IMG/VR virus record: IMGVR_UViG_2925877141_000002 | DNA from: a virus | Taxonomy: Duplodnaviria > Heunggongvirae > Uroviricota > Caudoviricetes | Direction: 5' to 3' (one strand) | Length of the DNA: 33,848 nt | Shown: positions 1 through 33,848 of the stretch, one piece after another | How the letters are laid out: each line of letters opens with the position of its first letter | Position numbering within the stretch: the first letter of the stretch is position 1 | Notes under the pieces: model-generated | What the model saw: only the letters and a program-made list of their open reading frames with translations | Told to the model about the DNA's origin: nothing | Database searches by the model: none | Translations under genes and position numbers: made by a program

Positions 1-1
1 A

Positions 2-1282
2 TTAATTTTTCATTGCTTCGTTATGGGGCATGGTTGGGGCAAACTCGCTTAACTGTGTATTTAACAAAGCTACCTGTGCATTATTGTTTTCAGACATCCA
101 TTTTCCGTATACCTGAAATACCATTTGCGCATCTGCATGGCCCATCTGGTTTGCTATAAATGCCGGGTTAGCACCAGCTGTCAGCGACCAGCAGGCATAA
201 GTATGTCTCGACTGATATGATTTTCGATGGCGGAGTCCGGCACGTTTTATCGCTGCGTCCCACATCTGCCTTATTGAGTCAACGGTAAAATGGTCACCAT
301 AATTTTTTACTCTCGCTGACACTTCAGGTTGAAAAACAAAGGTGCATTTATGTTTTTCTGTTCTGCCATACTCTCTGAGGTGAACATCAATGATATGCTC
401 TTTGCTCAGTCTCGTTAATGTCATCTGACTCCGGAGAGCGTCGATTGCTGGCTTAATAAGATGAATGACCCGATTGGTTCCCGCCTGTGTTTTTGGGACC
501 GTGAAACGGTCTTTTGCTAAATTTCTCCTGATCATCATTGTTCCATTTTTCAGATCTATGTCCTCCCATCCAAGTGCACACAGCTCACCAGGGCGAACGC
601 CAGTATAAACAGAAACACACCATAAATTTTTGGCTTGCTGATTTCTGCACGCATCGATAAGACGGATGAATTCCTCCCGCGAAAGAGGATCCGGAATGGT
701 TCTTGATTCCTTTAATGGCGAGATCCCCTTAAACGGGTTATCTGCCAGGTAACCGTTATCAACACCAAACTGGAACACGGCGTTAAGATTTGTCATGTAA
801 TTATTTACAGTTACAGCCGATCTCCCTGGTTGTGTAACAATATAGTTACTTTTGGGGATCTGGTATCCAGTCAGTAGCTCTTTACGAACCTCCAGTAATT
901 TTTCTTTATTAATCGATGAGGCAAGATTTTTTTCACCGATTATGCTCAGGATATTTTTGATGACGGCACGGTATGTGTTGAGTGATGTTTTTGCGACTTC
1001 AGTTTCTTTCAGTGCCAGAAATTTTTCAGCCAGTTCTTTTATGGTTAAATCTTGTCGGGCCTCACCAAATTTTTCCAGATTGCGTGAGGAGGGAAACTGT
1101 TTTGCATAGTCGAAAACACCAGTTTTTATTGCGTAACAAACAGAGGCGCGTAGCTCACCTGCAACGCGCCTGTTTTTTGCTGTGTCAGGAACCCCCAGGT
1201 TTTCCCTGACTCTTACGCCTTTATAAACAAACCAGATACGTAATTTCCCTCCATGGTTTTCCACGCCTGTCGGATATTTCAT
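2..1282 (-). CDS. Phage tyrosine integrase
   Basis: 431-aa six-frame ORF (2..1297); C-terminal half has tyrosine-recombinase character (RSxxT...HxxR...Y region). Second in-frame ATG at 1282 is preceded by purine-rich AGAGAAG, so chosen as start; 1297 is possible. attL must lie left of the window. Confidence 0.85.
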   Translation of the reverse strand: MKYPTGVENHGGKLRIWFVYKGVRVRENLGVPDTAKNRRVAGELRASVCYAIKTGVFDYAKQFPSSRNLEKFGEARQDLTIKELAEKFLALKETEVAKTSLNTYRAVIKNILSIIGEKNLASSINKEKLLEVRKELLTGYQIPKSNYIVTQPGRSAVTVNNYMTNLNAVFQFGVDNGYLADNPFKGISPLKESRTIPDPLSREEFIRLIDACRNQQAKNLWCVSVYTGVRPGELCALGWEDIDLKNGTMMIRRNLAKDRFTVPKTQAGTNRVIHLIKPAIDALRSQMTLTRLSKEHIIDVHLREYGRTEKHKCTFVFQPEVSARVKNYGDHFTVDSIRQMWDAAIKRAGLRHRKSYQSRHTYACWSLTAGANPAFIANQMGHADAQMVFQVYGKWMSENNNAQVALLNTQLSEFAPTMPHNEAMKN

Positions 1283-1316
1283 TTCAACTTCTCTCATTAG
1301 TTAGTGTGGCTTTTAG

Positions 1317-1568
1317 TCAAGTAAGATGACGTCTTGGTCTTGCTGATGCCTGGCGCTCAATCCAGCGATCAATTTCTTCCAGGTTGTAAAAGCATGGACT
1401 GTTATCCCATGGCATACCGTCATGAGCGACATGCTTATATTCCCTTCCTTCCATAAACGATTTTTCCCGGGCCTTTTTTAACGTACCTTTTTTTATTCCT
1501 TTCAGCGCAATTAACTGCTCTTCGGATACCCATTTGCCGGGAGAGACAATCATGATTACTTCGCTCAT
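1317..1568 (-). CDS. Excisionase-like protein (prophage Xis/DUF1233-like)
   Basis: 83-aa ORF immediately upstream of and co-oriented with int; small basic protein. Family assignment from recall only. Confidence 0.55.
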   Translation of the reverse strand: MSEVIMIVSPGKWVSEEQLIALKGIKKGTLKKAREKSFMEGREYKHVAHDGMPWDNSPCFYNLEEIDRWIERQASARPRRHLT

Positions 1569-1640
1569 CGATTTCTTTATCTCTTACATCAGACGAGCGC
1601 CGGTTGCAGAATACCAGTCACAACCGGCGACAGTTGAACA

Positions 1641-3919
1641 TTAAGAATCAGTCTGACTCGGGATCAGTTTTTGCCAGATAGCTGAAACGTATTTTGCCTG
1701 GTAACGGGCGTCATCAAGTGCATTATGGCGCTCACCTTCGAATGGAATAGCCGTTCTGGCATCGAAGTCTATGGCTTTCCCCAGCTCAACGATTGTGCGT
1801 ACATCGCGATCGTTGTAGTAACGCCACGGGCAGGGGATCCCCTGCCGTTCGTATGAACGGCGCAAAATCGTGTTGTCGAAGTTGGCTCCATTTCCCCAGA
1901 CATGAACAAAAAATTCACCGGAGTTTTCGTCGATAAATTCCCGCAATTGTAACAGTGCATCATCTAACGGGATTTCATCGGTCATAATGGCAGATTGCGC
2001 TTCGCGTGATTGCTTAAGCCACCATTTAATGGTGTCCCGATCAATGACTCCGCCAGCAGTTTCCAGATCGATAGTCTTACTAAATTCCGGTCCCATATCT
2101 CCGGTTTGCGGATCGAAAAATATTGCACCTATTGAGATGATCGGGGCATCAGGATTTTTTCCCATGGTTTCAAGGTCGATCATTAGATGGTCACACGTCC
2201 TGCTGGTGGATGTGATTTCGTGATGACCGTTCACCTTAATTGGGTGATCTGCCGTCTCGCCAGTTTCATTATCGCTATTGTGATGCTGATTGCCGCCAGT
2301 GTTCTCCTTGTGTGGATGTTCAGCGCCTTCCATTTCCTCCGGATCATCTTCCTGAACTTCAACCTGATACTCTTCATCGAATGTTTCTTGGTATGTTGCG
2401 TCGCCCATCACCGCGCCACAATCAGGGCAGTTGCCGCCGCCGGTCTGACCGCAGGCGGTGCAGGCTTTTTCCACTTCCTGTTGCGCCACTGGTTCAGGCT
2501 GTTTCGTTTCTGGCTCGTTTTGTAACGCATTTGGACTGTTTTGTTCCGCTTTTTGGTAGTTCCGTTCCGATTCATGCTGGTTCTGGTTCACAGAATCGCG
2601 GGTCTGGATCCCCTTAACCCATTTCGGATCATTCGGGTCACTAATCCCTTCAACAAATTCACCACGTGATGCAGCAAGCAACTTATCGGCGTCAGGCTGG
2701 CTGATATTGGCTGCCTGCATAATTTTGTTTACTTCGTCAGCGGTAACTTTTATCGGCTCTGGTTGTTCTGAATCTTCAGCGGTATCTACATTTTGCGGTA
2801 AGCCCGTGTATGTGCCATTTTTTCGGGCAAAATATTCTTCTTTTGTGATTTCAGTGGCGCCAGCAGCCAGTGCCTTATCCAGACCAGAAAGTTTGTTTGC
2901 GCGACCGTATTTTTCTCCGTCCTTATCTGCGAAGAGGAAATAGAACGGCCCCTCACGCTCTACAGATGGTTCAGCTTCCGGCGCGGTTTCATTTTTTGGG
3001 ATATCAGATACCTCAGTTTCCACTGCATCAGTTTGTGTTTCTGATGACTGGAGAACAGCAACAGTGCCCAGGTCTGTTTCTTCATTCTCAAACACGCCCT
3101 TTGTCGTCAGGTATTCGCAGATATATTTGTTCAGTGCTACGGGATCTTTGTGAATGTCGATCGGACGCTCACGGACAAGGCCAAAAATAGTTTGGCGGTC
3201 GTAGCGAAGGGCATCAGGCTGTTTGCGTATTGATGCCGAGATACGCTTCCAGTCTTCGCGGTCGTTGTCGATAACTTCTTTTTTTGCCCAGCGATGGATG
3301 CTGCCGTCAATGTTTCCGGCATCCACATCACCAGGCCAGAGAGCGTAGGCCAGTTCGTCATCCAGTGTTTTCCATGTCTGCTTGTATTCGCGATGAATGG
3401 CAGCAATGACCGAGCTCTTTTTTCCTGTTGAATTTTCAGTGTACTGTTGATTGGCTCTGGCGCGGGCGAGATCAACAACAGACGTGTATTTTCCGGTTTC
3501 CTTGCGTTCACCTTCGCGACGTTTTTTCCAGATGCGCATCTCTGCCTGAATTTCGGGCCATTTAGCACCAGGAATACATTTATGCTTAACCCACCCAATG
3601 GCGTGCAACTTAAGCTCCGGATACATGGCGTTAACTTCTGGCATTTTCATCAACGCTTCAACGATATGTCCGTCGAATGTTGCCATGTCTTCCTGCAACA
3701 ATTCCTGTGCGCTAATAACCATATCAACGGTGATGTTTTCACATGTGTCGAACTTAACCATGACAGCGTTCTGTACTTCAGGGGCCAGCTTGTCAAAAGT
3801 GACGTTCATCGGATCGGATTCAGTCTCAACCGGGACAAAAGAAGCAGACTCCTCATCCCAGCGGTTTTCCTGCATATATTCAGCATCCCATGAATCGAGG
3901 GCAGGGCGGGGTATGCCAG
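1641..3919 (-). pseudogene. Prophage exonuclease, C-terminal 758 codons (gene split by IS2); DnaQ-like DEDDh 3'-5' exonuclease domain at C-terminus
   Basis: ORF 1641..3947 runs into the IS2 left inverted repeat, so its first 11 codons are IS/TSD-derived. C-terminal motifs IDLETMG, VWGNGANFD, HNALDDA match DEDDh exonucleases. Confidence 0.75.
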
Positions 3920-4010
3920 TAGACTGGCCCCCTGAATCTCCAGACAACCAATATCACTTAAATAAGTGATAGTCTTAATACTAGTTTTTAGACTAGTCAT
4001 TGGAGAACAG

Positions 4011-4442
4011 ATGATTGATGTCTTAGGGCCGGAGAAACGCAGACGGCGTACCACACAGGAAAAGATCGCAATTGTTCAGCAGAGCTTTGAACCGGGGATG
4101 ACGGTCTCCCTCGTTGCCCGGCAACATGGTGTAGCAGCCAGCCAGTTATTTCTCTGGCGTAAGCAATACCAGGAAGGAAGTCTTACTGCTGTCGCCGCCG
4201 GAGAACAGGTTGTTCCTGCCTCTGAACTTGCTGCCGCCATGAAGCAGATTAAAGAACTCCAGCGCCTGCTCGGCAAGAAAACGATGGAAAATGAACTCCT
4301 CAAAGAAGCCGTTGAATATGGACGGGCAAAAAAGTGGATAGCGCACGCGCCCTTATTGCCCGGGATGGGGAGTAAGCTTAGTCAGCCGTTGTCTCCGGGT
4401 GTCGCGTGCGCAGTTGCACGTCATTCTCAGACGAACCGATGA
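4011..4442 (+). CDS. insC: IS2 OrfA (InsC) variant with altered, extended C-terminus
   Basis: Starts [14 protein letters not shown] with GGAGAACAG RBS; ends ...PGMGSKLSQ... instead of canonical ...PGDGE because of the 1-bp deletion. Confidence 0.8.
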
Positions 4443-5238
4443 CTGGATGGATGGCCGCCGCAGTCGTCACACTGATGATACGGATGTGCTTCTCCGTATA
4501 CACCATGTTATCGGAGAGCTGCCCACGTATGGTTATCGTCGGGTATGGGCGCTGCTTCGCAGACAGGCAGAACTTGATGGTATGCCTGCGATCAATGCCA
4601 AACGTGTTTACCGGATCATGCGCCAGAATGCGCTGTTGCTTGAGCGAAAACCTGCTGTACCGCCATCGAAACGGGCACATACAGGCAGAGTGGCCGTGAA
4701 AGAAAGCAATCAGCGATGGTGCTCTGACGGGTTCGAGTTCTGCTGTGATAACGGAGAGAGACTGCGTGTCACGTTCGCGCTGGACTGCTGTGATCGTGAG
4801 GCACTGCACTGGGCGGTCACTACCGGCGGCTTCAACAGTGAAACAGTACAGGACGTCATGCTGGGAGCGGTGGAACGCCGCTTCGGCAACGATCTTCCGT
4901 CGTCTCCAGTGGAGTGGCTGACGGATAATGGTTCATGCTACCGGGCTAATGAAACACGCCAGTTCGCCCGGATGTTGGGACTTGAACCGAAGAACACGGC
5001 GGTGCGGAGTCCGGAGAGTAACGGAATAGCAGAGAGCTTCGTGAAAACGATAAAGCGTGACTACATCAGTATCATGCCCAAACCAGACGGGTTAACGGCA
5101 GCAAAGAACCTTGCAGAGGCGTTCGAGCATTATAACGAATGGCATCCGCATAGTGCGCTGGGTTATCGCTCGCCACGGGAATATCTGCGGCAGCGGGCTT
5201 GTAATGGGTTAAGTGATAACAGATGTCTGGAAATATAG
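4399..5238 (+). CDS. insD: IS2 OrfB (InsD) transposase body, DDE domain; no longer reachable by -1 frameshift from OrfA
   Basis: 279-aa ORF identical to the distal InsD of copy B; the frame entered by -1 slippage at the A6G site (4328-4334) hits TAA at about 4371. Confidence 0.75.
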
Positions 5239-5249
5239 GGGCAAATCCA

Positions 5250-5447
5250 GCCAGGTTTATCCTCGCAGACAATAAATTTATAAGCGCAGTCCTGAGCAGC
5301 CGGATAATGTTCCAGGAATTGCCAGTGAAATTTTGCTCGAGCACGGCGTTCGTCGCCAGCTTCAATGGCTGTGGCTACAGCCACAGCGCCTTCTTCCCTT
5401 GTTGCCAGTTCGTCAGGAATAGCGACGCAAATAAAGACTTTACTCAT
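5250..5447 (-). pseudogene. Prophage exonuclease, N-terminal 66 codons separated from the rest of the gene by IS2
   Basis: ORF starting at 5447 (MSKVFICVAIPDE...) reads in frame through 5250; removing IS2 and one TSD copy joins it in frame to 3914..1641, restoring an 823-aa protein. Confidence 0.7.
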
Positions 5448-5540
5448 TTTGTTTTAACCTCATGACAGATTTAAGGATGAACAAATCCCTGCCATTGCTG
5501 GCATATAAGAATGAAACCGGATATTTATTACGGAACTGTT

Positions 5541-5732
5541 TTAAAGACCTGCCGGGATTTCGATATTATTCTGGTGAATAACTTTATCGACCGGGTAACA
5601 GTTACCGGGAATTTTCTGTTCGGTTGCTGCAGTCATACACTCCTGCATTGTCCTGTGAACACTGACTGCAATATCAACTGGCACTCCGGAAACAAGAAAA
5701 ACTGTCAGAACAAGCGCAAATGCTGAATTCAT
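5541..5732 (-). CDS. ydfD: YdfD-like small protein with N-terminal hydrophobic segment (reported prophage lysis protein)
   Basis: 63 aa from ATG at 5732 (MNSAFALVLTVFLVSG...), AAGGA RBS; ATGA overlap with dicB stop. Match to Qin YdfD is from recall. Confidence 0.7.
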   Translation of the reverse strand: MNSAFALVLTVFLVSGVPVDIAVSVHRTMQECMTAATEQKIPGNCYPVDKVIHQNNIEIPAGL

Positions 5733-5917
5733 TGTGCACATCCTTTTGGCATCAGACGTAAACGAGCCAGCATTGAAACAATGCATATTTTATTTAATAG
5801 CTCCCGTTCTTGTTTTCTCTTGTTAATGGCATCTTCAGTAAATACAGGGTTACTGATAGTGACACCAATTTCAAAACAACCTTCAGACGTATTAACGTTT
5901 GGTAATAACGTTTTCAT
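5729..5917 (-). CDS. dicB: Cell division inhibitor DicB
   Basis: 62 aa MKTLLPNVNTSEGCFEIGV...MLARLRLMPKGCAQ; GAGGA RBS 7 nt upstream; downstream of the DicF sequence as in the Qin dicB operon. Confidence 0.8.
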   Translation of the reverse strand: MKTLLPNVNTSEGCFEIGVTISNPVFTEDAINKRKQERELLNKICIVSMLARLRLMPKGCAQ

Positions 5918-6086
5918 TATCGCGTCCTCAACAATGAATTTTGTGATGCAGTGCCTGGTGCCTCCAAGTGACGTTAACCAGTTAACAATTAACGTCGGAT
6001 ACAGAGAATCCACCCATAACACTGTTTTTGGTTTTAACTGTTCCGCGTGCGCTTAGCCGCATTCACCGCATCACAAAATTCACTTT

Positions 6087-6144
6087 AAAAACGGCGGCAG
6101 AGCAGTCACGGAGTAAAACTGATACCGCCAAACGTCACCAGAAA
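6087..6144 (-). ncRNA. dicF: DicF small RNA with 3' stem-loop and U tract
   Basis: Reverse complement of 6092..6144 reads UUUCUGGUGACGUUUGGCGGUAUCAGUUUUACUCCGUGACUGCUCUGCCGCCG followed by UUUUU; matches DicF as recalled; sits between ydfC-like and dicB. Confidence 0.8.
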
Positions 6145-6213
6145 ATTGATAACAGAGGGCGTTGCAGCGGGGTTGTCACTTAAGCGTATGGTCAACCTGA
6201 CAACTCGGTGTCC

Positions 6214-6399
6214 TCAACGGGGAAGGAATAACCCCGCCATACTTACCGCCGCGCCATTTTGCGGGTTGCCACAACCGGAAGCGCACGGTCGAATTAAATT
6301 TAACGACACCGTACAGTGAGACGAACTTCGCCGTGCGCTTTCGTGTTGTGTGCCTGCTTTTAACCACGTCAGGCGAGGTGGTATCCTTAAAATCACCAC
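6214..6399 (-). CDS. Hypothetical small protein in the ydfC position
   Basis: 61-aa ORF with GTG start and no clear RBS; position only. Confidence 0.3.
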   Translation of the reverse strand: MVILRIPPRLTWLKAGTQHESARRSSSHCTVSLNLIRPCASGCGNPQNGAAVSMAGLFLPR

Positions 6400-6403
6400 A
6401 GTT

Positions 6404-6979
6404 TTAAGGATTCATTAAGCAATGTCGCAACCACCAATAAATCCGCTTAAGAACATGAAAATTGATTACTGGTATAAAGCGCTTACAGTTGTTGGCGCTG
6501 CGTTGTTTGTCTTTAATGGAACGTCTTTTTTTGACAGATATCCCGTTGTTCCATTGGGTTTTTTGTCCTCCGGCATCTTTTTTATTGGTTTGGGGGAGTG
6601 GATTAATCACCCTCTCAAAGTGAGATTTATTGGCCCTGGAGTTTGGACTCGTGGATATAATCGTTCTTCGTGCGCACTCGGTATCATCTTCGACATACTT
6701 GGTTGTTTCCTGATTGTTACAGGAGTCGTCAAGTTCTTCTGATGTAAAACCGCAAATGGGGCACGTAACGGGAATTTTGAAAAGCGTTTCTCCGGGTTCC
6801 AGAACAAAATTTTCTGCGGTCTGATTTTGCTTCTCATATTTGTGCTCCGCGTCATTGTGAGAGCACATTCTTATTCTGAGTGCCTGTTTAAACTCACTGA
6901 AGCTGAGAGCTTCTTCGCCTTCGGCAAGGCCTTCGAAGTATTCTTCGTAAGCCTTTTCCATGATTGTGTCGAAATCCAT
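6404..6979 (-). CDS. YdfB-like protein, extended (191 codons), with CPICGF zinc-ribbon-like motif; distal two thirds may be a shadow ORF
   Basis: Begins MDFDTIMEKAYEEYFEGLAEGEEAL... coupled to the ydfA stop; distal part is K/N/R-rich and exactly antisense to the plus-strand membrane ORF. Confidence 0.4.
   Translation of the reverse strand: MDFDTIMEKAYEEYFEGLAEGEEALSFSEFKQALRIRMCSHNDAEHKYEKQNQTAENFVLEPGETLFKIPVTCPICGFTSEELDDSCNNQETTKYVEDDTECARRTIISTSPNSRANKSHFERVINPLPQTNKKDAGGQKTQWNNGISVKKRRSIKDKQRSANNCKRFIPVINFHVLKRIYWWLRHCLMNP
6422..6742 (+). CDS. Hypothetical small membrane protein (three predicted TM segments), antisense to the dicB operon
   Basis: 106 aa with hydrophobic stretches ALTVVGAALFVF, GFLSSGIFFIGLG, ALGIIFDILGCFLIVTGVV; AAGGA RBS 11 nt upstream of ATG, lying in the 3' arm of a perfect 10-bp hairpin (6383-6392 / 6402-6411). 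Confidence 0.45.
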   Translation: MSQPPINPLKNMKIDYWYKALTVVGAALFVFNGTSFFDRYPVVPLGFLSSGIFFIGLGEWINHPLKVRFIGPGVWTRGYNRSSCALGIIFDILGCFLIVTGVVKFF

Positions 6980-6980
6980 A

Positions 6981-7136
6981 TCACTCACCTGAGTTTCTTT
7001 CCAGCCAGCGACGGGCACCATTTTCGGTTTTAAACGTTTTGCTTTTGGTATACGTCATCGCGGTGAACGTGCCGTCCTGGTTGGGGAACACGCCACATAC
7101 CAGAGATTCGCTGTTGCCAAGATCGATAGTATCCAT
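6981..7136 (-). CDS. ydfA: YdfA-like small protein
   Basis: 51 aa MDTIDLGNSESLVCGVFPNQDGTFTAMTYTKSKTFKTENGARRWLERNSGE; first gene downstream of the dicA-proximal operator. Confidence 0.7.
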   Translation of the reverse strand: MDTIDLGNSESLVCGVFPNQDGTFTAMTYTKSKTFKTENGARRWLERNSGE

Positions 7137-7250
7137 GCTGACCTCATTTCCCCTTAACGCCGGGGTAGCGGAACTGTTTGCTGAGAACACCGTGCGGTGT
7201 CTTGATGGAAAGTAATTTAGAATAACCTAACATTAGAGGCAAGTGTTTTT

Positions 7251-7268
7251 TGTTAGATTAGTCTAACA
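7251..7268. promoter_or_regulatory. Palindromic operator TGTTAGA-N4-TCTAACA upstream of ydfA (candidate DicA site controlling the dicB operon)
   Basis: Perfect 7-bp inverted repeat; the same half-sites recur in the dicA-dicC intergenic region. Confidence 0.5.
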
Positions 7269-7304
7269 AAAAGAGTGGGCGCAACTAATCACTTGAAAAG
7301 AATG

Positions 7305-7712
7305 TTATTTTATTGATTTATTTTTACGCGCTTTAAGCATTTCTTCGAAGAGTTTGTTGAAGTTTTCTACTCTTGCGCGCATTTCAGACAGCAAGGCTTC
7401 CTGCTCGGAAGATGGAAGAGCATCGAATAATTCGATCAATTCTTTGTGGTTGGGAGTTAGCTCTGTTTCCACATGAAGTTCTTGTGCAGGCACTGGTGCC
7501 TTGTCTTCGTCACCAAACATTAGCCATGTAGGTGAGCACTTCAGAGCATCCGCTAAAGCAAACAATCGTTTTCCGACTGGCTGGGTTTCGTCTCTTTCCC
7601 ATTGTGAAATTGTGACGTGAGCAACTCCAGCGAGGCGCGCAGCTTCTCGTTGTGTTAAGCGTAATTCTTTTCGTCGCGCCAGAACTCGCTGGCCTAGGGT
7701 TCTTGTATCCAT
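7305..7712 (-). CDS. dicA: XRE-family HTH repressor DicA (CI-like)
   Basis: 135 aa MDTRTLGQRVLARRKELRLTQREAARLAGVAHVTISQWERDETQP...; divergent from dicC. Confidence 0.9.
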   Translation of the reverse strand: MDTRTLGQRVLARRKELRLTQREAARLAGVAHVTISQWERDETQPVGKRLFALADALKCSPTWLMFGDEDKAPVPAQELHVETELTPNHKELIELFDALPSSEQEALLSEMRARVENFNKLFEEMLKARKNKSIK

Positions 7713-7761
7713 AGTTAGGTAATTCTAATTTTTCTTGACTTAGATATCCCGCGCACAATAA

Positions 7762-7779
7762 TGTTAGAAAAGTCTAACA
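7762..7779. promoter_or_regulatory. Palindromic operator TGTTAGA-N4-TCTAACA in the dicA/dicC divergent promoter region
   Basis: Perfect inverted repeat between the divergent starts of dicA (7712) and dicC (7793). Confidence 0.5.
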
Positions 7780-7792
7780 AGAGGGGGCTTTG

Positions 7793-8020
7793 ATGCTTAA
7801 AGTTGACGCAATTACTTTTTTTGGCAGCAAAACAAAGCTTGCCAATGCCGCAGGAGTGAGACTGGCAAGTGTTGCTGCTTGGGGGATACTGGTTCCTGAA
7901 GGTCGCGCGATGCGTCTACAGGAGGCATCTGGCGGGGAGCTTCTGTATGATCCCAAGGTTTATGACGAATATCGTAAGACGAAGCGGGCGGGGCGGTTGA
8001 ACAATGAAAATCACTCCTGA
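7793..8020 (+). CDS. dicC: Cro-like regulator DicC
   Basis: MLKVDAITFFGSKTKLANAAGVRLASVAAWG...RKTKRAGRLNNENHS; GAGGGGG RBS 5 nt upstream. Confidence 0.8.
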   Translation: MLKVDAITFFGSKTKLANAAGVRLASVAAWGILVPEGRAMRLQEASGGELLYDPKVYDEYRKTKRAGRLNNENHS

Positions 8021-8525
8021 ACAGGCTCGTGAGGCTCTGGATGCCTGGATATGTCGACCAGGAATGACACAGGAGCAGGCGACGATATTAATCACTGAAG
8101 CATTCTGGGCTTTGAAAGAGCGCCCGAACATCGATGTTCAGCGTGTCACAGATGAAGGTGGCGCGGTTGATCAGCGAGCGCTTGGCGTTAATCGAGTGAA
8201 GATATTCGAACGCTGGAAGGCTATCGACACCAGGGATAAGCGTGAAAAGTTCACGGCGCTAGTGCCTGCAATTATGGAGGCTATCCGGATTAATGATTTC
8301 AGGTTGTATCGTGAAATTAGTGACGGAAAAAGCATCACGTACATGATCGCCGGGTTAAACAAAGAATATGGCGATGTGGTGGAGTCCGGACTGCTTTTTG
8401 CTGATCCTGCCGTAGTGGATCGTGAAACTGACGAACTTATAGAAAAAGCAATTGCTTTCAAACTTGCGTATCGACAGCAATACCAACAAAAAGCTGGATG
8501 GAATTATGAGCCTTCTTTTTGCTGA
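8004..8525 (+). CDS. YdaT-family phage early protein (CII-position)
   Basis: 173 aa, translationally coupled to dicC (overlap 8004-8020); N-terminus and LPAI motif resemble Rac YdaT as recalled. Confidence 0.5.
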   Translation: MKITPEQAREALDAWICRPGMTQEQATILITEAFWALKERPNIDVQRVTDEGGAVDQRALGVNRVKIFERWKAIDTRDKREKFTALVPAIMEAIRINDFRLYREISDGKSITYMIAGLNKEYGDVVESGLLFADPAVVDRETDELIEKAIAFKLAYRQQYQQKAGWNYEPSFC

Positions 8526-9471
8526 ACGCCCACTGGTTATAAACACACAGCTTGCGATGAAGATTGGCTTAAATGAAGCCATTGTGTTGCAGCAGTTGCA
8601 TTACTGGTTGAGAGATACCAATTCCGGCATGGAATGTGATGGTGTTCGCTGGATTTACAACACAACGGAACAATGGCTGGAACAGTTCCCATTCTGGTCA
8701 GAGTCAACGTTAAAGCGCGCGTTTGCAAGTCTGAAAACGCTGGGGCTTTTGCGTTGTGAAAAGCTCAATAAATCAAAGCGCGATATGACCAATTTCTACA
8801 CGATCAACTATGGGAGCGAGCTTTTAGATGGTGGCAAATTGAACGAATCCATCGGTTCAAAATGCGCCGCTCCATCAGGTCAAAATGACACGATGGAAGA
8901 GGTCAAAATGAAACGCTCCATTGGTTCAAAACGACCCAATGTCATCGGGTCAAAATGGCCTGATGATCTTACAGAGAATACAACAGAGATTACTACAGAG
9001 AATAAAAACACTTTTCGTCCGGAAGCTTCGCAACCGGACCCGCAGACCGCTGAACAGGATTTTTTAATCCGGAACCCCGACGCGGTTGTGTTTAGTGCGA
9101 AAAAACGCCAGTGGGGTAGCAGGGAGGATTTGGCGTGTGCGCAGTGGATTTGGGGGCGGATCGTGAACCTTTACGAACAGGCTGCCAGCGACGATGGAGA
9201 GATCATGCGACCAAAAGAGCCTAACTGGACAGCCTGGGCCAATGACGTGCGCACAATGCGGATGCTGGATGGCAGAAGCCACAGACAAATTTGCGAAATG
9301 TTTGGTCGGGTACAGCGAGATCCATTCTGGGTAAAAAACATCATGAGCCCGTCAAAACTCCGCGAAAAATGGGACGAACTGGTCATCCGCTTGGGACGTT
9401 CACCTGTACAGCGTTGTGTGAATCATATTTCTGAACCGGATACAGAAATTCCGCCTGGTTTCAGGGGATAA
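8506..9471 (+). CDS. Phage replication initiator (O-like), contains internal iteron array
   Basis: 321 aa from ATG 8506; N-terminal winged-helix-like region; five direct repeats inside the gene encode the repeated peptide SIGSK. Confidence 0.6.
   Translation: MSLLFAERPLVINTQLAMKIGLNEAIVLQQLHYWLRDTNSGMECDGVRWIYNTTEQWLEQFPFWSESTLKRAFASLKTLGLLRCEKLNKSKRDMTNFYTINYGSELLDGGKLNESIGSKCAAPSGQNDTMEEVKMKRSIGSKRPNVIGSKWPDDLTENTTEITTENKNTFRPEASQPDPQTAEQDFLIRNPDAVVFSAKKRQWGSREDLACAQWIWGRIVNLYEQAASDDGEIMRPKEPNWTAWANDVRTMRMLDGRSHRQICEMFGRVQRDPFWVKNIMSPSKLREKWDELVIRLGRSPVQRCVNHISEPDTEIPPGFRG
8848..8958. repeat. Five direct iterons (core GGT(T)CAAAA(T/C)G) at 23-24 bp spacing followed by A+T-rich ACAGAGA repeats: candidate origin of replication
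   Basis: Cores at 8855, 8878, 8901, 8924, 8948; ori-within-initiator layout as in lambda O. Confidence 0.6.
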
Positions 9472-9511
9472 GTGTTGATTTCAGGTCATGAGGTAATTTT
9501 AAGGAGGACTT

Positions 9512-9934
9512 GTGGCAAAAGTTTTTACACAGGAAGAGCGGGAAAAAATTAAAGAGCAGGTGGTCGAACTTGTGCGCCAGAGCGGTCGCGAGACATTACG
9601 ACAGTTGGAAGCTAAAACAGGTGCGACAAGATATCTGATGAGCATTCTTGCCAGAGAGCTGGTTGCCAGTGGTTATGTATACAACTCCGGCTACGGGTTA
9701 TTCCCGTCTGAACAGGCACGAAAGGACTGGCAAAATGCCCGCAAAAAACTCTCTAGGGCGAAGGTGAAGAAACCCGCTGTGGTTGATCCGGACCTTATCT
9801 GGTCACTACCTGATGGAGAAATACGTCGCTACGACAGTCGTCTAAACATAATCTGTCGCGAGTGCCGGAAGAGTGAAGCTATGCAGCGTGTACTGGCTTT
9901 CTATCAGGGTAATTTTCAGGAGGCGGTACTGTGA
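9512..9934 (+). CDS. Hypothetical early-region protein
   Basis: 140-aa ORF, GTG start with AAGGAGG RBS 4 nt upstream; no recognisable helicase-loader motifs. Confidence 0.5.
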   Translation: MAKVFTQEEREKIKEQVVELVRQSGRETLRQLEAKTGATRYLMSILARELVASGYVYNSGYGLFPSEQARKDWQNARKKLSRAKVKKPAVVDPDLIWSLPDGEIRRYDSRLNIICRECRKSEAMQRVLAFYQGNFQEAVL

Positions 9935-10171
9935 GTGAAATTAGCTATCAGGCTTCAATTACCGCTGGCATTCGCATCAAAGGAGAGGAGCATGGAAATA
10001 AAACCAGAGGATTAGTTAAGCAATATCGTTTTATTTCCGATAAAAGAGGATGACCCTCGTAATCAGGTTAATTTTCTTTATGAGCCATCGGAAAGACCAT
10101 ATTGCCATCACGCTTCTGTCCGGGTTGACGAAAAAGAGCGTCAGGTCCGCTGTAAAATCTGAGGTGCAGTT

Positions 10172-10348
10172 GTGGAGCCATTTGACTGGATGCTCTCTGT
10201 GGCGAAAAGAGAAACCAGACTGGCAGATGATGTAAGGCTCTTGCGCCAGGAGGAACGGGAAAGACGAAAAAATATAGAAAAGCTAATTCAGATTGAGCGT
10301 AACGGGAAAGCGCGGATACGCAGGGTGACAAAATCCAGAACTGAATAA
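10172..10348 (+). CDS. Hypothetical small charged protein
   Basis: 58 codons from GTG with GAGGTG RBS; overlaps a 61-aa ORF in another frame, so uncertain. Confidence 0.3.
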   Translation: MEPFDWMLSVAKRETRLADDVRLLRQEERERRKNIEKLIQIERNGKARIRRVTKSRTE

Positions 10349-10418
10349 TTAAATTTAGCACTGTTAAAAATTTAATCCTTAACCGGAGGGATTTCTGCAC
10401 CCTCAGAACATCAGGAGG

Positions 10419-10434
10419 CCGCCCGAAAGGGCGG
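10419..10434 (+). promoter_or_regulatory. GC hairpin (CCGCCC-GAAA-GGGCGG) between SD AGGAGG (10413-10418) and ATG 10442
   Basis: Perfect 6-bp stem with GAAA loop; unfolded spacing is 23 nt, folded about 6 nt. Confidence 0.4.
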
Positions 10435-10441
10435 TAGTTAA

Positions 10442-10579
10442 ATGCGAAAGTTTAAAATAATTATTGAAACGGGAATAGCCGGTGGAGATTTCGAGGATGA
10501 ATTCGAAGTGGATAATGATGCGACGCCTGATGAAATACATGACGAAGCAAAAGATATTTTCTTTAACTACTGCAATTAA
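10442..10579 (+). CDS. Small acidic protein, 45 aa
   Basis: MRKFKIIIETGIAGGDFEDEFEVDNDATPDEIHDEAKDIFFNYCN; D/E-rich. Confidence 0.4.
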   Translation: MRKFKIIIETGIAGGDFEDEFEVDNDATPDEIHDEAKDIFFNYCN

Positions 10580-10616
10580 TCATATCACGAAATAAAAGAC
10601 GAAGAGGAAGAACAAA

Positions 10617-10793
10617 ATGGCTGATTTTGGTTCAACTAAATACAACGTCGGTTTTGAAGAATGGCATGAACTGTTAATGGACTATGCAGAGTTACGTGGT
10701 GGCAGTGCTGCTGATGCTGAAGCATGGCGTGATGATTATGAAGCAGGAAAAACTCCGGTCGAAGCATATTGTGATGAGTGGGGCGATGAATGA
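10617..10793 (+). CDS. Small acidic protein, 58 aa
   Basis: MADFGSTKYNVGFEEWHELLMDYAELRGGSAADAEAWRDDYEAGKTPVEAYCDEWGDE; GAGGAAG RBS 6 nt upstream; 17 D/E against 5 K/R/H. Confidence 0.45.
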   Translation: MADFGSTKYNVGFEEWHELLMDYAELRGGSAADAEAWRDDYEAGKTPVEAYCDEWGDE

Positions 10794-11275
10794 GCGAGGT
10801 TAATTATCAGGAAGGGCATGAAACGGCGGGGCAAGCAAAAACAGTGGCATGGCGATATCGCTACGTGAAAAAAAGGCGTTACGGACTTTCAGGGGAAGTA
10901 GTGATCTGGTGACTGGAAATATGTACCGAAAAAAGAGGATTGTAACGATAGGCCGAACTATGAAATTCAGGCCTTATTCACTGCCCCGCCAGTCCCGGTT
11001 ACATCAGAAGAACTGGTTAAAGCTGTGCACTTTTATGAACAACTAAAACGCGAAAATCCACCAGCATCCGGAAACCTGATTACAGGTTCCCAGATAAGGC
11101 AATGAGCTACCTGGCGCAGAACGGGCTGATAAGTATGGGGAATGTTTTACGATGAATATTTAGACTAAAGAGTTTGTAACGCTATGTAAGTGATTTTTTC
11201 TGGTTTAGATATTTATATGTCCGGCTAAATTGAGGTGTGTTTAAATGTTATTGCACATTGATTGTAGGGGGAATA

Positions 11276-11455
11276 ATGAAAAACGCATTGCAGTTTTTGT
11301 TTGTTGCGTTCTGGTTGTTCGCATCATGTATGCCCATCATCTTCACAGCAAGGTATATGGAAAAAGTTGATGTTTTGATATTAATATTTGGATATATAAA
11401 TGCCCTTTTTTTAGGGGTGTTCATGGCGGTCATGTGCATTGAATACTGGCGGTAA
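11276..11455 (+). CDS. Small hydrophobic membrane protein
   Basis: 59 aa MKNALQFLFVAFWLFASCMPIIF...; GGGGGA RBS; A+T-rich context. Confidence 0.4.
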   Translation: MKNALQFLFVAFWLFASCMPIIFTARYMEKVDVLILIFGYINALFLGVFMAVMCIEYWR

Positions 11456-11712
11456 ATACAGCGAACTCCATTGGTTTAGTTGGATATTTACTGTGCTGGA
11501 CAAAACGGTTTGCGGGGAAATCTTAGTTAAGTAGAATGACTGCGGGTGCTTGAGGCTATCTGCCTCGGGCACGAACACCAACGGCAGGTAGAGAAAAGCC
11601 CCAGTTAACATTACGCGTCCTGCAAGACGCTTAACATTAATCTGAGGCCAATTTCATGCTAGACACATGTAGGTTAGCCTCTTACGTGCCGAAAGGCAAG
11701 GAGAAGCAGGCT

Positions 11713-11868
11713 ATGAAGCAGCAAAAGGCGATGTTAATCGCCCTGATCGTCATCTGTTTAACCGTCATAGTGACGGCACTGGTAACGAGGAAAGACCTCT
11801 GCGAGGTACGAATCCGAACCGGCCAGACGGAGGTCGCTGTCTTCACAGCTTACGAACCTGAGGAGTAA
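11713..11868 (+). CDS. hokD: Hok-family type I toxin (HokD/RelF-like)
   Basis: 51 aa MKQQKAMLIALIVICLTVIVTALVTRKDLCEVRIRTGQTEVAVFTAYEPEE; AAGGAGAAG RBS; same frame is open upstream to 11656; terminator downstream. Confidence 0.85.
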   Translation: MKQQKAMLIALIVICLTVIVTALVTRKDLCEVRIRTGQTEVAVFTAYEPEE

Positions 11869-11938
11869 GAGACCCGGCGAGGGAGAAATCCCTCGCCACC
11901 TCTGATGTGGCAGGCATCCTCAACGCACCCGCACTTAA

Positions 11939-11957
11939 CCCGCTTCGGCGGGTTTTT
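11939..11957 (+). terminator. Rho-independent terminator after hok
   Basis: CCCGC-TTCG-GCGGG followed by TTTTTGTTTTT. Confidence 0.7.
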
Positions 11958-12084
11958 GTTTTTATTTTCAACGCGTTTGAAGTTCTGGACGGTGCCGGAA
12001 TAGAATCAAAAATACTTAAGTAGCGCGCAGGGATAAGAGGGATGGTCCCTTAAAGGGGAGAGCTAATTATCCGGAAGGATTCTG

Positions 12085-12336
12085 ATGATGAACATCGAAG
12101 AACTGCGTAAAATTTTTTGTGAAGATGGCCTCTATGCTGTGTGCGTTGAAAATGGAAATCTTGTTAGTCATTACCGCATTATGTGTTTGCGAAAGAATGG
12201 GGCTGCGTTAATTAATTTTGTGGATGGTCGAGTGACAGACGGATTTATCTTGCGCGAAGGTGAGTTTGTCACTTCATTACAGGCACTGAAAGAGATCGGA
12301 ATAAAAGCAGGCTTTTCAGCTTTTGCAGAAGAATAA
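12085..12336 (+). CDS. rem: Rem-like protein
   Basis: 83 aa MMNIEELRKIFCEDGLYAVCVENGNLVSHYRIMCLRKNGAAL...; GGAAGGA RBS; position after hok as in Qin. Confidence 0.6.
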   Translation: MMNIEELRKIFCEDGLYAVCVENGNLVSHYRIMCLRKNGAALINFVDGRVTDGFILREGEFVTSLQALKEIGIKAGFSAFAEE

Positions 12337-12402
12337 ACTCATCTACAATCTTGCGCGGGGCTGAACTCCCGCTGAGTAACACCGTGCCACCGGAGAAAAC
12401 CG

Positions 12403-12681
12403 ATGGCACGCAACGTAAAATATTACAATTCTGATAATTCGCCCGTTCTTGCCTGCACGCACGAGCGGTATTCTCACGCATTCAAGTCTGAATGGTTCCA
12501 GCACCCTCCATGCACTGAAGAGCAGGCTGAATGGATAATTCAGTGTTACCGCAGGCGCGGATACGAGGTTAAGAAAGCTCTTAGTCTCGACTACCGTCAC
12601 TGGATAATCTCAGTCAGATTGCCTTACTCCGAACGCCCACCGCGTCCGTCCCGTACATTCCAGCAACGCATCTGGAGGTAA
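12403..12681 (+). CDS. Hypothetical protein
   Basis: 92-aa ORF with GGAGAAAA RBS; stop abuts the DUF968 gene start. Confidence 0.5.
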   Translation: MARNVKYYNSDNSPVLACTHERYSHAFKSEWFQHPPCTEEQAEWIIQCYRRRGYEVKKALSLDYRHWIISVRLPYSERPPRPSRTFQQRIWR

Positions 12682-12682
12682 C

Positions 12683-13732
12683 GTGCGGGTATTACTTCGA
12701 CCTGTTCTGGTACCGGAACTCGGGCTGGTGGTCGTTAAGCCGGGCCGTGAATCCATGCCGGTATTCCACAATACCCGGGTACTGGTGGAGCCGGAACCGA
12801 AAAGCATGCGTAATCTGCCGTCCGGGGTCGTTCCTGCCGTTCGCCAGCCGCTGGTGGAAGACAAAACATTGCTGCCGTTTTTCAGTAACGCACGGGTAAT
12901 TCGTGCTGCTGGTGGTGCTGGTGCATTGTCTGACTGGCTGTTGCGCCATATTAAATCCTGCCAGTGGCCACACGGCGATTATCATCACAGCGAAACCGTT
13001 ATTCACCGTTATGGTACCGGCGCAATGGTGTTGTGCTGGCACTGCGACAACCAGCTGCGTGACCAGACATCCGAATCACTCGAGCAACTTGCTCATCAAA
13101 ACCTGTCAGCATGGATGATTGACGTCATCGGTCACGCAATAAGCGGTACGCAGGAGCGTGAATTATCTCTGGCTGAATTATCCTGGTGGGCGGTCCGCAA
13201 TCAGGTGGCGGACGCGCTACCGGAAGTGGTATTACGTCGCTCGCTGGGATTACCAGCGGAAAAAAACTGCTCGGTGTACCGCGAAAGCGACATCGTACCG
13301 GGAGAGCAGACCGCCACCAGCATATTGAAACAGCGCACAAAAAATCTTGCACCGTTGCCTCACGCCCACCAGCAACAAAACCCATCACAGGAAAAGACGG
13401 TGGTAAGCATCACCGTTGATCCAGAGTCTCCGGAATCTTTCATGAAGCTGCCTAAACGTCACCGTTGGGTTAAGGAGAAATACACACGCTGGGTTAAGAC
13501 ACAGCCGTGTGCTTGCTGCGGTATGCCAGCCGACGATCCGCATCATCTGATTGGTCACGGGCAGGGCGGAATGGGAACCAAAGCACATGATCTCTTTGTG
13601 TTGCCTTTGTGCAGAAAGCATCACGACGAGTTGCATACGGATACCGTGGCATTTGAAGAGAAGTATGGCTCCCAACTGGAGCTGATTTTTCGATTTATCG
13701 ATCGCGCGCTGGCAATTGGTGTGCTGGCCTAA
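12683..13732 (+). CDS. ydfU: DUF968 protein (YdfU-like) with C-terminal HNH-like Cys/His cluster, in the NinG/Rap position
   Basis: 349 aa; C-terminus [43 protein letters not shown]; directly upstream of Q. Confidence 0.7.
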
Positions 13733-13749
13733 TTTTGTGGAGTAAGTTG

Positions 13750-14127
13750 ATGCGTGATATTCAGATGGTTCTTGAGCGTTGGGGGGCATGGGCGGCTAAT
13801 AATCATGAAGATGTGACCTGGTCGTCCATTGCCGCCGGTTTTAAGGGATTAATTCCTTCAAAAGTAAGATCTCGTCCGCAATGCTGTGACGATGACGCGA
13901 TGATCATTTGTGAATGTATGGCTCGCCTGAAAAAAAACAACAGCGATTTACATGATTTATTGGTGGACTATTATGTCGGCGGCATGACTTTTATGGCGCT
14001 TGCACGTAAGCATGGGCGATCTGATTGTTGGGTTGGCAGGATGCTCCAGAAAGCTGAGGGCGTAGTGGAGGGCATGCTGATGGTGTTGGATCTCCGATTG
14101 GAGATGGATGCTGATTGTTCGAAATAA
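13750..14127 (+). CDS. Late-gene antiterminator Q (QuuD-like family)
   Basis: [76 protein letters not shown]...; resembles DLP12 QuuD as recalled. Confidence 0.8.
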
Positions 14128-14139
14128 TTAAAGGAAAAG

Positions 14140-14168
14140 TTGCTGTCTGATTTTCATTAGTCTAACAT
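14140..14168 (+). promoter_or_regulatory. Candidate late promoter PR' (TTGCTG-17-TAACAT) just downstream of Q
   Basis: Sigma70-like hexamers with 17-bp spacing, about 60-85 bp upstream of tR'-like terminator. Confidence 0.3.
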
Positions 14169-14226
14169 TTTAAATGTTGGAATCGCAACGTAGTTATTAT
14201 CATATAACAGCTTGTTTCCTGATTTA

Positions 14227-14254
14227 GCCAGCCTCCCCAAAGGCTGGTTTTTTT
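14227..14254 (+). terminator. Intrinsic terminator (tR'-like) downstream of Q
   Basis: GCCAGCC-TCCCCAAA-GGCTGG stem followed by TTTTTTT. Confidence 0.7.
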
Positions 14255-14282
14255 CTAATAAGTATCATTTCGGGTGGGGATT

Positions 14283-14807
14283 TTATTGTTTAACCCATAA
14301 TAGTTCATTGACATTGAATCCCAACTTTTGAGCGGTACGCACATAGTCTGCTTTTACATTATCTGGAATAGTTTGGGTCCTTGCCAGAATCCATAGGTAT
14401 TCTCTGTTCGGACCACTGACAAGAGCATACTTATACTCATCATCCAGCTTGATTACATTATAGCCACCATAGAAGGGGCCAAAAAACGAAACTTTCAACG
14501 CTGCAGTTTTAGTATCTCCAGTAAAGTATGCTTTACCTTCGCTCTCGCTCCATTTGTTTTTCGTTGGATCGTATCCACGGTTAAGTACGCGAATCCCTCC
14601 GTCGTTCCGTTTTTCATAAGTAGCGCTGACCTGTTCCAGACCACGTTCGAACCAGTTCTCGAGGCGAGCTATTTCATACCATTTTCCGAGGTAGCGGTTG
14701 GCGTCAAAATTTGTAATCGGCTGCACACCTTTAGGTGGTGTCGGGGCCTTACATGCTATAAGAGTGAAAGAGAGTGCAATGCCAGTCAACACAGGCCATA
14801 ACTTCAT
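14283..14807 (-). CDS. Outer-membrane lipocalin lipoprotein (Blc-like); prophage cargo
   Basis: 174 aa with lipoprotein signal (...LIAC), lipocalin motifs GKWYEIAR, FFGPFYGGYNVI; resembles chromosomal Blc as recalled. Confidence 0.85.
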   Translation of the reverse strand: MKLWPVLTGIALSFTLIACKAPTPPKGVQPITNFDANRYLGKWYEIARLENWFERGLEQVSATYEKRNDGGIRVLNRGYDPTKNKWSESEGKAYFTGDTKTAALKVSFFGPFYGGYNVIKLDDEYKYALVSGPNREYLWILARTQTIPDNVKADYVRTAQKLGFNVNELLWVKQ

Positions 14808-14999
14808 AATAAATCCTGTACTTTTGATAGTTGAGAGTAAGTATGAAAGATAGATGAGTACGACCGATCACTTAAAGAACTTTCCTACTATATTAGGAAT
14901 AGTCAATAACAGAAAAATTGTCAGTGATGAAGCCAGAAAGGCAATTTAGTCCGTGCACTACAAAGTTTATGTGTTAATGAATTAGTCAAGGGGGAGGAA

Positions 15000-15959
15000 A
15001 TGATAAAAAAACCTGTGATTGGGATCAGCGGTTGTTTGGGCGGTTCTGCTGTTCGTTTTGATGGTGGTCACAAAAGAGATGACTTTTTAATGGACAAATT
15101 AGTGGAATGGGTAACATTCAGACCAGTATGTCCGGAAATGGCTATAGGGCTGCCAGTTCCGCGTCCTGCTCTACGACTTGTGCGCTCGAAGCAAGGAAAT
15201 ATACGGATGTGTTTCAGCCACGACCAGAATGAGGATGTGACAGAGAGAATGACAGAGTTTAGTCGTTCTTATATGGACAAATTAAAGGATGTATCGGGGT
15301 TTGTGGTTTGTGCTAAATCTCCCAGCTGTGGCATGGAGCGCGTGCGTGTCTATGATGAAAATGGTAATCGAGGTCGTAAAGATGGAGTGGGACTATTTAC
15401 GAGCACTTTGATGGAAAAGTTTTCCTGGCTACCGGTTGAAGAGGATGGGCGATTACATGATCCAGTGCTTCGTGAGAATTTTATTGAAAGAGTTTTTGCT
15501 TTGCATGAGCTCAATCACCTTTACAAGGAGAAATTATCAAGAAGAGAGTTATTAGCTTTTCATAGTCGTTATAAGCTTCAGTTGTTGGCGCATAGCCAGG
15601 CAGGCTATAAAGATATGGGACCATTTGTGGCTGCAATACACGAGTGGGCGGACCTTGAATCATACTTTGAGGTGTATCGTGATAATCTGATGGCGATTCT
15701 CAGAAAACCAGCATCACGTAAAAATCACACGAATGTGCTGATGCATATACAGGGGTATTTTAGTAATTACTTAAGTACACGCCAGCGTAAAGAGTTGAGC
15801 GAGGTTATACTTAACTATCGCTTTGGCACATTGCCTCTTCTTGCGCCGTTGACTCTGCTGAAGCATTATCTGGGTGAGTATCCTAATGATTACTTGCTTA
15901 CACAGAATTACTTCGATCCCTATCCGGAAGAACTGGCTCTAAGACTGATGGTGAATTAA
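15000..15959 (+). CDS. DUF523-DUF1722 fusion protein (TudS-like Cys-rich N-domain plus YbgA-like C-domain)
   Basis: 319 aa; N-terminus [12 protein letters not shown]...; strong GGGGGAGG RBS. Confidence 0.65.
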
Positions 15960-16166
15960 CTGTATGCGATATCATCTGAAAGTGATGAGTTCCTGTATGC
16001 AGGATATTTACAATCGTAAAAACTACGCTATGATGCTCATAGTGTCAGTTTTTATAAAAATCCTGTTCACGCTAATAGACTGGCCCCCTGAATCTCCAGA
16101 CAACCAATATCACTTAAATAAGTGATAGTCTTAATACTAGTTTTTAGACTAGTCATTGGAGAACAG

Positions 16167-16532
16167 ATGATTGATGTCTTAGGGCCGGAGAAACGCAGAC
16201 GGCGTACCACACAGGAAAAGATCGCAATTGTTCAGCAGAGCTTTGAACCGGGGATGACGGTCTCCCTCGTTGCCCGGCAACATGGTGTAGCAGCCAGCCA
16301 GTTATTTCTCTGGCGTAAGCAATACCAGGAAGGAAGTCTTACTGCTGTCGCCGCCGGAGAACAGGTTGTTCCTGCCTCTGAACTTGCTGCCGCCATGAAG
16401 CAGATTAAAGAACTCCAGCGCCTGCTCGGCAAGAAAACGATGGAAAATGAACTCCTCAAAGAAGCCGTTGAATATGGACGGGCAAAAAAGTGGATAGCGC
16501 ACGCGCCCTTATTGCCCGGGGATGGGGAGTAA
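16167..16532 (+). CDS. insC: IS2 OrfA (InsC)
   Basis: 121 aa [56 protein letters not shown]... Confidence 0.85.
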
Positions 16533-17395
16533 GCTTAGTCAGCCGTTGTCTCCGGGTGTCGCGTGCGCAGTTGCACGTCATTCTCAGACGAACCGATGAC
16601 TGGATGGATGGCCGCCGCAGTCGTCACACTGATGATACGGATGTGCTTCTCCGTATACACCATGTTATCGGAGAGCTGCCCACGTATGGTTATCGTCGGG
16701 TATGGGCGCTGCTTCGCAGACAGGCAGAACTTGATGGTATGCCTGCGATCAATGCCAAACGTGTTTACCGGATCATGCGCCAGAATGCGCTGTTGCTTGA
16801 GCGAAAACCTGCTGTACCGCCATCGAAACGGGCACATACAGGCAGAGTGGCCGTGAAAGAAAGCAATCAGCGATGGTGCTCTGACGGGTTCGAGTTCTGC
16901 TGTGATAACGGAGAGAGACTGCGTGTCACGTTCGCGCTGGACTGCTGTGATCGTGAGGCACTGCACTGGGCGGTCACTACCGGCGGCTTCAACAGTGAAA
17001 CAGTACAGGACGTCATGCTGGGAGCGGTGGAACGCCGCTTCGGCAACGATCTTCCGTCGTCTCCAGTGGAGTGGCTGACGGATAATGGTTCATGCTACCG
17101 GGCTAATGAAACACGCCAGTTCGCCCGGATGTTGGGACTTGAACCGAAGAACACGGCGGTGCGGAGTCCGGAGAGTAACGGAATAGCAGAGAGCTTCGTG
17201 AAAACGATAAAGCGTGACTACATCAGTATCATGCCCAAACCAGACGGGTTAACGGCAGCAAAGAACCTTGCAGAGGCGTTCGAGCATTATAACGAATGGC
17301 ATCCGCATAGTGCGCTGGGTTATCGCTCGCCACGGGAATATCTGCGGCAGCGGGCTTGTAATGGGTTAAGTGATAACAGATGTCTGGAAATATAG
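16490..17395 (+). CDS. insD: IS2 OrfB (InsD), normally expressed as OrfAB by -1 frameshift
   Basis: 301 aa starting [22 protein letters not shown] (GTG immediately after A6G). Confidence 0.85.
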
Positions 17396-17701
17396 GGGCA
17401 AATCCAGCTAAAGAAAACATTGAGATGCAATTTAATGTTGGTAAACATACCAGCCCCAAACGATTTTATTCAATCTGTTTTTATATGAAGATATTTCAAG
17501 TGAATATTGAGAGTATATAATATTATTATTGCACGCAGCTATTATAATATAACAGATTAGTTTAATGATTTGTTTTTTGTGAGTTAAACACATGGTTTTA
17601 TAGTTGTGATGCAATGAGATTTTCCTTATTGTTGAACTGGCGAATATTGATTTTCCACCTATACTTACCTGGTGTAACCCCAATGATATCAGGTGGATAA
17701 T

Positions 17702-18415
17702 ATGCCATACATATGTTCTATCATTTTGGTGTTGAACTCGTTTGGTGTCCGAATTGGTAAAGAAGATATTTTGTTTAAAAAAGGAAATGCTGTCCTCATT
17801 GAATACAATTTAAAAGATCTTTTTTCGTCAAATACAGATCATCTAATGATCGTAGATGTTGAGGAGAAAACAGTTAATGATTTCTTTAAAAACTACACAC
17901 TCTCACCTTTTTCTGTAAGAAGGTTTTATCCGTCATACTTGATAGTAGAATGTGAAGATTTTTCATTGTTAAAGAACTTGGTTGCATGCTTGAATTGTGA
18001 TAGCAAAACCGTGGATGTAGTTAGAAATCAAATATCACTTGCATGTCTTGCTGTCTTATCTTCAGAGAAAATAGTGCAAAGTTTTTTGTTCGGAAGTCTT
18101 AATAGCTTAGGTTGTAAAGTTAAGGCTATTATTCACTCGGATATCTCAGCGTCATGGAGACTTTGTGATATATCTTCAAGATTATATATGAGCGAGAGTT
18201 TGTTAAAAAGAAAATTAAAAGACGAAGGATTATCGTTTAGTAAATTAATTCTTGAAGAACGAATGATGATGGCGCAAAGATTATTGATCTACAGTAACCA
18301 TACTGTCGGCAAGGTGGCGGGAATATGCGGGTATGACAATGCATCATATTTTGTAAGTGTTTTTAGAGGATATTTTGGTGTGCCTCCGCACCAATATTTA
18401 TCAAGATTTTCTTAG
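17702..18415 (+). CDS. AraC/XylS-family transcriptional regulator, A+T-rich gene
   Basis: C-terminal dual-HTH signature (...SLLKRKLKDEGLSFSKLILEERMMMAQRLL...ICGYDNASYFVSVFRGYFGVPPHQY); AGGTGG RBS; very A+T-rich gene and upstream region. Confidence 0.8.
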   Translation: MPYICSIILVLNSFGVRIGKEDILFKKGNAVLIEYNLKDLFSSNTDHLMIVDVEEKTVNDFFKNYTLSPFSVRRFYPSYLIVECEDFSLLKNLVACLNCDSKTVDVVRNQISLACLAVLSSEKIVQSFLFGSLNSLGCKVKAIIHSDISASWRLCDISSRLYMSESLLKRKLKDEGLSFSKLILEERMMMAQRLLIYSNHTVGKVAGICGYDNASYFVSVFRGYFGVPPHQYLSRFS

Positions 18416-18605
18416 AAGATATGATGTGATGGCATTTTATAAAGTTATTTTTTGAAGTGTAAGATTATACGATATTTTTAGCTACGCCAGAATAATTGCT
18501 GGCGTTTTTCTTTTTGAATAGATGTTCGGGCCTTACGCTAATGTAACTTCTTTCCTTCTTCGAACCAAACCGTGTACACCATCCGTTATCTGCGGAGGTG
18601 AGGCT

Positions 18606-18821
18606 ATGAAATCCATGGATAAGTTAACAACGGGCATCGCCTACAGCACCTCTGCAGGCAGTGCTGGCTACTGGTTTTTACAGTTGCTCGATAAAGTCAC
18701 ACCCTCACAGTGGGCGGCAATAGGTGTATTGGGTAGTCTGGTATTTGGCATGCTGACGTATCTGACAAACCTTTATTTCAAGATTAAAGAAGACAGGCGT
18801 AAGGCTGCGAGAGGAGAGTAA
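18606..18821 (+). CDS. Class II holin / pinholin (phage 21 S21-like) with dual-start motif
   Basis: [71 protein letters not shown]; two in-frame ATGs (18606, 18615); GGAGGTGAGG RBS. Confidence 0.85.
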
Positions 18822-18825
18822 GACA

Positions 18826-19044
18826 ATGACTAAAAACTATGAACTGATTGTGAAAGGGACCCGCAATTTTGAGAATAAAGTTACGGTAATCTTAACGTTA
18901 CAGGACAAAGAACGTTTTGCCGGTGAAATTTTTGATCTGAACATCAACCTTGAGCGACTTGAAGGAGCTGGTTTGGATTATTATGAAGTTACTGCGGTAA
19001 AACATGCCAAACAGTTCTTGAGAGATTTGGCTGAAAAAATATAA
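18826..19044 (+). CDS. Hypothetical protein inserted between holin and endolysin
   Basis: 72 aa, AGGAGAG RBS, starts 5 nt after the holin stop. Confidence 0.45.
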   Translation: MTKNYELIVKGTRNFENKVTVILTLQDKERFAGEIFDLNINLERLEGAGLDYYEVTAVKHAKQFLRDLAEKI

Positions 19045-19062
19045 AGCGGCATTACTGCCGCT
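19045..19062. terminator. Bidirectional hairpin terminator between convergent ORFs (AGCGGCA-TTAC-TGCCGCT)
   Basis: Perfect 7-bp stem exactly between the two stop codons (19042-44 and 19069-71); U-rich tract follows on the minus-strand transcript, weaker on plus. Confidence 0.6.
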
Positions 19063-19068
19063 TAGAAA

Positions 19069-19365
19069 TTATTCAATGTCTGGTAGCTTATCAAAGATTT
19101 CGGATACTCTTATATTTGTCATATAAGCAAATTGAGATTCTGCCAGCTCTTTGGGTGATTTTCCCGCTTTTTCTGAGCCAAAAATTGTTTCTAAAGCCAG
19201 CATGTTATATTTGAGAACCTCTTCTCGAGTTTTACCTGATAATTTTGCGGTAACAGCAATATAAAAAGGCAACACTTTATCCAGAAGGTCGTTGTGTTTT
19301 GTCAGTTGTGGTAATACCACATCAAGTTGCTTACTGATTGGTTTGAATGGATCTATACCGTTCAT
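19069..19365 (-). CDS. Hypothetical protein, opposite strand, inside the lysis cassette
   Basis: 98 aa, AAGGGA RBS; convergent with the 72-aa ORF. Confidence 0.45.
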   Translation of the reverse strand: MNGIDPFKPISKQLDVVLPQLTKHNDLLDKVLPFYIAVTAKLSGKTREEVLKYNMLALETIFGSEKAGKSPKELAESQFAYMTNIRVSEIFDKLPDIE

Positions 19366-19492
19366 AGTTACATTCCCTTATCAGAGGTAATCAGCCATCC
19401 CCCCTTTATTACACACGCCAGTATCCACCACTGACGGGCTGAGTGCTTAACATATCTAGAGATTAGAAACTGATAAATCCTGATAAATATCC

Positions 19493-20520
<1,028 letters not shown>

Positions 20521-20883
20521 ATTAATATTAAATCGGATTATTTTTAGCGCTGAATGTGAAATTTAAATAAAAAGGACTCTTCCATGAGTCAAAATCCTTG
20601 AAATCTTAAGGGTAAGATAAAAGGTCATTAGACAGAATGACACGTTTTATTAATAAATAAAGCTATTGTTTCATTCGTGTGTTTTTCTTTACAAAAGTAA
20701 TCCTTGCTATGGTTGGTTAATCATGCGTTAATGGTGTTCTGGTTTGTTACAAAATTATCTGAAGCAGTCATTGTTATAATTTTATTATTTGTACCTCTTG
20801 AGATTTCCTTGTTGGTTTTTCTCTCTGATATTTTTTTTCGGACCATTCTGCCCAAGGGCTAACTTCTTCAAAAGGTAATAATG

Positions 20884-21096
20884 ATGTCTAACAAAATGAC
20901 TGGTTTAGTGAAATGGTTTAACCCTGAAAAAGGTTTTGGTTTCATCACGCCGAAAGATGGTAGCAAAGATGTGTTTGTCCATTTCTCAGCTATTCAGAGC
21001 AACGATTTCAAAACGTTAACTGAGAATCAGGAAGTCGAATTTGGTATTGAGAACGGACCTAAAGGCCCCGCGGCTGTTCATGTTGTGGCACTTTGA
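20884..21096 (+). CDS. cspI: CspA-family cold-shock protein (CspI/CspB-like)
   Basis: 70 aa [38 protein letters not shown]...; long A+T-rich leader 20521-20880. Confidence 0.9.
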
Positions 21097-21295
21097 GGTA
21101 GAAAATATTACAAACCATATTCACTTTAGATGCCCGTGTTGCCATGGTTCTCAGTATAGAACATCATCTTTTGATGTTTCTGACAGGAATCCTTTCGGGG
21201 CAAAATGTATCTTTTGTAAATCAATGATGATTACATTTGATAATATTTCACAATACTTAAATGTTAGCCGTCTGTCGTTAGATTTAAGAAAGTGA
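21080..21295 (+). CDS. Small zinc-ribbon protein (CPCCH...CxxC)
   Basis: About 71 aa; only available start overlaps the csp 3' end; terminator follows. Confidence 0.4.
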
Positions 21296-21302
21296 AAATG
21301 AA

Positions 21303-21323
21303 GGCTCCTTCGGGAGCTTTTTT
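21303..21323 (+). terminator. Rho-independent terminator
   Basis: GGCTCC-TTCG-GGAGC followed by TTTTTT. Confidence 0.7.
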
Positions 21324-21367
21324 GCTTAGTGTCTAGTCGATGGATACTCACATATTACGGTAACATT

Positions 21368-21598
21368 ATGAAAAAAATAATAGTTTTTTTTAACTCTGAA
21401 CCAGCAATGGTAGTGCCAGTGATGACCGGAGTTAACACCATCATACGTGAATATCCAAATGGCGAAACAACACACCTCACTGTAATGGCTGCAGGGTTTC
21501 CATCTCTGACCGGAGATCATAAAGTCATTTATGTAGCAGCGGATCGGCATGTAACTTCAGAAGAAATTCTGGAAGCAGCAATGAGACTCTTGAATTGA
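21368..21598 (+). CDS. Hypothetical 76-aa protein (YmcE/YnfN-position, cold-shock cluster)
   Basis: MKKIIVFFNSEPAMVVPVMTGVNTIIREYPNGETTHL...; position only. Confidence 0.4.
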   Translation: MKKIIVFFNSEPAMVVPVMTGVNTIIREYPNGETTHLTVMAAGFPSLTGDHKVIYVAADRHVTSEEILEAAMRLLN

Positions 21599-21770
21599 TT
21601 TGATTCTAATGCATTGATAATAAATGATAATCATCTTTATCTGTTTGTGTGAAATTTAGACCGTCGTATGTTGATTATTGCGATGTTTCATCTTATCTTT
21701 TATACGTTTGCTCCATATAATTGACACTACTGTGTACCAGGAAAGTCATAACAGACTAAAAGAGGAAATG

Positions 21771-21944
21771 ATGAACATTGAAGAGTTAAAAACAAAAACA
21801 GAAGCAGATATTTCTGAATATATAACAAAAAAAATCATTGAGCTTAAGAAAAAGACCGGGAAAGAAGTTACCAGTATCCAGTTTACTGCACGGGAAAAAA
21901 TGACTGGTCTTGAAAGCTATGATATCAAGATTGATTTAATCTAG
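21771..21944 (+). CDS. gnsB: GnsA/GnsB-family protein
   Basis: 57 aa MNIEELKTKTEADISEYITKKIIELKKKTGKEVTSIQFTAREKMTGLESYDIKIDLI; AGAGGA RBS. Confidence 0.7.
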   Translation: MNIEELKTKTEADISEYITKKIIELKKKTGKEVTSIQFTAREKMTGLESYDIKIDLI

Positions 21945-22239
21945 TCTGTTTATAGCATTAGCATCAATTTCTCATCAGATGCTATTCAACAATACAAATT
22001 ACCCATAAACCTCGTTTTTACGGGGTTTTGTTATATTTAAACATTACCGAATAGGTATAAATCTCGATTGTCGATGGTATTGGTTGTGTGACAATACCTA
22101 GTCTTTTCGGTATGCCTGAAGAGAATACAAACGACAGATTATGTAAGGGAAACGCGCTGAATCTTTCACTCTTTCATGCTGAGTGATTTGACGTTATATT
22201 TTTAGCCGTAAGTGAAGAGCAAACGCATGGAGCGACAAA

Positions 22240-22446
22240 ATGCATAAAGATCAATACACTGATGCCCCCTCCCAGGAGCAGGTTCGTGTAAAAACTATGC
22301 TTAATAGCACCATTTCGATGGGTTACCCGGATGTTGTAATTGCATGTATAGAACATCAAGTGTCTCTGGAAGCATTCAGGGCAATTGAGGCCGCGTTAGT
22401 AAAGCACGATAAGAATACGAAGGATTATTCCCTGGTGGTTGACTGA
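22240..22446 (+). CDS. Hypothetical protein
   Basis: 68-aa ORF; no recognisable motifs. Confidence 0.3.
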
Positions 22447-22789
22447 TCACCATAACTGCTAACCATTCTGACCATTTCACAAGTGACAGAGTCAATATCG
22501 TATTCTGTCACTGTCAGGCTAATACAGCAATGCAATTCAACTACAGCAATGCCTCGTATTTAGGTGAATTTACAATATCGTCCAGTTCGGATGCCGGCTG
22601 CATTTCTGAAGATAAGGCATTTCGGTTCTCGTATTTTCCCCTCATGCTCGTCAGTCCTGCGCGTAGTAAGAGACAGGACACTCACACTAATTTGTGTGGG
22701 CATGCTGTGATGTCCTTCTGAATTATCCCCATGCCATTATGTAAAGCTCTGTTACAGATGCTCGTCACGGTTGTCAGGCTGTCGGGTCC

Positions 22790-22812
22790 TCCCAGTGGGG
22801 GGCCCTGCCACG
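22790..22812. other. Candidate cohesive-end site (cosN-like, ACGGGGCGGGAGCGTCGCGG) upstream of the Nu1-like gene
   Basis: Resembles lambda cosN (GGGCGGCGACCT) as recalled, followed by an A+T-rich stretch; correct position relative to the small terminase gene. Confidence 0.45.
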
Positions 22813-22998
22813 GGGCGGGAGCGTCGCGGAAAAAGGCTAGTTTTTGAAATTTTATTCGTCATCACCACTACTGTAATTGATTGATATTACAGTGGTTTTA
22901 TTTTTATGGTGTCGATTCTGATTGTTTTTTGTTCATCGCTAACACCGTTTGCCTAAAGTTGTTCGCAAGATGCATGTTTTAAACATTCTGGAGCGGGT

Positions 22999-23196
22999 AT
23001 GGATCGAGAGTTAAAAAATCTGACGCTGAATATCAGTCAACTGGCGGCATTGTCAGGTGTACATCGCCAGACTGCTGCGGCAAGGCTGCAAAATCTACCC
23101 GTTGCAGGGGGGCATGAAAGCAACCTCAAGCTTTATCGGGTGGTTGATATTGTGTCGGCATTTCTGGCATTACCACCGCCGGTTCCGGACCGGTGA
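22999..23196 (+). pseudogene. Terminase small subunit (Nu1-like) N-terminal fragment, 65 codons
   Basis: N-terminal HTH resembles Nu1 (QLAALSGVHRQTAAARLQNLPVAGGHESNLKLY); full-length Nu1-family proteins are about 180 aa; no terminase large subunit gene follows. Confidence 0.5.
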
Positions 23197-23453
23197 TGCC
23201 GTGGATTGACCCTGTTAAGGAGGCTGAGGCCTGGAAAATTCAGATTCGTGGTGGAGCGGCGACAGAATCAGACTGGGTACGTGCAGGTGGTCGTAATCCG
23301 GATGATGTCAAACGTCGGCGCAAGGCCGAAATTGATGAAAACCGCAAGCTGGATCTGGTATTTGATACCGATCCGGCCAGTGATAAAGGAGGCAGCAGTG
23401 CCGCAACGAAACGACAGGAGCCGCAGCACACCGACGACCAGTCCGAAGAATAA
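23193..23453 (+). pseudogene. Probable C-terminal remnant of a portal protein gene
   Basis: 86-aa charged ORF directly upstream of the head protease gene, where portal normally lies; assignment by position. Confidence 0.35.
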
Positions 23454-23466
23454 TTCCTGGTTCAGG

Positions 23467-25425
23467 ATGCAGGCAGGTCACCAGAGTGACGCGGATATTT
23501 ATATTTATGACGAGATTGGTTTCTGGGGTGTTACAGCGAAGCAGTTTATCAGTGATCTGAATGCACTGGGCGATATCACCCACATTAATCTCCATATTAA
23601 TTCACCGGGTGGCGATGTCTTTGAAGGCATCGCCATTTTTAATGCACTGAAAACACATGGTGCGTCCATTACCGTTTATGTCGACGGTGTGGCGGCGTCA
23701 ATGGCGTCGGTCATTGCGATGGTGGGAAACCCGGTCATTATGCCGGAAAACTCCTTCATGATGATTCATAAACCATTTGGCTTTACGGGCGGTGATGCGG
23801 AGGACATGCGCACCTATGCCGACCTGCTCGATAAAGTTGAGGCGGTTCTGTTACCCGCTTATGCACAGAAAACCGGGAAAACCACCGATGAAATTGCTGC
23901 CATGCTGGCGGATGAGACCTGGATGTCCGGTGCCGAATGTCTGGCACAGGGATTTGCTGATCAGGTGACACCAGCCGTTAAGGCAATGGCATGTATTCAG
24001 TCAAAACGTACAGAGGAATTTAAAAAGATGCCGGAATCCATTCGAAACATGATTACTCCGCCACGCAACAGTGCTCCACGCGTACAGGATGATGAACCTG
24101 CAGCCTCCCGGACGCCAGTGCAGGCAGCAGCACCCGTGGTGGATGAAAACAGTATCCGTGCGCAGGTACTGGCAGAGCAAAAAGCGCGTGTAAACGGTAT
24201 TAATGATCTGTTTGCCATGTTTGGCGGGCGTTATCAGACGCTGCAGGCCCAGTGTCTTGCCGATCCTGAATGTTCGCTGGAGCAGGCCCGTGAAAAGCTG
24301 TTGAACGAGATGGGGCGCGAGTCCACGCCATCCAATAAAAATACCCCGGCTCATATTTATGCCGGTAACGGTAATTTTGTGGGGGACGGGATTCGCCAGG
24401 CGCTGATGGCGCGTGCCGGATTTGAAAAAACCGAACGTGATAATGTCTACAACGGGATGACCCTGCGTGAATATGCCCGTATGTCACTAACTGAACGGGG
24501 TATTGGGGTTTCCGGTTATAACCCGATGCAGATGGTCGGTGCGGCGTTCACACACAGTACGTCTGACTTCGGTAATATTCTGCTGGATGTTGCGAACAAA
24601 GCCATTCTGCAGGGCTGGGAAGATGCCCCTGAAACCTATGAACAGTGGACGCGGAAAGGTCAGTTGTCTGATTTTAAAATTGCCCATCGTGTGGGTATGG
24701 GGGGCTTCAGTGCTCTACGTCAGGTGCGTGAAGGGGCGGAATATAAATACGTCACCACCGGAGATAAACAGGCCACTATTGCACTGGCGACCTATGGCGA
24801 GCTGTTCAGTATCACCCGTCAGGCCATTATCAATGATGATCTGAATATGCTGACCGATGTCCCGATGAAACTGGGCCGTGCGGCGAAATCCACTATTGCC
24901 GATCTGGTTTATGCCATTCTGACGTCTAACCCGAAAATCTCCACAGATAATGTAAGTCTGTTCGATAAAGCGAAACATGCAAACGTACTGGAGAGCGCTG
25001 CAATGGACGTGGCATCGCTGGATAAAGCCCGCCAGTTGATGCGCGTTCAGAAAGAGGGGGAGCGTCATCTGAATATTCGTCCTGCGTTCGTACTGGTACC
25101 GACGGCGATGGAGTCTGTTGCTAACCAGGTCATTCGCTCCTCAAGTGTCAAGGGGGCTGACATTAACGCCGGTATTATTAACCCGGTGAAAGATTTTGCG
25201 ACCGTTATTGCAGAGCCTCGTCTTGATGATAACAGCCAGACCACCTTCTACCTGGCTGCGTCAAAAGGCTCCGATACGATTGAAGTGGCTTATCTCAACG
25301 GTGTGGATACGCCATATATTGATCAGATGGAGGGCTTCAGTGTGGATGGCGTGACAACGAAAGTGCGTATTGACGCCGGTGTCGCGCCAGTTGATCACCG
25401 CGGTCTGGTGAAATGTACGGCGTAA
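23467..25425 (+). CDS. Prohead protease (ClpP-like) fused to scaffold-like linker and HK97-like major capsid protein
   Basis: 652 aa; N-terminal ClpP-like core (IYIYDEIGFWGV...HINLHINSPGGDVFEGIAIFNAL...ASMASVIAMVG), coiled-coil middle, capsid-like C-terminus. Confidence 0.75.
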   Translation: MQAGHQSDADIYIYDEIGFWGVTAKQFISDLNALGDITHINLHINSPGGDVFEGIAIFNALKTHGASITVYVDGVAASMASVIAMVGNPVIMPENSFMMIHKPFGFTGGDAEDMRTYADLLDKVEAVLLPAYAQKTGKTTDEIAAMLADETWMSGAECLAQGFADQVTPAVKAMACIQSKRTEEFKKMPESIRNMITPPRNSAPRVQDDEPAASRTPVQAAAPVVDENSIRAQVLAEQKARVNGINDLFAMFGGRYQTLQAQCLADPECSLEQAREKLLNEMGRESTPSNKNTPAHIYAGNGNFVGDGIRQALMARAGFEKTERDNVYNGMTLREYARMSLTERGIGVSGYNPMQMVGAAFTHSTSDFGNILLDVANKAILQGWEDAPETYEQWTRKGQLSDFKIAHRVGMGGFSALRQVREGAEYKYVTTGDKQATIALATYGELFSITRQAIINDDLNMLTDVPMKLGRAAKSTIADLVYAILTSNPKISTDNVSLFDKAKHANVLESAAMDVASLDKARQLMRVQKEGERHLNIRPAFVLVPTAMESVANQVIRSSSVKGADINAGIINPVKDFATVIAEPRLDDNSQTTFYLAASKGSDTIEVAYLNGVDTPYIDQMEGFSVDGVTTKVRIDAGVAPVDHRGLVKCTA

Positions 25426-25448
25426 ACGTCGCAGACAACAACTCTGAT

Positions 25449-25468
25449 GGCCCGTAAGGGCTTTTTTT
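25449..25468 (+). terminator. Terminator-like hairpin after the capsid gene
   Basis: GGCCC-GTAA-GGGC followed by TTTTTTT; a second hairpin AGCCCC-TGAAC-GGGGCT follows at 25481-25497. Confidence 0.5.
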
Positions 25469-25511
25469 GTACCTGAAATCAGCCCCTGAACGGGGCTGTG
25501 CGGAGACAGTT

Positions 25512-25835
25512 ATGGCAAAGAATTTTGTAGAAGAAGGAAAAACGGTGGCGATTGTTGCCAGTGCAGCCATCAGCAGCGGAGATCTGGTGCAGGTGGGCGA
25601 TGTTTTTGCGGTGGCGCTGACCGATATTCCACAGGGTGAAACAGGCGACGGCATGACCGAAGGTGTGTTTATGCTGCCTAAGCTGAAAACGGATGACATG
25701 AAAACGGGTAAGAAGGTTTATCTGAAGTCCGGAAAAGTTCAGCTGACTAACAGCGGCTCTGATCCGCTGGTCGGGGTTGTCTGGGCAGATGCCGGAACCA
25801 GTGCAGAAGAAGTGCCGGTAAAACTCAATGTCTGA
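25512..25835 (+). CDS. Small phage head protein (possible DUF2190/decoration-like)
   Basis: 107 aa MAKNFVEEGKTVAIVASAAISSGDLVQVGDVFAVAL...; GGAGACAG RBS. Confidence 0.5.
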   Translation: MAKNFVEEGKTVAIVASAAISSGDLVQVGDVFAVALTDIPQGETGDGMTEGVFMLPKLKTDDMKTGKKVYLKSGKVQLTNSGSDPLVGVVWADAGTSAEEVPVKLNV

Positions 25836-26103
25836 TCCCTTTTCCCGGCTGGCAGCGCGTATGGATGCTATCACGGTCAGAAAGATGGGAAAGACAGCCT
25901 CGATTAATGATGTCGATATGACTGTGATCCCGGGAGAAACACTGGCAGAGCTGAATGCTCTGTCCGGACCTGCGGTCTCTCTGGTGGTGTTTTCTTCGGG
26001 ATACCGCCCACGGCGCGGGGATCGCGTTGTTTATGACGGACAACAATGGACGGTCACACGGCATGAACGTTTTAACGGTAAGCCAATGATCTTTATTGAG
26101 TAA
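25828..26103 (+). CDS. Head-tail joining/connector-like protein
   Basis: 91 aa, overlaps the preceding gene by 8 nt; assignment by position and size. Confidence 0.45.
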   Translation: MSDPFSRLAARMDAITVRKMGKTASINDVDMTVIPGETLAELNALSGPAVSLVVFSSGYRPRRGDRVVYDGQQWTVTRHERFNGKPMIFIE

Positions 26104-26114
26104 AGAGGTGTGGG

Positions 26115-26525
26115 ATGAAGGGGCTTGAGAATGCCATCCGTAATCTGAACAGCCTTGATACCCGTATGGTGCCACAGGCCAGCGCATGGGCGATAAACCG
26201 TGTGGCACAGAAAGCGGTCTCGGTCGCCACCCGGCAGGTTGCCGGGAATACCGTTGCGGGAGATAACCAGGTGGCGGGTGTGGCTTACAGCCGTGTGTCG
26301 ACTTTCTCCGGGGATTATCTCCGCGTAACTGACAACAAGGGGAAAACGCACGATGTGCTGACCGGAAGTGATGACGGTCGCCACAGCAACATGTCTCTGG
26401 CGTGGGGGGCTGGCGTGCAGTTTAACCCGACCGAATCCGTGGCCATTGATGTCGCTTATGAAGGCTCCGGCAGTGGCGACTGGCGCACTGACGGTTTCAT
26501 CGTGGGTGTCGGTTATAAGTTCTGA
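26115..26525 (+). CDS. lom: Chimeric ORF: N-terminal about 50 aa of a tail-region gene fused to the C-terminal about 85 aa of Lom outer-membrane protein
   Basis: C-terminus SLAWGAGVQFNPTESVAIDVAYEGSGSGDWRTDGFIVGVGYKF closely matches the lambda Lom C-terminus as recalled; N-terminus MKGLENAIRNLNSLDTRMVPQ... is unrelated and has no signal peptide. Confidence 0.7.
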   Translation: MKGLENAIRNLNSLDTRMVPQASAWAINRVAQKAVSVATRQVAGNTVAGDNQVAGVAYSRVSTFSGDYLRVTDNKGKTHDVLTGSDDGRHSNMSLAWGAGVQFNPTESVAIDVAYEGSGSGDWRTDGFIVGVGYKF

Positions 26526-26551
26526 TTAGCCAGGTAACACAGTGTTATGAC

Positions 26552-26579
26552 AGCCCGCCGGTTCAGGCGGGCTTTTTTG
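26552..26579 (+). terminator. Rho-independent terminator between lom and stf
   Basis: AGCCCGCC-GGTTCA-GGCGGGCT followed by TTTTTT. Confidence 0.75.
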
Positions 26580-26589
26580 TGGGGTGAAT

Positions 26590-29500
26590 ATGGCAGTAAA
26601 GATTTCAGGTGTACTGAAAGACGGTGCAGGTAAACCGGTACAGAACTGCACAATCCAGCTGAAAGCAAAACGTAACAGCACCACGGTGGTGGCGAACACG
26701 GTGGCCTCAGAAAATCCGGATGAAGCCGGGCGTTACAGCATGGACGTTGAGTACGGTCAGTACAGCGTTATTCTGTTGGTGGAAGGCTTCCCGCCATCGC
26801 ATGCCGGGACCATCACCGTGTATGAAGACTCACAACCGGGTACGCTGAATGATTTTCTCGGTGCCATGACGGAGGATGATGTCCGTCCGGAGGCACTGCG
26901 CCGCTTTGAACTGATGGTGGAAGAGGTGGCGCGTAACGCGTCCGCAGTGGCGCAGAACACAGCAGCCGCGAAGAAGTCAGCCAGCGATGCCAGCACATCA
27001 GCCCGTGAGGCGGCAACCCATGCGACTGATGCTGCAGGCTCAGCACGTGCAGCCAGCACGTCAGCCGGACAGGCCGCTTCGTCGGCTCAGTCAGCGTCTT
27101 CCAGCGCAGGAACGGCATCAGCAAAGGCTACTGAAGCATCAAAAAGTGCTGCCGCTGCAGAGTCTTCAAAAAGCGCGGCAGCCACCAGTGCCGGTGCAGC
27201 GAAAACGTCAGAAACGAATGCCGCAGCATCACAAAAATCTGCGGCCACTTCTGCATCCACCGCGACCACGAAAGCGTCAGAAGCTGCCACCTCAGCCCGG
27301 GATGCGTCGGCTTCAAAAGTGGCGGCAAAATCATCAGAAACGAGCGCAGCCTCGAGCGCCGGCAGTGCAGCTTCCTCGGCAACGGCGGCAGGAAATTCCG
27401 CGAAGGCCGCAAAAACGTCTGAGACGAATGCGGATAACAGCGCACAGGCGGCAGCAGACTCACAAACTGCATCGGCAAATTCCGCGACAGCAGCCAAAAA
27501 ATCAGAAACCAACGCGAAAAATAGTGAGTCAGCAGCAAAGGTCAGCGAAACCAACGCTAAAGCGTCAGAGAACAAGGCGAAAGAATATCTCGACAAGGTC
27601 GGGGGACTCGTCAGCCCGATGACGCAATACGATTGGCCTGTTGTTACTGCTAGTGAGTCTCTTTACATCAAGATCGCGAAACTTTCCGATCCTGGAACCA
27701 GCAGAAGTCATGTAACGCTAATGGTTACTAACGCTGGTAACTACGGCTCCCCTTACGGAAACATTGACTTTATCGAGATCTCGGCGCGCGGTCTGCCTTC
27801 TTTGCTTAGTGCGGATAATGTTTCTCGTCATCTGAGTATACGCCGCTTAGGGTCAACCGGGCTGACCGATAACAACCAGATGCGTTACGGCCTGGTTAAA
27901 GGTGACGGCTTTATTGAGGTTTGGGCATTCCAGGGTGCGTTTATTAACGACGCAAAGGTTGCGGTGCTGGCGCAGACAACACTAAACACAGAATTATACA
28001 TTCCAGACGGATTTGTTAAGCAAACCGCCGCGCCTTCTGGATATATTGAAGGCAACGTTGTAAGGATTTACGACCAGGTAAACAAGCCGACTAAAGCAGA
28101 TTTGGGTCTTTCTAATGCTATGCTTACAGGCGCTTTCGGTCTTGGCGGTAGCGGGATATCAACAAACGGCAAGATGAGCGATGTAGAGATCTTAAAAGCT
28201 CTGCGTGACAAAGGTGGTCATTTCTGGCGCGGTGATAAGCCGACCGGAAGCACGGCGACCATTTATAGCCACGGTTCTGGTATATTCTCGCGGTGCGGCG
28301 ATACGTGGTCAGCGATCAATATCGACTACTCAACCGCGAAGATTAAGATCTATGCCGGCAACGATGCCCGGCTTAACAACGGGACTTTTAGCGTCAATGA
28401 GCTATACGGCTCGGCAAACAAGCCGTCGAAATCGGATGTTGGACTTGGCAACGTAACGAACGATGCGCAGGTAAAAAAAACCGGCGATACAATGACCGGT
28501 GACTTGACAATCAAAAAAGGTACACCGTCAGTCTTCCTGCGGGCAGACAGTGGAGTCACCGCTTTGCGGTTTTATACTGGCGATAACACAGAGCGCGGCA
28601 TAATCTATGCTGGTCCTAACACTGATTCGCTTGGCGAAGTTCGCATCAGGGCAAAGACAGCAGGGGGGACATCAGGAGGGGATCTTGTTGTTCGTCACGA
28701 CGGGAGGGTTGAAGTCCGTGATCTCACAGTAGCGTATAAAATTAAAAGCAGAACGATTGAGATTGCAAATACCGACACTGACTCATCGGCAACTACGCTA
28801 AGCATCTATGGAGTACAGCACACGCCGTTGGTTTTAACGCGTTCTGGTTCTTCTGAAAATGTGTCCATTGGGTTTAAGTTAGACAATGTGAACCCAAAGT
28901 ATCTTGGAATTGATACTAATGGGGATCTGGCTTTTGGTGAGAGTCCTGATCAGAAACAAAACAGCAAATTGATCACGCAAGCGAAACTCGACAAGGGATT
29001 AACGATTGGTGGTCAACTGGCTTTCAAAGGTACGACAGCGTTTTCAGCCGTTGCTACGTTCAGTGCCGGGATAGCAGGAGCCATCGAGCCGGAAAACATT
29101 GACGGCCAGACGGTTAATCTTAACAACCTGACCATCATCAAGTCAGATGCCGGGGCAGTTAAATACTATATTTGTCCATCCTCTGCAGGTGGTGCAAATA
29201 TCACCAACAAGCCTGACGGCGTAACAGGTAACTTTTTGCTCCGTGTTGAATCGACTCGTAAGGTTAGGGATTCAGATTATGCGAACATGCAAACGCTGAT
29301 TAACAGCGACACAAAACGTATATACGTTCGCTTTGTTGTTAATGGAAACTGGACAGCGTGGAGTCAGGTTGTTGTTTCCGGATGGAATCAGGATGTAACC
29401 GTCAGGTCGTTAACCTCGACGACTCCATCAAAATTAGGTGGCGGGCGGATTGATGTGCTTGGAAGTACGTCAGATTATGGCAGCATGAATTGTACCGTTC

Positions 29501-30369
29501 GTGGTGTTGATAGCACTGGAACCAATTCGGCGTGGTCGGTAGGCACATCAGAAAGCACAGGCAAAATGTTGTTCCTGAAAAACCACAGAAGCAGCGCTCA
29601 AGTGCTGTTAAATGGCGATGATGGAGCGGTTCAACTACTAAGTGGCACTGTTAACGGTGCTACAGCGCAGGCGCTAACCATCAACAAAGATGAGGTTAAC
29701 TCAACTGCCGATTTAGTAATTAGAAAACAAACAGGGACTGGCAATCGTTTTGCTTTACTTAATTCAGGTAATTCAGAACTACCAGTTAGTATCAGGGTGT
29801 GGGGTTCCAGTACTCGACAAAACGTTTTTGAGGTTGGCACGTCTGCTGCGTATCTGTTTTATGCGCAAAAAACAACAGACGGGCAAAACCTTACTGTAAA
29901 CGGAAGTGTTAACTGCACCACACTGAATCAGTCATCAGACCGCAGACTGAAAGAAAATATCGAGATTATCGATAACGCGACTGACGCAATCCGCAAAATT
30001 AATGGATACACGTACACGCTCAAGGAGAATGGGGCACATTGCGCCGGGGTTATAGCACAGGAAGTTGAAGAGGCCATCCCGGAGGCCGTTGGTTCATTCA
30101 TCCATTACGGTGAAGAGTTGCAAGGCCCGACCGTTGACGGCAACGAGCTACGCGAAGAAACGCGCTATCTTAATGTTGACTACGCCGCCGTGACGGGTTT
30201 ACTTGTTCAGGTCGCCCGTGAAACAGATGATCGCGTTACCGCGCTGGAAGAGGAAAACACAACGCTACGTCAAAATCTGGCAACAGCAGGCACCCGGATC
30301 AGCACTCTGGAAAATCAGGTAAGCGAACTGGTTGCACTTGTCCGGCAGTTAACAGGAAGCGAACATTGA
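26590..30369 (+). CDS. stf: Side tail fibre protein (lambda Stf-like N-terminus, Ala/Ser-rich repeats, C-terminal S74-type self-cleaving chaperone domain)
   Basis: N-terminus MAVKISGVLKDGAGKPVQNCTIQLKAKRNSTTV... matches lambda Stf as recalled; C-terminal SDRRLKENIEIID...YTYTLKENG...GVIAQEVEE motif typical of the intramolecular chaperone domain. Confidence 0.9.
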   Translation: MAVKISGVLKDGAGKPVQNCTIQLKAKRNSTTVVANTVASENPDEAGRYSMDVEYGQYSVILLVEGFPPSHAGTITVYEDSQPGTLNDFLGAMTEDDVRPEALRRFELMVEEVARNASAVAQNTAAAKKSASDASTSAREAATHATDAAGSARAASTSAGQAASSAQSASSSAGTASAKATEASKSAAAAESSKSAAATSAGAAKTSETNAAASQKSAATSASTATTKASEAATSARDASASKVAAKSSETSAASSAGSAASSATAAGNSAKAAKTSETNADNSAQAAADSQTASANSATAAKKSETNAKNSESAAKVSETNAKASENKAKEYLDKVGGLVSPMTQYDWPVVTASESLYIKIAKLSDPGTSRSHVTLMVTNAGNYGSPYGNIDFIEISARGLPSLLSADNVSRHLSIRRLGSTGLTDNNQMRYGLVKGDGFIEVWAFQGAFINDAKVAVLAQTTLNTELYIPDGFVKQTAAPSGYIEGNVVRIYDQVNKPTKADLGLSNAMLTGAFGLGGSGISTNGKMSDVEILKALRDKGGHFWRGDKPTGSTATIYSHGSGIFSRCGDTWSAINIDYSTAKIKIYAGNDARLNNGTFSVNELYGSANKPSKSDVGLGNVTNDAQVKKTGDTMTGDLTIKKGTPSVFLRADSGVTALRFYTGDNTERGIIYAGPNTDSLGEVRIRAKTAGGTSGGDLVVRHDGRVEVRDLTVAYKIKSRTIEIANTDTDSSATTLSIYGVQHTPLVLTRSGSSENVSIGFKLDNVNPKYLGIDTNGDLAFGESPDQKQNSKLITQAKLDKGLTIGGQLAFKGTTAFSAVATFSAGIAGAIEPENIDGQTVNLNNLTIIKSDAGAVKYYICPSSAGGANITNKPDGVTGNFLLRVESTRKVRDSDYANMQTLINSDTKRIYVRFVVNGNWTAWSQVVVSGWNQDVTVRSLTSTTPSKLGGGRIDVLGSTSDYGSMNCTVRGVDSTGTNSAWSVGTSESTGKMLFLKNHRSSAQVLLNGDDGAVQLLSGTVNGATAQALTINKDEVNSTADLVIRKQTGTGNRFALLNSGNSELPVSIRVWGSSTRQNVFEVGTSAAYLFYAQKTTDGQNLTVNGSVNCTTLNQSSDRRLKENIEIIDNATDAIRKINGYTYTLKENGAHCAGVIAQEVEEAIPEAVGSFIHYGEELQGPTVDGNELREETRYLNVDYAAVTGLLVQVARETDDRVTALEEENTTLRQNLATAGTRISTLENQVSELVALVRQLTGSEH

Positions 30370-30543
30370 TATCCTTCAAGCTCTGAAGGAGGCTGTTCCC
30401 GGTACGTTCAGACTGTTGTTGAGCTGGAGATCGCAACGGAGGAAGAAAACTCGTTGTTGGAAGCCTGGAAGAAGTATCGGGTGTTGCTGAACCGTGTTGA
30501 TACGTCAACTGCACAGGATATTGAATGGCCAGCACTGCCGTAG
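30370..30543 (+). pseudogene. Tail fibre assembly protein (Tfa) C-terminal remnant, in frame directly after the stf stop
   Basis: Encodes ...[40 protein letters not shown], the conserved Tfa C-terminus; no start codon. Confidence 0.55.
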
Positions 30544-30640
30544 GGTAAAACATATAAATTCTATAATTAGATGTATCTTTCCATTTACGGCAAGGAAGGG
30601 GGCTTGGAAGACGTAAAGCATCTCACACCGAGATTATTTT

Positions 30641-31231
30641 TTATATGTCAGGTGTCTGAAGTTTTGCTTTGGCTCTTAAAATGGTTTGCCGCGAGGTTTT
30701 GAATTCCCGGGCAATGGCACTTATACTTACACCTGACTTAATTCGTTCGAATACCACCTGTTTCTGTTCTTCATTTAACACAGGTGGTCGACCAAAACGT
30801 TTCCCTGCGCCGCGGGCTCTTACTATCCCGGAATGAGTGCGTTCAAGTAAAAGGTCTCGTTCAAATTCAGCGACTGCTGAAATTACGTGCATCATCATTT
30901 TTCCTGTTGGACTGGTCAGGTCAATGCCCCCCAATGCTAAGCAATGCACTCTGATACCTGTTTCGGTCAGTTGTTCCACTGTTTTCCTGATATCCATTGC
31001 ATTACAACCAAGGCGATCCAGTTTTGTCACAATCAATTGATCACCACATTTCAGGCGAGCAAGCAACCGGTTAAAACCAGGACGCTCACTGGTTGCTGCT
31101 GAGCCGCTAATGTGTTCTTCGATTATTTGCTGAGGTTTGATTTTAAAACCTGCACTTTCGATTTCCCGGCGTTGATTTTCGGTGGTCTGATCCAGCGTTG
31201 ATATCCGACAGTAAGCAAAAATTCGAGACAT
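30641..31231 (-). CDS. pin: Serine recombinase DNA invertase Pin (Gin/Hin family)
   Basis: 196 aa [20 protein letters not shown]...; catalytic Ser in the N-terminal motif; C-terminal HTH. Confidence 0.9.
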
Positions 31232-31547
31232 AGTGAGACTCTATACGAAATTGGTGTTCATATCATAATGCATCTCAGAAAATAATTTTGATTATTTTTG
31301 TGCATATTTGTATGTACACGTTCGAAAATAAACGAATGCGTATGCAACCCCGTAACTTTGGTGAGACCTAAAATCGATTTTGTGAAAAATGGCTTTAACT
31401 CGGTTTGTTTTTCGAGTTCCGGGCGGACTCAAGGAAGAAGAATAGTGTTGCGTGTTATTTTAACCAGATTTCAAGTTGTTTGGTCGTGGAAAAGTGGAGC
31501 AAAATGTTGTTAAAGTGGGAAAATGATAAAAAAGTAAGTTTATTATA

Positions 31548-31781
31548 TTACATTTTACCATTTAAATTTTGGTTGTCTTTAAGAACTGATATCGCTGTTT
31601 GTAATAATTCTTTGTTATCCAGCCATGATTTTTTCTTTATGTTTCCTTCAATGTAATCAAGCAATGTTCTGGTATTGATAGGTCTTCCCTGTTTTGCTAC
31701 TTCCACTACAGCATCCCCTAGGATAATTCTTACTTCAGGAAGCTGCGCAGGGAACCACTTTAGGGTGTCTTTTGATTTCAT
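31548..31781 (-). CDS. ydfK: YdfK/YnaE-like protein
   Basis: 77 aa MKSKDTLKWFPAQLPEVRIILGDAVVEVAKQGRPINTRTLLDYIEGNIKK...; AAGGA RBS; adjacent to pin as in Qin/Rac. Confidence 0.65.
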   Translation of the reverse strand: MKSKDTLKWFPAQLPEVRIILGDAVVEVAKQGRPINTRTLLDYIEGNIKKKSWLDNKELLQTAISVLKDNQNLNGKM

Positions 31782-32564
31782 GAAGATATTCCTTAAAATA
31801 TTATTGATTTTCATTGCGATATTGTATGTCTGATTCAGGATATGTTGACTTATACATCGGTTTTGTCTGGGTTATTGGATATGCCAATCCCTAATTTTAT
31901 TAGGGCATGACTAAAAATGCTGAATATGATAAGGAGAGAAGTGATTATCAGTATGCTGTTCATATAGCCTCGAATTAGTAATGTGTTATATATGATATAG
32001 TTGACAATTTTATCTTGGGTGTTCTTAAAGTTCGTAGATAAACATTGTCGTTTCAGGTATACAGGAATGCTAACAGGTGGCGGCAAAAATCAGGCGGTTT
32101 ATGGCGCAATCTGAAGTGGCAACTGCAAACTATCTTATGCAGAGACTCTACACGGATTGGGTTTAAAAGTATACATAGATAACAGTTTTTATCTGAAGAA
32201 GAAAAATATCAAGGTGATATAGCCTATATGCCTTTGATGTGGAGGAATGAATGTGATGGGAGTGATGTATCTGAATAGTTGAAAAACCGCAGACACACCT
32301 TATGCAAGAACGTGCTGCGGTTGGCTGGTAAATTTTTCGATAGTGCGAGTATTGAATGATTTCCAGCCGTTATTGATTTTACGCGTAAATCCATGAAAAA
32401 ACTACTTATCTGTTGGGGAGTTTTTTGGGGCATATATGGGACAGAAATAGGCCCCAGATAGACACTGAGATCGAACTTAGGATGCTTTTAAAAAAATGCA
32501 ACTATCTGAAAAAACCTAGAAAACGCCAAGGAAACCACAGGATGGGAAAAAACACCTGTGAATT

Positions 32565-33848
32565 ATGGATTTCCAGTTATATTCGCTCGGCGCAGCGTTA
32601 GTGTTTCATGAAATATTTTTTCCTGAATCATCAACGGCAATGGCGTTAATTCTGGCAATGGGAACCTACGGTGCAGGTTATGTGGCGCGTATTGTCGGAG
32701 CATTTATTTTCGGCAAAATGGGCGACAGAATAGGGCGTAAAAAAGTGCTCTTTATTACCATCACCATGATGGGGATCTGTACCACCTTAATTGGTGTGTT
32801 ACCGACCTATGCACAGATTGGTGTTTTTGCCCCCATCTTGCTGGTGACGCTGCGTATTATTCAGGGATTGGGTGCAGGTGCGGAAATTTCCGGTGCCGGT
32901 ACGATGCTGGCGGAATATGCGCCAAAAGGTAAGCGCGGAATTATCTCCTCATTTGTGGCTATGGGAACTAACTGCGGAACTTTAAGCGCAACGGCAATCT
33001 GGGCCTTTATGTTCTTCATTCTCAGTAAAGAGGAACTGCTGGCGTGGGGATGGCGTATACCGTTCCTGGCGAGCGTTGTCGTGATGGTCTTTGCTATCTG
33101 GTTGCGTATGAATCTGAAAGAAAGCCCGGTTTTTGAGAAGGTTAACGACAGCAACCAACCGACAGCAAAACCTGCACCTGCTGGTAGCATGTTCCAGAGC
33201 AAATCCTTCTGGCTGGCAACAGGGCTGCGTTTTGGTCAGGCGGGTAACTCAGGTTTAATTCAGACTTTCCTTGCGGGCTATTTAGTGCAGACGTTATTGT
33301 TTAACAAAGCAATTCCAACATATGCATTGATGATCAGTTCGATTCTCGGCTTTATGACCATTCCGTTCCTTGGTTGGTTATCCGATAAAATTGGTCGCCG
33401 GATCCCGTATATTATTATGAATACCTCCGCGATTGTGCTGGCATGGCCAATGCTTTCTATCATCGTAGATAAAAGCTATGCCCCGAGCACCATTATGGTT
33501 GCACTGATTGTGATTCATAACTGTGCGGTGCTGGGATTATTTGCTCTGGAAAATATTACCATGGCAGAAATGTTCGGCTGTAAAAACCGCTTTACCCGGA
33601 TGGCTATTTCTAAAGAAATTGGTGGTCTTATCGCTTCCGGTTTTGGTCCTATCCTGGCGGGTATTTTCTGCACCATGACGGAATCCTGGTATCCGATCGC
33701 CATTATGATCATGGCATATTCAGTGATTGGTTTAATCTCTGCGCTGAAAATGCCAGAAGTGAAAGACCGTGATTTAAGTGCGCTGGAAGACGCCGCGGAA
33801 GATCAACCGCGTGTTGTAAGAGCTGCGCAACCTTCCAGAAGTCTGTAA
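32565..33848 (+). CDS. ydfJ: MFS transporter YdfJ (host gene at prophage right boundary; likely lacks the first TM helix)
   Basis: 427 aa; MFS motif GKMGDRIGRKK about 50 aa from the start; ProP-like; weak RBS. Confidence 0.8.
   Translation: MDFQLYSLGAALVFHEIFFPESSTAMALILAMGTYGAGYVARIVGAFIFGKMGDRIGRKKVLFITITMMGICTTLIGVLPTYAQIGVFAPILLVTLRIIQGLGAGAEISGAGTMLAEYAPKGKRGIISSFVAMGTNCGTLSATAIWAFMFFILSKEELLAWGWRIPFLASVVVMVFAIWLRMNLKESPVFEKVNDSNQPTAKPAPAGSMFQSKSFWLATGLRFGQAGNSGLIQTFLAGYLVQTLLFNKAIPTYALMISSILGFMTIPFLGWLSDKIGRRIPYIIMNTSAIVLAWPMLSIIVDKSYAPSTIMVALIVIHNCAVLGLFALENITMAEMFGCKNRFTRMAISKEIGGLIASGFGPILAGIFCTMTESWYPIAIMIMAYSVIGLISALKMPEVKDRDLSALEDAAEDQPRVVRAAQPSRSL

Follow-up and report, generated by a model that had tools for sequence, protein, structure and literature searches.

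Sequential insertion of two IS2 elements into a Qin-like cryptic prophage, and a one-base difference between the copies

The window, by which we mean the whole 33,848-nucleotide stretch of viral DNA that was analysed, carries two copies of IS2 in direct orientation on the + strand, separated by 10,826 bp. We consider it very probable that this arrangement reflects sequential IS2 insertions, after which the left copy (copy A), as recorded, lost one G and became non-autonomous, the pair being a substrate for recombination. Each insertion was a separate event in which canonical IS2 (IS3 family, copy-out-paste-in) entered a Qin-like cryptic prophage. For the missing G, we regard a biological loss and an assembly error as about equally probable. 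The observation is correct but ordinary: it is of an already known kind, represents ordinary genome wear, and matters little beyond annotation.

Two IS2 copies differing by one base

Copy A (3920-5249, + strand, 1330 bp) interrupts an exonuclease gene in the orientation opposite to that of the gene, and copy B (16076-17406, + strand, 1331 bp), which is intact, lies within the spacer between a ybgA-like gene and a gene for an AraC-type regulator. A repeat search and BLASTN of both regions gave 1332/1333 identities between the copies, with one gap and no mismatch. The sole difference is CCCGGG at 4359-4364 in copy A versus CCCGGGG at 16515-16521 in copy B, so that the G run reads GGG at 4362-4364 and GGGG at 16518-16521, respectively. 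The missing G corresponds to IS2 position 443 and lies 28 nt downstream of the A6G slippery heptamer. An earlier note on this DNA had described two directly repeated IS2 copies around 10.8 kb, with copy A one G short downstream of A6G. The repeat search, BLASTN and the sequence itself confirmed the repeats, the shortened G run was found as described, and a check for overlooked differences between the copies revealed none besides the one G.

Both copies have the size and identity that define IS2 (IS3 family, IS2 group; ~1331 bp, at least 95% nucleotide identity to the reference). Copy B matches IS2A of E. coli K-12 MG1655 at 1330 of 1331 positions and encodes the same InsC (121 aa) and InsD (301 aa) proteins; its only change is synonymous and located at IS2 position 606. 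The inverted repeats of IS2 are imperfect, with a left repeat (IRL) of 42 bp that begins TAGACTGG and a right repeat (IRR) of 41 bp that finishes CA-3' (PMC3299598); both ends are present in both copies and are identical to those of K-12 IS2A. Each copy is flanked by its own 5-bp target duplication, GCCAG for copy A (left 3915-3919, right 5250-5254) and GCTAA for copy B (left 16071-16075, right 17407-17411). The length of the exact repeat (1.33 kb) and the matching 5-bp duplications exclude a chance match.

Copy A inserted before copy B

In E. coli STEC005 both IS2 sites are empty, and GCCAG and GCTAA each occur there once. EcPNK006 and M23917 contain an intact 1331-bp, four-G IS2 at exactly site A, while site B is empty and has a single GCTAA. 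The earlier note had deduced independent insertion from the different duplications; the empty and filled sites in these three genomes demonstrate it directly. Judged by this sequence comparison, the relatives also show that copy A was inserted before copy B, and the two IS2 insertions can be dated relative to each other within one E. coli lineage. Copy A entered the exonuclease gene first, its intact form being common to close relatives. Copy B came later, in the spacer lying downstream of the ybgA-like gene, and is seen only in the immediate lineage of the window's strain. Copy A, as recorded, would later have lost one G from its GGGG run. Only IS movements separate the window from its close relatives.

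A second public assembly, GCA_009925485.1, has an 11,030-bp contig (= 10,826 + 2 x 102) whose readable part matches the window at 100% identity, and we infer from the contig size only that the copy B configuration is present there as well. Exact-protein look-ups of the two ORFs that span the B junctions returned no match, and among complete RefSeq E. coli genomes none had the B junction in one piece and none had a three-G A junction.

Two direct IS2 copies whose outer ends (IRL of A, IRR of B) are intact would also be expected if the whole 13.5-kb unit (IS2, 10.8 kb, IS2) were a composite transposon that had arrived in one piece. However, the outer flanks differ (GCCAG versus GCTAA), each copy has its own matching duplication where a composite transposon would have one shared outer duplication, and the internal 10.8 kb is not foreign cargo but native prophage, found in collinear order and at 100% identity in relatives without one or both of the copies. 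The empty-site comparison refutes arrival as a unit, which we consider next to impossible.

The host prophage and the segment between the copies

The host element is a Qin-like cryptic lambdoid prophage between rspB and ydfJ that is already defective. At this site it carries a dicA/dicC-type immunity pair, dicB/DicF, hokD, rem, ydfU and Q, together with essD/rrrQ/rzpQ, cspI and pinQ. The assignment uses the annotation of 100%-identical sister loci, Rfam matches to DicF, sok and the cspA leader, and collinearity with K-12 Qin. With no terminase and only a truncated portal gene, the prophage is defective. The exonuclease gene (- strand), which encodes a Pfam Rv2179c-like 3'-5' exonuclease domain and is intact in STEC005 (2472 nt), is cut by copy A into a 3' part at 1641-3919 and a 5' part at 5250-5447. 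No tandem repeats were found in the tail-fibre region.

As annotated from the 100%-identical sister loci, the 10,826-bp segment between the copies (5250-16075) holds the 5' end of the exonuclease gene, ydfD, dicB, DicF (6092-6143, - strand, Rfam), ydfA/ydfB, genes for a cI-like repressor and a cro-like protein, a ydaT-like gene, O, DUF977, hokD/sok (sok at 11544-11718, Rfam), rem, ydfU, Q, a lipocalin gene and the ybgA-like gene. This agrees with the immunity, replication, hok and Q region claimed previously, represented by the cI/cro-like pair, O, hokD/sok and Q, and adds dicB and DicF.

RecA-dependent recombination between the direct 1.33-kb repeats could delete 12,156 or 12,157 bp. Such a deletion between the copies is a potential event whose product has not been observed: a synthetic query joining the left flank of A, IS2 and the right flank of B did not detect the recombined single-IS2 form in 5,426 complete E. 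coli genomes, where no record covers both flanks and the best matches end at the IS2 end. The 12.16-kb segment, with dicB, DicF, hokD and the immunity, replication and Q genes, can be viewed as at risk of IS-mediated loss, a loss that would cost little since the Qin-like remnant is already defective.

Consequence of the missing G for the reading frames

The transposase of IS2 is made through a -1 shift at A6G, OrfA acts as a repressor at the IRL promoter, IRR serves as the donor end, and transposition proceeds through a figure-of-eight and a minicircle (PMC3219604, PMC3299598). Copy B has the corresponding overlapping frames, 0 and -1, at A6G. Its orfA (InsC; 16167-16532, + strand) encodes 121 aa, as seen by translation, K-12 identity and Pfam HTH_Tnp_1, and its orfB (InsD; 16490-17395, + strand) has 301 codons in the -1 frame with an rve domain, so that the A6G at 16484-16490 gives a 409-aa OrfAB.

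This overlap is missing from copy A as recorded. There, orfA (4011-4442, + strand; Pfam HTH_Tnp_1, E = 3e-19) encodes 143 aa instead of 121, since the deletion takes the normal stop out of frame; the extended OrfA gains 22 residues and keeps the DNA-binding and dimerisation regions. The A6G heptamer is present by sequence at 4328-4334 (+ strand; role of the motif from PMC3219604), and the frame entered from it by a -1 shift (4334-4375, + strand) ends at a TAA (4373-4375). The earlier note had correctly predicted this stop, although translation places it after 13 codons rather than about 12. The residual orfB frame (4399-5238, + strand) comprises 279 codons from a GTG, is +1 relative to orfA, and retains intact catalytic domains (Pfam rve, rve_3 and HTH_21). 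With the -1 frame closed after 13 codons and the orfB body shifted to the +1 frame, copy A cannot produce the normal OrfAB transposase; the frame reasoning by which OrfAB had been denied to copy A as recorded therefore holds on translation.

An RNA stem-loop is predicted just 3' of A6G at 16490-16576 in copy B and at the equivalent 4334-4419 in copy A (both + strand). The G run falls in its inner helix, where copy A loses one pair, and the modelled stability is -40.9 kcal/mol (z = -2.4) in copy B versus -36.8 (z = -1.7) in copy A.

Mutation or assembly error

Since the same-site copy has four Gs in both sister genomes, EcPNK006 and M23917, the deletion is either very recent or an assembly error, and the earlier note had likewise raised the possibility of an error. 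If it is an error of consensus or polishing in a multi-copy repeat, which we rate at slightly under an even chance, copy A is in reality intact and 1331 bp long, like its counterparts at this site in the sister genomes. Across ~32.5 kb the window and M23917 differ at no nucleotide other than the missing G, which falls inside a ~10-copy element, and repeats of this sort are where short-read polishing of long-read assemblies fails. Furthermore, the identical three-G call is frequent in GenBank-only Shigella assemblies, whose IS2 copies show further G/C-run deletions (at IS2 positions 9, 604, 629, 945, 1259 and 1323), and the allele is absent from Sanger-era pINV plasmids. It is also rare, with ~15 among 6,537 E. 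coli records, 11 among 3,375 plasmid records, and 29 contigs in a large protein collection. Against an error, however, copy B is error-free, and the window has no other indel relative to M23917 in the 594 homopolymer runs of at least 4 bases outside IS2, 205 of which have at least 5 bases. Moreover, reproduction of the three-G allele in three assemblies of one lineage indicates that it does arise biologically: MCJCHV-1, DS566-1 and DS566-2 have it at one pdeL-adjacent locus, as an inherited state.

The occurrence of multiple three-G copies per Shigella genome was considered as proof of transposition and rejected, since further G/C homopolymer deletions occur in these copies. This spread is doubtful in other respects too, as neighbouring genes are often split and the two records of this accession series that the plasmid search lists, CP026822 and CP026798, appear there with no RefSeq (NZ_) accession. 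We conclude that copy A is a probable pseudogene or an assembly error and is worth checking, and that single-base homopolymer differences in a multi-copy IS need flank-anchored reads before they are read biologically.

Mobility of copy A

Both ends of copy A are intact. As an element that cannot make OrfAB it would be non-autonomous, moving only with the transposase of other IS2 copies. Supply in trans is plausible but probably inefficient, given the ~200-fold cis preference of IS911, a relative of IS2 (PMC5009743). Copy B, proposed previously as the source, is only one of ~10 possible transposase donors.

Could copy A be alive on its own? If tRNA-Pro slipped spontaneously by +1 at CCC-G (4359-4362), which is the very site of the deletion, OrfA residues 1-117 would be fused to the body of orfB, yielding a 408-aa OrfAB-like protein in which only a linker of 9-10 residues departs from the normal sequence. 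CCC-N sites favour +1 shifts, the deletion puts orfB in the +1 frame of orfA, the two frames stay open between ~4340 and 4442, and all domains are intact. Nevertheless, no stimulatory signal is evident, background shifts of this kind are normally well below 1%, and there is no sign of three-G copies spreading in reliable assemblies, the multi-copy cases being in error-prone ones; we consider activity by this route very unlikely. Independent occurrences of the same one-base change are found in a diverged IS2 lineage as well as on E. coli, E. fergusonii and Salmonella plasmids. A broader reading would make the GGGG/GGG run a recurrent, reversible off-switch, with copy A making only the extended OrfA repressor, restorable by slippage or by gene conversion from other IS2 copies, and perhaps leaking the 408-aa transposase through the +1 slip. 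To this, too, we assign only a very small probability.

Comparison with known systems

K-12 IS2A (insC1/insD1) shares with copy B the terminal repeats, the 5-bp duplication and the A6G window. Unlike K-12 IS2A, copy A is without one G at IS2 position 443 and its orfB is unreachable by a -1 shift. Frameshifted IS2 copies in other genomes parallel copy A in this respect, for example the IS2 next to pdeL in MCJCHV-1/DS566, which has the same GGGG to GGG change, is 1330 bp long with an intact 5-bp duplication, and carries the NCBI annotation 'IS3 family transposase, frameshifted'. This IS2 represents a different sublineage, with 29 mismatches to copy A, and lies at an unrelated locus, indicating that its G loss arose independently.

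The two direct 1.33-kb repeats, 12.16 kb from start to start, resemble IS-flanked segments that are lost by homologous recombination, although only the substrate is seen here, with no deletion product in the 5,426 complete E. coli genomes. The Qin prophage of K-12, which belongs to the same prophage family and occupies the same rspB-ydfJ site, also has IS2 damage in its int-xis-exonuclease arm, in the form of the IS2E remnant (ydfE, insD7, intQ). In K-12, however, the A site is empty and the remnant (IS2 positions 626-1331) lies elsewhere and in the opposite orientation, so that copy A cannot be the same insertion as IS2E, a possibility that we rejected. The K-12 remnant joins int (window position 1161) to the exonuclease gene (window position 3346) and thus represents a deletion that has already happened.

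Structure and identity of the two IS2 copies

A repeat search of the window returned a single long direct repeat, interrupted by a one-base offset. Both of its members are canonical IS2 elements on the + strand: copy A spans 3920-5249 (1330 bp) and is flanked by GCCAG at 3915-3919 and 5250-5254, and copy B spans 16076-17406 (1331 bp) and is flanked by GCTAA at 16071-16075 and 17407-17411, with an interval of 10,826 bp separating the two. BLASTN of the two regions gave 1332/1333 identities with one gap and no mismatches; the sole difference is GGG at 4362-4364 in copy A versus GGGG at 16518-16521 in copy B. Thus, what an earlier note had read from the sequence about the two copies is correct in all its elements, and the further differences that it allowed for are absent. 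Copy B is identical to MG1655 IS2A (E. coli K-12) at 1330 of 1331 positions, the one change, at IS2 position 606, being synonymous, and its InsC (OrfA, 121 aa) and InsD (OrfB, 301 aa) are identical to the K-12 proteins. Pfam assigns HTH_Tnp_1 to OrfA, and HTH_21, rve, and rve_3 to OrfB.

Previous work has established that the IS2 inverted repeats are imperfect (41/42 bp), that OrfA is a repressor binding adjacent to the promoter just within IRL, that a -1 ribosomal frameshift at the A6G window yields low levels of the fused OrfAB transposase, and that transposition proceeds asymmetrically, IRR serving as the donor end and IRL as the recipient end, through a figure-of-eight and a minicircle (PMC3219604, PMC3299598).

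Coding effect of the missing G

When copy B is translated with a -1 slip at A6G (16484-16490), the product is 108 + 301 = 409 aa long. The same slip in copy A (4328-4334) is followed by 13 residues and then TAA at 4373-4375. The zero frame of copy A misses the usual stop, producing an OrfA of 143 aa (4011-4442), while the body of orfB persists as a 279-codon ORF (4399-5238) in the +1 frame relative to orfA. Because of the early stop in the -1 frame and the displacement of orfB to the +1 frame, copy A as recorded is unable to make the canonical transposase, and the claim that no OrfAB can arise from it is borne out to that extent. As recorded, copy A reads as a frameshifted pseudogene, the sort that NCBI annotation already flags as a matter of routine. 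There is no positive support for the G run acting as a reversible switch, or for a +1 slip at CCC-G that would rescue a 408-aa transposase. The change lies downstream of the DNA-binding and dimerisation regions of OrfA (the latter at residues 73-100; PMC3219604), and both are unaltered.

A strong stem-loop, a candidate stimulator of IS2 frameshifting, is predicted directly 3' of A6G at 16490-16576 in copy B and 4334-4419 in copy A. Its predicted folding energy is -40.9 kcal/mol (z = -2.4) in copy B versus -36.8 in copy A; the G run lies in the inner helix, and the missing G is predicted to remove one pair at a cost of ~4 kcal/mol.

Mutation or artefact

We consider the odds near even that the missing G is a real mutation rather than an artefact of assembling a multi-copy element. 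It is the sole nucleotide difference between the window and E. coli M23917, and it falls in an element of ~10 copies, beyond the reach of short-read polishing. However, all 594 homopolymer runs of at least 4 bases outside IS2 agree with M23917 (205 of these are at least 5 bases long), indicating that the assembly is clean. The three-G allele, at IS2 position 443, is rare (~15 of 6,537 E. coli records and 11 of 3,375 plasmid records; the exact 143-aa protein occurs in 29 contigs), and many of the public calls come from GenBank-only Shigella assemblies, in which the IS2 copies contain other G/C-run deletions and the genes next to them are frequently split. In Shigella virulence plasmids of the Sanger era, the run is four Gs long. 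Against an artefact, three assemblies (MCJCHV-1, DS566-1, and DS566-2) share the identical change at a single locus next to pdeL; the IS2 there, annotated 'frameshifted', has 29 differences from copy A. Its presence in a diverged IS2 in three assemblies indicates that the three-G change originates independently and is passed on.

Many IS2 copies with the three-G allele are found in the Shigella CP0268xx assemblies (GenBank CP026824.1, CP026873.1), together with further single-base deletions in G/C runs, including the C5 run of IRL (IS2 position 9). These calls look like systematic homopolymer error, not a spreading variant.

Insertion history

M23917, EcPNK006, and STEC005 all lack copy B and match the 10.8-kb interval at 100% identity. 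In STEC005, site A (in the exonuclease gene) and site B (in the spacer between the ybgA-like and AraC-type genes) are both uninterrupted, with GCCAG and GCTAA each present once. Site B is also empty in EcPNK006 and M23917; at precisely site A, both carry an IS2 of 1331 bp that has four Gs and is flanked by the duplication seen around copy A. These stepwise states indicate that copy A is the older and was intact on landing, and that copy B is recent; loss of the G, if real, is recent too. Taken with the separate duplications, they uphold the proposal that the copies inserted independently and exclude a composite transposon moving as a unit.

Across ~32.5 kb, the window and M23917 show 0 mismatches and just one gap; the other differences in M23917 are an IS3 in the lipocalin gene (at 14636-14638, uninterrupted in the window) and the lack of copy B. 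At the nucleotide level, EcPNK006 is separated from the window by one mismatch and the copy A G. IS movements thus account for nearly everything that distinguishes these very close relatives from the window. The copy B junction was not found in any complete RefSeq E. coli genome. A draft assembly, GCA_009925485.1, appears to share the A-plus-B arrangement, since its 11,030-bp contig has exactly the length of the 10,826-bp interval with 102 bp of IS2 on either side; the part read is 100% identical to window 5148-15447.

Possible transposase supply in trans and potential recombination

Supply of transposase to copy A in trans is possible: Lewis et al. ascribed the background movement of a null IS2 construct to chromosomal IS2 copies (PMC3219604). 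Copy B was suggested as the source; as a helper it would be neither special nor efficient, given that the transposase of the related IS911 is ~200-fold more active in cis (PMC5009743) and that the sister genomes contain ~10 IS2 copies.

If the two copies recombined homologously, 12,156 or 12,157 bp would be lost and one IS2 would remain, with GCCAG on one flank and GCTAA on the other; the three-G allele would be retained if the crossover fell rightward of IS2 position 443 (~2/3 of the element). This single-IS2 form, which the earlier note proposed looking for, is absent from 5,426 complete E. coli genomes. The bracketed segment does contain the immunity, replication, hok, and Q functions ascribed to it (a cI/cro-like pair, O, hokD/sok, and Q), as well as dicB and DicF. 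Rfam places DicF at 6092-6143 (-) and the sok antitoxin RNA of hokD at 11544-11718 (+). Between DicF and ydfB lies a 205-aa ORF (6404-7021, -) with no Pfam match, called in draft assemblies and unannotated in the RefSeq sister genomes; K-12 has the 72-aa ydfC in this interval.

Comparison with other Qin-type prophages

Lying between rspB and ydfJ, the host element is a cryptic prophage of the Qin-like type that is already defective, with no terminase and a truncated portal gene. At ~22999-23260, a DUF1441 gene fragment abuts the portal gene fragment with no terminase large-subunit gene between them, a deletion that alone renders the prophage defective. Rfam also detects a cspA-type thermoregulator leader upstream of cspI (20726-21142, +). 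An uninterrupted tail-fibre ORF of 1261 aa (26584-30369, +) has an N-terminal phage_tail_N domain and a Peptidase_S74 chaperone domain near its C terminus; in the identical M23917 sequence, NCBI annotation breaks it into a pseudogene labelled truncated, a gap of 2 kb with no annotation, and a 267-aa protein of its own.

Independent IS2 insertions, all oriented as copies A and B, occur nearby in other E. coli lineages (window 16076-18233): in the same ybgA-HTH spacer as copy B in strain 38 (duplication GTTGG) and J6 (AATAC), inside the AraC-type gene at 18233 in CB209 (ATTAT), and in dicB in an ST-131 strain (TGTTT). They may reflect a regional target preference of IS2 or selection on orientation.

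The element is canonical IS2 and the prophage family is a known one, so the finding is nothing new in kind. K-12 Qin keeps just IS2 positions 626-1331 (IS2E/insD7), in the opposite orientation to copy A; as its site A is empty and the remnant lies elsewhere, copy A is not that element. The remnant joins int (window 1161) to the exonuclease gene (window 3346), so that an IS2-associated deletion has already removed xis and the greater part of the exonuclease gene from K-12.

Follow-up and report, generated by a model that had tools for sequence, protein, structure and literature searches.

A putative sas-type antisense RNA module with an unnamed membrane-protein cargo in a Qin/DicB-type lambdoid prophage

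INTRODUCTION

The closest described relative of the locus analyzed here is the sieB/esc/sas system of phage P22, reportedly worked out by Ranade and Poteete in 1993. In this system, sieB is an exclusion gene acting against superinfecting phage, and Esc counteracts SieB and is an in-frame, internal-start inhibitor that escapes sas control. The sas RNA of P22 has been published as a stable, sequenced molecule of 127 nt (PMC13397905), and reviews state that it switches sieB translation (PMC7067206; PMC12197685); our basis for its production in P22 is these reviews and one RNA-seq table. The sieB loci of P22, Rac, and lambda resemble the present locus in that the cargo, i.e., the gene carried next to the regulatory element, encodes a membrane protein in the same slot and orientation. 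However, the P22 cargo is a PF14163 protein (89 bits) of ~190 aa, whereas the cargo studied here has 106 aa and no PF14163 match.

Partial likenesses are found elsewhere. In the IS10 RNA-IN/RNA-OUT pair, the antisense hairpin is stable, and its loop and upper stem can pair with an mRNA 5′ end that includes the Shine-Dalgarno (SD) sequence and the start codon; the geometry predicted here would be alike if transcription started at position ~6395, with no homology between the two systems. Type I toxins are usually shorter than 60 aa and have one transmembrane helix; their mRNAs hide the SD by folding, and they are toxic when overexpressed. Their toxin-antitoxin loci (hok/sok, ldr/rdl, tisB/istR) also combine a hydrophobic gene, an antisense RNA at the translation start, and a structured leader, but our cargo, with 106 aa and three helices, is twice the usual size and falls outside that range. 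It is also a solo, broadly distributed gene whose antisense RNA would lie within, or derive from, an operon transcript. The P2/P4 hotspots (Rousset et al. 2022, PMC9122126) share with the present slot a fixed position, a conserved flank, and many unrelated small cargos, although the slot described here lies in the lambdoid immunity region, its flank is an antisense-RNA element, and among its cargos a role is known for SieB only, with no PADLOC matches of note.

RESULTS

Comparison with the dicB operon of K-12

We analyzed a 33,848-nt stretch of viral DNA (the window) carrying a DicA/DicB-type prophage in which, unlike in the P22 sieB module, no N homologue was seen between the repressor and the cargo. 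From the dicB operon of the K-12 prophage Qin (ydfA-ydfB-ydfC-dicF-dicB-ydfD), ydfA, the N-terminus of ydfB, dicF, dicB, and ydfD are collinear in the window. K-12 has ydfC and the 3′ end of ydfB where the window has positions 6362 to 6878, with homology breaking at 6361 and 6879, and it contains neither the conserved block nor the plus-strand cargo gene described below. A first-pass annotation had placed the cargo gene outside the dicB operon as known from K-12, which this comparison confirmed, since ydfC sits there. Mosaic breakpoints fall at the element itself, at 6361 relative to K-12 and at 6388 relative to strain G12. Downstream of the cargo region, on the same minus-strand operon transcript, lies the DicF gene:

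6092..6143, minus strand: DicF sRNA gene (Rfam RF00039, 72.5 bits, E = 1.7e-15)

A conserved membrane-protein gene opposite the operon

The cargo gene lies antisense to the dicB operon, as follows:

6422..6742, plus strand: cargo gene with an ATG start, encoding a small membrane protein of 106 aa with three helices

ORF translation reproduced exactly the frame proposed in the first-pass annotation, and the three hydrophobic segments noted there correspond to helices at residues 17–32, 42–62, and 85–105 of an AlphaFold model (pLDDT 84.9). Sixty homologues were collected, all of ~100–110 aa and 34–100% identical, and the family, with invariant motifs DYWYKA and GLGEWINHPL, comprises ~450 representative clusters across bacteria. 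Because homologues from Yersinia, Herminiimonas, Reinekea, Burkholderia phage Bcep176, and many metagenomes keep the starts, stops, and motifs, because variability across codon positions 1, 2, and 3 (0.49, 0.32, and 0.68, respectively) is highest at the third, and because the dN/dS of the plus frame is 0.12–0.20, this ORF is a genuine conserved membrane-protein gene, as had been proposed, from a family without a name. Specifically, the 106-aa protein had no match in Pfam (nor did its 30 aligned relatives), PHROGs, NCBIfam, PADLOC, or a PDB sequence search; Foldseek comparison of its model with BFVD and PDB returned no solved or viral fold; and profile and fold searches gave no similarity to SieB or any known defence protein. 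The gene is present in 795 of 5,426 complete E. coli genomes (~15%).

In the enteric orthologues, the arrangement is always early-left genes (−), cargo gene (+), repressor gene (−), cro (+), but the surroundings of the gene vary in non-enteric genomes. In mEp390 and Pantoea, a family gene is present without the conserved block; that of mEp390 is antisense and lies between cro and cII. We rejected a two-gene system or a proteinaceous antitoxin, because an all-against-all BLAST of the neighbors in 19 distant loci yielded a single two-member cluster, namely, the repressors of loci L004 and L009, and thus no conserved partner beside the gene. As for an Esc-like internal product such as that of P22, a candidate start is Met12 (6455–6457), a residue shared by the five sas-linked orthologues from enterics but replaced by Leu in the remaining 26; inspection of the sequence before Met12 revealed no SD.

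The upstream element is related to the P22 sas RNA

Upstream of the cargo gene, two adjoining features were distinguished:

6343..6382, strand left undefined: conserved block GTGTTGTGTGCCTGCTTTTAACCACGTCAGGCGAGGTGGT, homologous to the 3′ domain of the P22 sas RNA
6383..6411, strand left undefined: hairpin HP2, arms 6383–6392 and 6402–6411, loop TCACCACAG

The block (~45 nt) is near-invariant, occurs in 2,081 E. coli genomes and 94 phage records, and is invariant in the orthologue alignment, Yersinia included. It contains two interleaved complementary pairs, GCCTG (6352–6356) with CAGGC (6370–6374) and CCAC (6364–6367) with GTGG (6378–6381), which might form a pseudoknot, and the Rac copy carries the compensatory pair CCCGG/CCGGG. 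An Rfam scan of positions 5500–7800 (E ≤ 1) detected only DicF and a weak STnc100; neither the block nor the hairpin was matched. In P22, the block is 91% identical and lies directly upstream of sieB. The published 127-nt sas maps exactly to positions 1987–2113 of the P22 locus (L047), minus strand, spanning block, hairpin, and sieB start codon, so that block and hairpin make up the 3′ two-thirds of the P22 sas RNA, whose stem-loop UUCUCG..CGAGAA matches the minus strand of HP2 by position. At the level of sequence and position, then, the element preceding the cargo gene and the sas antisense RNA of P22 are homologous, and this kinship with a sequenced, stable RNA strongly suggests the regulation by an antisense transcript that had been proposed for the locus.

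The hairpin is formed by the inverted repeat ATCCTTAAAA (6383–6392) and TTTTAAGGAT (6402–6411), a perfect 10-bp match with 9 nt between the arms. Its 3′ arm holds, in the plus sense, an AAGGA SD (6406–6410) located 11 nt before the ATG, exactly as first read. Folded as RNA, the 56-nt hairpin segment reached −13.9 kcal/mol (z = −3.0 versus dinucleotide shuffles), so the folding check suggested for the 5′ region returned a stable structure. A perfect 10-bp repeat alone is not rare by chance: the window has three (equivalent to five overlapping 10-mers), compared with 1.4 ± 1.5 in 200 shuffles. The significance of the hairpin therefore rests on comparison with its relatives, among which it is conserved. 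Orthologues retain it through compensatory changes, with inner stems AAAA/TTTT, AAAGC/GCTTT, and AAAGG/CCTTT, and leaders of other cargos have unrelated yet complementary stems (TCCTTCTT/AAGAAGGA, TACTGG/CCAGTA, and TGCTGG/CCAGCA). Among class-I leaders, a hairpin was found in all 27 distinct sequences (mean z = −2.9); the minus-strand fold was the more stable in 22 of the 27, and the SD was paired in most predicted plus-strand folds. Hairpins were assessed by per-sequence folding, as MAFFT cannot bring non-homologous stems into register; given 19 minus-strand leaders aligned with MAFFT, RNAalifold found the invariant 5-bp stem only.

Two true first-stem variants of the block (L179 and L199), retrieved by a relaxed pattern search that otherwise returned mostly unrelated DNA, carry one change each that gives U·G on the plus strand and C·A on the minus strand. 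These wobble variants do not settle the folding strand. They point to the strand opposite that favored by the hairpin energies. An intrinsic terminator at HP2 or the block was rejected, as no U-run follows either feature on either strand. Likewise, a sigma-54 reading of TGGTAT-N8-GC was rejected, as the window and locus L002 are without the GC.

One slot with many cargos

With the early-left genes on one side and the DicA-like repressor gene on the other, the cargo gene runs against the dicB operon, as sieB does in P22 and Rac. The sieB slot is a shared one: the 69 cargos found behind the block group into 24 clusters, and hence represent at least 24 unrelated families.

Predicted promoter and antisense RNA

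Three transcriptional features were predicted around the element:

6360..6387, plus strand: predicted cargo promoter, with −35-like TTAACC (6360–6365), a 16-nt spacer, and extended −10 TGgTATCCT (6379–6387)
6335..6426, minus strand: predicted sas-like antisense RNA, with limits transferred by position from the 127-nt sas of P22
7214..7272, minus strand: probable early-left (dicB operon) promoter/operator, read by eye

In the P22 record, the sieB RNA start site is annotated at the beginning of the repeated loop motif, and because of this homologous annotation the cargo mRNA is predicted to start near A6395, within the HP2 loop (hairpin loop sequence, CUGUGGUGA; predicted 5′ end of the cargo mRNA, ACCACAG). 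The TAT..T variants TATCCT, TATACT, TATGCT, TATTCT, and TATCTT occurred only in leaders whose ATG lies 41–49 nt past the block, whereas in long leaders the −10 is a distinct, TATAAT-like one, and behind it the loop motif recurs where the sieB RNA of P22 is annotated to start. Compared with P22, the leader in the window is short, with a hairpin that overlaps both the SD and the predicted promoter and a single copy of the loop motif. A consensus promoter/terminator scan yielded nothing relevant, the proposed promoters scoring 8 of 12, which is below the threshold. With a start in the HP2 loop, the hairpin would belong to the minus-strand RNA and not to the cargo mRNA; an mRNA that included the 5′ arm would have its SD paired. 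The claim that the ribosome-binding site is locked by a hairpin of its own mRNA is therefore doubtful, the 5′ arm of HP2 coinciding with the TGgTATCCT motif.

By its likeness to sas, the antisense RNA is predicted to begin a few nucleotides inside the cargo coding sequence and to end 17 nt past the block. A probable source of the antisense transcript is the candidate early-left promoter (−35 TTGCCT, 7242–7237; −10 TAAATT, 7219–7214), which is located between the DicA-like repressor gene (7305–7712) and ydfA (6981–7136); a palindrome at the candidate operator (7247–7272) contains TGTTAGA..TCTAACA.

The antisense frame is open but not conserved as protein

Opposite the cargo gene runs an operon-sense ORF:

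6404..7021, minus strand: 205-aa composite ORF consisting of the YdfB N-terminus, a small peptide, and an antisense tail

Within this ORF, the YdfB N-terminus (6979–6878) supplies the first 34 residues from Met15, and a small peptide ending in EPGETLFKIPVTCPICGFT (6799–6743) is conserved on its own, as IPxxCPxCGF. The 113-codon tail is antisense to the membrane-protein gene codon for codon, so the whole cargo ORF is indeed opposite the ydfB-like frame, which runs from 7021 to 6404. The first-pass annotation had regarded the K/N/R-rich distal part of this frame as a shadow, and we found no constraint on it at the protein level: its dN/dS was 1.3–1.7 in close pairs, the minus frame was broken in 14 of 20 homologues, and the plus-frame family reaches genomes with 3–17 stops in the minus frame. 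Selection confined to the minus frame had been named as the outcome that would overturn the plus-strand gene, and the two dN/dS ranges indicate the opposite. In addition, a nonsense codon closely precedes the tail in the L042 orthologue, and the N-terminal part of the minus ORF varies among lineages. This ORF is nevertheless the one recorded in phage resources. It matches phrog_35040, its public cluster has 1,798 members versus 141, and it is called in HannyBb (CDS0038) and mEp390 (gp39), whereas PGAP treats it as a ydfB pseudogene.

Codons that would create a stop in the antisense frame (TTA, CTA, and TCA) are absent from all seven enteric cargo sequences, which represent ~5 lineages with saturated synonymous divergence, compared with ~3.2–3.9 expected per gene (P(0) = 0.012–0.027 each). 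A-ending codons numbered 0 of 83 versus 22% in other four-codon boxes (Fisher p = 2e-8 on sequences that are pooled and related), with a TTA:TTG ratio of 0:22. The minus tail is not conserved as a protein, yet its frame is kept stop-free in the enteric copies. Anti-polarity as a property of the slot is weakened as a reason for the open frame, as the other cargos in the slot carry the expected number of antisense-stop codons.

DISCUSSION

The locus looks like a known regulatory design with a new cargo. We consider it fairly probable that positions 6335–6742 of this Qin/DicB-type lambdoid prophage are a sieB/sas-type module with a different cargo, in which a sas-like RNA silences a lysogen-expressed gene. 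In the lysogen, the repressor would hold the dicB operon off, and the cargo would be transcribed from the promoter overlapping the block and the 5′ arm, giving an mRNA that begins near 6395 and is translated. Upon early-left transcription, either at induction or from an incoming related phage, minus-strand RNA would yield the sas-like RNA, whose hairpin loop and 5′ stem may then pair with the 5′ end, SD, and start codon of the cargo mRNA and thereby block translation. Where the transcripts end, which way control runs, and what the cargo does are what we infer within this model; by analogy with SieB, the cargo most likely serves exclusion or abortive infection in the lysogen, and the phage would have to silence it for its own growth.

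The hairpin could instead act in cis, in an mRNA starting upstream of 6383, hiding the SD of a type I-like toxin until it is opened. Its stability, its conservation, and the paired SD in most plus-strand folds fit this reading, as do the two block variants that favor plus-strand pairing; a 5′ leader with structure of its own could arise from the block, and any plus-strand read-through transcripts would carry the lock. We nevertheless regard it as unlikely: a conserved −10-like motif falls on the 5′ arm, and because the annotated P22 sieB RNA start lies downstream of the homologous hairpin, the hairpin is absent from the sieB mRNA. Nor does a protein of 106 aa with three transmembrane helices, encoded by a solo gene found across phyla with no conserved partner, resemble type I toxins of less than ~60 aa. 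Even less probable is that block and hairpin are merely a boundary for module exchange with no RNA function, since this leaves unaccounted for both the stems that change yet stay complementary and the placement of the P22 element inside a stable, sequenced RNA; the mosaic breakpoints right at the element and the many cargos that follow it are what this idea would explain.

Two further alternatives concern the minus frame. The plus-strand protein and the minus-ORF tail might both be functional, with the minus product, made from the early-left transcript, perhaps counteracting the membrane protein as Esc does SieB. The missing stop-making and A-ending codons, their expected number in other cargos of the slot, and the start of the minus ORF in an independently conserved peptide speak for such dual coding, but the elevated minus-frame dN/dS, the L042 nonsense codon, the lineage-specific N-terminal part, and a tail that has no homologue-independent support make it improbable. 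That the 205-aa ORF is the sole real gene and the plus ORF its shadow is scarcely credible and already contradicted by the data: although gene callers and phage annotations mostly choose this ORF and it has the orientation of the operon, the plus family extends to genomes riddled with minus-frame stops, codon variability and dN/dS favor the plus frame, and PGAP itself calls the minus ORF a pseudogene.

Building on the sas-type module, a wider reading, which is possible though short of probable, is that the element is a portable self-silencing cassette across lambdoid phages and that the antisense frame of this particular cargo needs translation or encodes a neutralizing mirror-image polypeptide. 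If so, one antisense-RNA scaffold would have been joined to no fewer than 24 unrelated cargos expressed in the lysogen, its hairpin stem re-tuned to the ribosome-binding site of each, and the sieB slot would be an unrecognized hotspot of prophage exclusion or defence genes. Selection would, moreover, remove from this cargo every codon that stops the operon-sense frame, and ribosomes may have to read the early-left transcript without interruption across the antisense gene.

Current annotation hides this arrangement: RefSeq usually omits the cargo gene and calls either a ydfB pseudogene or the 205-aa shadow ORF, and in phage databases a family has been built on that shadow ORF. The stop-codon avoidance seen here is a clean natural example in which to study how selection acts on antisense frames that overlap. 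For studies of how DicF and DicB are expressed, it is relevant that the dicB operon transcript of many strains includes a predicted antisense regulator as well. The sas-like element ties a mechanism described in 1993 for a single phage to thousands of prophages, and small orphan genes thereby gain a candidate role, i.e., as lysogen-only exclusion factors that may be silenced by the phage's own early transcript.

Membrane-protein gene opposite the dicB operon

The ORF and the hairpin upstream of it were placed as follows.

6422–6742, (+): membrane-protein ORF, ATG start, 106 aa
6383–6392 and 6402–6411: perfect inverted repeat ATCCTTAAAA / TTTTAAGGAT, 9 bases separating the arms

Both this ORF and the AAGGA Shine-Dalgarno sequence (SD) in the 3′ arm of the perfect 10-bp repeat, 11 nt upstream of the ATG, were found as the first-pass annotation had described them. 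The RNA folding it proposed for the 5′ region gave −13.9 kcal/mol for the hairpin segment (z = −3.0). By itself, one such perfect repeat of 10 bp would not stand out in 34 kb (3 observed, as 5 overlapping 10-mers, versus 1.4 ± 1.5 in dinucleotide shuffles), so the case for the hairpin rests on comparing relatives. Elsewhere in the window, a perfect 11-bp inverted repeat (GGAAATAAAAC/GTTTTATTTCC, spacer of 23 nt) occupies 9994–10038.

The plus ORF lies antisense, in exact codon register, to a 205-aa minus-strand ORF (7021–6404). In a set of 20 DNA homologues drawn from widely differing bacteria, the start and stop positions of the plus frame were kept, and pairwise differences at its codon positions 1/2/3 were 0.49/0.32/0.68; the registered antisense frame contained 1 to 17 stops in 14 of the 20. 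Among enteric orthologues, dN/dS was 0.12 to 0.20 for the plus frame and 1.3 to 1.7 (close pairs) for the minus frame. By these sequence comparisons, therefore, the plus ORF is the gene, and the distal part of the minus ORF lacks conservation as a protein, though it is usually the annotated one (phrog_35040; HannyBb CDS0038; mEp390 gp39). This bears out the earlier suspicion of a distal shadow frame and differs from selection on the minus frame only. Public protein clusters hold 1,798 members for the minus ORF versus 141 for the plus ORF. The mEp390 (L004, 3456–3911) and HannyBb (L003, 3483–4100) annotations call the operon-strand shadow ORF and miss the membrane-protein gene.

Searches with the plus protein returned 60 homologues (34 to 100% identity, nearly all 100 to 110 aa) from Yersinia, Herminiimonas, Reinekea, and metagenomes, with further tblastn matches in phages mEp390 and Bcep176 and 450 representative clusters by profile search. 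The motifs DYWYKA and GLGEWINHPL were invariant or nearly so among aligned homologues. An AlphaFold model (pLDDT 84.9) showed three helices, in keeping with the three hydrophobic segments first noticed, and a beta hairpin; profile and fold searches matched no named protein. At residue 12 (6455–6457), the five enteric sas-linked orthologues alone have Met, and the 26 remaining aligned homologues have Leu; this Met is a candidate Esc-like internal start, without a preceding SD.

Prophage and genomic context

This part of the window belongs to a Qin/DicB-type lambdoid prophage and forms its immunity and early-left region, with the following features.

ydfD and dicB (PF05358), (−)
6092–6143, (−): DicF (Rfam, 72.5 bits)
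ydfA (DUF1391), (−)
7242–7214, (−): dicB-operon promoter-like site, TTGCCT-17-TAAATT, between the repressor gene and ydfA
7247–7272: 11-bp perfect palindrome TTTTTGTTAGA/TCTAACAAAAA, adjoining that site
7305–7712, (−): DicA-like HTH repressor gene
cro, ydaT, and O-like genes, (+), after the minus-strand repressor group
~4010–5240 and 5163–5447: interrupted ydfE-type exonuclease gene region

Judged by sequence, 7214–7272 is likely a DicA-type operator with the dicB-operon promoter. The exonuclease gene, beside ydfD, is interrupted by an IS2 element (insD-like ORF 4399–5238, +), and a weak Rfam match to STnc100 (5885–6094, −; 28 bits, under the gathering score of 47, E = 0.0011) lies between dicF and dicB.

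K-12 Qin is homologous to the window at 5500–6361 and 6879–7385; the 517-bp segment between these stands in place of ydfC and the ydfB 3′ end, which agrees with the first-pass view that the gene is not part of the K-12 dicB operon. PGAP annotates nothing in an identical RefSeq genome from dicB to a ‘ydfB pseudogene’ at 6878–6979.

Orthologues at 88, 84, 58, and 51% identity all reside in lambdoid prophages, in the order early-left genes (−), gene (+), CI/DicA-type repressor (−), cro (+). In mEp390, the gene starts with TTG behind a good SD and is antisense between cro and cII. Locations of distant homologues vary and include an array of small orphan genes in a common orientation; no recurring neighbour gene was found among them. 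The membrane-protein gene is a solo, mobile accessory gene. The Reinekea homologue (L210, 106–3120) lies within a series of seven small orphan genes, all in one orientation and spaced by about 60 to 185 nt, which resembles an integron cassette array, and one Arcobacter metagenome-assembled genome (L017–L019) has three copies of the family.

A conserved upstream block shared with P22 sas

Alignment of 200 nt upstream across orthologues from different phage backgrounds revealed a block, GTTGTGTGCCTG(n)CTTTTA(A/T)CCAC(n)TCAGGC...GTGGTATCC (6343–6388), that is invariant even at 51% protein identity. The hairpin was kept by compensatory change, with inner stems AAAA/TTTT, AAAGC/GCTTT, and AAAGG/CCTTT. 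In strain G12, the block precedes a different gene; among complete E. coli genomes, 795 of 5,426 have the cassette and about 1,290 more the block alone.

Matches to the block occur in 94 phage records, among them P22, where it lies directly upstream of sieB; the curated P22 record puts both the promoter and the RNA start of sieB downstream of the block, with sieB opposing the PL operon. Reports describe the antisense RNA sas as a switch for sieB translation (PMC7067206; PMC12197685), and the 127-nt sequenced P22 sas given in a 2026 small-RNA study (PMC13397905) maps exactly, on the minus strand, over the sieB start codon, hairpin (UUCUCG..CGAGAA), and block. In Rac (K-12), sieB holds the same slot, between the early-left genes and the repressor gene, and has a diverged block, with GCCTG/CAGGC replaced by CCCGG/CCGGG. 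Just upstream of the block, three prophage contigs (L036–L038, about 2810–2890) contain the reverse complement of a tRNA-like sequence (..GCTCTACCAACTGAGCTACACCA..).

Leader layouts and antisense mechanism

The pattern was found at least 120 times in viral contigs, in 86 distinct versions and two leader layouts, short (window type) and long (P22, Rac, and O157 types). Short leaders have GTGG and then TAT..T preceded by TG, an extended −10-like motif that overlaps the hairpin 5′ arm; the 3′ arm ends in or beside the SD, with the ATG 41 to 49 nt downstream of the block. In long leaders, the hairpin is followed by a TATAAT-like −10, the loop motif repeated (starting at the annotated P22 RNA start site), SD, and ATG. 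Each of the 27 distinct short leaders forms the hairpin when folded, with unrelated stem sequences (mean z = −2.9), and the minus-strand hairpin was the more stable in 22.

These comparisons are best explained by a sas-type antisense control element in the window, coupled to a new cargo. Cargo mRNA is predicted to start at about A6395, in the hairpin loop, and would then lack the 5′ arm; on that reading, the hairpin would act in a minus-strand RNA, produced during dicB-operon transcription from the promoter read at 7242–7214, whose loop and 5′ stem would be complementary to the mRNA 5′ end, SD, and ATG. The first-pass annotation had instead proposed that the hairpin locks the ribosome-binding site within the cargo mRNA itself. 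That start would exclude the 5′ arm which such a lock needs, but two block variants favour plus-strand pairing and, as we infer both mRNA start and hairpin strand, the lock stays a live rival. The earlier account stood as an observation and was partly supported as an interpretation. Toxicity or exclusion by the membrane protein is suggested by analogy only.

An open antisense frame

The operon-sense frame runs without a stop through the entire gene in every enteric orthologue, including those of mEp390 and Pantoea, whose copies occupy a different place in the immunity region. Enteric copies (6404–6742 minus frame of the window; L004, L009, L036, L039, L041, L042) contain zero TTA, CTA, or TCA codons, with about 3.2 to 3.9 expected per gene (P(0) = 0.012 to 0.027 per lineage, about five lineages, synonymous divergence saturated). 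A-ending codons made up 22% in other four-codon boxes versus 0 of 83 CTN and TCN codons, and TTA:TTG was 0:22. Other cargos in the same slot had antisense-stop codons at expected numbers; the expectation is therefore valid and the effect specific to this family. The open frame may reflect early-left translation-through or a functional mirror polypeptide.

The minus ORF begins in a short peptide conserved in its own right, IPxxCPxCGF (EPGETLFKIPVTCPICGFT; 6799–6743, −), kept in orthologous loci with variation at minus-frame third codon positions; one orthologue has a nonsense codon directly after it. The peptide probably represents a genuine small gene of the early-left group, fused in the window to the YdfB N-terminus upstream and the antisense tail downstream.

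Cargo diversity

Downstream of the block (6343–6388; L002, L044–L050, L052–L171), lambdoid phages and prophages carry at least 24 unrelated families of plus-strand cargo, including SieB, 66- to 81-aa zinc-ribbon proteins, an ‘RVELR..DY..LHEKM’ family, and a 144-aa MSGNIYTLYK.. family; among the 24 clusters, SieB alone is identified by Pfam or PADLOC. The locus is a module of sieB/sas type whose membrane-protein cargo is novel, widespread, and mis-annotated, and two leads extend beyond it: selection against antisense stops and a cargo hotspot on a shared antisense scaffold.

What the first reader, a model, noticed from the sequence alone, without database searches (positions are those of the whole stretch)
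8848..9010. Iteron array inside the replication initiator gene: candidate prophage origin
Five direct repeats with core GGT(T)CAAAA(T/C)G at 23-24 bp spacing (about two helical turns) are followed by an A+T-rich ACAGAGA stretch, all within the O-like gene and encoding a repeated SIGSK peptide. This is the lambda-type ori-in-O layout.
Basis: partly seen in the sequence, partly recalled or inferred. Interest (0 to 1): 0.4.

Follow-up and report, generated by a model that had tools for sequence, protein, structure and literature searches.

The report
Prophage replication origin inside initiator gene
The repeats are real and are very probably the replication origin of an E. coli lambda-like prophage, sitting inside its own initiator gene as in phage lambda, but the initiator's DNA-binding domain and binding sites resemble a Gram-positive plasmid initiator family, not lambda O.

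Summary
Five GKTCAAAAYG cores lie at 23/23/23/24-bp spacing (0.54 expected by chance), with a degenerate sixth copy upstream. Each is a ~23-bp imperfect dyad around an A-tract. Three 12-mers (ACAGAGAATACA) follow, then a GC-rich dyad. The 23-bp period puts the repeats in all three reading frames, so this is a DNA repeat, not a peptide repeat.

The DNA is under selection. Identical amino acids use identical codons in 88% (iterons) and 97% (12-mers) of cases, against 53-54% in flanking domains. Third-position diversity collapses across ~8829-9045, which encodes a predicted disordered linker.

Every intact homologue sharing the N-terminal domain keeps such an array (the Niallia array is weak), including Bacillus, Staphylococcus and Klebsiella phages. 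Homologues sharing only the C-domain have different repeat words. Searching viral contigs for the 12-mer alone recovers this N-domain in 96 of 120 loci.

Verdict: a replication origin of a known kind, not annotated and not tested experimentally.

The parts
7735..7762 (+). pR-like sigma-70 promoter upstream of the cro-like gene. Transcription from here would run through cro, the YdaT/cII-like gene and the initiator gene, including the origin.
   Evidence: TTGACT-16-AATAAT, 10 of 12 matches; gene order. A role in activating the origin is inferred from lambda.
8506..9471 (+). Replication initiator gene (321 aa; RefSeq 'phage O protein family'). It has an N-terminal winged-helix domain, a disordered linker, a lambda-O-like C-terminal domain and a DnaT-like tail.
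   Evidence: (phrog_391, E 2.7e-92). No Pfam family matches.
8524..8829 (+). Coding region of the N-terminal winged-helix domain (residues ~7-108), the presumed iteron-binding domain.
8827..8849 (+). Iteron 0, a degenerate copy (GATGGTGGCAAATTGAACGAATC).
   Evidence: first copy of family D1; a good copy, GAGGTCAAAGTGACC, in L012 and L017; dyad centre 8838.
8850..8872 (+). Iteron 1 (CATCGGTTCAAAATGCGCCGCTC), read in frame 1 as SIGSK.
8873..8895 (+). Iteron 2 (CATCAGGTCAAAATGACACGATG), read in frame 0 as PSGQND. Its core is kept in 65 of 67 alleles.
   Evidence: (I1 arm).
8896..8918 (+). Iteron 3 (GAAGAGGTCAAAATGAAACGCTC), read in frame 2 as EEVKMK. It is the least symmetric copy and one of the two most variable in sequence.
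8919..8941 (+). Iteron 4 (CATTGGTTCAAAACGACCCAATG), read in frame 1 as SIGSK.
8943..8965 (+). Iteron 5 (CATCGGGTCAAAATGGCCTGATG), read in frame 1 as VIGSK. It is next to the 12-mers, and its core is kept in 66 of 67 alleles.
   Evidence: (I1 arm).
8971..9006 (+). Three tandem 12-mers (ACAGAGAATACA / ACAGAGATTACT / ACAGAGAATAAA), the presumed DNA-unwinding or loading element.
   Evidence: TRF. Least stable 40-mer of the gene. Invariant in 66-67 of 67 alleles. Codon identity 97% among identical residues. The same motif follows iteron arrays in more than 100 viral contigs.
9017..9039 (+). GC-rich dyad GTCCGG-(11 nt)-CCGGAC just after the 12-mers, inside the low-diversity stretch. This is the position of the palindrome to the right of lambda's A+T-rich region.
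   Evidence: third-position diversity ~0.01-0.03 up to ~9045; most stable stretch, dG -63.9; lambda comparison. Its function is inferred.
9031..9393 (+). Coding region of the helical C-terminal domain (residues ~176-296), homologous to the C-terminal part of lambda O.
   Evidence: 36.8% identity over residues 170-294 to lambda-type O proteins, E ~3e-18; 46 of 113 identical to lambda O; pLDDT 70-85.
9406..9468 (+). C-terminal tail VQRCVNHISEPDTEIPPGFRG, matching the extreme C-terminus of E. coli DnaT.
   Evidence: (14 of 20 identical, E 4e-8). Its presence correlates with absence of a lambda-P gene.
9512..9934 (+). Downstream gene, a DUF977 / 'Ren-like' protein, at the position where lambda has P. 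No helicase or helicase-loader gene is present in the module.

Best explanation
The stretch of about 8827-9045 is the vegetative replication origin of a Qin-like lambdoid prophage, embedded in the linker-coding part of its own initiator gene.

Proposed mechanism:
1. After derepression, transcription from the pR-like promoter produces the initiator.
2. Dimers of its N-terminal winged-helix domain bind the five to six ~23-bp semi-palindromic iterons (half-sites GGTCA / TGACC around an A-tract). With ~23-bp spacing they build a wrapped nucleoprotein complex like the lambda O-some or the RepA_N-ori complex.
3. The stress is released in the adjacent tandem 12-mers, which open.
4. The lambda-O-like C-terminal domain and its DnaT-like tail then bring in the host helicase-loading machinery, without a phage P protein.

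Shown here: the repeats, their dyad structure, their position, DNA-level purifying selection, their conservation together with the N-domain, and the fold of that domain. Inferred: binding, unwinding, origin firing and the route of helicase recruitment.
For: 1. Non-random array. Five cores are found against 0.54 expected, and 0 of 100 shuffles reach 5.

2. DNA-level repeat. The 23-bp period places copies in all three reading frames.

3. Selection on the DNA across nine diverged homologues. Identical residues use the identical codon in 199/226 cases in the iterons and 101/104 in the 12-mers, against 612/1152 in the flanking domains (Fisher p 3e-25 and 1e-22). Amino-acid identity is no higher there.

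4. Selection on the DNA among 67 close alleles. Third positions vary at 19/73 sites in 8829-9045 against 154/249 elsewhere (p 6e-8). First and second positions are more variable there (38/144 against 74/500), so the protein is relaxed while the DNA is constrained.

5. The region encodes a predicted disordered linker, residues 109-175 with pLDDT ~25, between two folded domains.

6. The 12-mers are the least stable 40-mer of the gene, about 3 sd below the mean, and they directly follow the iterons.

7. Conservation. All intact enterobacterial homologues with this N-domain keep the array even when the C-domain is unrelated (L012-L017). The Bacillus L022, Klebsiella phage ZX1 and Staphylococcus phage 42E relatives keep the dyad, A-tract centre, 22-23-bp spacing and 12-mers with altered half-sites. 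Homologues with the same C-domain but another N-domain have other repeat words (L011, L018-21, L026, lambda).

8. Reverse test. Of 120 viral contigs found only by the 12-mer DNA motif, 116 have it inside an ORF, 96 of those ORFs carry this N-domain, and 89 have an array of at least 3 copies upstream. Half-sites change together with the predicted recognition helix.

10. The layout matches lambda, which has 4 iterons at 20/24/23 bp in codons ~116-144 of O, followed by an A+T-rich region and a palindrome.

11. The cultivated phage mEp460 carries a 98.4% identical gene with the same array.
Against: There is no experimental evidence of binding, unwinding or origin activity for this family in anything I could find.

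Co-variation between the N-domain and the iterons is also expected from physical linkage alone.

The structural model has moderate confidence (mean pLDDT 61.6). Sequence profiles do not reach RepA_N or lambda O N-domains.

In the widespread 'C' variant the 12-mer is about 45% G+C, so 'easily melted' cannot be its only property.

This particular prophage carries an IS3 insertion and several pseudogenes, so the origin may never fire here.

Some distant carriers of the N-domain (L027-L029) have unrelated 21-bp arrays after a second copy of the domain.
Confidence: 0.85

Rival explanations
1. The repeats are initiator-binding sites, but they serve autoregulation, copy control or exclusion of related phages by titrating the initiator, and the true initiation site lies elsewhere in the prophage.
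For: Iterons in plasmids also act in copy control and incompatibility, and ectopic ori-lambda copies inhibit lambda (titles and abstracts listed: PMC4488673, PMC3349717). Nothing here measures initiation.
Against: The array is directly joined to the least stable stretch of the gene. It is also joined to a 12-mer element that co-occurs with such arrays in more than 100 phage contigs. This is the same layout as the experimentally defined origins of lambda and pSK41. No other cluster of the motif exists in the 33.8-kb window.
Confidence: 0.06
2. It is an origin by descent but inactive in this window. The prophage is decaying, and the array persists only because it has not yet mutated.
For: An IS3 element interrupts the lysis region, and several neighbouring genes are annotated as pseudogenes.
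Against: The initiator gene is intact and is 100% identical in many E. coli genomes. The array differs at one base from that of the cultivated phage mEp460. Across 67 alleles the iteron cores and 12-mers are kept while flanking synonymous sites vary, which indicates ongoing purifying selection in the population. This rival concerns activity in one host, not the nature of the element.
Confidence: 0.06
3. The repeat is a protein feature, a repetitive flexible linker (SIGSK units), and the DNA periodicity is its shadow.
For: Three copies encode [SV]IGSK, and the region encodes a disordered linker.
Against: The copies lie in three different reading frames. Synonymous positions are the conserved ones, and first and second codon positions are more variable than elsewhere. 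Natural alleles that lack 31 codons of the linker keep the reading frame open. Half-sites keep their dyad symmetry, which has no meaning in protein.
Confidence: 0.02
4. The repeats bind a different protein, either a partition or centromere-binding protein or a host factor such as DnaA or IHF, and not the initiator.
For: Tandem dyads at about two helical turns also occur in centromere-like sites.
Against: No DnaA box lies in the element; the nearest is at 9523. The repeat word tracks the N-terminal domain of the very gene that contains it across phyla, whatever the neighbouring genes are. No partition genes are annotated in the module.
Confidence: 0.02

Closest known systems
ori-lambda within gene O of phage lambda (and the six-iteron origins of Stx phages 933W and P27)
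   Same: The origin lies inside the initiator gene at the junction of the N- and C-terminal domain coding parts. There are 4-6 dyad-symmetric iterons with a central A-tract at 20-24-bp spacing, followed by an A+T-rich, purine-skewed stretch and then a palindrome. Transcription runs through from pR past cro and cII-like genes. The C-terminal domain is homologous, ~37% identical.
   Different: The N-terminal DNA-binding domain shows no significant similarity to lambda O (19 of 50 identical in the best local alignment; no Phage_rep_O hit). The iteron word is GGTCA-AAA-TGACC, not TCCCTC-AAAA-CGAGGGA. The unwinding element is a conserved tandem 12-mer, not a simple A-rich run. There is no P gene. 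The C-terminus ends in ...IPPGFRG instead of lambda's ...TNTDWIYGVDL.
RepA_N-family theta replicons (pSK41 / pTZ2162 Rep; Vibrio cholerae PLE RepA)
   Different: There is no sequence-level match to Pfam RepA_N, and an N-domain profile does not reach RepA structures. The element is in a lambdoid prophage of a Gram-negative host, with a lambda-O-type C-domain. Antisense-RNA control as in pSK41 was not looked for.
PHROG 391 'replication initiation O-like' / RefSeq 'phage O protein family'
   Same: The protein matches phrog_391 end to end (E 2.7e-92) and is so named in RefSeq.
   Different: These are gene-level labels. Neither annotates an origin, and most of the 4,297 relatives found are called 'hypothetical protein' with no Pfam domain.
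E. coli primosomal protein DnaT
   Same: The last 20-21 residues are 70% identical, and both end the protein in IPPGFRG.
   Different: Nothing else aligns. The protein is not a DnaT homologue, so the database name 'Primosomal protein I' given to the mEp460 gene overstates the relationship.

Membership tests
Lambda-type origin (ori-lambda / O-P module) | Iterons located inside the initiator gene, between the parts coding for the N- and C-terminal domains | tested here: met
   The array lies at codons ~108-153 and the linker at residues 109-175 is predicted disordered. In lambda the iterons lie at codons ~116-144.
Lambda-type origin (ori-lambda / O-P module) | Several dyad-symmetric repeats about two helical turns apart, followed by an easily melted A+T-rich stretch | tested here: met
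   (spacing 23/23/23/24; 12-mers are the least stable 40-mer of the gene).
Lambda-type origin (ori-lambda / O-P module) | Initiator N-terminal domain of the lambda O type (Pfam Phage_rep_O) | tested here: not met
   No Pfam hit even at E<=10. tblastn similarity to lambda-type O proteins covers only residues 170-294. The local alignment of the N-domains gives 19 of 50 identical, score 35.
Lambda-type origin (ori-lambda / O-P module) | C-terminal domain homologous to lambda O | tested here: met
   36.8% identity, E ~3e-18; 46 of 113 identical.
Lambda-type origin (ori-lambda / O-P module) | Partner helicase loader P encoded immediately downstream | tested here: not met
   The next gene is DUF977. 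Relatives with a lambda-type tail do have PF06992.
Lambda-type origin (ori-lambda / O-P module) | Initiator binds the repeats, and the fragment supports initiator-dependent replication | not testable with these tools
   This needs EMSA or footprinting and a replication assay.
RepA_N-type replicon | Sequence membership in Pfam RepA_N (PF06970) | tested here: not met
   Searches give no hit. The profile of 14 N-domains searched against PDB sequences finds only weak generic winged-helix matches.
RepA_N-type replicon | N-terminal winged-helix domain with the RepA_N / DnaD-NTD fold | tested here: met
RepA_N-type replicon | Origin located centrally within the rep gene, encoding a dispensable linker | tested here: inconclusive
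   The position and the predicted disorder fit. Natural 290-aa alleles lack 31 linker codons and stay in frame. Whether those proteins are active is unknown.
RepA_N-type replicon | [quoted passage not shown] | tested here: met
   the definition is quoted from PMC7145576.
PHROG 391 (replication initiation O-like) | Full-length match to the family profile | tested here: met
   E 2.7e-92, residues 17-321 against profile positions 11-298 of 298.
DnaT (primosomal protein I) | Homology over the DnaT N- and C-terminal domains | tested here: not met
   Only residues 301-321 align.

The most novel reading that the evidence does not exclude
The window holds one example of a widespread, uncharacterised replication cassette. 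It consists of a Pfam-less RepA_N-like winged-helix domain, 22-24-bp-spaced dyad iterons, and a sequence-conserved tandem 12-mer (CAGAGAnTAC).

On this reading the 12-mer is a specific recognition or loading element, not a mere A+T-rich melting zone. The cassette is shared between Gram-positive and Gram-negative phages and recombines with many different C-terminal 'adaptor' domains.

In E. coli prophages the adaptor is a lambda-O-like domain whose ...IPPGFRG tail mimics the C-terminus of host DnaT. It would recruit the host restart primosome (PriA/DnaT partners, and hence DnaB-DnaC), making the phage independent of a P-type loader.
Probability: 0.35. Interest if true: 0.65.

Novelty: new member of a known kind. 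Interest (0 to 1): 0.45.

Why it matters
The origin of a prophage family present in a large share of E. coli genomes is not annotated. At least 80% of the gene matches in 1,778 of 5,426 complete genomes. Most relatives of its initiator are labelled 'hypothetical protein'.

Placing the origin gives a defined cis element, about 8827-9045, for building or disabling replicons. It also helps interpret read-depth peaks after prophage induction and predict incompatibility between co-resident lambdoid prophages.

It further shows that initiators with the RepA_N-type fold and iteron style are common in enterobacterial prophages, hidden by sequence divergence. A 2019 paper described RepA_N initiators as rare in Gram-negative bacteria.

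The side observations, if they hold, give a testable handle on two points. The first is how a lambda-like phage loads DnaB without P. [quoted passage not shown]

Tried and rejected
The motif was re-specified as GKTCAAAAYG.
- Pfam and NCBIfam gave no family for the initiator, even at E<=10 on separate domains.
- An N-domain profile searched against PDB sequences gave only weak generic winged-helix hits. The RepA_N link therefore rests on fold and layout only.
- Rfam found nothing in or near the array on either strand, so I found no evidence for an RNA element.
- No DnaA box lies in the element.
- The peptide-repeat reading was rejected on reading-frame and codon evidence.
- A viral-contig scan with the N-domain alignment returned only 96-100% identical E. 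coli loci and added no diversity. It was replaced by a scan with the 12-mer DNA motif.
- My first Python scan for arrays timed out, and one covariation script crashed on short flanks. Both were rerun.
- Literature searches for 'initiator-solo' replication modules, the PGFRG motif (collagen papers only), mEp460 (prophage-prediction mentions only) and Gram-positive phage in-gene origins gave nothing specific.
- The Eru classification of Stx-phage replication regions does not describe this module or any origin.
- The DnaT preprimosome paper does not say what the last ~20 residues of DnaT do in the sections I read.
- Homology of the whole C-domain to DnaT was tested and rejected.

Full report
**What is in the sequence.**
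The window is a Qin-like lambdoid prophage of E. coli integrated next to rspB. It is identical in gene coordinates to NZ_CP019271. The gene order around the finding is: cI-like repressor (7305-7712, -), a pR-like promoter (7735-7762), cro-like gene, YdaT/cII-like gene, then a 321-aa gene at 8506-9471, then a DUF977 gene.

Inside the 321-aa gene there are five cores matching GKTCAAAAYG at 8855, 8878, 8901, 8924 and 8948, spaced 23, 23, 23 and 24 bp apart. These are the only five matches in 33.8 kb. Shuffles give a mean of 0.54, and none of 100 reaches five.

Each unit is a ~23-bp imperfect dyad, CATCrGGTCA-AAA-TGACCyGATG, and a degenerate sixth unit lies upstream at about 8827-8849. Three tandem 12-mers follow at 8971-9006. 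They form the least stable 40-bp stretch of the gene, dG -45.6 kcal/mol against a mean of -56.4 with sd 3.5. Immediately after them comes the most stable stretch, which contains a GTCCGG-(11)-CCGGAC dyad at 9017-9039.

**DNA repeat or peptide repeat.**
A 23-bp period cannot preserve a reading frame. Copies 1, 4 and 5 are read as [SV]IGSK, copy 2 as PSGQND and copy 3 as EEVKMK. The 'repeated SIGSK peptide' is therefore a by-product.

Nine diverged homologues have N-domains 63-96% identical to the window's. In them, residues that are identical to the window also use the identical codon in 199/226 cases in the iteron stretch and 101/104 in the 12-mers. The figure is 612/1152 in the flanking domains (Fisher p 3e-25 and 1e-22). 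Amino-acid identity is no higher in the repeat region.

Among 67 distinct close alleles, third codon positions vary at 19/73 sites in 8829-9045 against 154/249 elsewhere (p 6e-8). First and second positions are more variable there (38/144 against 74/500). The three 12-mers are invariant in 66-67 of 67 alleles, and iterons 2 and 5 are nearly so. This is the signature of a relaxed protein linker lying over constrained DNA.

**The protein around it.**
There is no Pfam or NCBIfam family for the protein, but it matches phrog_391 'replication initiation O-like' end to end.

It is a mosaic. Residues 170-294 are about 37% identical to the C-terminal part of lambda-type O proteins. Residues 1-140 instead resemble initiators of Staphylococcus, Bacillus and Klebsiella phages.

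An AlphaFold model (mean pLDDT 61.6) shows a winged-helix-type N-domain at residues 7-108 with pLDDT 70-88. Residues 109-175 have pLDDT ~25. A helical C-domain spans 176-296, and the tail is disordered. The low-confidence linker maps to nt ~8830-9030, which is exactly the repeat region.

Every enterobacterial homologue that shares the N-domain keeps 3-6 GGTCAAA-type repeats at 23/24 bp, and nearly all keep 3-5 12-mers. These come from Escherichia, Trabulsiella, Edwardsiella, Enterobacter, Citrobacter, Izhakiella and Raoultella. This holds even where the C-domain is unrelated, at 22-33% identity.

More distant carriers keep the same plan with altered half-sites:
- A Bacillus locus with 57% N-domain identity has GTGTTCAAAATGAAC four times at 22/23 bp, followed by CAGAGACTAC 12-mers.
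- Klebsiella phage ZX1 has GGGCAAAATGCCC-type repeats, followed by ACAGAGACTAC three times.
- Staphylococcus phage 42E has GGACAAAATGGCC-type repeats, followed by CAGAGACTA.
- A Niallia locus even has ACAGAGAATAAAAAC, identical to the window.

Relatives with the same C-domain but another N-domain have other repeat words: CCGCAAAC, CGTCAAAAT at 15 bp, GTGTCACTA, and lambda's TCCCTCAAAACGAGGGA.

**Reverse test.**
I searched viral contigs for the DNA motif CAGAGACTACNNCAGAGACTA alone. It returned at least 120 loci, where I estimate one or fewer would be expected by chance for 19 specified bases. This is my estimate, because the size of the collection is not given.
- In 116 loci the motif is inside an ORF of at least 150 aa.
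- In 96 that ORF carries this N-domain, just upstream of the motif.
- In 89 an array of at least three copies, mostly at 22-23 bp, precedes it.
- Only 13 have a lambda-O-like C-domain.

Across 67 distinct combinations of N-domain and site, half-sites change together with the predicted recognition helix. Examples are WSESTLKR with GGTCA, WS[IV]DT[VI]KR with GGGCA, WSADTVRR with TGGCA and LSEKTIQRY with GGGAC. The dyad, the A/T centre and the spacing persist throughout. Physical linkage alone would also produce such co-variation, so this is consistent with direct recognition but does not prove it.

**Mechanism.**
The anatomy matches two experimentally defined systems.
- In lambda, four iterons (six in Stx phages) in the middle of O bind O. 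The adjacent A+T-rich tract unwinds (PMC7466680; sequence).
- In RepA_N plasmids, the NTD binds Rep boxes centrally within rep. The ori-encoded segment is a dispensable linker, and the CTD contacts host factors (PMC5703833). The iterons are semi-palindromes that converge on a poly-A tract (PMC7145576).

I therefore propose that N-domain dimers bind the iterons, the 12-mers open, and the C-domain recruits the helicase machinery. Confidence is 0.85 for 'this is the origin'. Binding and firing are inferred, not shown.

**Helicase recruitment (a side finding).**
No P, DnaC-type or DnaB-type gene follows the initiator, either here or in the cultivated phages mEp460 and Kati.

The last 21 residues, VQRCVNHISEPDTEIPPGFRG, match the extreme C-terminus of E. 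coli DnaT: 14 of 20 identical, E 4e-8. Nothing else in the two proteins aligns.

Across independent loci and phages the tail type predicts the next gene:
- A lambda-like W-rich acidic tail goes with a lambda-P gene in 8 of 8 cases.
- A ...PxGFRG-type tail goes with P in 0 of 11 cases (Fisher p 1.3e-5, not corrected for phylogeny).

The tail swaps independently of the N-domain and iterons. L008 and L014 have GGTCAAAA iterons with a P-type tail. [quoted passage not shown] A DnaT-mimicking tail is thus a hypothesis with a clear test.

**Comparison, novelty and limits.**
Membership in the lambda O-P family fails on two tested features, the N-domain and P. Membership in RepA_N is met for fold, position and iteron style, but not for sequence.

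I found no description of this origin or of the 12-mer in the searchable literature. That literature excludes most subscription journals, so older work may exist.

I rate the finding as a new member of a known kind, with moderate interest.

This prophage copy has an IS3 insertion and several pseudogenes, so the origin may be idle in this particular genome.

Noticed in passing
window 9406-9468 (and the next gene, 9512-9934): The initiator ends in VQRCVNHISEPDTEIPPGFRG, 70% identical to the last 20 residues of host DnaT, and no P/DnaC/DnaB-type gene follows. Across 19 independent loci and phages, a lambda-type tail goes with a lambda-P gene (8 of 8) and a GFRG-type tail goes without one (0 of 11). 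A third tail type (...W..IW...REAA; Providencia phage PSTRCR_117lys, L009) also lacks P.
   Followed up: partly
viral loci L185-L304; also L022, L023, L111, L112: The tandem 12-mer CAGAGAnTAC is conserved as a sequence from E. coli to Bacillus and Staphylococcus phages. It almost always follows a 22-24-bp iteron array inside a gene with the same Pfam-less N-domain, while the C-termini are extremely diverse. The 'C' variant is ~45% G+C, so it is not simply an A+T-rich melting zone.
   Followed up: partly
proteins P0016, P0017, P0019, P0020, P0022 (alignment A1); locus L007: Natural 290-aa alleles lack exactly 31 codons (93 nt = 23+23+23+24). This is an in-frame deletion from iteron 1 to iteron 5, reminiscent of lambda's in-frame ori- deletions. 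L007 has a fourth 12-mer (978-nt gene). Copy number thus changes in frame-preserving steps.
   Followed up: partly
loci L027-L029 (Deferribacterales and Proteobacteria MAGs): Proteins of about 790 aa carry two tandem copies of the N-domain. They are followed by 4-8 repeats at 21-22 bp with unrelated words (TGACCAGTC, CCGCAACTT), a different architecture built from the same domain.
   Followed up: no
locus L010 (Shigella flexneri CP182557): The homologous initiator gene is broken into several short ORFs, so it is a pseudogene, although the iteron-coding part is still recognisable.
   Followed up: no
window 18687-20445: An IS3-family element (transposase 18856-20018) splits a DUF2514 gene in the lysis region. 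Several small genes at 10025-11155 are annotated as pseudogenes. The prophage is probably not fully functional.
   Followed up: no
window 6092-6143 (-), 11544-11718 (+), 20726-21142 (+): Rfam matches above gathering score: DicF antisense RNA next to dicB/ydfD, sok antitoxin RNA upstream of hokD, and a cspA-type thermoregulator leader before cspI. These are typical cargo of Qin-type prophages.
   Followed up: no
window 8004-8525 / 8506-9471; proteins P0001, P0003, P0004: The YdaT/cII-like gene overlaps the initiator start by 20 nt in another frame. Some database entries (448 aa, PF06254 plus initiator) appear to be fusions of the two genes. A TTG at 8452 would give a 339-aa initiator, but RefSeq uses the ATG at 8506.
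   Followed up: no
Homologous-protein result; E. coli genome search: The initiator family is large: 4,297 relatives at E<=1e-5, with matches in 3,956 of 5,426 complete E. coli genomes, 1,778 of them covering at least 80% of the gene. Almost all relatives are annotated 'hypothetical protein' without any Pfam domain.
   Followed up: partly

Follow-up and report, generated by a model that had tools for sequence, protein, structure and literature searches.

A repeated Shine-Dalgarno-hairpin cassette in front of unrelated accessory genes in E. coli lambdoid prophages, a candidate split ribosome-binding site

The window, by which we mean the whole stretch of 33,848 nt that was analysed (IMG/VR virus record IMGVR_UViG_2925877141_000002, Caudoviricetes), contains two small tandem genes, ORF1 and ORF2, preceded by an intergenic sequence with a Shine-Dalgarno (SD) sequence and two hairpins (Table 1). 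Over the 651 bases around this locus, the window matches a prophage in the chromosome of E. coli EcPNK006 with 100% identity; this prophage adjoins rspAB and shows the gene order int-xis, dicB, ydfA, repressor/cro, ydaT, an O-like replication gene, DUF977, ORF1 and ORF2, hokD, rem, ydfU and Q. The window represents an E. coli lambdoid prophage of Qin-like type that is in decay, and since the gene order matches that of such a prophage, ORF1 and ORF2, which lie between the replication genes and hokD, belong to the part of the early rightward operon that runs from the replication genes to Q, in agreement with the early-region location given in a preliminary description of this DNA. A scan of positions 9800-11700 found no promoter-like or terminator-like sites on the + strand. 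A separate scan of genome contigs gave two loci only. The upstream neighbour is a pseudogene with an internal stop that ends at the TAA at 10346-48, and the downstream neighbour is decayed as well. With ORF1 cut short and both neighbours pseudogenes, the locus is partly decayed in this window, and for this reason the SD-hairpin element described below may no longer matter here.

Table 1. Features of the locus in the window, and genes found behind the cassette elsewhere
Feature	Coordinates	Strand	Details
Conserved intergenic cassette, ~99 nt	10343..10441	+	Extends from the stop-codon cluster as far as the TA that directly follows hairpin 2; occurs repeatedly in lambdoid prophages of E. coli
Stop cluster TGAATAATTAA, 5' edge of the cassette	10343..10353	+	Stops in all three frames
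Hairpin 1, GGAGGG / 9-nt loop / CCCTC	10385..10404	+	From folding; 3' arm CCUC (10401-04) can alternatively pair with the SD
Shine-Dalgarno AGGAGG	10413..10418	+	23 nt before the ATG at 10442
Hairpin 2, CCGCCC-GAAA-GGGCGG	10419..10434	+	Perfect 6-bp stem with GNRA tetraloop; CCGCCC 10419-10424, GAAA 10425-10428, GGGCGG 10429-10434
Linker TAGTTAA, 7 nt	10435..10441	+	Without SD-like sequence; in-frame TAA directly before the ATG
ORF1, DUF7167 family, 45-aa allele, nonsense-truncated	10442..10579	+	Pfam and PHROG profile matches
Premature TAA, codon 46	10577..10579	+	TAY (Tyr) in relatives
Untranslated remnant of the ORF1 C-terminus	10580..10624	+	SYHEIKDEEEEQNG, then TGA at 10622-24; includes the ORF2 SD GAGG at 10604-07
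ORF2, 58-aa acidic three-helix protein, phrog_519 C-terminal domain family	10617..10793	+	Profile match
Start of the decayed downstream gene	10790..10912	+	ATGA overlap with the ORF2 stop; frameshift and nonsense codons; 'frameshifted' in RefSeq; from comparison with locus L103 and sequence reading
DUF7167 behind the cassette			Hairpin-to-start distance 7 nt
DUF4014 behind the cassette (72-aa membrane protein, phrog_1832)			Hairpin-to-start distance 6 nt
DUF551-type mosaic proteins, two N-termini, behind the cassette			Hairpin-to-start distance 8-9 nt

The ORF1 protein of 45 aa (pI 4.05, net charge -9) matched the Pfam family DUF7167 (PF23768) with 41 bits (E = 2.1e-10), against a curated gathering threshold of 24.4 bits, and phrog_1997 with E = 2e-23, which makes it a member by sequence of DUF7167/PHROG 1997, and an identical protein is named 'DUF7167 family protein' in RefSeq. 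The Pfam match covers profile positions 1-52 of 60 and falls short of a full-length domain. The usual E. coli form of the protein is 60 aa long and ends in ...FFNYCNYSYHEIKDEEEEQNG (P0010, a cluster of 596 members), and when the window is read in frame past codon 46, the continuation, SYHEIKDEEEEQNG*, is identical to this normal C-terminus. In the alignment of 57 homologues, positions I8, E9, T10, F40, C44 and Y46 are nearly invariant, and the conserved C-N-Y-[GS]-aromatic segment is incomplete in the window ORF1, where Y46 and the tail are gone. The 45-aa ORF1 is a nonsense-truncated allele of a 60-aa gene, missing the last 15 residues, and in annotation it should be marked as a truncation whose native length differs. 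The preliminary description had thus placed the tandem ORFs correctly and had taken the length of this allele for that of the gene. That the allele is rare was ruled out: there are records of precisely this 45-aa protein from at least 1000 contigs, which makes it a widespread lineage allele; it occurs in 3 of 77 IMG/VR loci, and other inactivated alleles, namely a 36-aa form, a 46-aa frameshift and an IS insertion, are also common.

The start codon at 10442 is fixed by the MRKF N-terminus, which is conserved in ORF1 homologues. Databases also contain extended DUF7167 proteins of 84-93 aa, and these look like gene-caller artefacts, since a 73-aa extended call (P0031) reads through the hairpin upstream of the gene and the distant homologues all begin at M-[RK]-K. 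Gene callers run DUF7167 upstream through the hairpin where the TAA before the ATG is GAA. An upstream leader ORF coupled to ORF1 was considered and rejected, as there is no canonical in-frame start between the stops at 10373 and 10439. DUF7167 homologues were found in Klebsiella, Citrobacter and Yersinia prophages, in phAPEC8-like myoviruses, in Jerseyvirus siphoviruses and in Enterococcus Kochikohdavirus. An AlphaFold model of the 60-aa form, based on 57 sequences, gave a beta-beta-alpha fold, i.e. a beta-hairpin and one helix (pLDDT 86.9). A literature search for DUF7167 and the protein accessions found no paper.

ORF2 is unrelated to ORF1 and encodes a 58-aa protein with a pI of 4.05 and a net charge of -12. 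It matched phrog_519 with E = 5.5e-22 over profile positions 76-137 of 143 only, so that its membership in PHROG 519 is best taken at the domain level, ORF2 corresponding to the C-terminal domain alone. Of 1.8 billion cluster representatives that were searched exhaustively with a profile, only 67 matched at E <= 1e-3, and AlphaFold models the protein as a bundle of three helices (pLDDT 88.7). Ackermannviridae phages commonly carry homologues, and in Enterobacter prophages these follow an Ead/Ea22 gene and occur without DUF7167, just as DUF7167 occurs without ORF2 in Klebsiella, Citrobacter and Yersinia. Since each gene is found without the other, the two are independent modules. The pair is retained in three diverged E. 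coli-type lineages, either overlapping or abutting, and loci L103, L207 and L223 show such an overlap or direct abutment. In the intact ORF1 allele, the stop TGA (10622-24) overlaps the ORF2 start by 8 nt, as ATGGCTGA, and because of this stop/start overlap ORF1 and ORF2 are presumably translationally coupled in normal, intact alleles. The TAA at codon 46 abolishes this overlap in the window. The preliminary description had put forward profile searches and structure prediction as a check, and a lack of conservation in related prophages as a finding that would speak against the ORFs; the searches and models gave the family matches and folds described above, both ORFs are conserved, and by these comparisons they can be taken as two real accessory genes.

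The strong acidity of both proteins, which was noted correctly at the outset, had led to the suggestion that they belong to a class that includes DNA mimics and anti-defence factors. According to this suggestion ORF1 and/or ORF2 would be expressed early and counteract defence systems, for instance as DNA mimics, anti-restriction factors or anti-CRISPR proteins. Besides the net charges, the genes occur in early-region accessory arrays beside Ead/Ea22, DUF551, HNH and exonuclease genes, both families are found in temperate as well as virulent phages, and phrog_519 proteins in Kuttervirus genomes have been scored as candidate Acr proteins by the machine-learning predictor PaCRISPR (PMC9409062), which is the one specific pointer to such a function. 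A sequence search of the PDB gave no relative of either protein, a BFVD structure search returned only uncharacterised homologues, and no likeness to characterised DNA-mimic or anti-restriction proteins (Ocr, ArdA and similar) or to anti-CRISPR proteins was found in sequence or fold. Since there is no resemblance to these known structures, the suggestion comes down to charge and early-region position, which makes an anti-defence function quite improbable, and ORF1 and ORF2 should not be labelled as anti-defence genes on present evidence.

Upstream of ORF1, the preliminary description had reported an AGGAGG 23 nt before the ATG with a perfect CCGCCC-GAAA-GGGCGG hairpin in the gap, and this arrangement was confirmed. 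Hairpin 2 occupies 16 of the 23 nt and leaves 7 nt. The free energy of hairpin 2 alone was calculated as -12.4 kcal/mol, and as -14.4 kcal/mol with the optional flanking G.U pair (G10418.U10435). All six pairs formed with probabilities of 0.99-1.0 in four folding windows, and the hairpin leaves the AUG and the SD, except its last G, unpaired. In shuffled versions of the window, the hairpin motif with up to two mismatches is expected only 0.12 times, and perfect GC-rich 6-bp hairpins number 3.3 per window. Hairpin 2 directly abuts one of only 10 AGGAGG sites in the window. A chance origin of the SD-hairpin-start arrangement is unlikely, because the motif is rare in shuffled sequences, abuts an AGGAGG and adjoins a start codon that is fixed by the conserved MRKF.

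Several familiar element types could be set aside. Hairpin 2 is not an intrinsic terminator, as the terminator scan was empty at 10419-34 and a U-tract is absent, the tail UAGUUAAA having 3 U in 8. A lambda-type nut site (boxA and boxB) was also rejected: on reading 10380-10418 there was no CGCTCTTA-like boxA, there was no Rfam hit, and the element occurs several times per prophage, directly before start codons, as opposed to one nut site per early operon. A search of Rfam at E <= 1 over 9800-12200 gave only sok and sub-threshold noise, and left the cassette without a match. The hairpin string did not occur in the searchable literature.

The hairpin was described as a feature of ORF1, and it is indeed present there, but it is not private to this gene: among the ORF1 loci that were fetched, second copies stand in front of other genes, and the element is part of a repeated cassette. 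In order, the cassette consists of the stop-codon cluster, an AT-rich stretch, hairpin 1, AGGAGG, hairpin 2 and TA. Two of the three frames of the stop cluster were observed in use by upstream genes. Neither the scan nor reading of the sequence revealed a promoter in the AT-rich part. A core of ~62 nt, AATCCTTAACC-GGAGGG-ATTTCTGCA-CCCTC-AGAACATC-AGGAGG-CCGCCCGAAAGGGCGG-TA, is nearly invariant. Using the 61-nt core at 10378-10438 as query against 5426 complete E. coli genomes, we found 3131 places in 2354 of these genomes, with at most 7 per genome, and none of the matches was annotated in those genomes. The core was found in 14 phage records as well, among them those of Stx2a phages, Rac-SA53 and ArgO145. 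Loci L005 and L207, like ArgO145, have two copies each, and in ArgO145 these punctuate an array of Ead/Ea22, DUF7167, ORF2, Ead/Ea22, DUF4014 and HNH genes.

On its upstream side, the cassette is joined to at least five unrelated gene or protein ends, either at the stop cluster or just before the SD, and 23 distinct sequence contexts were found farther upstream. On its downstream side there are four unrelated N-termini, those of DUF7167, DUF4014 and two DUF551 types, and homology between the copies ends directly 3' of GGGCGGTA. A short form, consisting of the SD and hairpin 2 only, stands behind the 3' end of DUF551 genes, and the minimal unit common to long and short contexts is TCNGGAGG, the hairpin and TA, ~26 nt in all. 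What looked like a third mosaic context without AGGAGG, of the type in locus L103, proved to result from an insertion within the SD and left arm, with a terminal sequence resembling an IS10-type end. A start codon with an ORF lies 6-9 nt past the stem in 91 of 100 unique cassette contexts. In these 91 copies the SD position reads AGGAGG 82 times, GGGAGG 7 times, and TGGAGG and AGGGGG once each. The linkers between stem and start codon are gene-specific (TAGTTAA, TAAGAA, TAATAAAA and TAATAAATA), and an SD-like run is present in none of them.

The constant geometry in front of unrelated genes, together with the lack of another SD, makes a split ribosome-binding site the best explanation of these observations. 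Hairpin 2 would form co-transcriptionally and be looped out on the 30S platform, by which the AGGAGG would come to lie an effective 6-9 nt before the start codon of the next gene, whatever that gene is. This would be a split, or non-contiguous, ribosome-binding site of the kind known from genes 38 and 25 of phage T4, with the hairpin enhancing or permitting initiation. Since the cassette is conserved while its flanks vary, it may double as a homology patch at which prophages exchange accessory gene cassettes by crossover. By sequence and by analogy with T4, we consider it probable that the cassette is a portable split ribosome-binding site that serves the following gene and also marks mosaic joints. 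The earlier proposal that folding brings SD and AUG to normal spacing is in this respect favoured by the four N-termini, by relatives with ordinary spacing and by the T4 precedent, and has against it that covariation in the stem is not significant (see below).

The opposite effect on translation has to be weighed too, as stable structure in initiation regions is as a general rule inhibitory (PMC7297116). Hairpin 2 could be a negative or conditional element that holds the SD too far from the AUG, or that assists the CCUC at 10401-04 in sequestering the SD, in which case downstream translation would be low, or would be conditional on the temperature, on a protein that binds the RNA or on ribosomes that unwind the structure from upstream. 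The succession GGAGGG, CCCUC and AGGAGG resembles a decoy, anti-SD and SD arrangement, and in one longer folding window the SD paired with the CCUC at a probability of 0.85, stacked on hairpin 2; in three other windows, however, this probability was only 0.01-0.18. Hairpin 1, whose 3' arm would have to open for this pairing, formed with a probability of 0.63-0.70 in short folding windows, and one compensatory variant of it, GAGTG/CACTC, was found. The outcome depends on the window, and folding does not settle the accessibility of the SD. Hairpin 2 itself leaves the SD and AUG free, as described above, and the short form behind DUF551 lacks hairpin 1 and the CCUC but has retained the SD and hairpin 2, with a spacing of 6-9 nt. 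Moreover, a strict linker of 6-9 nt is needed by an active split site and unneeded for a simple block. We therefore regard a negative or conditional role as unlikely.

How the hairpin varies among ORF1 relatives bears on the same question. The arrangement of AGGAGG, hairpin, 7 nt and ATG is kept, with variations, across the ~200 IMG/VR loci that were compared around ORF1 relatives. C>T changes in the left arm, compatible with G.U pairing, are common in these loci; in one lineage there is an A.C mismatch, for which two loci show compensation to A-U, and several rare haplotypes carry disruptive mismatches, with energies down to -5 kcal/mol. Two diverged ORF1 lineages, with 77% and 82% protein identity, retain the exact stem of hairpin 2, with GGAA or GAAA loops, TAATGA or TAACATA linkers and TGGAGG or AGGGGG as SD. 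Compared with the window, 42-44% of third codon positions differ in these two lineages; the stem is identical and the linker differs. Distant DUF7167 genes have no hairpin, and show either GGAGG or GGGGG at 5-8 nt from the ATG, or stop/start coupling. Since the relatives without a hairpin have ordinary SD spacing or such coupling, hairpin 2 looks like a 16-nt insertion into an ordinary ribosome-binding site.

Covariation in the stem was not significant. Among 23 hairpin haplotypes, 93% of cells pair, the same as in shuffles, with one G-C to A-U double change only, and RNAalifold found no compensatory pair in 28 cassette copies. Among close relatives, the diversity of the stem (pi 0.082) resembles the values at third codon positions (0.094-0.129). 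The stem identity across ORF1 lineages may reflect cassette exchange rather than purifying selection. Likewise, the entire ~62-nt core is conserved, including loops and single-stranded parts, and this may be due to recent spread or recombinational homogenisation rather than to selection on the stem.

Such a pattern could also mean that the SD-hairpin unit has no translational role of its own and acts at the level of DNA or RNA, for example as a hot-spot of recombination or a mini-palindrome that spreads and marks the joints between gene cassettes, or as a signal for the processing or stability of RNA, the downstream genes being translated via their A-rich linkers or by re-initiation. The conservation of the whole core as sequence, beyond the stems, is consistent with this, as are the lack of covariation, the homology that stops exactly at the 3' foot of the hairpin, and the fact that long and short contexts share only the ~26-nt unit; in the short context, there is an upstream stop 4 nt before the SD, which is compatible with re-initiation. 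What argues against it is that four gene families have no other SD and start 6-9 nt from the stem, and that AGGAGG or GGGAGG is retained in 89 of 91 copies. The hairpin, lacking a U-tract, is not an intrinsic terminator, and it belongs to no Rfam family. A pure DNA palindrome would also have no need for the strand-specific GNRA loops (GAAA and GGAA) of the two deepest lineages, to which must be added that GGCA, TAAA and GAAAA loops occur too. Taken together, this makes an element without a translational role improbable, and a portable split ribosome-binding site remains the reading that we prefer.

The closest known counterparts are the initiation regions of T4 genes 38 and 25 (Gold 1988; Nivinskas et al. 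1999; Malys & Nivinskas 2009, as reviewed in PMC3014915), in which folding shortens the spacing from 22 to 5 nt and from 27 to 11 nt, respectively, and mutations that destabilise the stem reduce initiation (PMC3014915; PMC7297116). We took as hallmarks of a split translation initiation region an SD-to-start distance of more than ~15 nt, a stable hairpin wholly between the two, an effective spacing of 5-11 nt and no alternative SD. For ORF1, the linear distance is 23 nt, close to the 22 and 27 nt in T4, the stable hairpin lies entirely between SD and AUG, the effective spacing is 7 nt compared to 5 and 11 nt, and no alternative SD is present. As with T4 gene 25, the arrangement is confined to one sub-lineage, and distant relatives have an ordinary ribosome-binding site. 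The T4 regions are each tied to one gene, whereas the unit described here is a repeated cassette in front of at least four unrelated N-termini in thousands of prophages. In addition, the T4 cases have mutational support, whereas the cassette is known from sequence and folding.

A second kind of known element consists of the short conserved flanking sequences at mosaic borders of lambdoid phages (Clark et al. 2001, as cited in PMC2327257). As far as they are described there, these are short conserved intergenic sequences, common to a subset of related phages, with unrelated modules on both sides, and the cassette likewise is bordered in different phages by genes that are unrelated to one another. 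It is long enough for recombination by Red or RecA, which needs at least ~30 bp. It differs from the boundary sequences, as they are presented in that source, in having a defined anatomy, with a stop cluster, two hairpins and an SD, and a fixed relation to the next start codon. The cassette is a variant of both these types of known element, the split translation initiation region and the boundary sequence at mosaic joints. It can also be compared with the PeSL cassettes of T4-type phages, which consist of an early promoter and a terminator-like stem-loop (PMC2839356, PMC4122927). Both are repeated intergenic stem-loop motifs on the flanks of variable accessory ORFs, for which a role in the shuffling of modules is proposed, but neither a promoter nor a U-tract was found in the cassette (scan of 9800-11700), and its stem-loop lies inside the ribosome-binding site.

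A more far-reaching idea, which we put forward as speculative and doubtful, is that the cassette is an insulated ribosome-binding module combined with a cassette-exchange site. The locked GNRA hairpin would free initiation from the influence of the downstream coding sequence, and the early genes would form an integron-like, recombination-driven plug-in array. If so, any accessory gene that recombines behind the cassette would be expressed at once, possibly including counter-defence genes (DUF7167, the ORF2 family and DUF4014). To our knowledge, experimentally supported split ribosome-binding sites are few, comprising T4 genes 38 and 25 and a handful of cellular mRNAs. If the reading as a portable split ribosome-binding site is true, it would mean that this is a reusable design, present in thousands of copies and serving several unrelated genes, and the copies would be natural parts for context-independent expression. 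It would also provide a concrete sequence for accessory-gene swapping in lambdoid prophages, Stx phages included.

The sequence on both sides of the two acidic ORFs carries decayed genes (see the table). Together, the upstream pseudogene and the nonsense codon in ORF1 show relaxed selection on that part of the prophage. In the decayed gene 3' of ORF2, which RefSeq labels as 'frameshifted', the reading frames switch at a run of seven A residues (10869-75), and TAG and TGA codons stand at the positions of two Trp residues in a relative (L103). At the hokD locus further downstream, the Rfam sok match (11544-11718) scored 107.8 bits, and position 11868 is the end of the Hok ORF. Directly 3' of hokD, two GC-rich hairpins (11877-96 and 11938-53) lie within the span of an isrK-like Rfam match (11877-11958), which is sub-threshold, with 25.7 bits versus a gathering score of 50.

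Features of the prophage window and of the compared phage loci
Feature	Position	Remarks
Upstream pseudogene	window 10025-10348	internal stop; phrog_1621-like C-terminus at 10172-10348
Decayed gene 3' of ORF2	window 10790-11046	ATGA overlap between the ORF2 stop and the start of this gene
hok/sok type I toxin-antitoxin locus (hokD)	window 11544-11868	Rfam sok match and Hok ORF
DUF4014 72-aa membrane protein, phage ArgO145 gp12	L336 2594-2812	behind another cassette copy
DUF7167 beside exonuclease gene	L086 1130-1200	Salmonella phage SE124_1FR
DUF7167 beside exonuclease gene	L087	Enterococcus phage MDA2

The cassette preceding ORF1 contains a triplet, GGAGGG / CCCUC / AGGAGG (10385-10418), in which CCUC can pair with either the upstream SD-like decoy or the real SD, and the predicted choice varies with the folding window. 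Hairpin 1 of one cassette variant shows a compensatory change, GAGTG/CACTC. In L103 (2560-2600; IMG/VR 2872180393_000005) and five similar loci, the SD and the left arm of hairpin 2 are interrupted by an insertion sequence, with the result that AGGAGG is lost and the hairpin 2 stem is reduced to 4 bp. The end of this insertion sequence, CTGAGGGATCCCC..., is similar to an IS10-type terminus. In PHROG, the DUF4014 protein encoded behind a cassette copy in ArgO145 is labelled 'released from the phage upon host infection'.

DUF7167, the family of ORF1, is listed as 84-93 aa in several hundred database entries (P0126-P0132). In the 73-aa extended call P0031, translation runs through the hairpin (...EAARKGGNE-MRKF), and such an extended reading occurs in variants in which GAA replaces the TAA before the ATG. 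Judged from this example, the 84-93-aa entries are probably mis-called starts. In two unrelated virulent phage groups (L086 and L087), an exonuclease gene directly adjoins the DUF7167 gene, and in other contigs its neighbours are SNF2 helicase or HNH genes. This gene context may hint at a link between DUF7167 and DNA metabolism.

Follow-up and report, generated by a model that had tools for sequence, protein, structure and literature searches.

The hokD Locus of a Qin-Type Prophage Has the Features of a Complete hok/mok/sok Type I Toxin-Antitoxin Cassette

The Hok Toxin Gene

The window, by which is meant the whole stretch of DNA analysed (33,848 nucleotides, IMG/VR virus record IMGVR_UViG_2925877141_000002), carries a small toxin gene, hok, surrounded by the elements collected in Table 1. 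Its product, MKQQKAMLIALIVICLTVIVTALVTRKDLCEVRIRTGQTEVAVFTAYEPEE, is 100% identical to K-12 HokD by tblastn and alignment, and matches the Pfam family HOK_GEF (PF01848) with E=3e-23. This canonical 51-residue peptide was recognized in the original prediction, along with its ribosome-binding site (GGAG), a terminator downstream (a stem followed by a T-run) and a hok frame that stays open for 19 codons upstream. All of these are confirmed, the open frame as an ORF of 70 codons. The absence of relB and relE, which precede hokD in K-12, is likewise borne out. With K-12 RelB and RelE as queries, tblastn against the whole 33.8-kb window gave no match better than E=4, and for relB, relE, ydfV and flxA, tblastn of the entire window returned chance matches only.

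The HokD coding sequence has served as a known-toxic positive control in work where 42 of the 45 Hok homologs tested were toxic (bioRxiv 10.1101/2025.08.07.668861). The same work states that hokB is recoded from Tyr to Cys by TadA, with a similar event in hokC, hokD and hokE. The Tyr47 codon of the window's hok (TAC, 11851-11853) lies within TTACGAA (11850-11856), a UACG context that resembles the TadA A-to-I editing motif.

Identical DNA is annotated hokD in many E. coli chromosomes in RefSeq. At this locus hokD alone is listed, and mok and sok are unannotated. The lack of RefSeq features for these two is an annotation habit, not evidence against them.

Table 1. Elements of the hok locus, in window coordinates
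Feature	Position	Strand	Description and basis
Predicted hok/mok mRNA promoter	11510-11537	+	-35 TTGCGG (11510-11515), 16-nt spacer, -10 TAGAAT (11532-11537)
Predicted full-length hok mRNA, about 417 nt	11544-11960	+	Conserved 5' end GGGUGCUUGAGG to intrinsic terminator
hok mRNA leader	11544-11718	+	tac stem, Sok-target hairpin, mok and hok initiation regions; Rfam RF01794 'sok'
tac element	11544-11555	+	5' end of the mRNA; pairs with fbi
mok Shine-Dalgarno, GAGG	11644-11647	+	8 nt before the mok ATG, inside the Sok-complementary region
mok ORF, 70 codons	11656-11868	+	In frame with hok (N-terminally extended Hok); ORF list
CUAG, YUNR-type motif	11659-11662	+	Loop of the Sok-target hairpin (third hairpin, Rfam consensus alignment)
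Predicted Sok antisense RNA, about 71-77 nt	11664 to about 11590	-	Aligned to annotated sokW and sokC
sok promoter	11671-11699	-	-35 TTGCCT (11699-11694), 17-nt spacer, -10 TAACCT (11676-11671), +1 at 11664
ucb-like box, CUCUUAC	11679-11685	+	Pairs with GUAAGAG 11865-11871 (dcb-like, across the hok stop); MFE helix list
hok Shine-Dalgarno, GGAG	11700-11703	+	9 nt before the hok ATG; direct reading
hok CDS (HokD allele)	11713-11868	+	51 aa; ATG at 11713, stop ends at 11868
fbi (fold-back inhibition) element, CCUCAA-C-GCACCC	11918-11930	+	Pairs with 11544-11555; bulged C at 11924
Intrinsic terminator	11937-11964	+	GC-rich 7-bp stem (11937-11954), then T-run; terminator scan

The Prophage Setting

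The window is collinear with the prophage found at the Qin site, between rspB and ydfJ, of E. coli strain EcPNK006 (RefSeq record). The order in that prophage is integrase, dicB, DicA/Cro-like regulators, O, hokD, rem, ydfU, Q, lysis genes and cspI, and Pfam and Rfam matches across the window are consistent with it. In this Qin-type prophage, which retains integrase, the Q antiterminator and lysis genes, the hok locus is flanked by the replication region on one side and rem/ydfU/Q on the other.

Two RNA families other than that of the hok leader were detected. The DicF small RNA is present as a full-length match to Rfam RF00039 (6092-6143, minus strand, 72.5 bits); as in K-12 Qin, it and hok are on opposite strands. 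The cspA-type thermoregulator family RF01766 is matched at 20726-21142 (plus strand, 109.8 bits), across the leader and coding sequence of a cold-shock gene of the prophage that the matching RefSeq record names cspI.

Directly upstream of the hok promoter is an ORF for a strongly hydrophobic product of 59-72 residues (11276-11455, plus strand, or from a GTG at 11237). It has no Pfam or PHROG match and no annotated feature in any listed record. Its DNA is conserved at 95-100% in the 1553 of 5426 E. coli genomes that contain this flank (see below).

Two IS3-family (IS2-like) transposase ORF pairs, each with HTH_Tnp_1 and rve domains, are also present on the plus strand (3966-5238 and 16122-17395). 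The first adjoins a 768-residue exonuclease ORF (1641-3947) that the matching RefSeq record gives as truncated, and therefore probably interrupts the exonuclease gene. Portal, terminase and tail genes are truncated in that record as well. Taken with the truncation of portal and tail genes, the IS2-like insertions suggest a decaying prophage.

The hok Messenger RNA

Along the whole model (positions 1-157 of 157), the leader of the hok mRNA matches Rfam RF01794 with 107.8 bits (gathering score 59) and E=8.4e-24, and the predicted 5' end of the message is position 1 of this match. The family is named 'sok'. In controls, however, every match (at K-12 hokC and hokB, 933W, Rac442 and an R1-type IncFII plasmid locus) lay on the strand of the hok mRNA and not on that of the annotated sokC and sokB genes, so that the model describes the hok mRNA leader. 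The same search found no match at K-12 Qin hokD. The hok mRNA leader is present at the window's locus and missing in K-12 Qin hokD.

The -10 hexamer of the hok promoter has a conserved position in the alignment with 933W, Rac442, K-12 hokC and the R1-type plasmid locus, and TTGCGG-16-TAGAAT is a plausible hok promoter on that basis. A generic sigma-70 scan placed both this and the sok promoter below threshold, each with one hexamer matching at 3 of 6 positions, which for hok is the -35. For this reason both were placed by alignment to homologues that have been annotated or experimentally mutated.

The predicted full-length mRNA folds in silico with a minimum free energy (MFE) of -172.7 kcal/mol (z=-7.4 against shuffled sequences). 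The two ends of the molecule are joined in this fold by helices 11544-11549:11925-11930 and 11550-11555:11918-11923, that is, by 12 base pairs of tac and fbi with one bulge, at pair probabilities of 0.97-1.0. The fold sequesters the start of mok (11656-11660) as well as the start region of hok (11708-11722). When the RNA is truncated in silico before fbi, the 5' end refolds as a local hairpin, which is what the R1 model would lead one to expect following 3' processing. The MFE structure also pairs CUCUUAC with GUAAGAG, and these may be equivalent to the ucb and dcb boxes of R1.

An RNAduplex search for tac-fbi pairing recovered the site in five copies of the hokD/hokW type (the window, 933W, Rac442, PPompW and a P1-like copy). 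In the last four it lies 47-49 nt past the stop codon. No convincing canonical fbi was found by this search in the R1-type copy or in K-12 hokC, which has IS186 immediately 3'.

The mok Frame

The mok ORF matches PHROG 251 ('MokW-like host killing') with E=7.7e-33. The original prediction considered a frame open upstream of hok, in place of an overlapping mok, to be unusual. In a five-way alignment, the ATG at 11656 shares its column with the annotated starts of mokW (933W) and mokC (K-12). Both of these are annotated as in-frame extensions with the hok stop in common, so that an in-frame extension is the normal mok for this hok subgroup.

Even among close relatives the frame is not constant. 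It is accepted that the act of translating mok matters and not the Mok product, and in canonical R1 mok is out of frame with hok. Among the copies examined here, mok is in frame in the window, 933W, PPompW and the R1-type IncFII plasmid copy. It is in the +1 frame in the Rac-442/2 copy (L008 738-944) and the P1-like copy (L011 about 515-720), in each of which it encodes a 68-residue product unrelated to Hok. These +1 loci are 87-92% identical to the window's. Indels of one base between the ATGs of mok and hok account for the shift, and the mok frame thus flips in and out among close relatives, which fits the view that it is mok translation that counts.

The Sok Antisense RNA and Its Promoter

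The 5' ends of annotated sokW and sokC both fall at window position 11664; their 3' ends correspond to 11594 and 11588, respectively. The predicted window Sok has a single-stranded 5' tail, a long hairpin and then UUUUCUCU, a U-rich tail. Folded as 11666-11590, it gives -30.6 kcal/mol (z=-5.3). Six nucleotides separate the sok -10 from the start, and the -35, spacer and -10 are base-identical to those of the sokW promoter in 933W.

The homologous promoter has been studied experimentally. HokW is toxic and is neutralised by sokW expressed from its own promoter; in a 'pro-less' sokW mutant toxicity is restored, and sokW supplied in trans gives partial rescue (Takada et al. 2021, PMC8621323). The mutagenic primer used there, YO-421 (CCGGCTC-GCCTCTTACGTGCCGAAAG), replaces TAGGTTA (PMC8621323), which is the window's sok -10 read on the hok strand. 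The primer flanks are also identical in the window.

The Sok target in the mRNA is a hairpin with a YUNR-type motif, CUAG, in its loop. Motifs of this type reportedly matter for rapid Sok binding, a finding that is attributed to Franch et al. in 1999.

The 5' tail of Sok and its target (11643-11664) differ from those of sokW at 6 of the first 22 Sok nucleotides, with the promoter and hairpin almost unchanged. Cross-recognition between the window's Sok and hokW/sokW may for this reason be reduced. The number of matching places per genome has a median of 2 and reaches 9, and the divergence of the 5' tail would fit avoidance of cross-talk between co-resident copies.

These elements bear on the original prediction of a stand-alone hok, in which the sequence did not show whether a functional Sok is encoded upstream. 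A hok gene whose antitoxin and mok control were lost or never present, with no relBE control either, would be in keeping with the absence of relB and relE from the window, with the RefSeq annotation of hokD only, and with a generic promoter scan that finds no antisense promoter. It is nevertheless extremely improbable. The RF01794 leader match is full-length, the mok ATG, Sok start and Sok promoter align with annotated mokW/sokW and mokC/sokC, and the sok -10 has the same sequence as that of sokW, which was validated by experiment. An intact sok promoter and mok frame are recovered by alignment to known hok/sok loci, which makes this an ordinary hok/sok, and the stand-alone reading was rejected. 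In the extent originally given (11656-11960), the first position is the mok ATG. The functional locus starts earlier by about 150 nt, its promoter being at about 11510-11537 and the 5' end of the mRNA at about 11544.

A Hok peptide, a mok with its own Shine-Dalgarno sequence, an antisense Sok gene with its promoter, a structured leader and tac/fbi pairing, the features that define hok/mok/sok at the sequence level, are thus all found. Every element is present, in position and conserved, and the fold-back pairing is observed in silico. The region from about 11510 to 11960 is almost certainly an entire type I toxin-antitoxin cassette of the hok/mok/sok family, one that represents the hokD locus of the Qin prophage without interruption and is closely related to hokW/mokW/sokW.

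Related hok Systems

The nearest characterised relative is hokW/mokW/sokW of the Stx2 phage 933W (AF125520), or Sakai prophage Sp5, with DNA 92.5% identical over 94% of 11500-11965. The 933W record annotates mokW (213 nt, 70 codons, with the hokW stop), hokW and a 71-nt sokW antisense RNA. In both loci a mok of 70 codons is in frame with a hok of 51 codons, and the Sok start column, the sok promoter and the tac and fbi sequences are shared. They differ in the last seven Hok residues (TAYEPEE in the window, VDYESEK in HokW) and in the terminator. The 933W locus lies near the genome end, whereas that of the window has the replication region and rem/ydfU/Q as its neighbours. Homology to 933W is confined to about 11502 to about 11940, and the neighbourhoods differ; the unit from promoter to fbi therefore behaves as a portable cassette.

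K-12 hokC/mokC/sokC (gef) is similar in that mokC is an in-frame extension with the hokC stop, the mok ATG and Sok 5' end occupy the same alignment columns as in the window, and the 5' end GGGUGCUUGAGGC is shared. The sokC hairpin, however, is about 18 nt shorter, and the sokC -10 region is ACTCT... as opposed to TAACCT. IS186 lies downstream, and the alignment of hokC with the other loci stops about 35 nt past the stop codon.

The prototype hok/mok/sok of plasmid R1 has the same order of elements, although it is plasmid-borne, unlike the window's locus. The R1-type copy belongs to the same Rfam family (RF01794, 87.2 bits), and its sok promoter, TTGCGC-17-TATCCT, is in the same register. Similarity between the window's Hok and R1 Hok is at the family level only; an identity of 44% has been reported for HokW and Hok (PMC8621323).

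The relBE-Linked hokD of K-12

In K-12 the Qin prophage occupies the same chromosomal site (rspB..ydfJ), and its relB-relE-hokD operon (relBEF) is near-identical to the window from 11699 on, with one mismatch over the hok Shine-Dalgarno sequence, HokD coding sequence, fbi, terminator and rem. The relE gene of K-12 ends 71 nt before hokD. The relBEF arrangement, in which relB and relE lie immediately upstream of hokD and are co-transcribed with it, is not found in the window, where no relB or relE similarity was detected.

The junction in K-12 (11698/11699) coincides exactly with the first base of the -35 hexamer of sok. It precedes the hok ATG by 14 nt and keeps the hok Shine-Dalgarno sequence only. 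Since identity to K-12 begins inside the sok -35, relBE has replaced the hok promoter, tac, the mok start, Sok and most of the sok promoter. The leaderless, relBE-linked hokD of K-12 is a derived, rearranged form. Related statements exist in the literature. The passage of PMC6379469 that cites Ramisetty & Santhosh 2016 has relBE integration cutting an ancestral hokD ORF of about 70 codons to 51. PMC7232551, in a passage citing Pedersen & Gerdes 1999, attributes the inactivation of K-12 hok loci to IS elements, point mutations or rearrangement, and mentions an apparently intact hokD in other strains.

The two forms were counted in complete E. coli genomes (n=5426) as matches with at least 80% query coverage. 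A query of leader and hok (11440-11990) was found in 2964 of the 5426, many of the matches being 100% identical and annotated 'hokD'. The K-12 relE-hokD junction was found in 1164 of 5426, and the specific upstream flank (11230-11545) in 1553. Absence of relBE next to hokD is the commoner state in E. coli, and the K-12 arrangement is in the minority.

Proposed Mechanism and Physiological Role

By homology to R1 hok/sok and hokW/sokW, a mode of action can be proposed; for the window's strain, transcription, processing, Sok action and toxicity would all follow by analogy. The weak hok promoter would give a stable mRNA of about 417 nt in which the 3' fbi pairs with the 5' tac, leaving the full-length molecule untranslatable and unable to bind Sok. 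Slow 3' trimming would remove fbi, and the 5' end would then refold to expose the mok start (Shine-Dalgarno sequence and ATG) and the Sok-target hairpin. Unstable Sok, made from the minus-strand TTGCCT-17-TAACCT promoter, would pair across the mok initiation region, blocking mok and hence coupled hok translation and marking the duplex for RNase III. Should Sok synthesis stop, whether by loss of the element or on prophage induction as has been demonstrated for sokW, Mok and Hok would be translated, and the 51-residue Hok would insert in the inner membrane and kill or lyse the cell. With mok in frame, its translation would yield an extended Hok of 70 residues, the situation of mokC/hokC and mokW/hokW.

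Uncertainty is left mainly on the physiological side, with other chromosomal hok/sok loci reported to be inactive in post-segregational killing (PSK) assays and hokW-sokW active. In the summary given in bioRxiv 10.1101/2025.08.07.668861 of Pedersen & Gerdes 1999, chromosomal hokA, hokB and hokC show no post-segregational killing and no rifampicin response, so an intact sequence is no guarantee of activity. The window's locus could in the same way be structurally intact but silent, neither stabilising the prophage nor killing, and the weak consensus matches of the -10 TAACCT and -35 TTGCGG would agree with this. Such silence seems unlikely when every regulatory element is conserved, when many unrelated isolates carry the locus with 100% identity, and when hokW-sokW, with an identical sok promoter and 92.5% overall identity, works and responds to induction (PMC8621323).

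What is known of hokW-sokW also raises the possibility that the cassette serves the lytic cycle and not maintenance, loss of Sok on induction letting Hok speed lysis and phage release as in Sp5. After mitomycin C, sokW RNA disappears and HokW accumulates in dependence on RecA, and phage yield falls by half in the absence of the hokW-sokW locus, which is a working toxin-antitoxin pair responsive to prophage induction (PMC8621323). In favour of a lytic role, too, the window's prophage has kept integrase, Q and lysis genes. A role of this kind is conceivable but on the doubtful side: the locus is positioned differently from that in 933W, and the prophage looks degraded, with its two IS2-like insertions and the truncated portal, terminase and tail genes of the matching record, so that productive induction is doubtful.

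More tentatively, the Qin-borne hokD/mokD/sokD might, like hokW-sokW, act to accelerate lysis on induction or else to retain the prophage, and the relBE insertion of K-12 a natural 'antitoxin swap'. If so, the swap would have moved Hok from RNA-antisense control to that of a type II toxin-antitoxin operon. The occurrence of in-frame and +1 mok among copies each 87-95% identical to the window's locus would then mean that only the translation of mok matters, not Mok.

Significance

The complete cassette is what this locus ordinarily looks like, a widespread form that has been described before, and K-12 is the exception. The textbook relBE-hokD of K-12 is a derived minority state, while the common hokD locus of E. 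coli is a full hok/mok/sok cassette. Beyond correct annotation the significance of this is small; RefSeq under-annotates the locus, listing hokD and missing both mok and the Sok RNA. Studies of hokD, of relBE deletions or of Qin biology in strains other than K-12 should expect an antisense-regulated toxin at this locus.

Follow-up and report, generated by a model that had tools for sequence, protein, structure and literature searches.

Described relatives of the cargo genes

RudS proteins have been defined as a family of [4Fe-4S] tRNA 4-thiouridine (s4U) desulfidases (Jamontas et al., 2024, NAR, PMC11417400). Their catalysis involves three conserved cysteines that hold the cluster, an arginine that orients the catalytic glutamate, and two serines. 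All RudS enzymes, including RudS_vir of phage 1H12 (gp66, YP_009909557.1) when expressed in E. coli, lowered the s4U content of tRNA, which stand-alone TudS did not; conversely, growth on thiouracil was supported by TudS and by no RudS, and YbgA had no effect on tRNA s4U (PMC11417400). Among the RudS enzymes tested, RudS_vir was weaker on tRNA despite good protein levels and showed the shortest lag on free 4-thiouracil; its s4U activity was measured under overexpression only. Relief of the UVA-induced growth delay was demonstrated with RudS_KT, the enzyme of P. putida. The paper does not mention a lipocalin or Blc, and does not discuss the phage context, a partner, or the expression of the viral gene (PMC11417400).

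YbgA of E. coli (b0707), which is encoded upstream of the photolyase gene phr, is a stand-alone DUF1722 protein without a TudS domain. The chromosomally encoded Blc of E. coli (b4149), the gene of which adjoins ampC, binds lysophospholipid or fatty acid. In lambdoid phages, the interval between Q and the holin gene serves as a cargo slot. DLP12 and mEp332, which have a related Q, carry there, immediately past Q, a minus-strand gene for the outer-membrane porin nmpC/lc, and 933W carries tRNA genes and stx downstream of a related Q. A study of 19 lambda-type phages lists blc among the morons, i.e., dispensable genes carried as cargo, of over 50% of them (Mathieu et al., PMC6969025).

The Q-to-holin interval

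We analyzed a stretch of 33,848 nucleotides from a virus of the Caudoviricetes (IMG/VR record IMGVR_UViG_2925877141_000002), an E. coli prophage, which is called the window here. Its segment 14128-16075 starts immediately past the stop codon of Q and ends just short of an IS2 element. The initial annotation had placed a minus-strand Blc-like gene and a plus-strand gene for a 319-aa fusion protein in this segment, as cargo in the lambdoid slot. The slot was correctly recognized and both open reading frames are exactly as claimed; both genes, however, have already been described in closely related phages. Beyond blc and rudS, as the fusion gene is called below, the interval includes the IS2 element and a gene for an AraC/YdeO-like regulator:

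13750-14127, plus strand: gene for a Q antiterminator of the Q82/QuuD family, 125 aa (Pfam PF06530, 8e-51)
14283-14807, minus strand: gene for a Blc-like outer-membrane lipocalin lipoprotein, 174 aa (Pfam Lipocalin_2, 7.5e-43)
14808-14999: control region between the divergent blc and rudS genes, comprising three elements (alignment of 40 sequences)
15000-15959, plus strand: rudS, encoding a TudS(DUF523)-DUF1722 fusion of 319 aa (Pfam PF04463 and PF08349)
16016-16055, plus strand: strong hairpin terminator 3' of rudS (terminator scan)
16076-17406, plus strand: IS2 insertion, insC/insD (inverted-repeat ends read directly; transposase domains)
17702-18415, plus strand: gene for the AraC/YdeO-like regulator, third member of the cargo block (Pfam HTH_18 and HTH_AraC)
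18484-18513, plus strand: terminator-like hairpin with a T-run between the AraC-like and holin genes (terminator scan; RNA fold -11.3 kcal/mol, z = -2.4)
18606-18821, plus strand: holin gene of the EssD/P21 S type, the first lysis gene, which closes the slot (Pfam PF04971, 6.1e-34)

Located between Q and the holin gene, where related phages have other cargo, blc and rudS have the position of morons. The slot differs from that of other lambdoid phages in its genes and functions, as it includes a cytoplasmic RNA-modification eraser and a regulator. Judged from sequence comparisons, the order Q, blc (minus), rudS, AraC-like gene, and holin gene is fixed in lambdoid phages: it is found in 71 of 80 viral contigs, in each of which the AraC-like gene follows rudS, and also in cultured phages. 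The block is tied tightly to one Q allele (97-100% identity). Of 5426 complete E. coli genomes, 1152 contain segment 14128-16075, and 1047 match at least 80% of it in one place. In E. coli B, rudS is disrupted by IS3, and IS903B, IS1, or IS2 lies near the copies in other strains. A search of the whole window with Rfam (gathering thresholds) and a tRNA scan gave no match within 14128-16075.

The AraC-like gene has a GC content of 33.5%. Its product scores best with the NCBIfam model of YdeO, but at 112 bits it stays far under the cut-off of 348; it belongs to PHROG 1450 ("unknown function") and is 77% identical to 1H12 gp67. In L003, the holin is named "phage lysis protein EssD" by RefSeq. The IS2 element, which starts 20 nt past the rudS terminator and is flanked by a 5-bp target duplication (GCTAA at 16071-16075 and 17407-17411), is specific to this strain, the site being empty in L003 and in phage genomes. 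With this insertion and a second IS2 copy that splits the early region, the prophage may be decaying.

Identity of the two cargo proteins

The 319-aa protein had been presented as a fusion of a TudS-like and a YbgA-like domain. The domain search supported both, with PF04463 (2-thiour_desulf, DUF523/TudS) covering residues 7-149 (5.8e-40) and PF08349 (DUF1722) residues 192-309 (9.4e-40); what the description missed is that the protein belongs to a characterized family. By its sequence it is RudS, a [4Fe-4S] tRNA 4-thiouridine desulfidase. It is 100% identical to WP_000592549.1 and 92% identical to RudS_vir, with which it shares the length of 319 aa, the cysteine positions, and the place in the slot order; none of the 26 substitutions between them affects a catalytic or cluster residue. 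Unlike the 1H12 gene, rudS in the window is followed by IS2. All seven catalytic and cluster residues are kept, i.e., Cys12, Cys44, Cys110, Glu46, Arg55, Ser107, and Ser109. The positions of the cysteines equal those listed for RudS_vir and for RudS_ST of Salmonella (ORF319, STM1389), which, by the published listing, also has the same 319-aa architecture. The other four residues were assigned via the numbering offset to RudS_KT (E51, R60, S111, and S113) together with an alignment with TudS, and the CPE and SPSCG motifs align with those of TudS 6Z92. A sequence search of the PDB with RudS yielded a distant match to TudS (E = 8e-4) and no solved RudS. With YbgA, the C-terminal half shares 49% identity. 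Identification of the protein as YbgA was rejected, since its score of 189.1 bits is under the equivalog cut-off of 237 and the match, to a single-domain model of ~169 aa, is limited to residues 161-315 of 319.

The lipocalin assignment was upheld by profile searches of Pfam and NCBIfam; the scores of both cargo proteins lie well outside what chance would give. The protein matches the NCBIfam model "outer membrane lipoprotein Blc" (NF007786) over residues 1-174 with 312.6 bits (cut-off, 267), and Blc chains in the PDB (3MBT, 1QWD, and 2ACO) at 1e-65 to 1e-67. Its translated N-terminus, MKLWPVLTGIALSFTLIAC/KAP, contains a lipoprotein signal peptide with the lipobox LIAC, ending at Cys19, and Lys at position +2, and has no inner-membrane retention signal. 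The initial annotation had called it a second lipocalin. A tblastn search of the whole window found no lipocalin besides the gene at 14283-14807, and "second" is appropriate only with respect to the chromosomal blc of the host. Compared with that gene, the phage copy encodes a protein that agrees in family, length, lipoprotein signal, and fold, as does the blc gene of CMY plasmids, but identity is only 59% to K-12 Blc and 60% to the CMY-plasmid protein. It is 77-80% to the rudS-linked Blc proteins of Enterobacter and Leclercia and 96% to 1H12 gp65. Orthology with the ampC/sugE-linked chromosomal blc was rejected on these identities, and phage Blc is, as far as sequence tells, a member of a paralogous, rudS-linked lineage.

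An old chromosomal pair

In other Enterobacterales, a divergent blc gene lies within 1.6 kb of rudS in 40 of 62 chromosomal loci, and in Citrobacter sedlakii the two genes directly adjoin. No Q or holin gene was found at these loci. Since the divergent adjacency is so widespread outside phages, it predates the phage. The chromosomal RudS proteins of the Enterobacterales are 66-76% identical to the phage protein, usually with a divergent blc upstream. These comparisons indicate that blc and rudS are one captured chromosomal pair and not two independent cargo genes.

The phage genes have a GC content of 43-44% vs. a median of 58-59% in their chromosomal relatives (43% vs. ~58% for rudS), and hence no donor can be named. 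A search for one among chromosomal species representatives identified none; the best reached at most 76% identity for RudS and 80% for Blc, and all had at least 47% GC. In Enterobacter, Citrobacter, Leclercia, and relatives, chromosomal rudS is located beside or behind a gene for a MerR-type regulator of the MlrA/BluR family, which in Enterobacter is positioned between blc and rudS. It is absent from the phage, as is a transthyretin-like gene of the Enterobacter locus. The absence of this regulator counts against the stress-cassette reading that is favored below. What is new here is that the pair represents an old chromosomal neighborhood of Enterobacter, Citrobacter, and relatives that was captured without its MlrA/BluR-type regulator, and that each gene has kept promoter-like footprints and rudS has a terminator of its own.

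Predicted transcription of the pair

The Q protein is identical to RefSeq WP_001204787.1 in L003 and has 86% amino-acid identity to QuuD of the K-12 prophage DLP12. Relative to Q of 933W and other Stx phages, the nucleotide identity is 75-77%, over the first 340 nt only. In blastn comparisons with distant phages, similarity to other Q genes ends at nt 340-360, and the region 3' of Q is, therefore, specific to this module. The elements in this region are:

14140-14168, plus strand: PR' candidate A, TTGCTG - 17 nt - TAACAT (read from the sequence)
14195-14210, plus strand: AT-rich cluster of -10-like hexamers (TATTAT/TATCAT/TATAAC), then ATAACAG (sequence comparison)
14226-14256, plus strand: tR'-like intrinsic terminator, a 9-bp GC-rich stem followed by a T7 run (terminator scan)

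Like in a Q82-type late unit, a PF06530 Q gene is followed by an intrinsic terminator shortly past a candidate promoter. Of the PR'/tR' pair proposed earlier, the terminator is strong: its RNA fold of -14.9 kcal/mol (z = -3.9) was equaled by none of 200 shuffles, and it is kept in phage copies. On the minus strand, it lacks a U-tract and z is only -0.2. The PR' half is a weak consensus match. Candidate A matches 8 of 12 consensus positions, which is under the scan threshold; its -35 hexamer is unchanged across three aligned phage copies, but a counterpart was sought in DLP12 and mEp332 and none was found. The cluster at 14195-14210 may represent a second PR' candidate (B) or, alternatively, an element for sigma-dependent pausing. 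Its TATCAT is the same as the annotated -10 of 933W pR' (TTTACG-16-TATCAT, followed by qut and a terminator), but a good -35 at a spacing of 16-18 nt is lacking, and only ~16 nt separate the implied start site from the terminator stem. From this cluster, ATATAACAG is the sole block 3' of Q that the window has in common with DLP12 and mEp332, and with DLP12 the alignment shares only TAATTAA and a TTG.T motif besides. The 933W annotation and the mEp332 sequence offer analogies that do not favor one PR' candidate over the other. A consensus promoter scan of 13600-18900 gave 13 matches vs. 11 expected, none of them between Q and blc or between blc and rudS.

Between blc and rudS, the following elements were recognized, the first three as promoter-like footprints:

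14837-14845, minus strand: sigmaS-like -10, CATACTTAC, for blc
14884-14897, both strands: conserved block with overlapping -10-like hexamers
14954-14965, plus strand: TGCACTACAAAG, ~36 nt 5' of the rudS ATG
14993-14997, plus strand: Shine-Dalgarno sequence GGAGG of rudS

In the alignment of 40 upstream regions of chromosomal and phage blc genes, TGCACTACACTTAA and TCTCAATATACTACGAAT are kept at 80% or more, and both have counterparts in the phage at the coordinates listed. In phage Lambda_2E9, the motif next to rudS is CTACACT, and in IdasGreatGrand it is CTACACA. These predicted promoters, none of which exceeds the threshold of the consensus scan, appear to be footprints inherited from the chromosomal ancestor. 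The hairpin 3' of rudS has a fold of -17.6 kcal/mol (z = -5.8; as good in 0 of 200 shuffles) and is potentially bidirectional, since an A-tract precedes and a U-tract follows the stem.

The Q-dependent late transcription that had been claimed for rudS was based on the position of the gene only. Considering its own terminator and the inherited promoter-like elements, rudS probably is a cargo unit in its own right, with low-level transcription in the lysogen, which is also read through by Q-modified polymerase. We consider it likely that a lambdoid phage took a two-gene stress cassette from an enterobacterial chromosome long ago and that the pair now is cargo between Q and holin. The blc gene, antisense to late transcription, would be expressed from its own sigmaS-like promoter and yield an outer-membrane lipocalin lipoprotein. 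Low-level transcription of rudS in the lysogen would amount to lysogenic conversion, and after induction, terminator-resistant, Q-modified RNA polymerase from PR' would read through rudS as well. The TudS domain would convert 4-thiouridine at position 8 of tRNA to uridine, with the DUF1722 domain holding the tRNA. As s4U8 is a near-UV photosensor, which crosslinks to C13, its erasure would shorten the UVA-induced growth arrest. The analysis shows the identities of the genes, the catalytic residues, the synteny, the terminators, and purifying selection, to which the activity of the 92% identical orthologue is added; promoter use, Q dependence, and a benefit to the lysogen are what we infer here.

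Alternatively, rudS might mainly be a late phage gene, driven by PR' and Q after UV/SOS induction and negligibly expressed in the lysogen. Host tRNA would then be de-thiolated, and neither crosslinking by near-UV nor the stringent response would stall the synthesis of late proteins. Relief of the UVA growth delay by RudS would suit such a role, and so would the linkage of the block to a single Q allele and the co-orientation of rudS with the late operon, between Q/tR' and holin in every copy. The stx genes of 933W, which lie in the same slot, are expressed in a Q-dependent manner. Nevertheless, we regard this alternative as unlikely. The gene has a strong terminator of its own and inherited promoter-like footprints, as is typical of autonomous morons. 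Its partner blc, which runs against the late genes, cannot be one of them, and the pair is equally conserved in non-phage chromosomes. Moreover, the time from late transcription to lysis is short for an enzyme that needs to turn over the tRNA pool.

Function and selection

A more far-reaching possibility, which we consider distinctly unlikely, is that blc and rudS form a coupled photo-oxidative stress cassette, in which the lipocalin would deal with damaged envelope lipids and the eraser with the tRNA photosensor s4U8. The MlrA/BluR-type regulator would govern this cassette in chromosomes, and the phage would have shed the regulator and put the cassette behind Q. If so, induction of the prophage by sunlight or UV would be tied to erasure of s4U8, with translation kept for the late proteins, and about one-fifth of E. 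coli strains would have a near-UV phenotype that K-12 lacks.

It is very improbable that Blc serves an independent envelope-level function of the phage, such as excluding superinfecting phages or masking a receptor, as the lipoproteins Cor and Llp do, or conferring serum resistance, as Bor does, and that its adjacency to rudS is functionally meaningless. Minus-strand genes for outer-membrane proteins do recur around the slot (nmpC in DLP12 and mEp332, and bor past the lysis genes), and membrane-protein morons predominate (Mathieu et al., PMC6969025). Against this stand the divergent adjacency in 40 of the 62 non-phage loci, which is older than the phage, and the score of the protein as a full-length member of the Blc subfamily. 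Furthermore, an exclusion phenotype is, to our knowledge, known for no Blc.

That free thiolated bases or nucleotides are the main substrates of RudS, which would then salvage or detoxify 4-thiouracil or s4UMP as TudS does, would agree with its TudS catalytic domain and the above-mentioned lag and tRNA effect of RudS_vir, but is hardly credible, as thiouracil growth is supported by no RudS, tRNA s4U is lowered by all RudS and not by stand-alone TudS, and the tRNA-binding DUF1722 domain is intact and under purifying selection. Finally, it is barely plausible that the genes are neutral hitch-hikers without a function in E. coli: although insertion sequences (IS3, IS903B, IS1, and IS2) often lie in or near the copies and the cognate regulator is absent, dN/dS between phage lineages is low (0.09 for blc and 0.14 for rudS, both vs. 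1H12), 1047 complete genomes match most of the segment in one place, all catalytic residues are kept, and the orthologue is active in E. coli.

Implications

Current concepts are unchanged by these findings on blc and rudS. They do reveal an annotation gap: the protein is called "YbgA family protein" in RefSeq and listed as "unknown function" in PHROGs, although its phage orthologue has demonstrated activity. Since it misses the YbgA equivalog cut-off and has a TudS domain, the RefSeq name undersells it. Reviews up to 2026 state that E. coli has no RudS, which is true for K-12, but about one-fifth of the complete E. coli genomes contain a prophage copy. A first hint at the function of a second Blc lineage comes from its conserved neighborhood with rudS. 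Given the frequency of prophage-encoded rudS, natural lysogens are a ready system in which a tRNA-modification eraser can be studied at native expression, and they could tell whether the host, the phage, or both benefit from it.

The cargo block and its prophage

The window represents an E. coli lambdoid prophage that aligns collinearly (97-100% identity) with a prophage adjoining rspAB in strain S1-INA-02-B, in which hokD, rem and ydfU (DUF968) precede the Q gene. The interval under study, 14128-16075, starts one base past the Q stop codon and ends one base before an IS2 element. The initial annotation had described it correctly, both open reading frames being found at the expected place and strand. 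As an account of the whole Q-to-holin slot, it captured the blc-like and fusion genes but omitted IS2 and a regulator gene:

13750-14127, plus: Q gene (PF06530, 8e-51)
14283-14807, minus: 174-aa open reading frame, blc-like
15000-15959, plus: 319-aa open reading frame, rudS
16076-17406, plus: IS2, flanked by a 5-bp duplication, GCTAA
17702-18415, plus: AraC/YdeO-like regulator gene downstream of IS2 (profile matches)
18484-18513, plus: terminator-like hairpin between the AraC-like and holin genes
18606-18821, plus: P21-type holin gene (profile match)

The Q protein shares 86% identity with QuuD from DLP12, a prophage of K-12. The window contains a second IS2 copy at ~3910-5249, which, by comparison with the near-identical prophage L003, splits the early (exonuclease) region; in L003, IS2 occupies a third site, after cspI/ynfQ. 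The copy at 16076-17406 begins 20 nt past the rudS terminator. This pattern suggests recent IS2 activity and, possibly, prophage decay. Three Rfam matches exceed the gathering score: the DicF sRNA (6092-6143, minus), the sok antitoxin RNA of the hokD locus (11544-11718, plus) and a cspA-type thermoregulator 5'UTR in the cspI region (20726-21142, plus).

The lipocalin

The 174-aa protein belongs to the Blc family of lipocalins, as proposed earlier: it matches Pfam Lipocalin_2 (7.5e-43), the NCBIfam Blc model (312.6 bits; cut-off 267) and solved structures of E. coli Blc (1e-65 to 1e-67). Its translated N-terminus, MKLWPVLTGIALSFTLIAC/KAP, shows a lipobox with Cys19 and a Lys at +2, which fits an outer-membrane lipoprotein. 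The protein is 77-80% identical to a chromosomal lineage linked to rudS, but only 59% to K-12 Blc and 60% to the Blc of CMY plasmids (Citrobacter ampC-linked). Thus, the term "second lipocalin" used in the initial annotation is literally true: this is a paralogous Blc lineage, the ancestral partner of which is rudS. In the lambda-like phages of Mathieu et al., blc is among the morons, i.e., dispensable cargo genes, of more than half (PMC6969025). A truncated blc, comprising the first 110 codons, is present on several E. coli plasmids (matches H87-H89) and on Pseudocitrobacter and Kluyvera contigs (L040 and L041, 4216-4545). Its 80% identity to the phage Blc places it in the rudS-linked lineage, and it may be what is left of a chromosomal segment that became mobile.

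The RudS fusion protein

The domain search of the 319-aa protein bore out the proposed DUF523-DUF1722 composition, with TudS/DUF523 at residues 7-149 (Pfam, 5.8e-40) and DUF1722 at residues 192-309 (9.4e-40), and the protein is accordingly classed as a TudS-DUF1722 fusion. This architecture received the name RudS in 2024 (PMC11417400). RudS enzymes desulfurate 4-thiouridine (s4U) in tRNA via a [4Fe-4S] cluster held by three cysteines, and their DUF1722 domain binds tRNA (PMC11417400). The six enzymes assayed in that work included RudS_vir (gp66 of Escherichia phage 1H12), which has Cys12, Cys44 and Cys110; expression of the Pseudomonas putida enzyme, RudS_KT, in E. coli lowered the s4U content of tRNA and reduced the UVA-induced growth delay (PMC11417400). 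The window protein is 92% identical to RudS_vir across all 319 residues and has the same three cysteines; its Glu46, Arg55, Ser107 and Ser109 are the equivalents of the catalytic Glu51, Arg60, Ser111 and Ser113 of RudS_KT. The C-terminal half and K-12 YbgA share 49% identity, and the whole protein scores 189 bits against the YbgA equivalog model, under the cut-off of 237. Comparison with 1H12 yielded dN/dS values of 0.09 for blc and 0.14 for rudS; therefore, selection maintains both genes.

Probable chromosomal origin of the pair

Scanning a single genome from each bacterial species revealed 62 chromosomal rudS loci (66-76% identity) in Citrobacter, Enterobacter, Leclercia, Lelliottia, Kluyvera, Klebsiella, Pectobacterium, Dickeya and relatives. 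A Q or holin gene was found near none of the 62, and 40 of them have a divergent blc homologue within 1.6 kb upstream. In Enterobacter cloacae (L030, 4021-6960) and 34 similar loci, the order is blc (minus), a MerR-type regulator gene, a transthyretin-like gene and rudS (plus). The E. cloacae regulator belongs to the MlrA/BluR family (40% identity to MlrA, 36% to BluR). Citrobacter sedlakii and Citrobacter sp. JGM124 have no gene between the divergent blc and rudS, an arrangement like that of the phage. A palindrome, CCCG..CGGG, that varies between species lies upstream of chromosomal blc and is absent from the phage copy; it could be the operator of the MlrA/BluR-type regulator. Directly 3' of rudS in C. 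sedlakii (L015, 7101-7994) lies a gene for a pseudouridine synthase with an S4 domain, another RNA-modification enzyme, a placement that may be coincidence.

The phage copies have a GC content of 43-44%, versus a median of 58-59% in their chromosomal relatives, which suggests either that the capture is old or that the donor has not been sampled. The AraC-like gene, at 33.5% GC, would seem to be of separate origin.

Prevalence and gene order

The 1.95-kb segment is present at 91-97% identity in 12 cultured phages, i.e., IdasGreatGrand and lambda-like phages of Mathieu et al., including 1H12. All 12 share the order Q, blc (minus), rudS, AraC-like gene, holin, endolysin, spanin. The same order up to the holin gene is found in 71 of the 80 IMG/VR contigs encoding this RudS, and most of the remaining nine contain a subset of these genes. 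Spacing on the IMG/VR contigs is invariant (Q-blc, 161-163 nt; blc-rudS, 192-198 nt). The AraC/YdeO-like gene, a constant third member of the block in these 71 contigs, diverges more than blc and rudS (77-100% identity).

Among 5426 complete E. coli genomes, 1152 contain the segment, almost always on the chromosome, and in 1047 of these at least 80% of it is matched in one place. E. coli B ATCC 11303 (L155, 3373-5593) has the same Q, blc and rudS, with rudS split by IS3; in strain B-RalR (H66), the match is limited to the first half of the segment. Two short 'Candidatus Nanosynbacter sp.' MAG contigs (L061 and L066) contain this module of E. coli phages, from Q through blc, rudS and the AraC-like gene to holin, at 85-98% protein identity, which almost certainly reflects contamination of metagenome bins.

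Transcription signals

Alignment of 40 distinct regions upstream of blc revealed two blocks conserved at at least 80%. Block 1, TGCACTACACTTAA, lies ~35 nt ahead of the blc ATG. The σS consensus is KCTAYRCTTAA, and we take block 1 to be a textbook σS-type -10. Block 2, TCTCAATATACTACGAAT, is located in Enterobacter just upstream of the regulator-rudS operon. The phage counterparts and the signals of rudS are:

14837-14845, minus: CATACTTAC, counterpart of block 1
14884-14897: CCTAATATAGTAGG, counterpart of block 2, with -10-like hexamers on both strands
14954-14965: TGCACTACAAAG, rudS-proximal motif ~36 nt upstream of the rudS ATG
16016-16055, plus: strong, potentially bidirectional rudS terminator (-17.6 kcal/mol, z = -5.8)

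The rudS-proximal motif reads CTACACT in Lambda_2E9 and CTACACA in IdasGreatGrand, and the ribosome-binding site of rudS is GGAGG. Promoter footprints together with a dedicated terminator constitute, as judged from sequence, the layout of autonomous morons.

Of the late promoter (PR') and terminator (tR') postulated downstream of Q, the terminator was readily located, and for the promoter half there are two candidates:

14140-14168, plus: PR' candidate A, TTGCTG-17-TAACAT, implying an RNA of ~80 nt
14195-14208, plus: PR' candidate B, a cluster of -10-like hexamers followed by ATAACAG
14226-14256, plus: strong intrinsic terminator (terminator scan, RNA fold)

The hairpin at 14226-14256 (-14.9 kcal/mol, z = -3.9) is a good candidate for tR': no shuffled sequence equals its fold, and the minus strand lacks a U-tract. 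Candidate B contains ATAACAG, the sole element shared with DLP12 and mEp332, which have related Q genes, and a hexamer, TATCAT, identical to the annotated -10 of 933W pR'; however, it has no good -35 and leaves only ~16 nt ahead of the terminator stem. Comparison does not choose between A and B, because similarity to other Q genes stops ~20-40 nt ahead of the Q stop codon; with the Q genes of many Stx1 and Stx2 phages, including 933W, it amounts to 75-77% nucleotide identity over the first 340 nt only (H99-H128). Therefore, the cargo block moves as a single mosaic unit together with the PR' region and the C-terminal residues of Q.

Q antitermination renders RNA polymerase resistant to terminators. 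Given the positions of these elements, Q-modified polymerase would read through tR', cross blc in antisense, traverse rudS and continue into the lysis genes.

Possible functions

Blc is most likely an envelope protein of lysogenic conversion whose expression is driven by a stationary-phase or stress promoter of its own. RudS, at native levels, would strip sulfur from s4U8 of host tRNA. The desulfidase chemistry has been demonstrated in published work, as has the activity of the orthologue RudS_vir, and the present comparison shows that this allele has the corresponding residues. Under near-UV light, s4U8 crosslinks to C13, resulting in growth delay and ppGpp accumulation (PMC11417400). Therefore, lysogens that express RudS should recover more quickly after UVA exposure, and an induced phage might also keep translation going in this way. 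BluR is annotated as a repressor antagonised by the blue-light sensor BluF. One may speculate that the pairing of blc with rudS and the light-related family of the ancestral regulator reflect a common stress theme.

Implications

The locus is real and was correctly observed and, in part, correctly interpreted. It is, in essence, known: all central points are public, namely the phage genomes, blc as a moron (2020) and the RudS family with its active phage enzyme (2024). New here are the origin as a captured pair, the loss of the regulator, the promoter footprints, the moron-type terminator and the prevalence figure. Database names trail the literature on these proteins: RefSeq lists the window RudS as 'YbgA family protein', while PHROGs 2809, 3275 and 1450 carry the label 'unknown function'. 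The RudS paper states that E. coli has no RudS homologues, its host being BL21(DE3), a B derivative (PMC11417400), and a 2026 review likewise states that RudS is missing from E. coli. This holds for K-12 but not for the approximately 20% of sequenced E. coli strains that carry the segment.

Follow-up and report, generated by a model that had tools for sequence, protein, structure and literature searches.

In a recently recognized class of prophage systems, the lysogen expresses a gene that is turned off or neutralized when transcription of the late genes of the same phage passes across this gene. In Pseudomonas phage JBD26, tab lies on the minus strand with its own promoter, and atab lies on the plus strand directly after terS; the lysogen produces Tab, which blocks the tail assembly of invading phages, and anti-Tab, a product of the late operon, binds Tab (PMC10884400). 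The taiEcA and atiEcA genes of phi80 form a Q-driven noncontiguous operon, in which Q expression lowers the level of Tai (PMC11364771), and the Tha/Ith pair of S. aureus 80alpha follows the same noncontiguous-operon logic (PMC11087260). The classical lambda morons bor and lom are extra genes of the late region that have their own signals and are expressed from the prophage (PMC3594210). YdfR, a DUF1327 protein of the Qin prophage in Escherichia coli K-12, was recently found to bind RNase E: its residues 1 to 72 bind the catalytic half of the enzyme in two-hybrid and pull-down assays, the protein copurifies with RNA, and its overproduction altered few transcripts in K-12 (PMC13232886).

Here, we describe a pair of small genes, A and B, in a Caudoviricetes sequence of 33,848 nucleotides from the IMG/VR virus record IMGVR_UViG_2925877141_000002 (this whole stretch of DNA is referred to as the window). 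Similarly to Tab/anti-Tab, a small late-strand gene (A) directly follows a late gene and is convergent with a small antisense gene nested in the late operon (B, encoding 98 aa, compared with 83 aa for Tab). However, tab is always found between terS and terL, whereas the A/B cassette occupies at least six slots, and descriptions of Tab mention no shared RNA leader, whereas different cargos share that of B. The Tai/Ati and Tha/Ith pairs also resemble A/B in having an antisense gene within a long phage operon, next to a small operon-strand partner; their expression is reciprocal between lysogeny and lysis. The phi80 genes are divergent with overlapping 5' ends, and Tai has 204 aa, whereas A and B are convergent; in 80alpha, the strand roles are reversed relative to A/B. 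Unlike A/B, bor and lom encode envelope proteins and have neither a paired late-strand partner nor a shared structured leader. No similarity of A or B to Tab, anti-Tab, TaiEcA, or AtiEcA was detected by BLASTP or hhalign, and a kinship to phi80 orf65 was rejected, with no similarity found. Genes 22/23 of HK022 have a promoter and leader like those of B, with srb lying antisense between late genes on the same platform (cargo cluster 0), but the Srb protein is unrelated to B, and the annotated late-strand partner, gp22, is not a DUF1327 protein. The record NC_002166 annotates these genes as morons, reportedly after Juhala et al. 2000. The kind of arrangement, a moron or an antisense gene with a late partner, is familiar; the protein families reported here, and the covarying leader that different cargos share, are undescribed.

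Two convergent genes between pinholin and endolysin

The A/B cassette is set in a Qin-like lysis region (Table 1), in which the pinholin gene is the last late gene 5' of the cassette and the SAR endolysin gene is the next late gene 3' of it. The sequence-only reading of this DNA had placed a 72-aa plus-strand open reading frame (ORF) and a 98-aa minus-strand ORF between holin and endolysin, and both are present; their stop codons are separated by 24 nt (19045-19068) rather than by the 25 bp given at that time. Both ORFs are annotated as coding sequences in RefSeq genomes. Of 5,426 complete E. coli genomes, 58 had the identical arrangement, and the order Q-S-A-B(antisense)-R-Rz-terminase is present in Escherichia phage Evi, for which a genome of 40 kb has been deposited. 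Both ORFs are conserved across genera and evolve under purifying selection, with dN/dS values of 0.16 to 0.40 for A, of 0.16 to 0.44 for the partners of B taken together, and of 0.07 to 0.12 for B. A chance ORF or a chance hairpin is excluded by conservation. The finding is real, and it is wider than was first seen from the sequence alone.

Table 1. Features of the A/B cassette and its surroundings (positions in the window)
Feature	Position	Strand	Remarks
Q gene	13735-14127		
S21-type pinholin gene	18606-18821	plus	PF04971, E 2e-34; annotated essD in identical RefSeq loci
Gene A	18826-19044	plus	72 aa; DUF1327/YdfR core domain, late strand
Mosaic segment relative to K-12 Qin	18987-19482		Last 19 codons of A, hairpin, B, leader, promoter region
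Junction hairpin and T-tract	19034-19063	minus	Stem 19063-19056/19051-19044, loop GTAA; T-tract 19043-19034
Gene B	19069-19365	minus	98 aa; four-helix orphan, antisense to late operon
Shine-Dalgarno sequence of B	19379-19373	minus	AAGGGAA
Structured 5' leader of B	19444-19366	minus	About 80 nt; conserved, covarying
Leader stem P1	19442-19437 with 19396-19391	minus	UCAGCC with GGCUGA
Leader stem P2	19436-19429 with 19423-19416	minus	
Leader stem P3	19404-19400 with 19387-19383	minus	
Putative B promoter region	19449-19487	minus	Adjoins endolysin start codon at 19493
-10-like hexamer	19454-19449	minus	TATGTT; leader directly downstream
Conserved upstream box	19487-19479	minus	TTTATCAGG
SAR-type endolysin (lysozyme) gene	19493-20026	plus	PF00959, E 2e-23; annotated rrrQ
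Rz-like DUF2514 gene	20023-20520		cspI-like genes thereafter

A comparison with K-12 Qin showed that, as the sequence-only reading had stated, a single gene, ydfR, occupies this slot there and is codirectional with essQ and rrrQ. According to blastn, the similarity to K-12 essQ-ydfR stops at position 18986, inside A, and restarts at 19483. The segment between these points stands in place of 137 bp of K-12 Qin and has a GC content of 38% (36% for genes A and B), compared with 47 to 52% in the flanking lysis genes. It thus shows two marks of a moron in the Juhala/Hendrix definition, namely, an addition at a gene boundary in comparison with related phages and an atypical composition. The opposite-strand gene that had been noted in this slot is genuine and conserved, but it is only partly unexpected: opposite-strand genes with other cargos are found beside DUF1327 genes between S and R, and HK022 genes 22/23, Tab/anti-Tab, and Tai/Ati provide precedents.

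Gene A encodes the core domain of DUF1327 (PF07041; 92.3 bits, with a gathering cutoff of 25; E 2e-26). The match covers only profile positions 1 to 72 of 93 because A is without the variable C-terminal tail of the family. A aligns with K-12 YdfR residues 1 to 72, through its own last residue; K-12 YdfR continues for another 31 residues, and other family members bear other tails. K-12 YdfR occupies the same slot between S and R as A, but it differs from A by this 31-aa tail, by the absence of an antisense neighbor, and by the overlap of its gene with the start of rrrQ. Residues 1 to 72 of YdfR, the part reported to bind RNase E, are exactly the domain that makes up A. An AlphaFold (AF2) model of A had a beta3-alpha topology (pLDDT, 78.5). 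We considered whether A is a truncated ydfR pseudogene and rejected this possibility: DUF1327 forms of 72 to 73 aa with the same last residue are found repeatedly, at identities of 32 to 66%, are under purifying selection, and are present also in tail operons. Such forms go with B in diverged cassettes, and partners with as little as 32 to 38% identity to A are still members of the Pfam family. The ATG of A lies 4 nt past the TAA stop codon of the holin gene (18819-18821), and its ribosome binding site, AGGAG, overlaps the end of that gene. Since this leaves no space for a promoter of its own, A is expected to be expressed solely as part of the Q-dependent late transcript.

Gene B encodes an orphan protein. 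It matched PHROG 25324, a PHROG of unknown function, over its full length (E 7e-61), and no match was found in Pfam, NCBIfam, or PADLOC. The AF2 model of B consists of four helices (pLDDT, 85), with no specific fold match in the PDB or BFVD. Sixteen homologues were collected, 14 of which were aligned to full length; these are 57 to 85% identical to the window protein and nearly equal to it in length. Only six B members were found when 1.84 billion representative proteins were searched with a profile. B is acidic and soluble; both A and B are mildly acidic, and neither contains a hydrophobic stretch (19-residue Kyte-Doolittle maximum, <0.8). In two strains, B is broken by IS3, and in one viral contig, it has a premature stop codon; A is intact in these cases.

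A hairpin with a perfect stem lies at the junction of the two genes. The stem has 8 bp instead of the 7 bp counted earlier (AAGCGGCA-TTAC-TGCCGCTT at 19044-19063), and the predicted folding energy on the minus strand is -16.1 kcal/mol (z score, -3.95). This hairpin had been taken for a bidirectional terminator, an element in which the A-tract/T-tract arrangement serves both strands. However, a consensus terminator scan made a call on the minus strand only, on which the stem leads into TATATTTTTT; on the plus strand, it leads into AGAAATTATTC, with no T-tract. Because the T-tract is confined to the minus strand, the hairpin appears to be a terminator-like element for B alone; hairpin and T-tract lie directly 3' of the B stop codon, where a moron would have its own terminator. 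Late transcription must cross an opposing gene on its way to the endolysin, as had been proposed, but the hairpin appears to be a one-way element of the B strand. In lambdoid phages, polymerase modified by Q proteins reads through terminators. With antitermination of the Q type, late read-through across the hairpin would pose no problem. Every cassette variant retains a GC-rich junction hairpin, with compensatory changes among the diverged cassettes (stems AAGCGGCG/CGCCGCTT and AAGCAG/CTGCTT). In cassettes with a second type of partner, of about 93 aa (see below), the hairpin, with the stem GGCGCGG/CCGCGCC, overlaps the stop codon of the partner and is without a clear U-tract.

Putative promoter region and structured leader of B

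The 5' leader of B contains three potential stems, P1 to P3 (Table 1). P3 brackets the 3' strand of P1 and would thus form either a pseudoknot or an alternative fold; RNAalifold recovered P1 and P2. Covariation was examined in a MAFFT alignment of 20 leaders that had been gathered via the homology of B and were not selected on the leader itself. In this set, P2 showed compensatory changes at six of eight pairs, and its pairing was retained in 91% of cells, compared with 30 to 46% in slid controls. P1 was essentially invariant, and P3 stems, although differing in sequence, were found in 19 of the 20 leaders. Similar results were obtained with the 87 unique leaders among the leader-plus-cargo units listed (see below): P2 was 96% paired versus 17 to 42% when slid, and six of its positions had between two and five types of pair. 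The folding energy of the single leader sequence was unexceptional (z score, -0.08); therefore, the case for a structured leader rests on covariation. No match at an E value of ≤1 was found in Rfam 15 for either strand of positions 18300 to 20100, and neither the leader sequence nor the accessions of the two proteins gave a match in a text search of the literature.

The DNA directly upstream of the leader is conserved as well. The 72 distinct upstream regions among the units listed gave the consensus AATATCAGG..CCTGGnTAnGGT-N6-TCAGCCC, in which the TA that opens the -10-like hexamer and the T that closes it are >90% conserved. This hexamer (TAnnnT) lies 6 nt upstream of the leader; the version in the window has 8 of 12 sigma-70 consensus matches and was not called by the promoter scan. 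We regard this region as a putative promoter of B.

Distribution of the cassette and of its leader

Homologues of B (56 to 85% identity) were found in prophages of Escherichia, Cronobacter, Serratia, Yersinia, and Buttiauxella. They are restricted to the late regions of these prophages and, without exception, are antisense to the late genes. In 16 of the 17 distinct B cassettes compared, B is convergent with a small late-strand gene; the cassette L042 carries B without a small partner. The layout of the window and of phage Evi, an antisense gene nested in a phage operon with a small neighbor on the operon strand, holds in these 16 cassettes. The cassette is mobile and was found in at least six different slots of lysis and tail operons. 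In the window and in phage Evi, it separates S from R; in Cronobacter, it follows an Rz-like gene; in Serratia, its place is after gpJ or among tail genes; in Escherichia (Escherichia sp. and E. coli), Yersinia, and viral contigs, it lies between H and M, M and L, or I and J; and in Buttiauxella, it is upstream of an S21-type holin gene.

Two types of partner accompany B. The first is the 72- to 73-aa DUF1327 core, ending at the same residue, and the second is a family of 93 to 95 aa, in one case fused behind a coiled-coil N terminus. A homology between the two families was considered and rejected at the sequence level (hhalign probability, <3%). The tree of B does not track the type of partner; according to this comparison, the partners of B have been swapped repeatedly. 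DUF1327 genes are also common without an antisense gene, for example, in K-12 and in O157 strain 86-24.

Partial blastn matches pointed to other E. coli prophages that carry the same promoter and leader in front of other genes. One has a 95-aa antisense gene beside a 75-aa DUF1327 gene between S and R, another has a 79-aa antisense gene beside a 104-aa YdfR in the same slot, and a third has a 48-aa antisense gene upstream of a different lysis cassette. IMG/VR was searched for such units with two pattern scans. A looser first leader pattern gave mostly chance matches and was replaced by a stricter pattern with a hairpin filter, which returned at least 98 distinct leader-plus-cargo units. The promoter region and the leader are common to at least 19 unrelated small cargo families. 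Among the families listed, the cargos have 63 to 210 aa, most of them 63 to 98 aa; one family has a Pfam domain (DUF1883), and none was found in PADLOC above noise. Among the units listed, 90 of 98 are antisense to the flanking long ORFs. Their convergent neighbors are DUF1327 genes in 16 cases, members of the 93-aa family in 18 cases (across six cargo families), and other genes in 49 cases, mostly encoding short proteins that start with MTLEQRVEALE. The 3' ends of genes of the last type overlap the cargo gene by 4 to 54 nt.

The leader was detected in 39 phage records and in at least 220 complete E. coli genomes, none of which has it annotated; the phage records are those of, among others, HK022, HK633, mEp043, mEp213, ES18, SPN3UB, and Stx phages. 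In HK022, the same leader precedes srb (gp23, 73 aa), which lies antisense between gpI and gpJ and is labeled "moron gene product" in the GenBank record. Since the leader is common to many cargos, including srb of HK022, B is, as judged by sequence comparison, one cargo of a widespread moron platform. The promoter and the leader together offer a simple sequence handle, and with it a route to new accessory or defense genes and their partners.

Proposed working of the cassette and alternative readings

We favor, with moderate confidence, the reading that A/B is one copy of a modular, horizontally mobile antisense moron cassette of enterobacterial lambdoid prophages, in which the lysogen expresses B, and A is a late partner that neutralizes B. 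B would constitute an autonomous minus-strand transcription unit, with a promoter-like region, a structured leader, a ribosome binding site, and a terminator formed by the hairpin and T-tract; the terminator would keep transcription of B from entering A and the holin gene in the antisense direction. In the lysogen, B alone would be expressed, and its role would be an accessory one, most likely antiphage or host modulating. After induction, Q-modified RNA polymerase would pass the hairpin, which has no U-tract on that strand, and would then cross B, its leader, and its promoter antisense to reach the endolysin gene. Such crossing may lower the expression of B through polymerase collision or the formation of double-stranded RNA. 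A would be made concurrently and would neutralize B either as a protein or via the leader of the B mRNA. This logic, with B off when A is on, is modeled on Tab/anti-Tab, TaiEcA/AtiEcA, and Tha/Ith, for which it was demonstrated. If the model is true, A and B would add a new protein pair to this recently recognized class of prophage systems, and they suggest a context for DUF1327/YdfR and its binding to RNase E.

Partners and cargos are combined freely rather than being strictly cognate, and B itself is found with two unrelated partner families, which counts against pairing. We consider it somewhat unlikely, nevertheless, that A and B are independent of each other, with B being a stand-alone moron expressed in the lysogen and A being a late product that serves the phage itself by acting on RNase E or RNA. 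The two genes would then adjoin merely because the exchanged unit runs from inside the partner gene to the leader. Such independence agrees with the recombination joint inside A (18986/18987), with the shuffling of partner and cargo families, with the partnerless B of L042, with the wide occurrence of DUF1327 genes that have no antisense gene, and with the binding of YdfR residues 1 to 72 to the N-terminal half of RNase E and to RNA without any B. It is less easily reconciled with the 72- to 73-aa DUF1327 cores that accompany B into tail operons, where there is no resident ydfR, or with the recurrence of a few partner families over at least six slots, instead of any adjacent late gene. A and B are, in addition, alike in their atypical GC content, and purifying selection acts on both.

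A broader possibility, which we regard as doubtful, is that the leader and promoter are an undescribed, widespread cis-regulatory platform with which lambdoid prophages express many unrelated small antisense accessory genes, with the small partners (DUF1327, the 93-aa family, and the MTLEQRVEALE family) acting as the matching late off-switches and DUF1327 acting as an RNase E adaptor on the leader. If this were true, the units listed here would provide a ready catalog of new prophage defense or self-immunity pairs. RNA-level action of A on the leader is a serious subhypothesis of the neutralization model, because the leader is constant while partners and cargos are combinatorial. RapZ, an RNase E adaptor, is the model for the role that A would have. 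Taken as the full account of A, namely, a late RNA-level off-switch whose DUF1327 core binds the leader and passes the mRNA to RNase E, thereby silencing any cargo at the transition from lysogeny to lysis, the idea seems to us improbable. In its favor, the promoter and leader are the sole element common to all cassettes listed, whereas cargos and partners vary; DUF1327 genes stand beside three unrelated cargos behind the same leader (B and the 95-aa and 79-aa proteins); and residues 1 to 72 of YdfR bind the catalytic half of RNase E, with YdfR copurifying with RNA. However, the partners in most of the units listed are not DUF1327 proteins but belong to the 93-aa family or the MTLEQRVEALE type, and few K-12 transcripts were altered when YdfR was overproduced.

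The neutralization model also has to be set against two functions that the sequence-only reading had put forward for the pair. One is a toxin-antitoxin or addiction pair, which we find very improbable. A small two-gene module, one partner of which evolves faster than the other, and the disruption of B by IS3 or a premature stop codon while A stays intact would fit this idea. However, type II toxin-antitoxin genes form a bicistronic operon and have family homology, whereas A and B are convergent and not cotranscribed, and searches of Pfam, NCBIfam, and PADLOC gave no match to a toxin-antitoxin or defense family. B is limited to prophage late regions, and an antitoxin made only late would be unable to protect the lysogen from a B toxin made in the lysogen. 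The other is an anti-lysis function. A regulator of lysis timing or an anti-lysis factor specific to the pinholin/SAR-endolysin cassette would suit the S-R location that A/B has in the window and in phage Evi, but it is hardly credible because neither protein has a hydrophobic segment and the same cassette is found in tail operons and beside unrelated lysis cassettes, as well as upstream of a holin gene and after an Rz-like gene.

Shared promoter region and leader of the antisense cargos

Enterobacterial prophages carry the promoter region of B, the 98-aa antisense gene, and the covarying leader of about 80 nt that follows it in front of small antisense cargos from at least 19 unrelated families, HK022 srb among them. 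A match to the leader of B was sought in Rfam, and no family was found; annotation of the leader was likewise absent in every record carrying it. In the consensus of the upstream regions, a CCTGGnTA box adjoins the -10-like hexamer, and a second conserved box, AATATCAGG, lies about 25 to 30 nt further upstream. The pair is arranged as an inverted repeat (TATCAGG / CCTGGTA), which may be an operator. Only the first half of this repeat is kept in the window.

Cassettes located in tail operons are bounded on the side of the B promoter by a strong late-strand intrinsic terminator (L006; equivalent positions in L005, L007, L011, L023, and L027). The window cassette has no late-strand terminator of this type, and the start codon of the endolysin gene directly adjoins the B promoter region.

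Features of the cassettes and their surroundings (window coordinates unless a locus is named)
Feature	Position	Strand	Remark
Q antiterminator gene	13735-14127
Lipocalin-like gene	14283-14807	-
YbgA-family gene	15000-15959
IS2 copy	16076-17406
AraC-type regulator	17693-18415
Terminator-like hairpin	18484-18505	+
Disrupted part of B in L282	equivalent of ~19270-19365		IS3 insertion, SEV1; also SEV4
Promoter region and leader of B	19366-19492	-	also at L050, L051, L053, L281, and ~100 IMG/VR loci
AATATCAGG box	19479-19487		upstream of leader; consensus of upstream regions
Intrinsic terminator	L006 2793-2810	late	AGCCACC-TCCG-GGTGGCT, then TTTTTT
Promoter/leader-like stretch, ~66 nt	L052 1501-1566		O157 strain 86-24; similar matches in other prophages
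MTLEQRVEALE-type partners	L063, L079, L092, L101, L182, L186, L188, L194, and others
phi80 orf65	L047 5230-5529		second antisense ORF, 99 aa; adjoins atiEcA

Late-strand partners and loss of the cargo

A third family of late-strand partners consists of coiled-coil proteins of 51 to 96 aa that begin with MTLEQRVEALE and differ in their C termini; the 3' ends of their genes run 4 to 54 nt into the antisense cargo. This N terminus is joined to the domain of the 93-aa partner type in a 181-aa Yersinia protein (L011, 5314 to 5859).

B was found broken by IS3, with its DUF1327/YdfR partner gene A intact, in two pig-carcass isolates, Escherichia coli SEV1 and SEV4, and it carries a premature stop in one viral contig (L021). 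These cases, anecdotal as evidence, recall the inactivation of taiEcA by a transposon in phi80 lacking atiEcA. In phi80, orf65 next to atiEcA was considered as a relative of B, and BLASTP showed no relation.

In prophages encoding a 114-aa YdfR, a stretch resembling the promoter and the 5' end of the leader overlaps the end of ydfR just upstream of the lysozyme gene. Cassettes that have lost their cargo may survive as remnants in the long tails of YdfR.

Accessory DNA upstream of the holin gene

Within 13735 to 18505, a segment that begins with the Q antiterminator gene, about 4.4 kb of accessory DNA separates this gene from the holin gene. The accessory DNA comprises the lipocalin-like gene, the YbgA-family gene, the IS2 copy, the AraC-type regulator, and the terminator-like hairpin listed in the table. 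Late transcription, if it is still functional, must traverse this whole stretch.

Follow-up and report, generated by a model that had tools for sequence, protein, structure and literature searches.

A probable single-deletion scar in the packaging and head operon of a Qin-type Escherichia coli prophage

Prophage context and the cos site

The window (the whole analysed stretch of 33,848 nucleotides) carries a cryptic lambdoid prophage of the Qin type, with ydfJ of E. coli as its insertion site. The assignment is based on the annotation of the identical locus in the genomes EcPNK006 and M23917 and on a comparison with K-12, and the ydfJ insertion is accompanied by the dicB/DicF, hokD/sok, cspI, gnsB and pinQ set (DicF, sok and a cspA-type 5'UTR were detected by Rfam). 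The element encodes CI/Cro, O-family replication, Q, holin/lysozyme/Rz, capsid and tail-fibre genes; its surviving head genes are the capsid gene, the decoration gene and one further head gene, while tail genes were removed by a second, 11.7-kb deletion.

Upstream of the head genes, on the plus strand, lies a cosQ-like heptamer (GGGTCCT, 22784-22790); lambda has the identical heptamer, its cosQ, at 48473-48479. In the window the heptamer begins 29 nt before the predicted nick (30 nt in lambda), which falls between 22812 and 22813 and is followed, on the same strand, by the cosN cohesive-end 12-mer GGGCGGGAGCGT (22813-22824). The first 33 positions of the phage cdtI record match 22813-22845 without a mismatch (33/33 nt, 100%), and the end of the phage Tritos record corresponds to 22812. 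Since these two records begin and end at the 12-mer, we regard cosN as real and intact-looking, with a nicking site predicted by sequence comparison. The first-pass annotation had likewise seen a cosN-like sequence ahead of a 65-codon ORF, in a region starting at 22790, and the 12-mer lies slightly inside that start. By comparison with the lambda cohesive end (GGGCGGCGACCT), positions 1-6 are identical and all four differences fall at positions 7, 8, 9 and 11; the CG flanks are conserved, and ACG and CGCGG flanks are common to both. This pattern of conservation matches the one described for cos (PMC4669245), in a study that found no apparent natural variation in cosQ and from which we took the sequence criteria for a lambdoid cos. 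The site shows the corresponding traits, namely a 12-mer situated at the record ends of related phages and a lambda-like left half, flanks and heptamer. A literature search on the cohesive-end 12-mer and on DUF1441 (see below) returned nothing relevant to this phage group.

The spacer between cosN and the start of the small-terminase gene (22825-22998, plus strand) is, by its position, a putative equivalent of cosB and may thus represent the small-terminase binding region; it contains an 11-nt inverted repeat (22867-22877/22886-22896). Overall, the cos region (query 22740-23000) is 90.8-95.0% identical to those of the isolated phages vB_EcoS-569R4, phi458 and mEp460.

Remnants of the small-terminase and portal genes

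In the 65-codon ORF that follows (22999-23196, plus strand), 62 native codons (22999-23184) run into three codons read out of frame (P-D-R) and then a TGA stop. Its full-length counterparts are 164 aa long and align with it over their residues 1-62; the ORF also matches Pfam DUF1441 (PF07278) at 41.9 bits (cutoff 35.1) over profile positions 1-48 of 147, and is recognised by PHROG 141 ('terminase small subunit', E=1.3e-19). With 62 of 164 native residues and about a third of the profile it falls well short of a full-length DUF1441 protein, as members of the family measure 160-170 aa (618 homologues). When the 65-aa sequence served as query, every homologue retrieved was itself partial or truncated. 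The alignments identify the ORF as a fragment of a DUF1441 family member; in strain M23917 the same ORF bears the PGAP label 'DUF1441 family protein, incomplete, missing C-terminus'. The order of cos, DUF1441 gene and gpA-type large terminase was confirmed in three intact relatives, whereas the large terminase is deleted in the window. The stub has kept its start codon and a GGAG Shine-Dalgarno sequence.

In the AlphaFold2 model of the full-length protein (pLDDT 79.7), an N-terminal domain made of a strand (9-11), two helices (12-19 and 23-30), a wing, a second strand (45-47) and a third helix (48-56) precedes a linker (57-68), and the break falls within this linker. The model suggests that the stub retains a complete predicted N-terminal DNA-binding domain; a single-sequence model of the 65-aa stub alone is poor (pLDDT 64.5) and shows two long helices. 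We also examined the breakpoints of the truncated DUF1441 fragments present in the databases for clustering at the domain boundary, and found that their homology ends are scattered between residues ~30 and 125 (in a sample biased by the query).

The ORF had initially been described as a piece of Nu1; its small-terminase origin stands, and the family is a different one. Neither the stub nor its full-length relative matches Phage_Nu1 (PF07471), which lambda Nu1 itself does (E=2.5e-100), and BLASTP against lambda Nu1 gave E=20. A profile-profile alignment (hhalign) placed residues 9-54 over Nu1 residues 2-49 with E=0.0016 and a probability of only 16%, that is, a weak match. Sequence and profile searches of the PDB with the DUF1441 protein produced nothing meaningful and no link to 1J9I, 6HN7 or 7LW0, and the best Foldseek matches in the PDB were MerR-family proteins, all at E >= 0.09 (none at E <= 0.001). 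Judged by its profile matches, the small terminase belongs to DUF1441 and not to Phage_Nu1. It is a positional, and probably a functional, analogue of Nu1, so that the term 'Nu1-like' holds for its position and its probable winged-helix fold, not for family membership.

The second remnant, assigned by protein alignment and PHROG, comprises codons 414-502 of a 502-codon portal gene (23184-23453, plus strand). Within it, the mechanically called 86-codon ORF (23193-23453, GTG start at 23193) is read in a frame different from that of the 65-codon ORF, and over its last 85 residues it shows no difference from residues 418-502 of the mEp460 and vB_EcoS-569R4 portals. The remnant matches PHROG 537 ('portal protein', E=7.5e-33) over profile positions 151-231 of 233. 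The Pfam domain Phage_portal_2 (PF05136), which spans residues 35-372 of the intact portal, is entirely deleted, and the retained residues 414-502 give no Pfam match. The alignments mark the ORF as the C-terminal tail of a lambda-family portal, in agreement with the PGAP label ('phage portal protein, incomplete, missing N-terminus') and with what had been proposed from its position. The portal-frame ATG/GTG lack an evident Shine-Dalgarno sequence on inspection, and the TGA stop of the stub overlaps the portal-frame ATG (TGATG, 23194-23198); in principle, both peptides could be translated from a late transcript.

The 3' end of the portal gene is overlapped by an intact gene (23398-25425, plus strand) encoding a fusion of a ClpP-like prohead protease and the major capsid protein (Pfam CLP_protease, E=3.4e-36, and Phage_capsid_4, E=8e-55; PHROG 133, 1201 bits; PGAP assignment WP_001136587.1). 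The head protease thus directly follows the portal tail, as originally noted.

Deletion junction and distribution in E. coli genomes

Alignment to intact phage and prophage alleles (mEp460, vB_EcoS-569R4 and NCTC9967), as the first-pass annotation had proposed, located the junction at 23183-23184, within the interval (23150-23200) in which a deletion had been predicted. Here, a left block (22974-23184, equivalent to mEp460 1-210, 98.1% identity, BLAST E 4e-102) and a right block (23183-24000, equivalent to mEp460 4068-4885, 99.4% identity, BLAST E 0) overlap on a 2-bp 'TT' microhomology, with 3,859 bp missing between them; neither match is attributable to chance. The same gap of 3,859 bp is obtained against vB_EcoS-569R4 (6565/10423) and against E. 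coli NCTC9967 (19885/23743), the closest intact chromosomal allele. The lost DNA comprises small-terminase codons 63-164, the entire gpA-type large terminase, a 70-codon head-tail adaptor gene (W-position) and portal codons 1-413; in intact relatives the segment encodes GpA_ATPase, GpA_nuclease and Phage_portal_2. The large terminase and most of the portal are therefore absent, as had been recognised, and so is the adaptor.

The junction was found in two of 5,426 complete E. coli genomes, EcPNK006 (Dallas, USA) and M23917 (Buenos Aires, Argentina), each of which holds the small-terminase and portal DNA in one place, with no second copy. Because these two independent genomes and the window share an identical junction in spite of differing IS2/IS3 insertions, we consider it a real, inherited event. 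In these two sister genomes RefSeq already marks both stubs as partial pseudogenes. At least 80% of the segment 19300-26100 is held by 332 genomes; besides the two with the deletion, all 28 of 28 among the matches listed show it split into two or three pieces by the extra DNA. In LD93-1 and NCTC9967 the span amounts to 10,660 bp (6,801 + 3,859). Some 330 E. coli genomes have this 6.8-kb neighbourhood with exactly 3,859 additional bases that hold the remainder of the small terminase, the large terminase, the adaptor and the portal.

Our reading, to which we assign a probability of about 95% and which nothing in the evidence contradicts, is that a single deletion of 3,859 bp scarred this Qin-type prophage in its late operon, where the packaging and head genes lie. 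Ancestrally, cosQ-cosN-cosB would have been followed by a DUF1441 small terminase of 164 aa, a gpA-type large terminase of 700 aa, the 70-aa adaptor, a lambda-family portal of 502 aa and the ClpP-protease/capsid fusion, an order that persists in the ~330 genomes and in the isolated phages mEp460 and vB_EcoS-569R4. Illegitimate recombination at the TT microhomology would then have fused small-terminase codon 62 to portal codon 413/414, either by slippage or by end joining, as far as the junction sequence tells. The portal frame would have ended up shifted relative to the terminase frame, and therefore the latter meets a stop after three foreign codons, with the portal tail stranded as an orphan ORF.

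Alternative readings and functional consequences

Both ORFs open with start codons, as genuine full-length small genes that merely resemble terminase and portal would. The alignments refute such a reading, and we grant it practically no probability: end-to-end matches (95-100% identity) are confined to the first 62 or the last 85 residues of proteins that are far longer, the 65-aa ORF ends in three codons of portal sequence read out of frame, the small-terminase family measures 160-170 aa and the portal 502 aa, and the portal-frame starts have no evident Shine-Dalgarno sequence. Equally little credit is due to an assembly artefact, in which the packaging region would have been collapsed or mis-joined. 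Such errors are a general possibility for any single assembly and nothing specific points to one here, whereas the identical junction recurs in the independently sequenced EcPNK006 and M23917 with differing IS insertions, and the breakpoints share a 2-bp overlap only, with no collapse-prone repeats.

It also seems very unlikely, albeit less so, that the locus is a functional satellite-like device whose intact cos and DNA-binding-only small terminase divert the terminase of an infecting mEp460/cdtI-type helper, or block it, in the manner of the cos and Rpp of E. coli PICIs. Consistent with it are an intact-looking cos closely similar to those of active phages, an intact capsid gene, a stub that ends in a predicted linker just past a winged-helix-like domain, and weak Foldseek matches, among which 6hn7_A and 6hlk, both structures of PICI Rpp, stand next to MerR-type winged helices; all of these matches, however, have E >= 0.09. 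Against it, the flanks share 98-99% DNA identity with ordinary intact modules and the join is out of frame with a 2-bp overlap, as expected of a deletion that occurred recently and by accident and not of an evolved gene; the form is carried by only two of 5,426 complete genomes, and the scattered ends of other DUF1441 fragments give no sign of selection for one form. Moreover, a cos-type PICI is a small island that has no lysis or structural genes and carries an Rpp-like gene, whereas this element holds lambdoid CI/Cro, O-type replication, Q and lysis genes, lacks PICI hallmarks and yielded no Rpp homologue. Helper packaging of a passive prophage requires a downstream cos for termination (PMC4669245), and only one cos is present here. 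At similarly long odds, the scar may have accidentally created, beside an intact cos, a stand-alone small-terminase DNA-binding domain of 62 residues which, if expressed from the late operon, could occupy the cosB of incoming mEp460/cdtI-type phages, either acting as a dominant-negative packaging inhibitor and thereby providing an accidental defence against superinfection, or marking the chromosomal cos for cutting by a helper terminase.

Under the single-deletion reading, both small ORFs are most probably remnants without a function. As the terminase ATPase/nuclease and the portal are absent, the prophage would be unable to cut its own cos or to package DNA despite its intact-looking cos and capsid gene, and this loss, together with the 11.7-kb tail-gene deletion, would lock the element in the chromosome. 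With cos and the capsid gene surviving, a related superinfecting phage could in principle recombine with the locus or act on cos. The event is ordinary prophage decay, of little importance beyond annotation; what it offers is an exact record of how one Qin-type prophage lost DNA packaging, with base-exact coordinates for cos, junction and remnants, and a clean case of decay through independent deletions at the level of 2-bp microhomology within a narrow E. coli lineage.

Comparison with known packaging modules

The modules of mEp460, cdtI, vB_EcoS-569R4 and NCTC9967 share with the window, in the same order and at 90-99% DNA identity, the cos, the small-terminase N-terminus, the portal C-terminus and the protease/capsid fusion, and differ from it in possessing the 3,859 bp (small-terminase residues 63-164, large terminase, 70-aa adaptor and portal residues 1-413). 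Lambda resembles the window in its heptamer, in the left half and CG flanks of its 12-nt cohesive end and in a cos placed immediately upstream of the small-terminase gene, and resembles the intact relatives in its gpA-type large terminase and lambda-family portal. It departs from the window in four cohesive-end positions, in the heptamer-nick spacing and in its small terminase, which is a Phage_Nu1 protein, while the DUF1441 protein has no BLASTP similarity to it and only a weak profile match to its winged helix. Like the window, the cos and Rpp PICIs of E. coli (PMC6739421, PMC9026076) are chromosomal and combine a cos with a small packaging-related protein in the absence of a large terminase; the window, in contrast, carries a lambdoid prophage in decay that possesses genes for lysis, replication and the capsid, the stub stems from a recent out-of-frame deletion, and nothing indicates an evolved hijacking protein. 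The Qin prophage of K-12 occupies the same ydfJ site, shares the flanking genes ynfT, ydfK, pinQ, gnsB, ynfN, cspI, rzpQ, rrrQ, hokD, rem and ydfU, and likewise has its packaging region cut down to a small-terminase-type gene. However, in K-12 nohA (189 aa) directly abuts stfQ and all head and tail genes are gone, whereas the prophage described here has a stub of the DUF1441 family, has kept three head genes and suffered its losses through one deletion of 3.9 kb and a separate one of 11.7 kb.

Extent and nature of the packaging-module deletion

On the + strand, the interval 22780-23470 opens with a GC-rich block resembling cos, followed by 174 bp of AT-rich spacer, two short ORFs (65 codons, 22999-23196; 86 codons in another frame, 23193-23453) and the beginning of a 2-kb ORF (+ strand, ending at 25425) in which a profile search recognized a ClpP-protease/major-capsid fusion, the head protease of the first-pass annotation. 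By megablast against phage genomes the query 22600-23600 splits at one point, its left part corresponding to the cos and small-terminase region of phage vB_EcoS-569R4 and its right part (~99%) to the boundary between portal and protease genes in phages that include mEp460 and cdtI. Pairwise BLAST placed mEp460 1-210 on 22974-23184 (98.1%) and mEp460 4068-4885 on 23183-24000 (99.4%), with matching breakpoints at 6565 and 10423 in vB_EcoS-569R4. Compared base by base, the left homology stops at ...CCGCCGGTT and the right one starts at TTCCGGACCGG, the two blocks overlapping only in 'TT' (23183-23184). Relative to all three references (the two phages and the allele in the E. coli NCTC9967 chromosome) 3,859 bp are absent, which directly shows a deletion, by a single out-of-frame illegitimate recombination at a 2-bp microhomology, where the first-pass annotation had postulated a loss of several kilobases (near 23150-23200). 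As it had also proposed, the large terminase and most of the portal gene are gone: what intact relatives encode in this segment is residues 63-164 of the small terminase, a large terminase of 700 aa (GpA_ATPase and GpA_nuclease), a 70-aa adaptor-position protein and portal residues 1-413, including the whole Phage_portal_2 domain.

Profile searches and protein alignments identified both short ORFs as fragments rather than full-length small proteins. The 65-aa product matches Pfam DUF1441 (41.9 bits, cutoff 35.1) only over profile positions 1-48 of 147, as well as PHROG 141 'terminase small subunit', and consists of residues 1-62 of a 164-aa protein followed by P-D-R from out-of-frame portal sequence; 618 detected homologues set the family length at 160-170 aa. 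The 86-aa product had no Pfam match and aligned with two PHROG portal families at their C-terminal ends (for phrog_537, E=7.5e-33 over positions 151-231 of 233), its last 85 residues being identical to portal residues 418-502. At 23194-23198 (TGATG) the stop codon TGA that ends the small-terminase stub shares bases with an ATG in the portal frame; termination-reinitiation, and hence translation of the 85-aa portal tail, could be conceived, and the overlap itself is a chance product of the deletion.

The cos site and the identity of the small terminase

The cosN 12-mer GGGCGGGAGCGT (22813-22824) can be aligned with the lambda cohesive end GGGCGGCGACCT, with which it shares positions 1-6 (mismatches at 7, 8, 9 and 11) and the ACG and CGCGG flanks. 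The heptamer GGGTCCT at 22784-22790, identical to lambda 48473-48479, corresponds to cosQ of lambda. Independent support comes from two record ends: the first 33 nt of the phage cdtI record are identical to 22813-22845, and the last base of the phage Tritos record matches 22812. In lambda-like phages the left half of cos, its CG flanks and cosQ are conserved and the right half varies (Feiss and colleagues, PMC4669245), a pattern to which this cos conforms. Since the whole region including the spacer (query 22740-23000) is also 90.8-95.0% identical to isolated phages, the cos site looks intact. An 11-nt inverted repeat (ACTACTGTAAT, 22867-22877; ATTACAGTGGT, 22886-22896; arms 91% complementary, 8-nt loop) lies within the spacer that separates cosN from the small-terminase gene; it is a putative element that may be recognized by terminase or IHF in this DUF1441-type packaging system.

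The 65-codon ORF had been called Nu1-like; it is indeed a truncated small terminase, judged by the position of its intact relatives, which have cos on one side and a gpA-type large terminase on the other, and it belongs to DUF1441 rather than to the lambda Nu1 family. Whereas lambda Nu1 matches Pfam Phage_Nu1 (E=2.5e-100), the full-length relative of the stub matches DUF1441 as its sole profile and shows no BLASTP similarity to lambda Nu1 (E=20); PDB sequence and profile searches did not reach Nu1 structures. An AlphaFold2 model (60 homologues, pLDDT 79.7) predicts a strand-helix-helix-wing-strand-helix unit at the N-terminus (residues 9-56) and, beyond a linker at 57-68, a helical C-terminal portion. 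By hhalign, residues 9-54 aligned with residues 2-49 of Nu1, its winged helix (E=0.0016, probability only 16%), and the best Foldseek matches were MerR-family winged helices and PICI Rpp structures (every E >= 0.09), so that a fold-level kinship with Nu1 is suggestive, not conclusive. As the breakpoint at residue 62 falls within the predicted linker, the whole putative DNA-binding domain would remain in the stub.

Many further E. coli small terminases of the DUF1441 type are present in databases as truncated fragments (P0001-P0033, partial proteins found with the 65-aa query), in which homology ends at different residues (~30-125). In one of them (P0004), 64 residues of small terminase run into sequence ('LAEQKARV') that apparently belongs to the protease/capsid gene. 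It seems common for independent deletions to start within the small-terminase gene.

A second deletion in the tail region

Another junction lies at 26272/26273, again with a 2-bp overlap, where 11,702 bp are gone compared with NCTC9967; the loss runs from the gpZ-position gene past J to a point inside lom and takes all tail genes. In the resulting chimera (26115-26525), codons 1-53 of the tail gene at the gpZ position continue in frame into the C-terminal portion of Lom. PGAP presents it, misleadingly, as an ordinary, intact gene product, 'Ail/Lom family outer membrane beta-barrel protein' (WP_134778598.1). The side-tail-fibre region (26584-30369) is one continuous ORF of 1,261 codons, which PGAP treats as two features, an N-terminal tail-fibre pseudogene marked 'incomplete' and a tail-fibre-domain protein of 267 aa. 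Compared with stfR of NCTC9967, identity falls to 94.5% there and the match stops at 27425, which suggests a mosaic or rearranged fibre gene beside the pinQ invertase.

Inheritance of the deletion and standing of the remnants

The window corresponds (99.98-100%) to the Qin-type prophage that E. coli EcPNK006 (urine, Dallas) carries in ydfJ, and M23917 (urine, Buenos Aires) is 100% identical over 19300-26100. At least 80% of the latter interval is present in 332 genomes, and the contiguous junction in 2 of 5,426 complete genomes, EcPNK006 and M23917 only. Among the matches listed, all 28 non-deleted genomes carry the region in two or three pieces with extra DNA, the closest being NCTC9967 and LD93-1 (99.1%; span 10,660 bp = 6,801 + 3,859). 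Neither EcPNK006 nor M23917 has a second copy of the small-terminase/portal DNA, which leaves them without a resident helper carrying such a module. An extra IS2 (16076-17408; 1,333 bp, 100% identical to the IS2 interrupting the exonuclease gene further upstream) is absent there in EcPNK006 and M23917, and M23917 carries IS3 elsewhere, in the lipocalin gene. This differing IS content indicates that the window derives from a third, closely related strain and that the deletion is inherited and older than these insertions; an assembly artefact as the source of the junction is thereby ruled out.

With the terminase ATPase/nuclease and portal lost, the prophage would be unable to mature or package DNA, and the second deletion would prevent tails from being made either. 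Most simply, both short ORFs are dead remnants. It is a remote possibility, with no positive evidence behind it, that the small-terminase DNA-binding domain beside an intact cos acts as decoy or hijacker, and several observations speak against it: the flanks of the junction are essentially as in ordinary phages, the deletion-carrying lineage is tiny, and homology of the other database fragments ends at scattered positions. Moreover, packaging of a passive prophage by a helper requires a second, downstream cos (PMC4669245).

The first-pass observation is thus confirmed and its interpretation supported, with Nu1 corrected to DUF1441. What it describes is ordinary prophage decay, already visible in public annotation: at exactly these coordinates in EcPNK006 and M23917, PGAP labels the stub 'DUF1441 family protein, incomplete, missing C-terminus'; the portal remnant is labelled 'phage portal protein, incomplete, missing N-terminus'. 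Rfam models scored above gathering thresholds for three elements typical of Qin cargo: DicF sRNA (6092-6143, - strand), the sok antitoxin RNA of hokD (11544-11718, + strand) and, preceding cspI, a thermoregulator 5'UTR of the cspA type (20726-21142, + strand). Qin of K-12 shares the ydfJ site, and its decay is further advanced, with nohA abutting stfQ.
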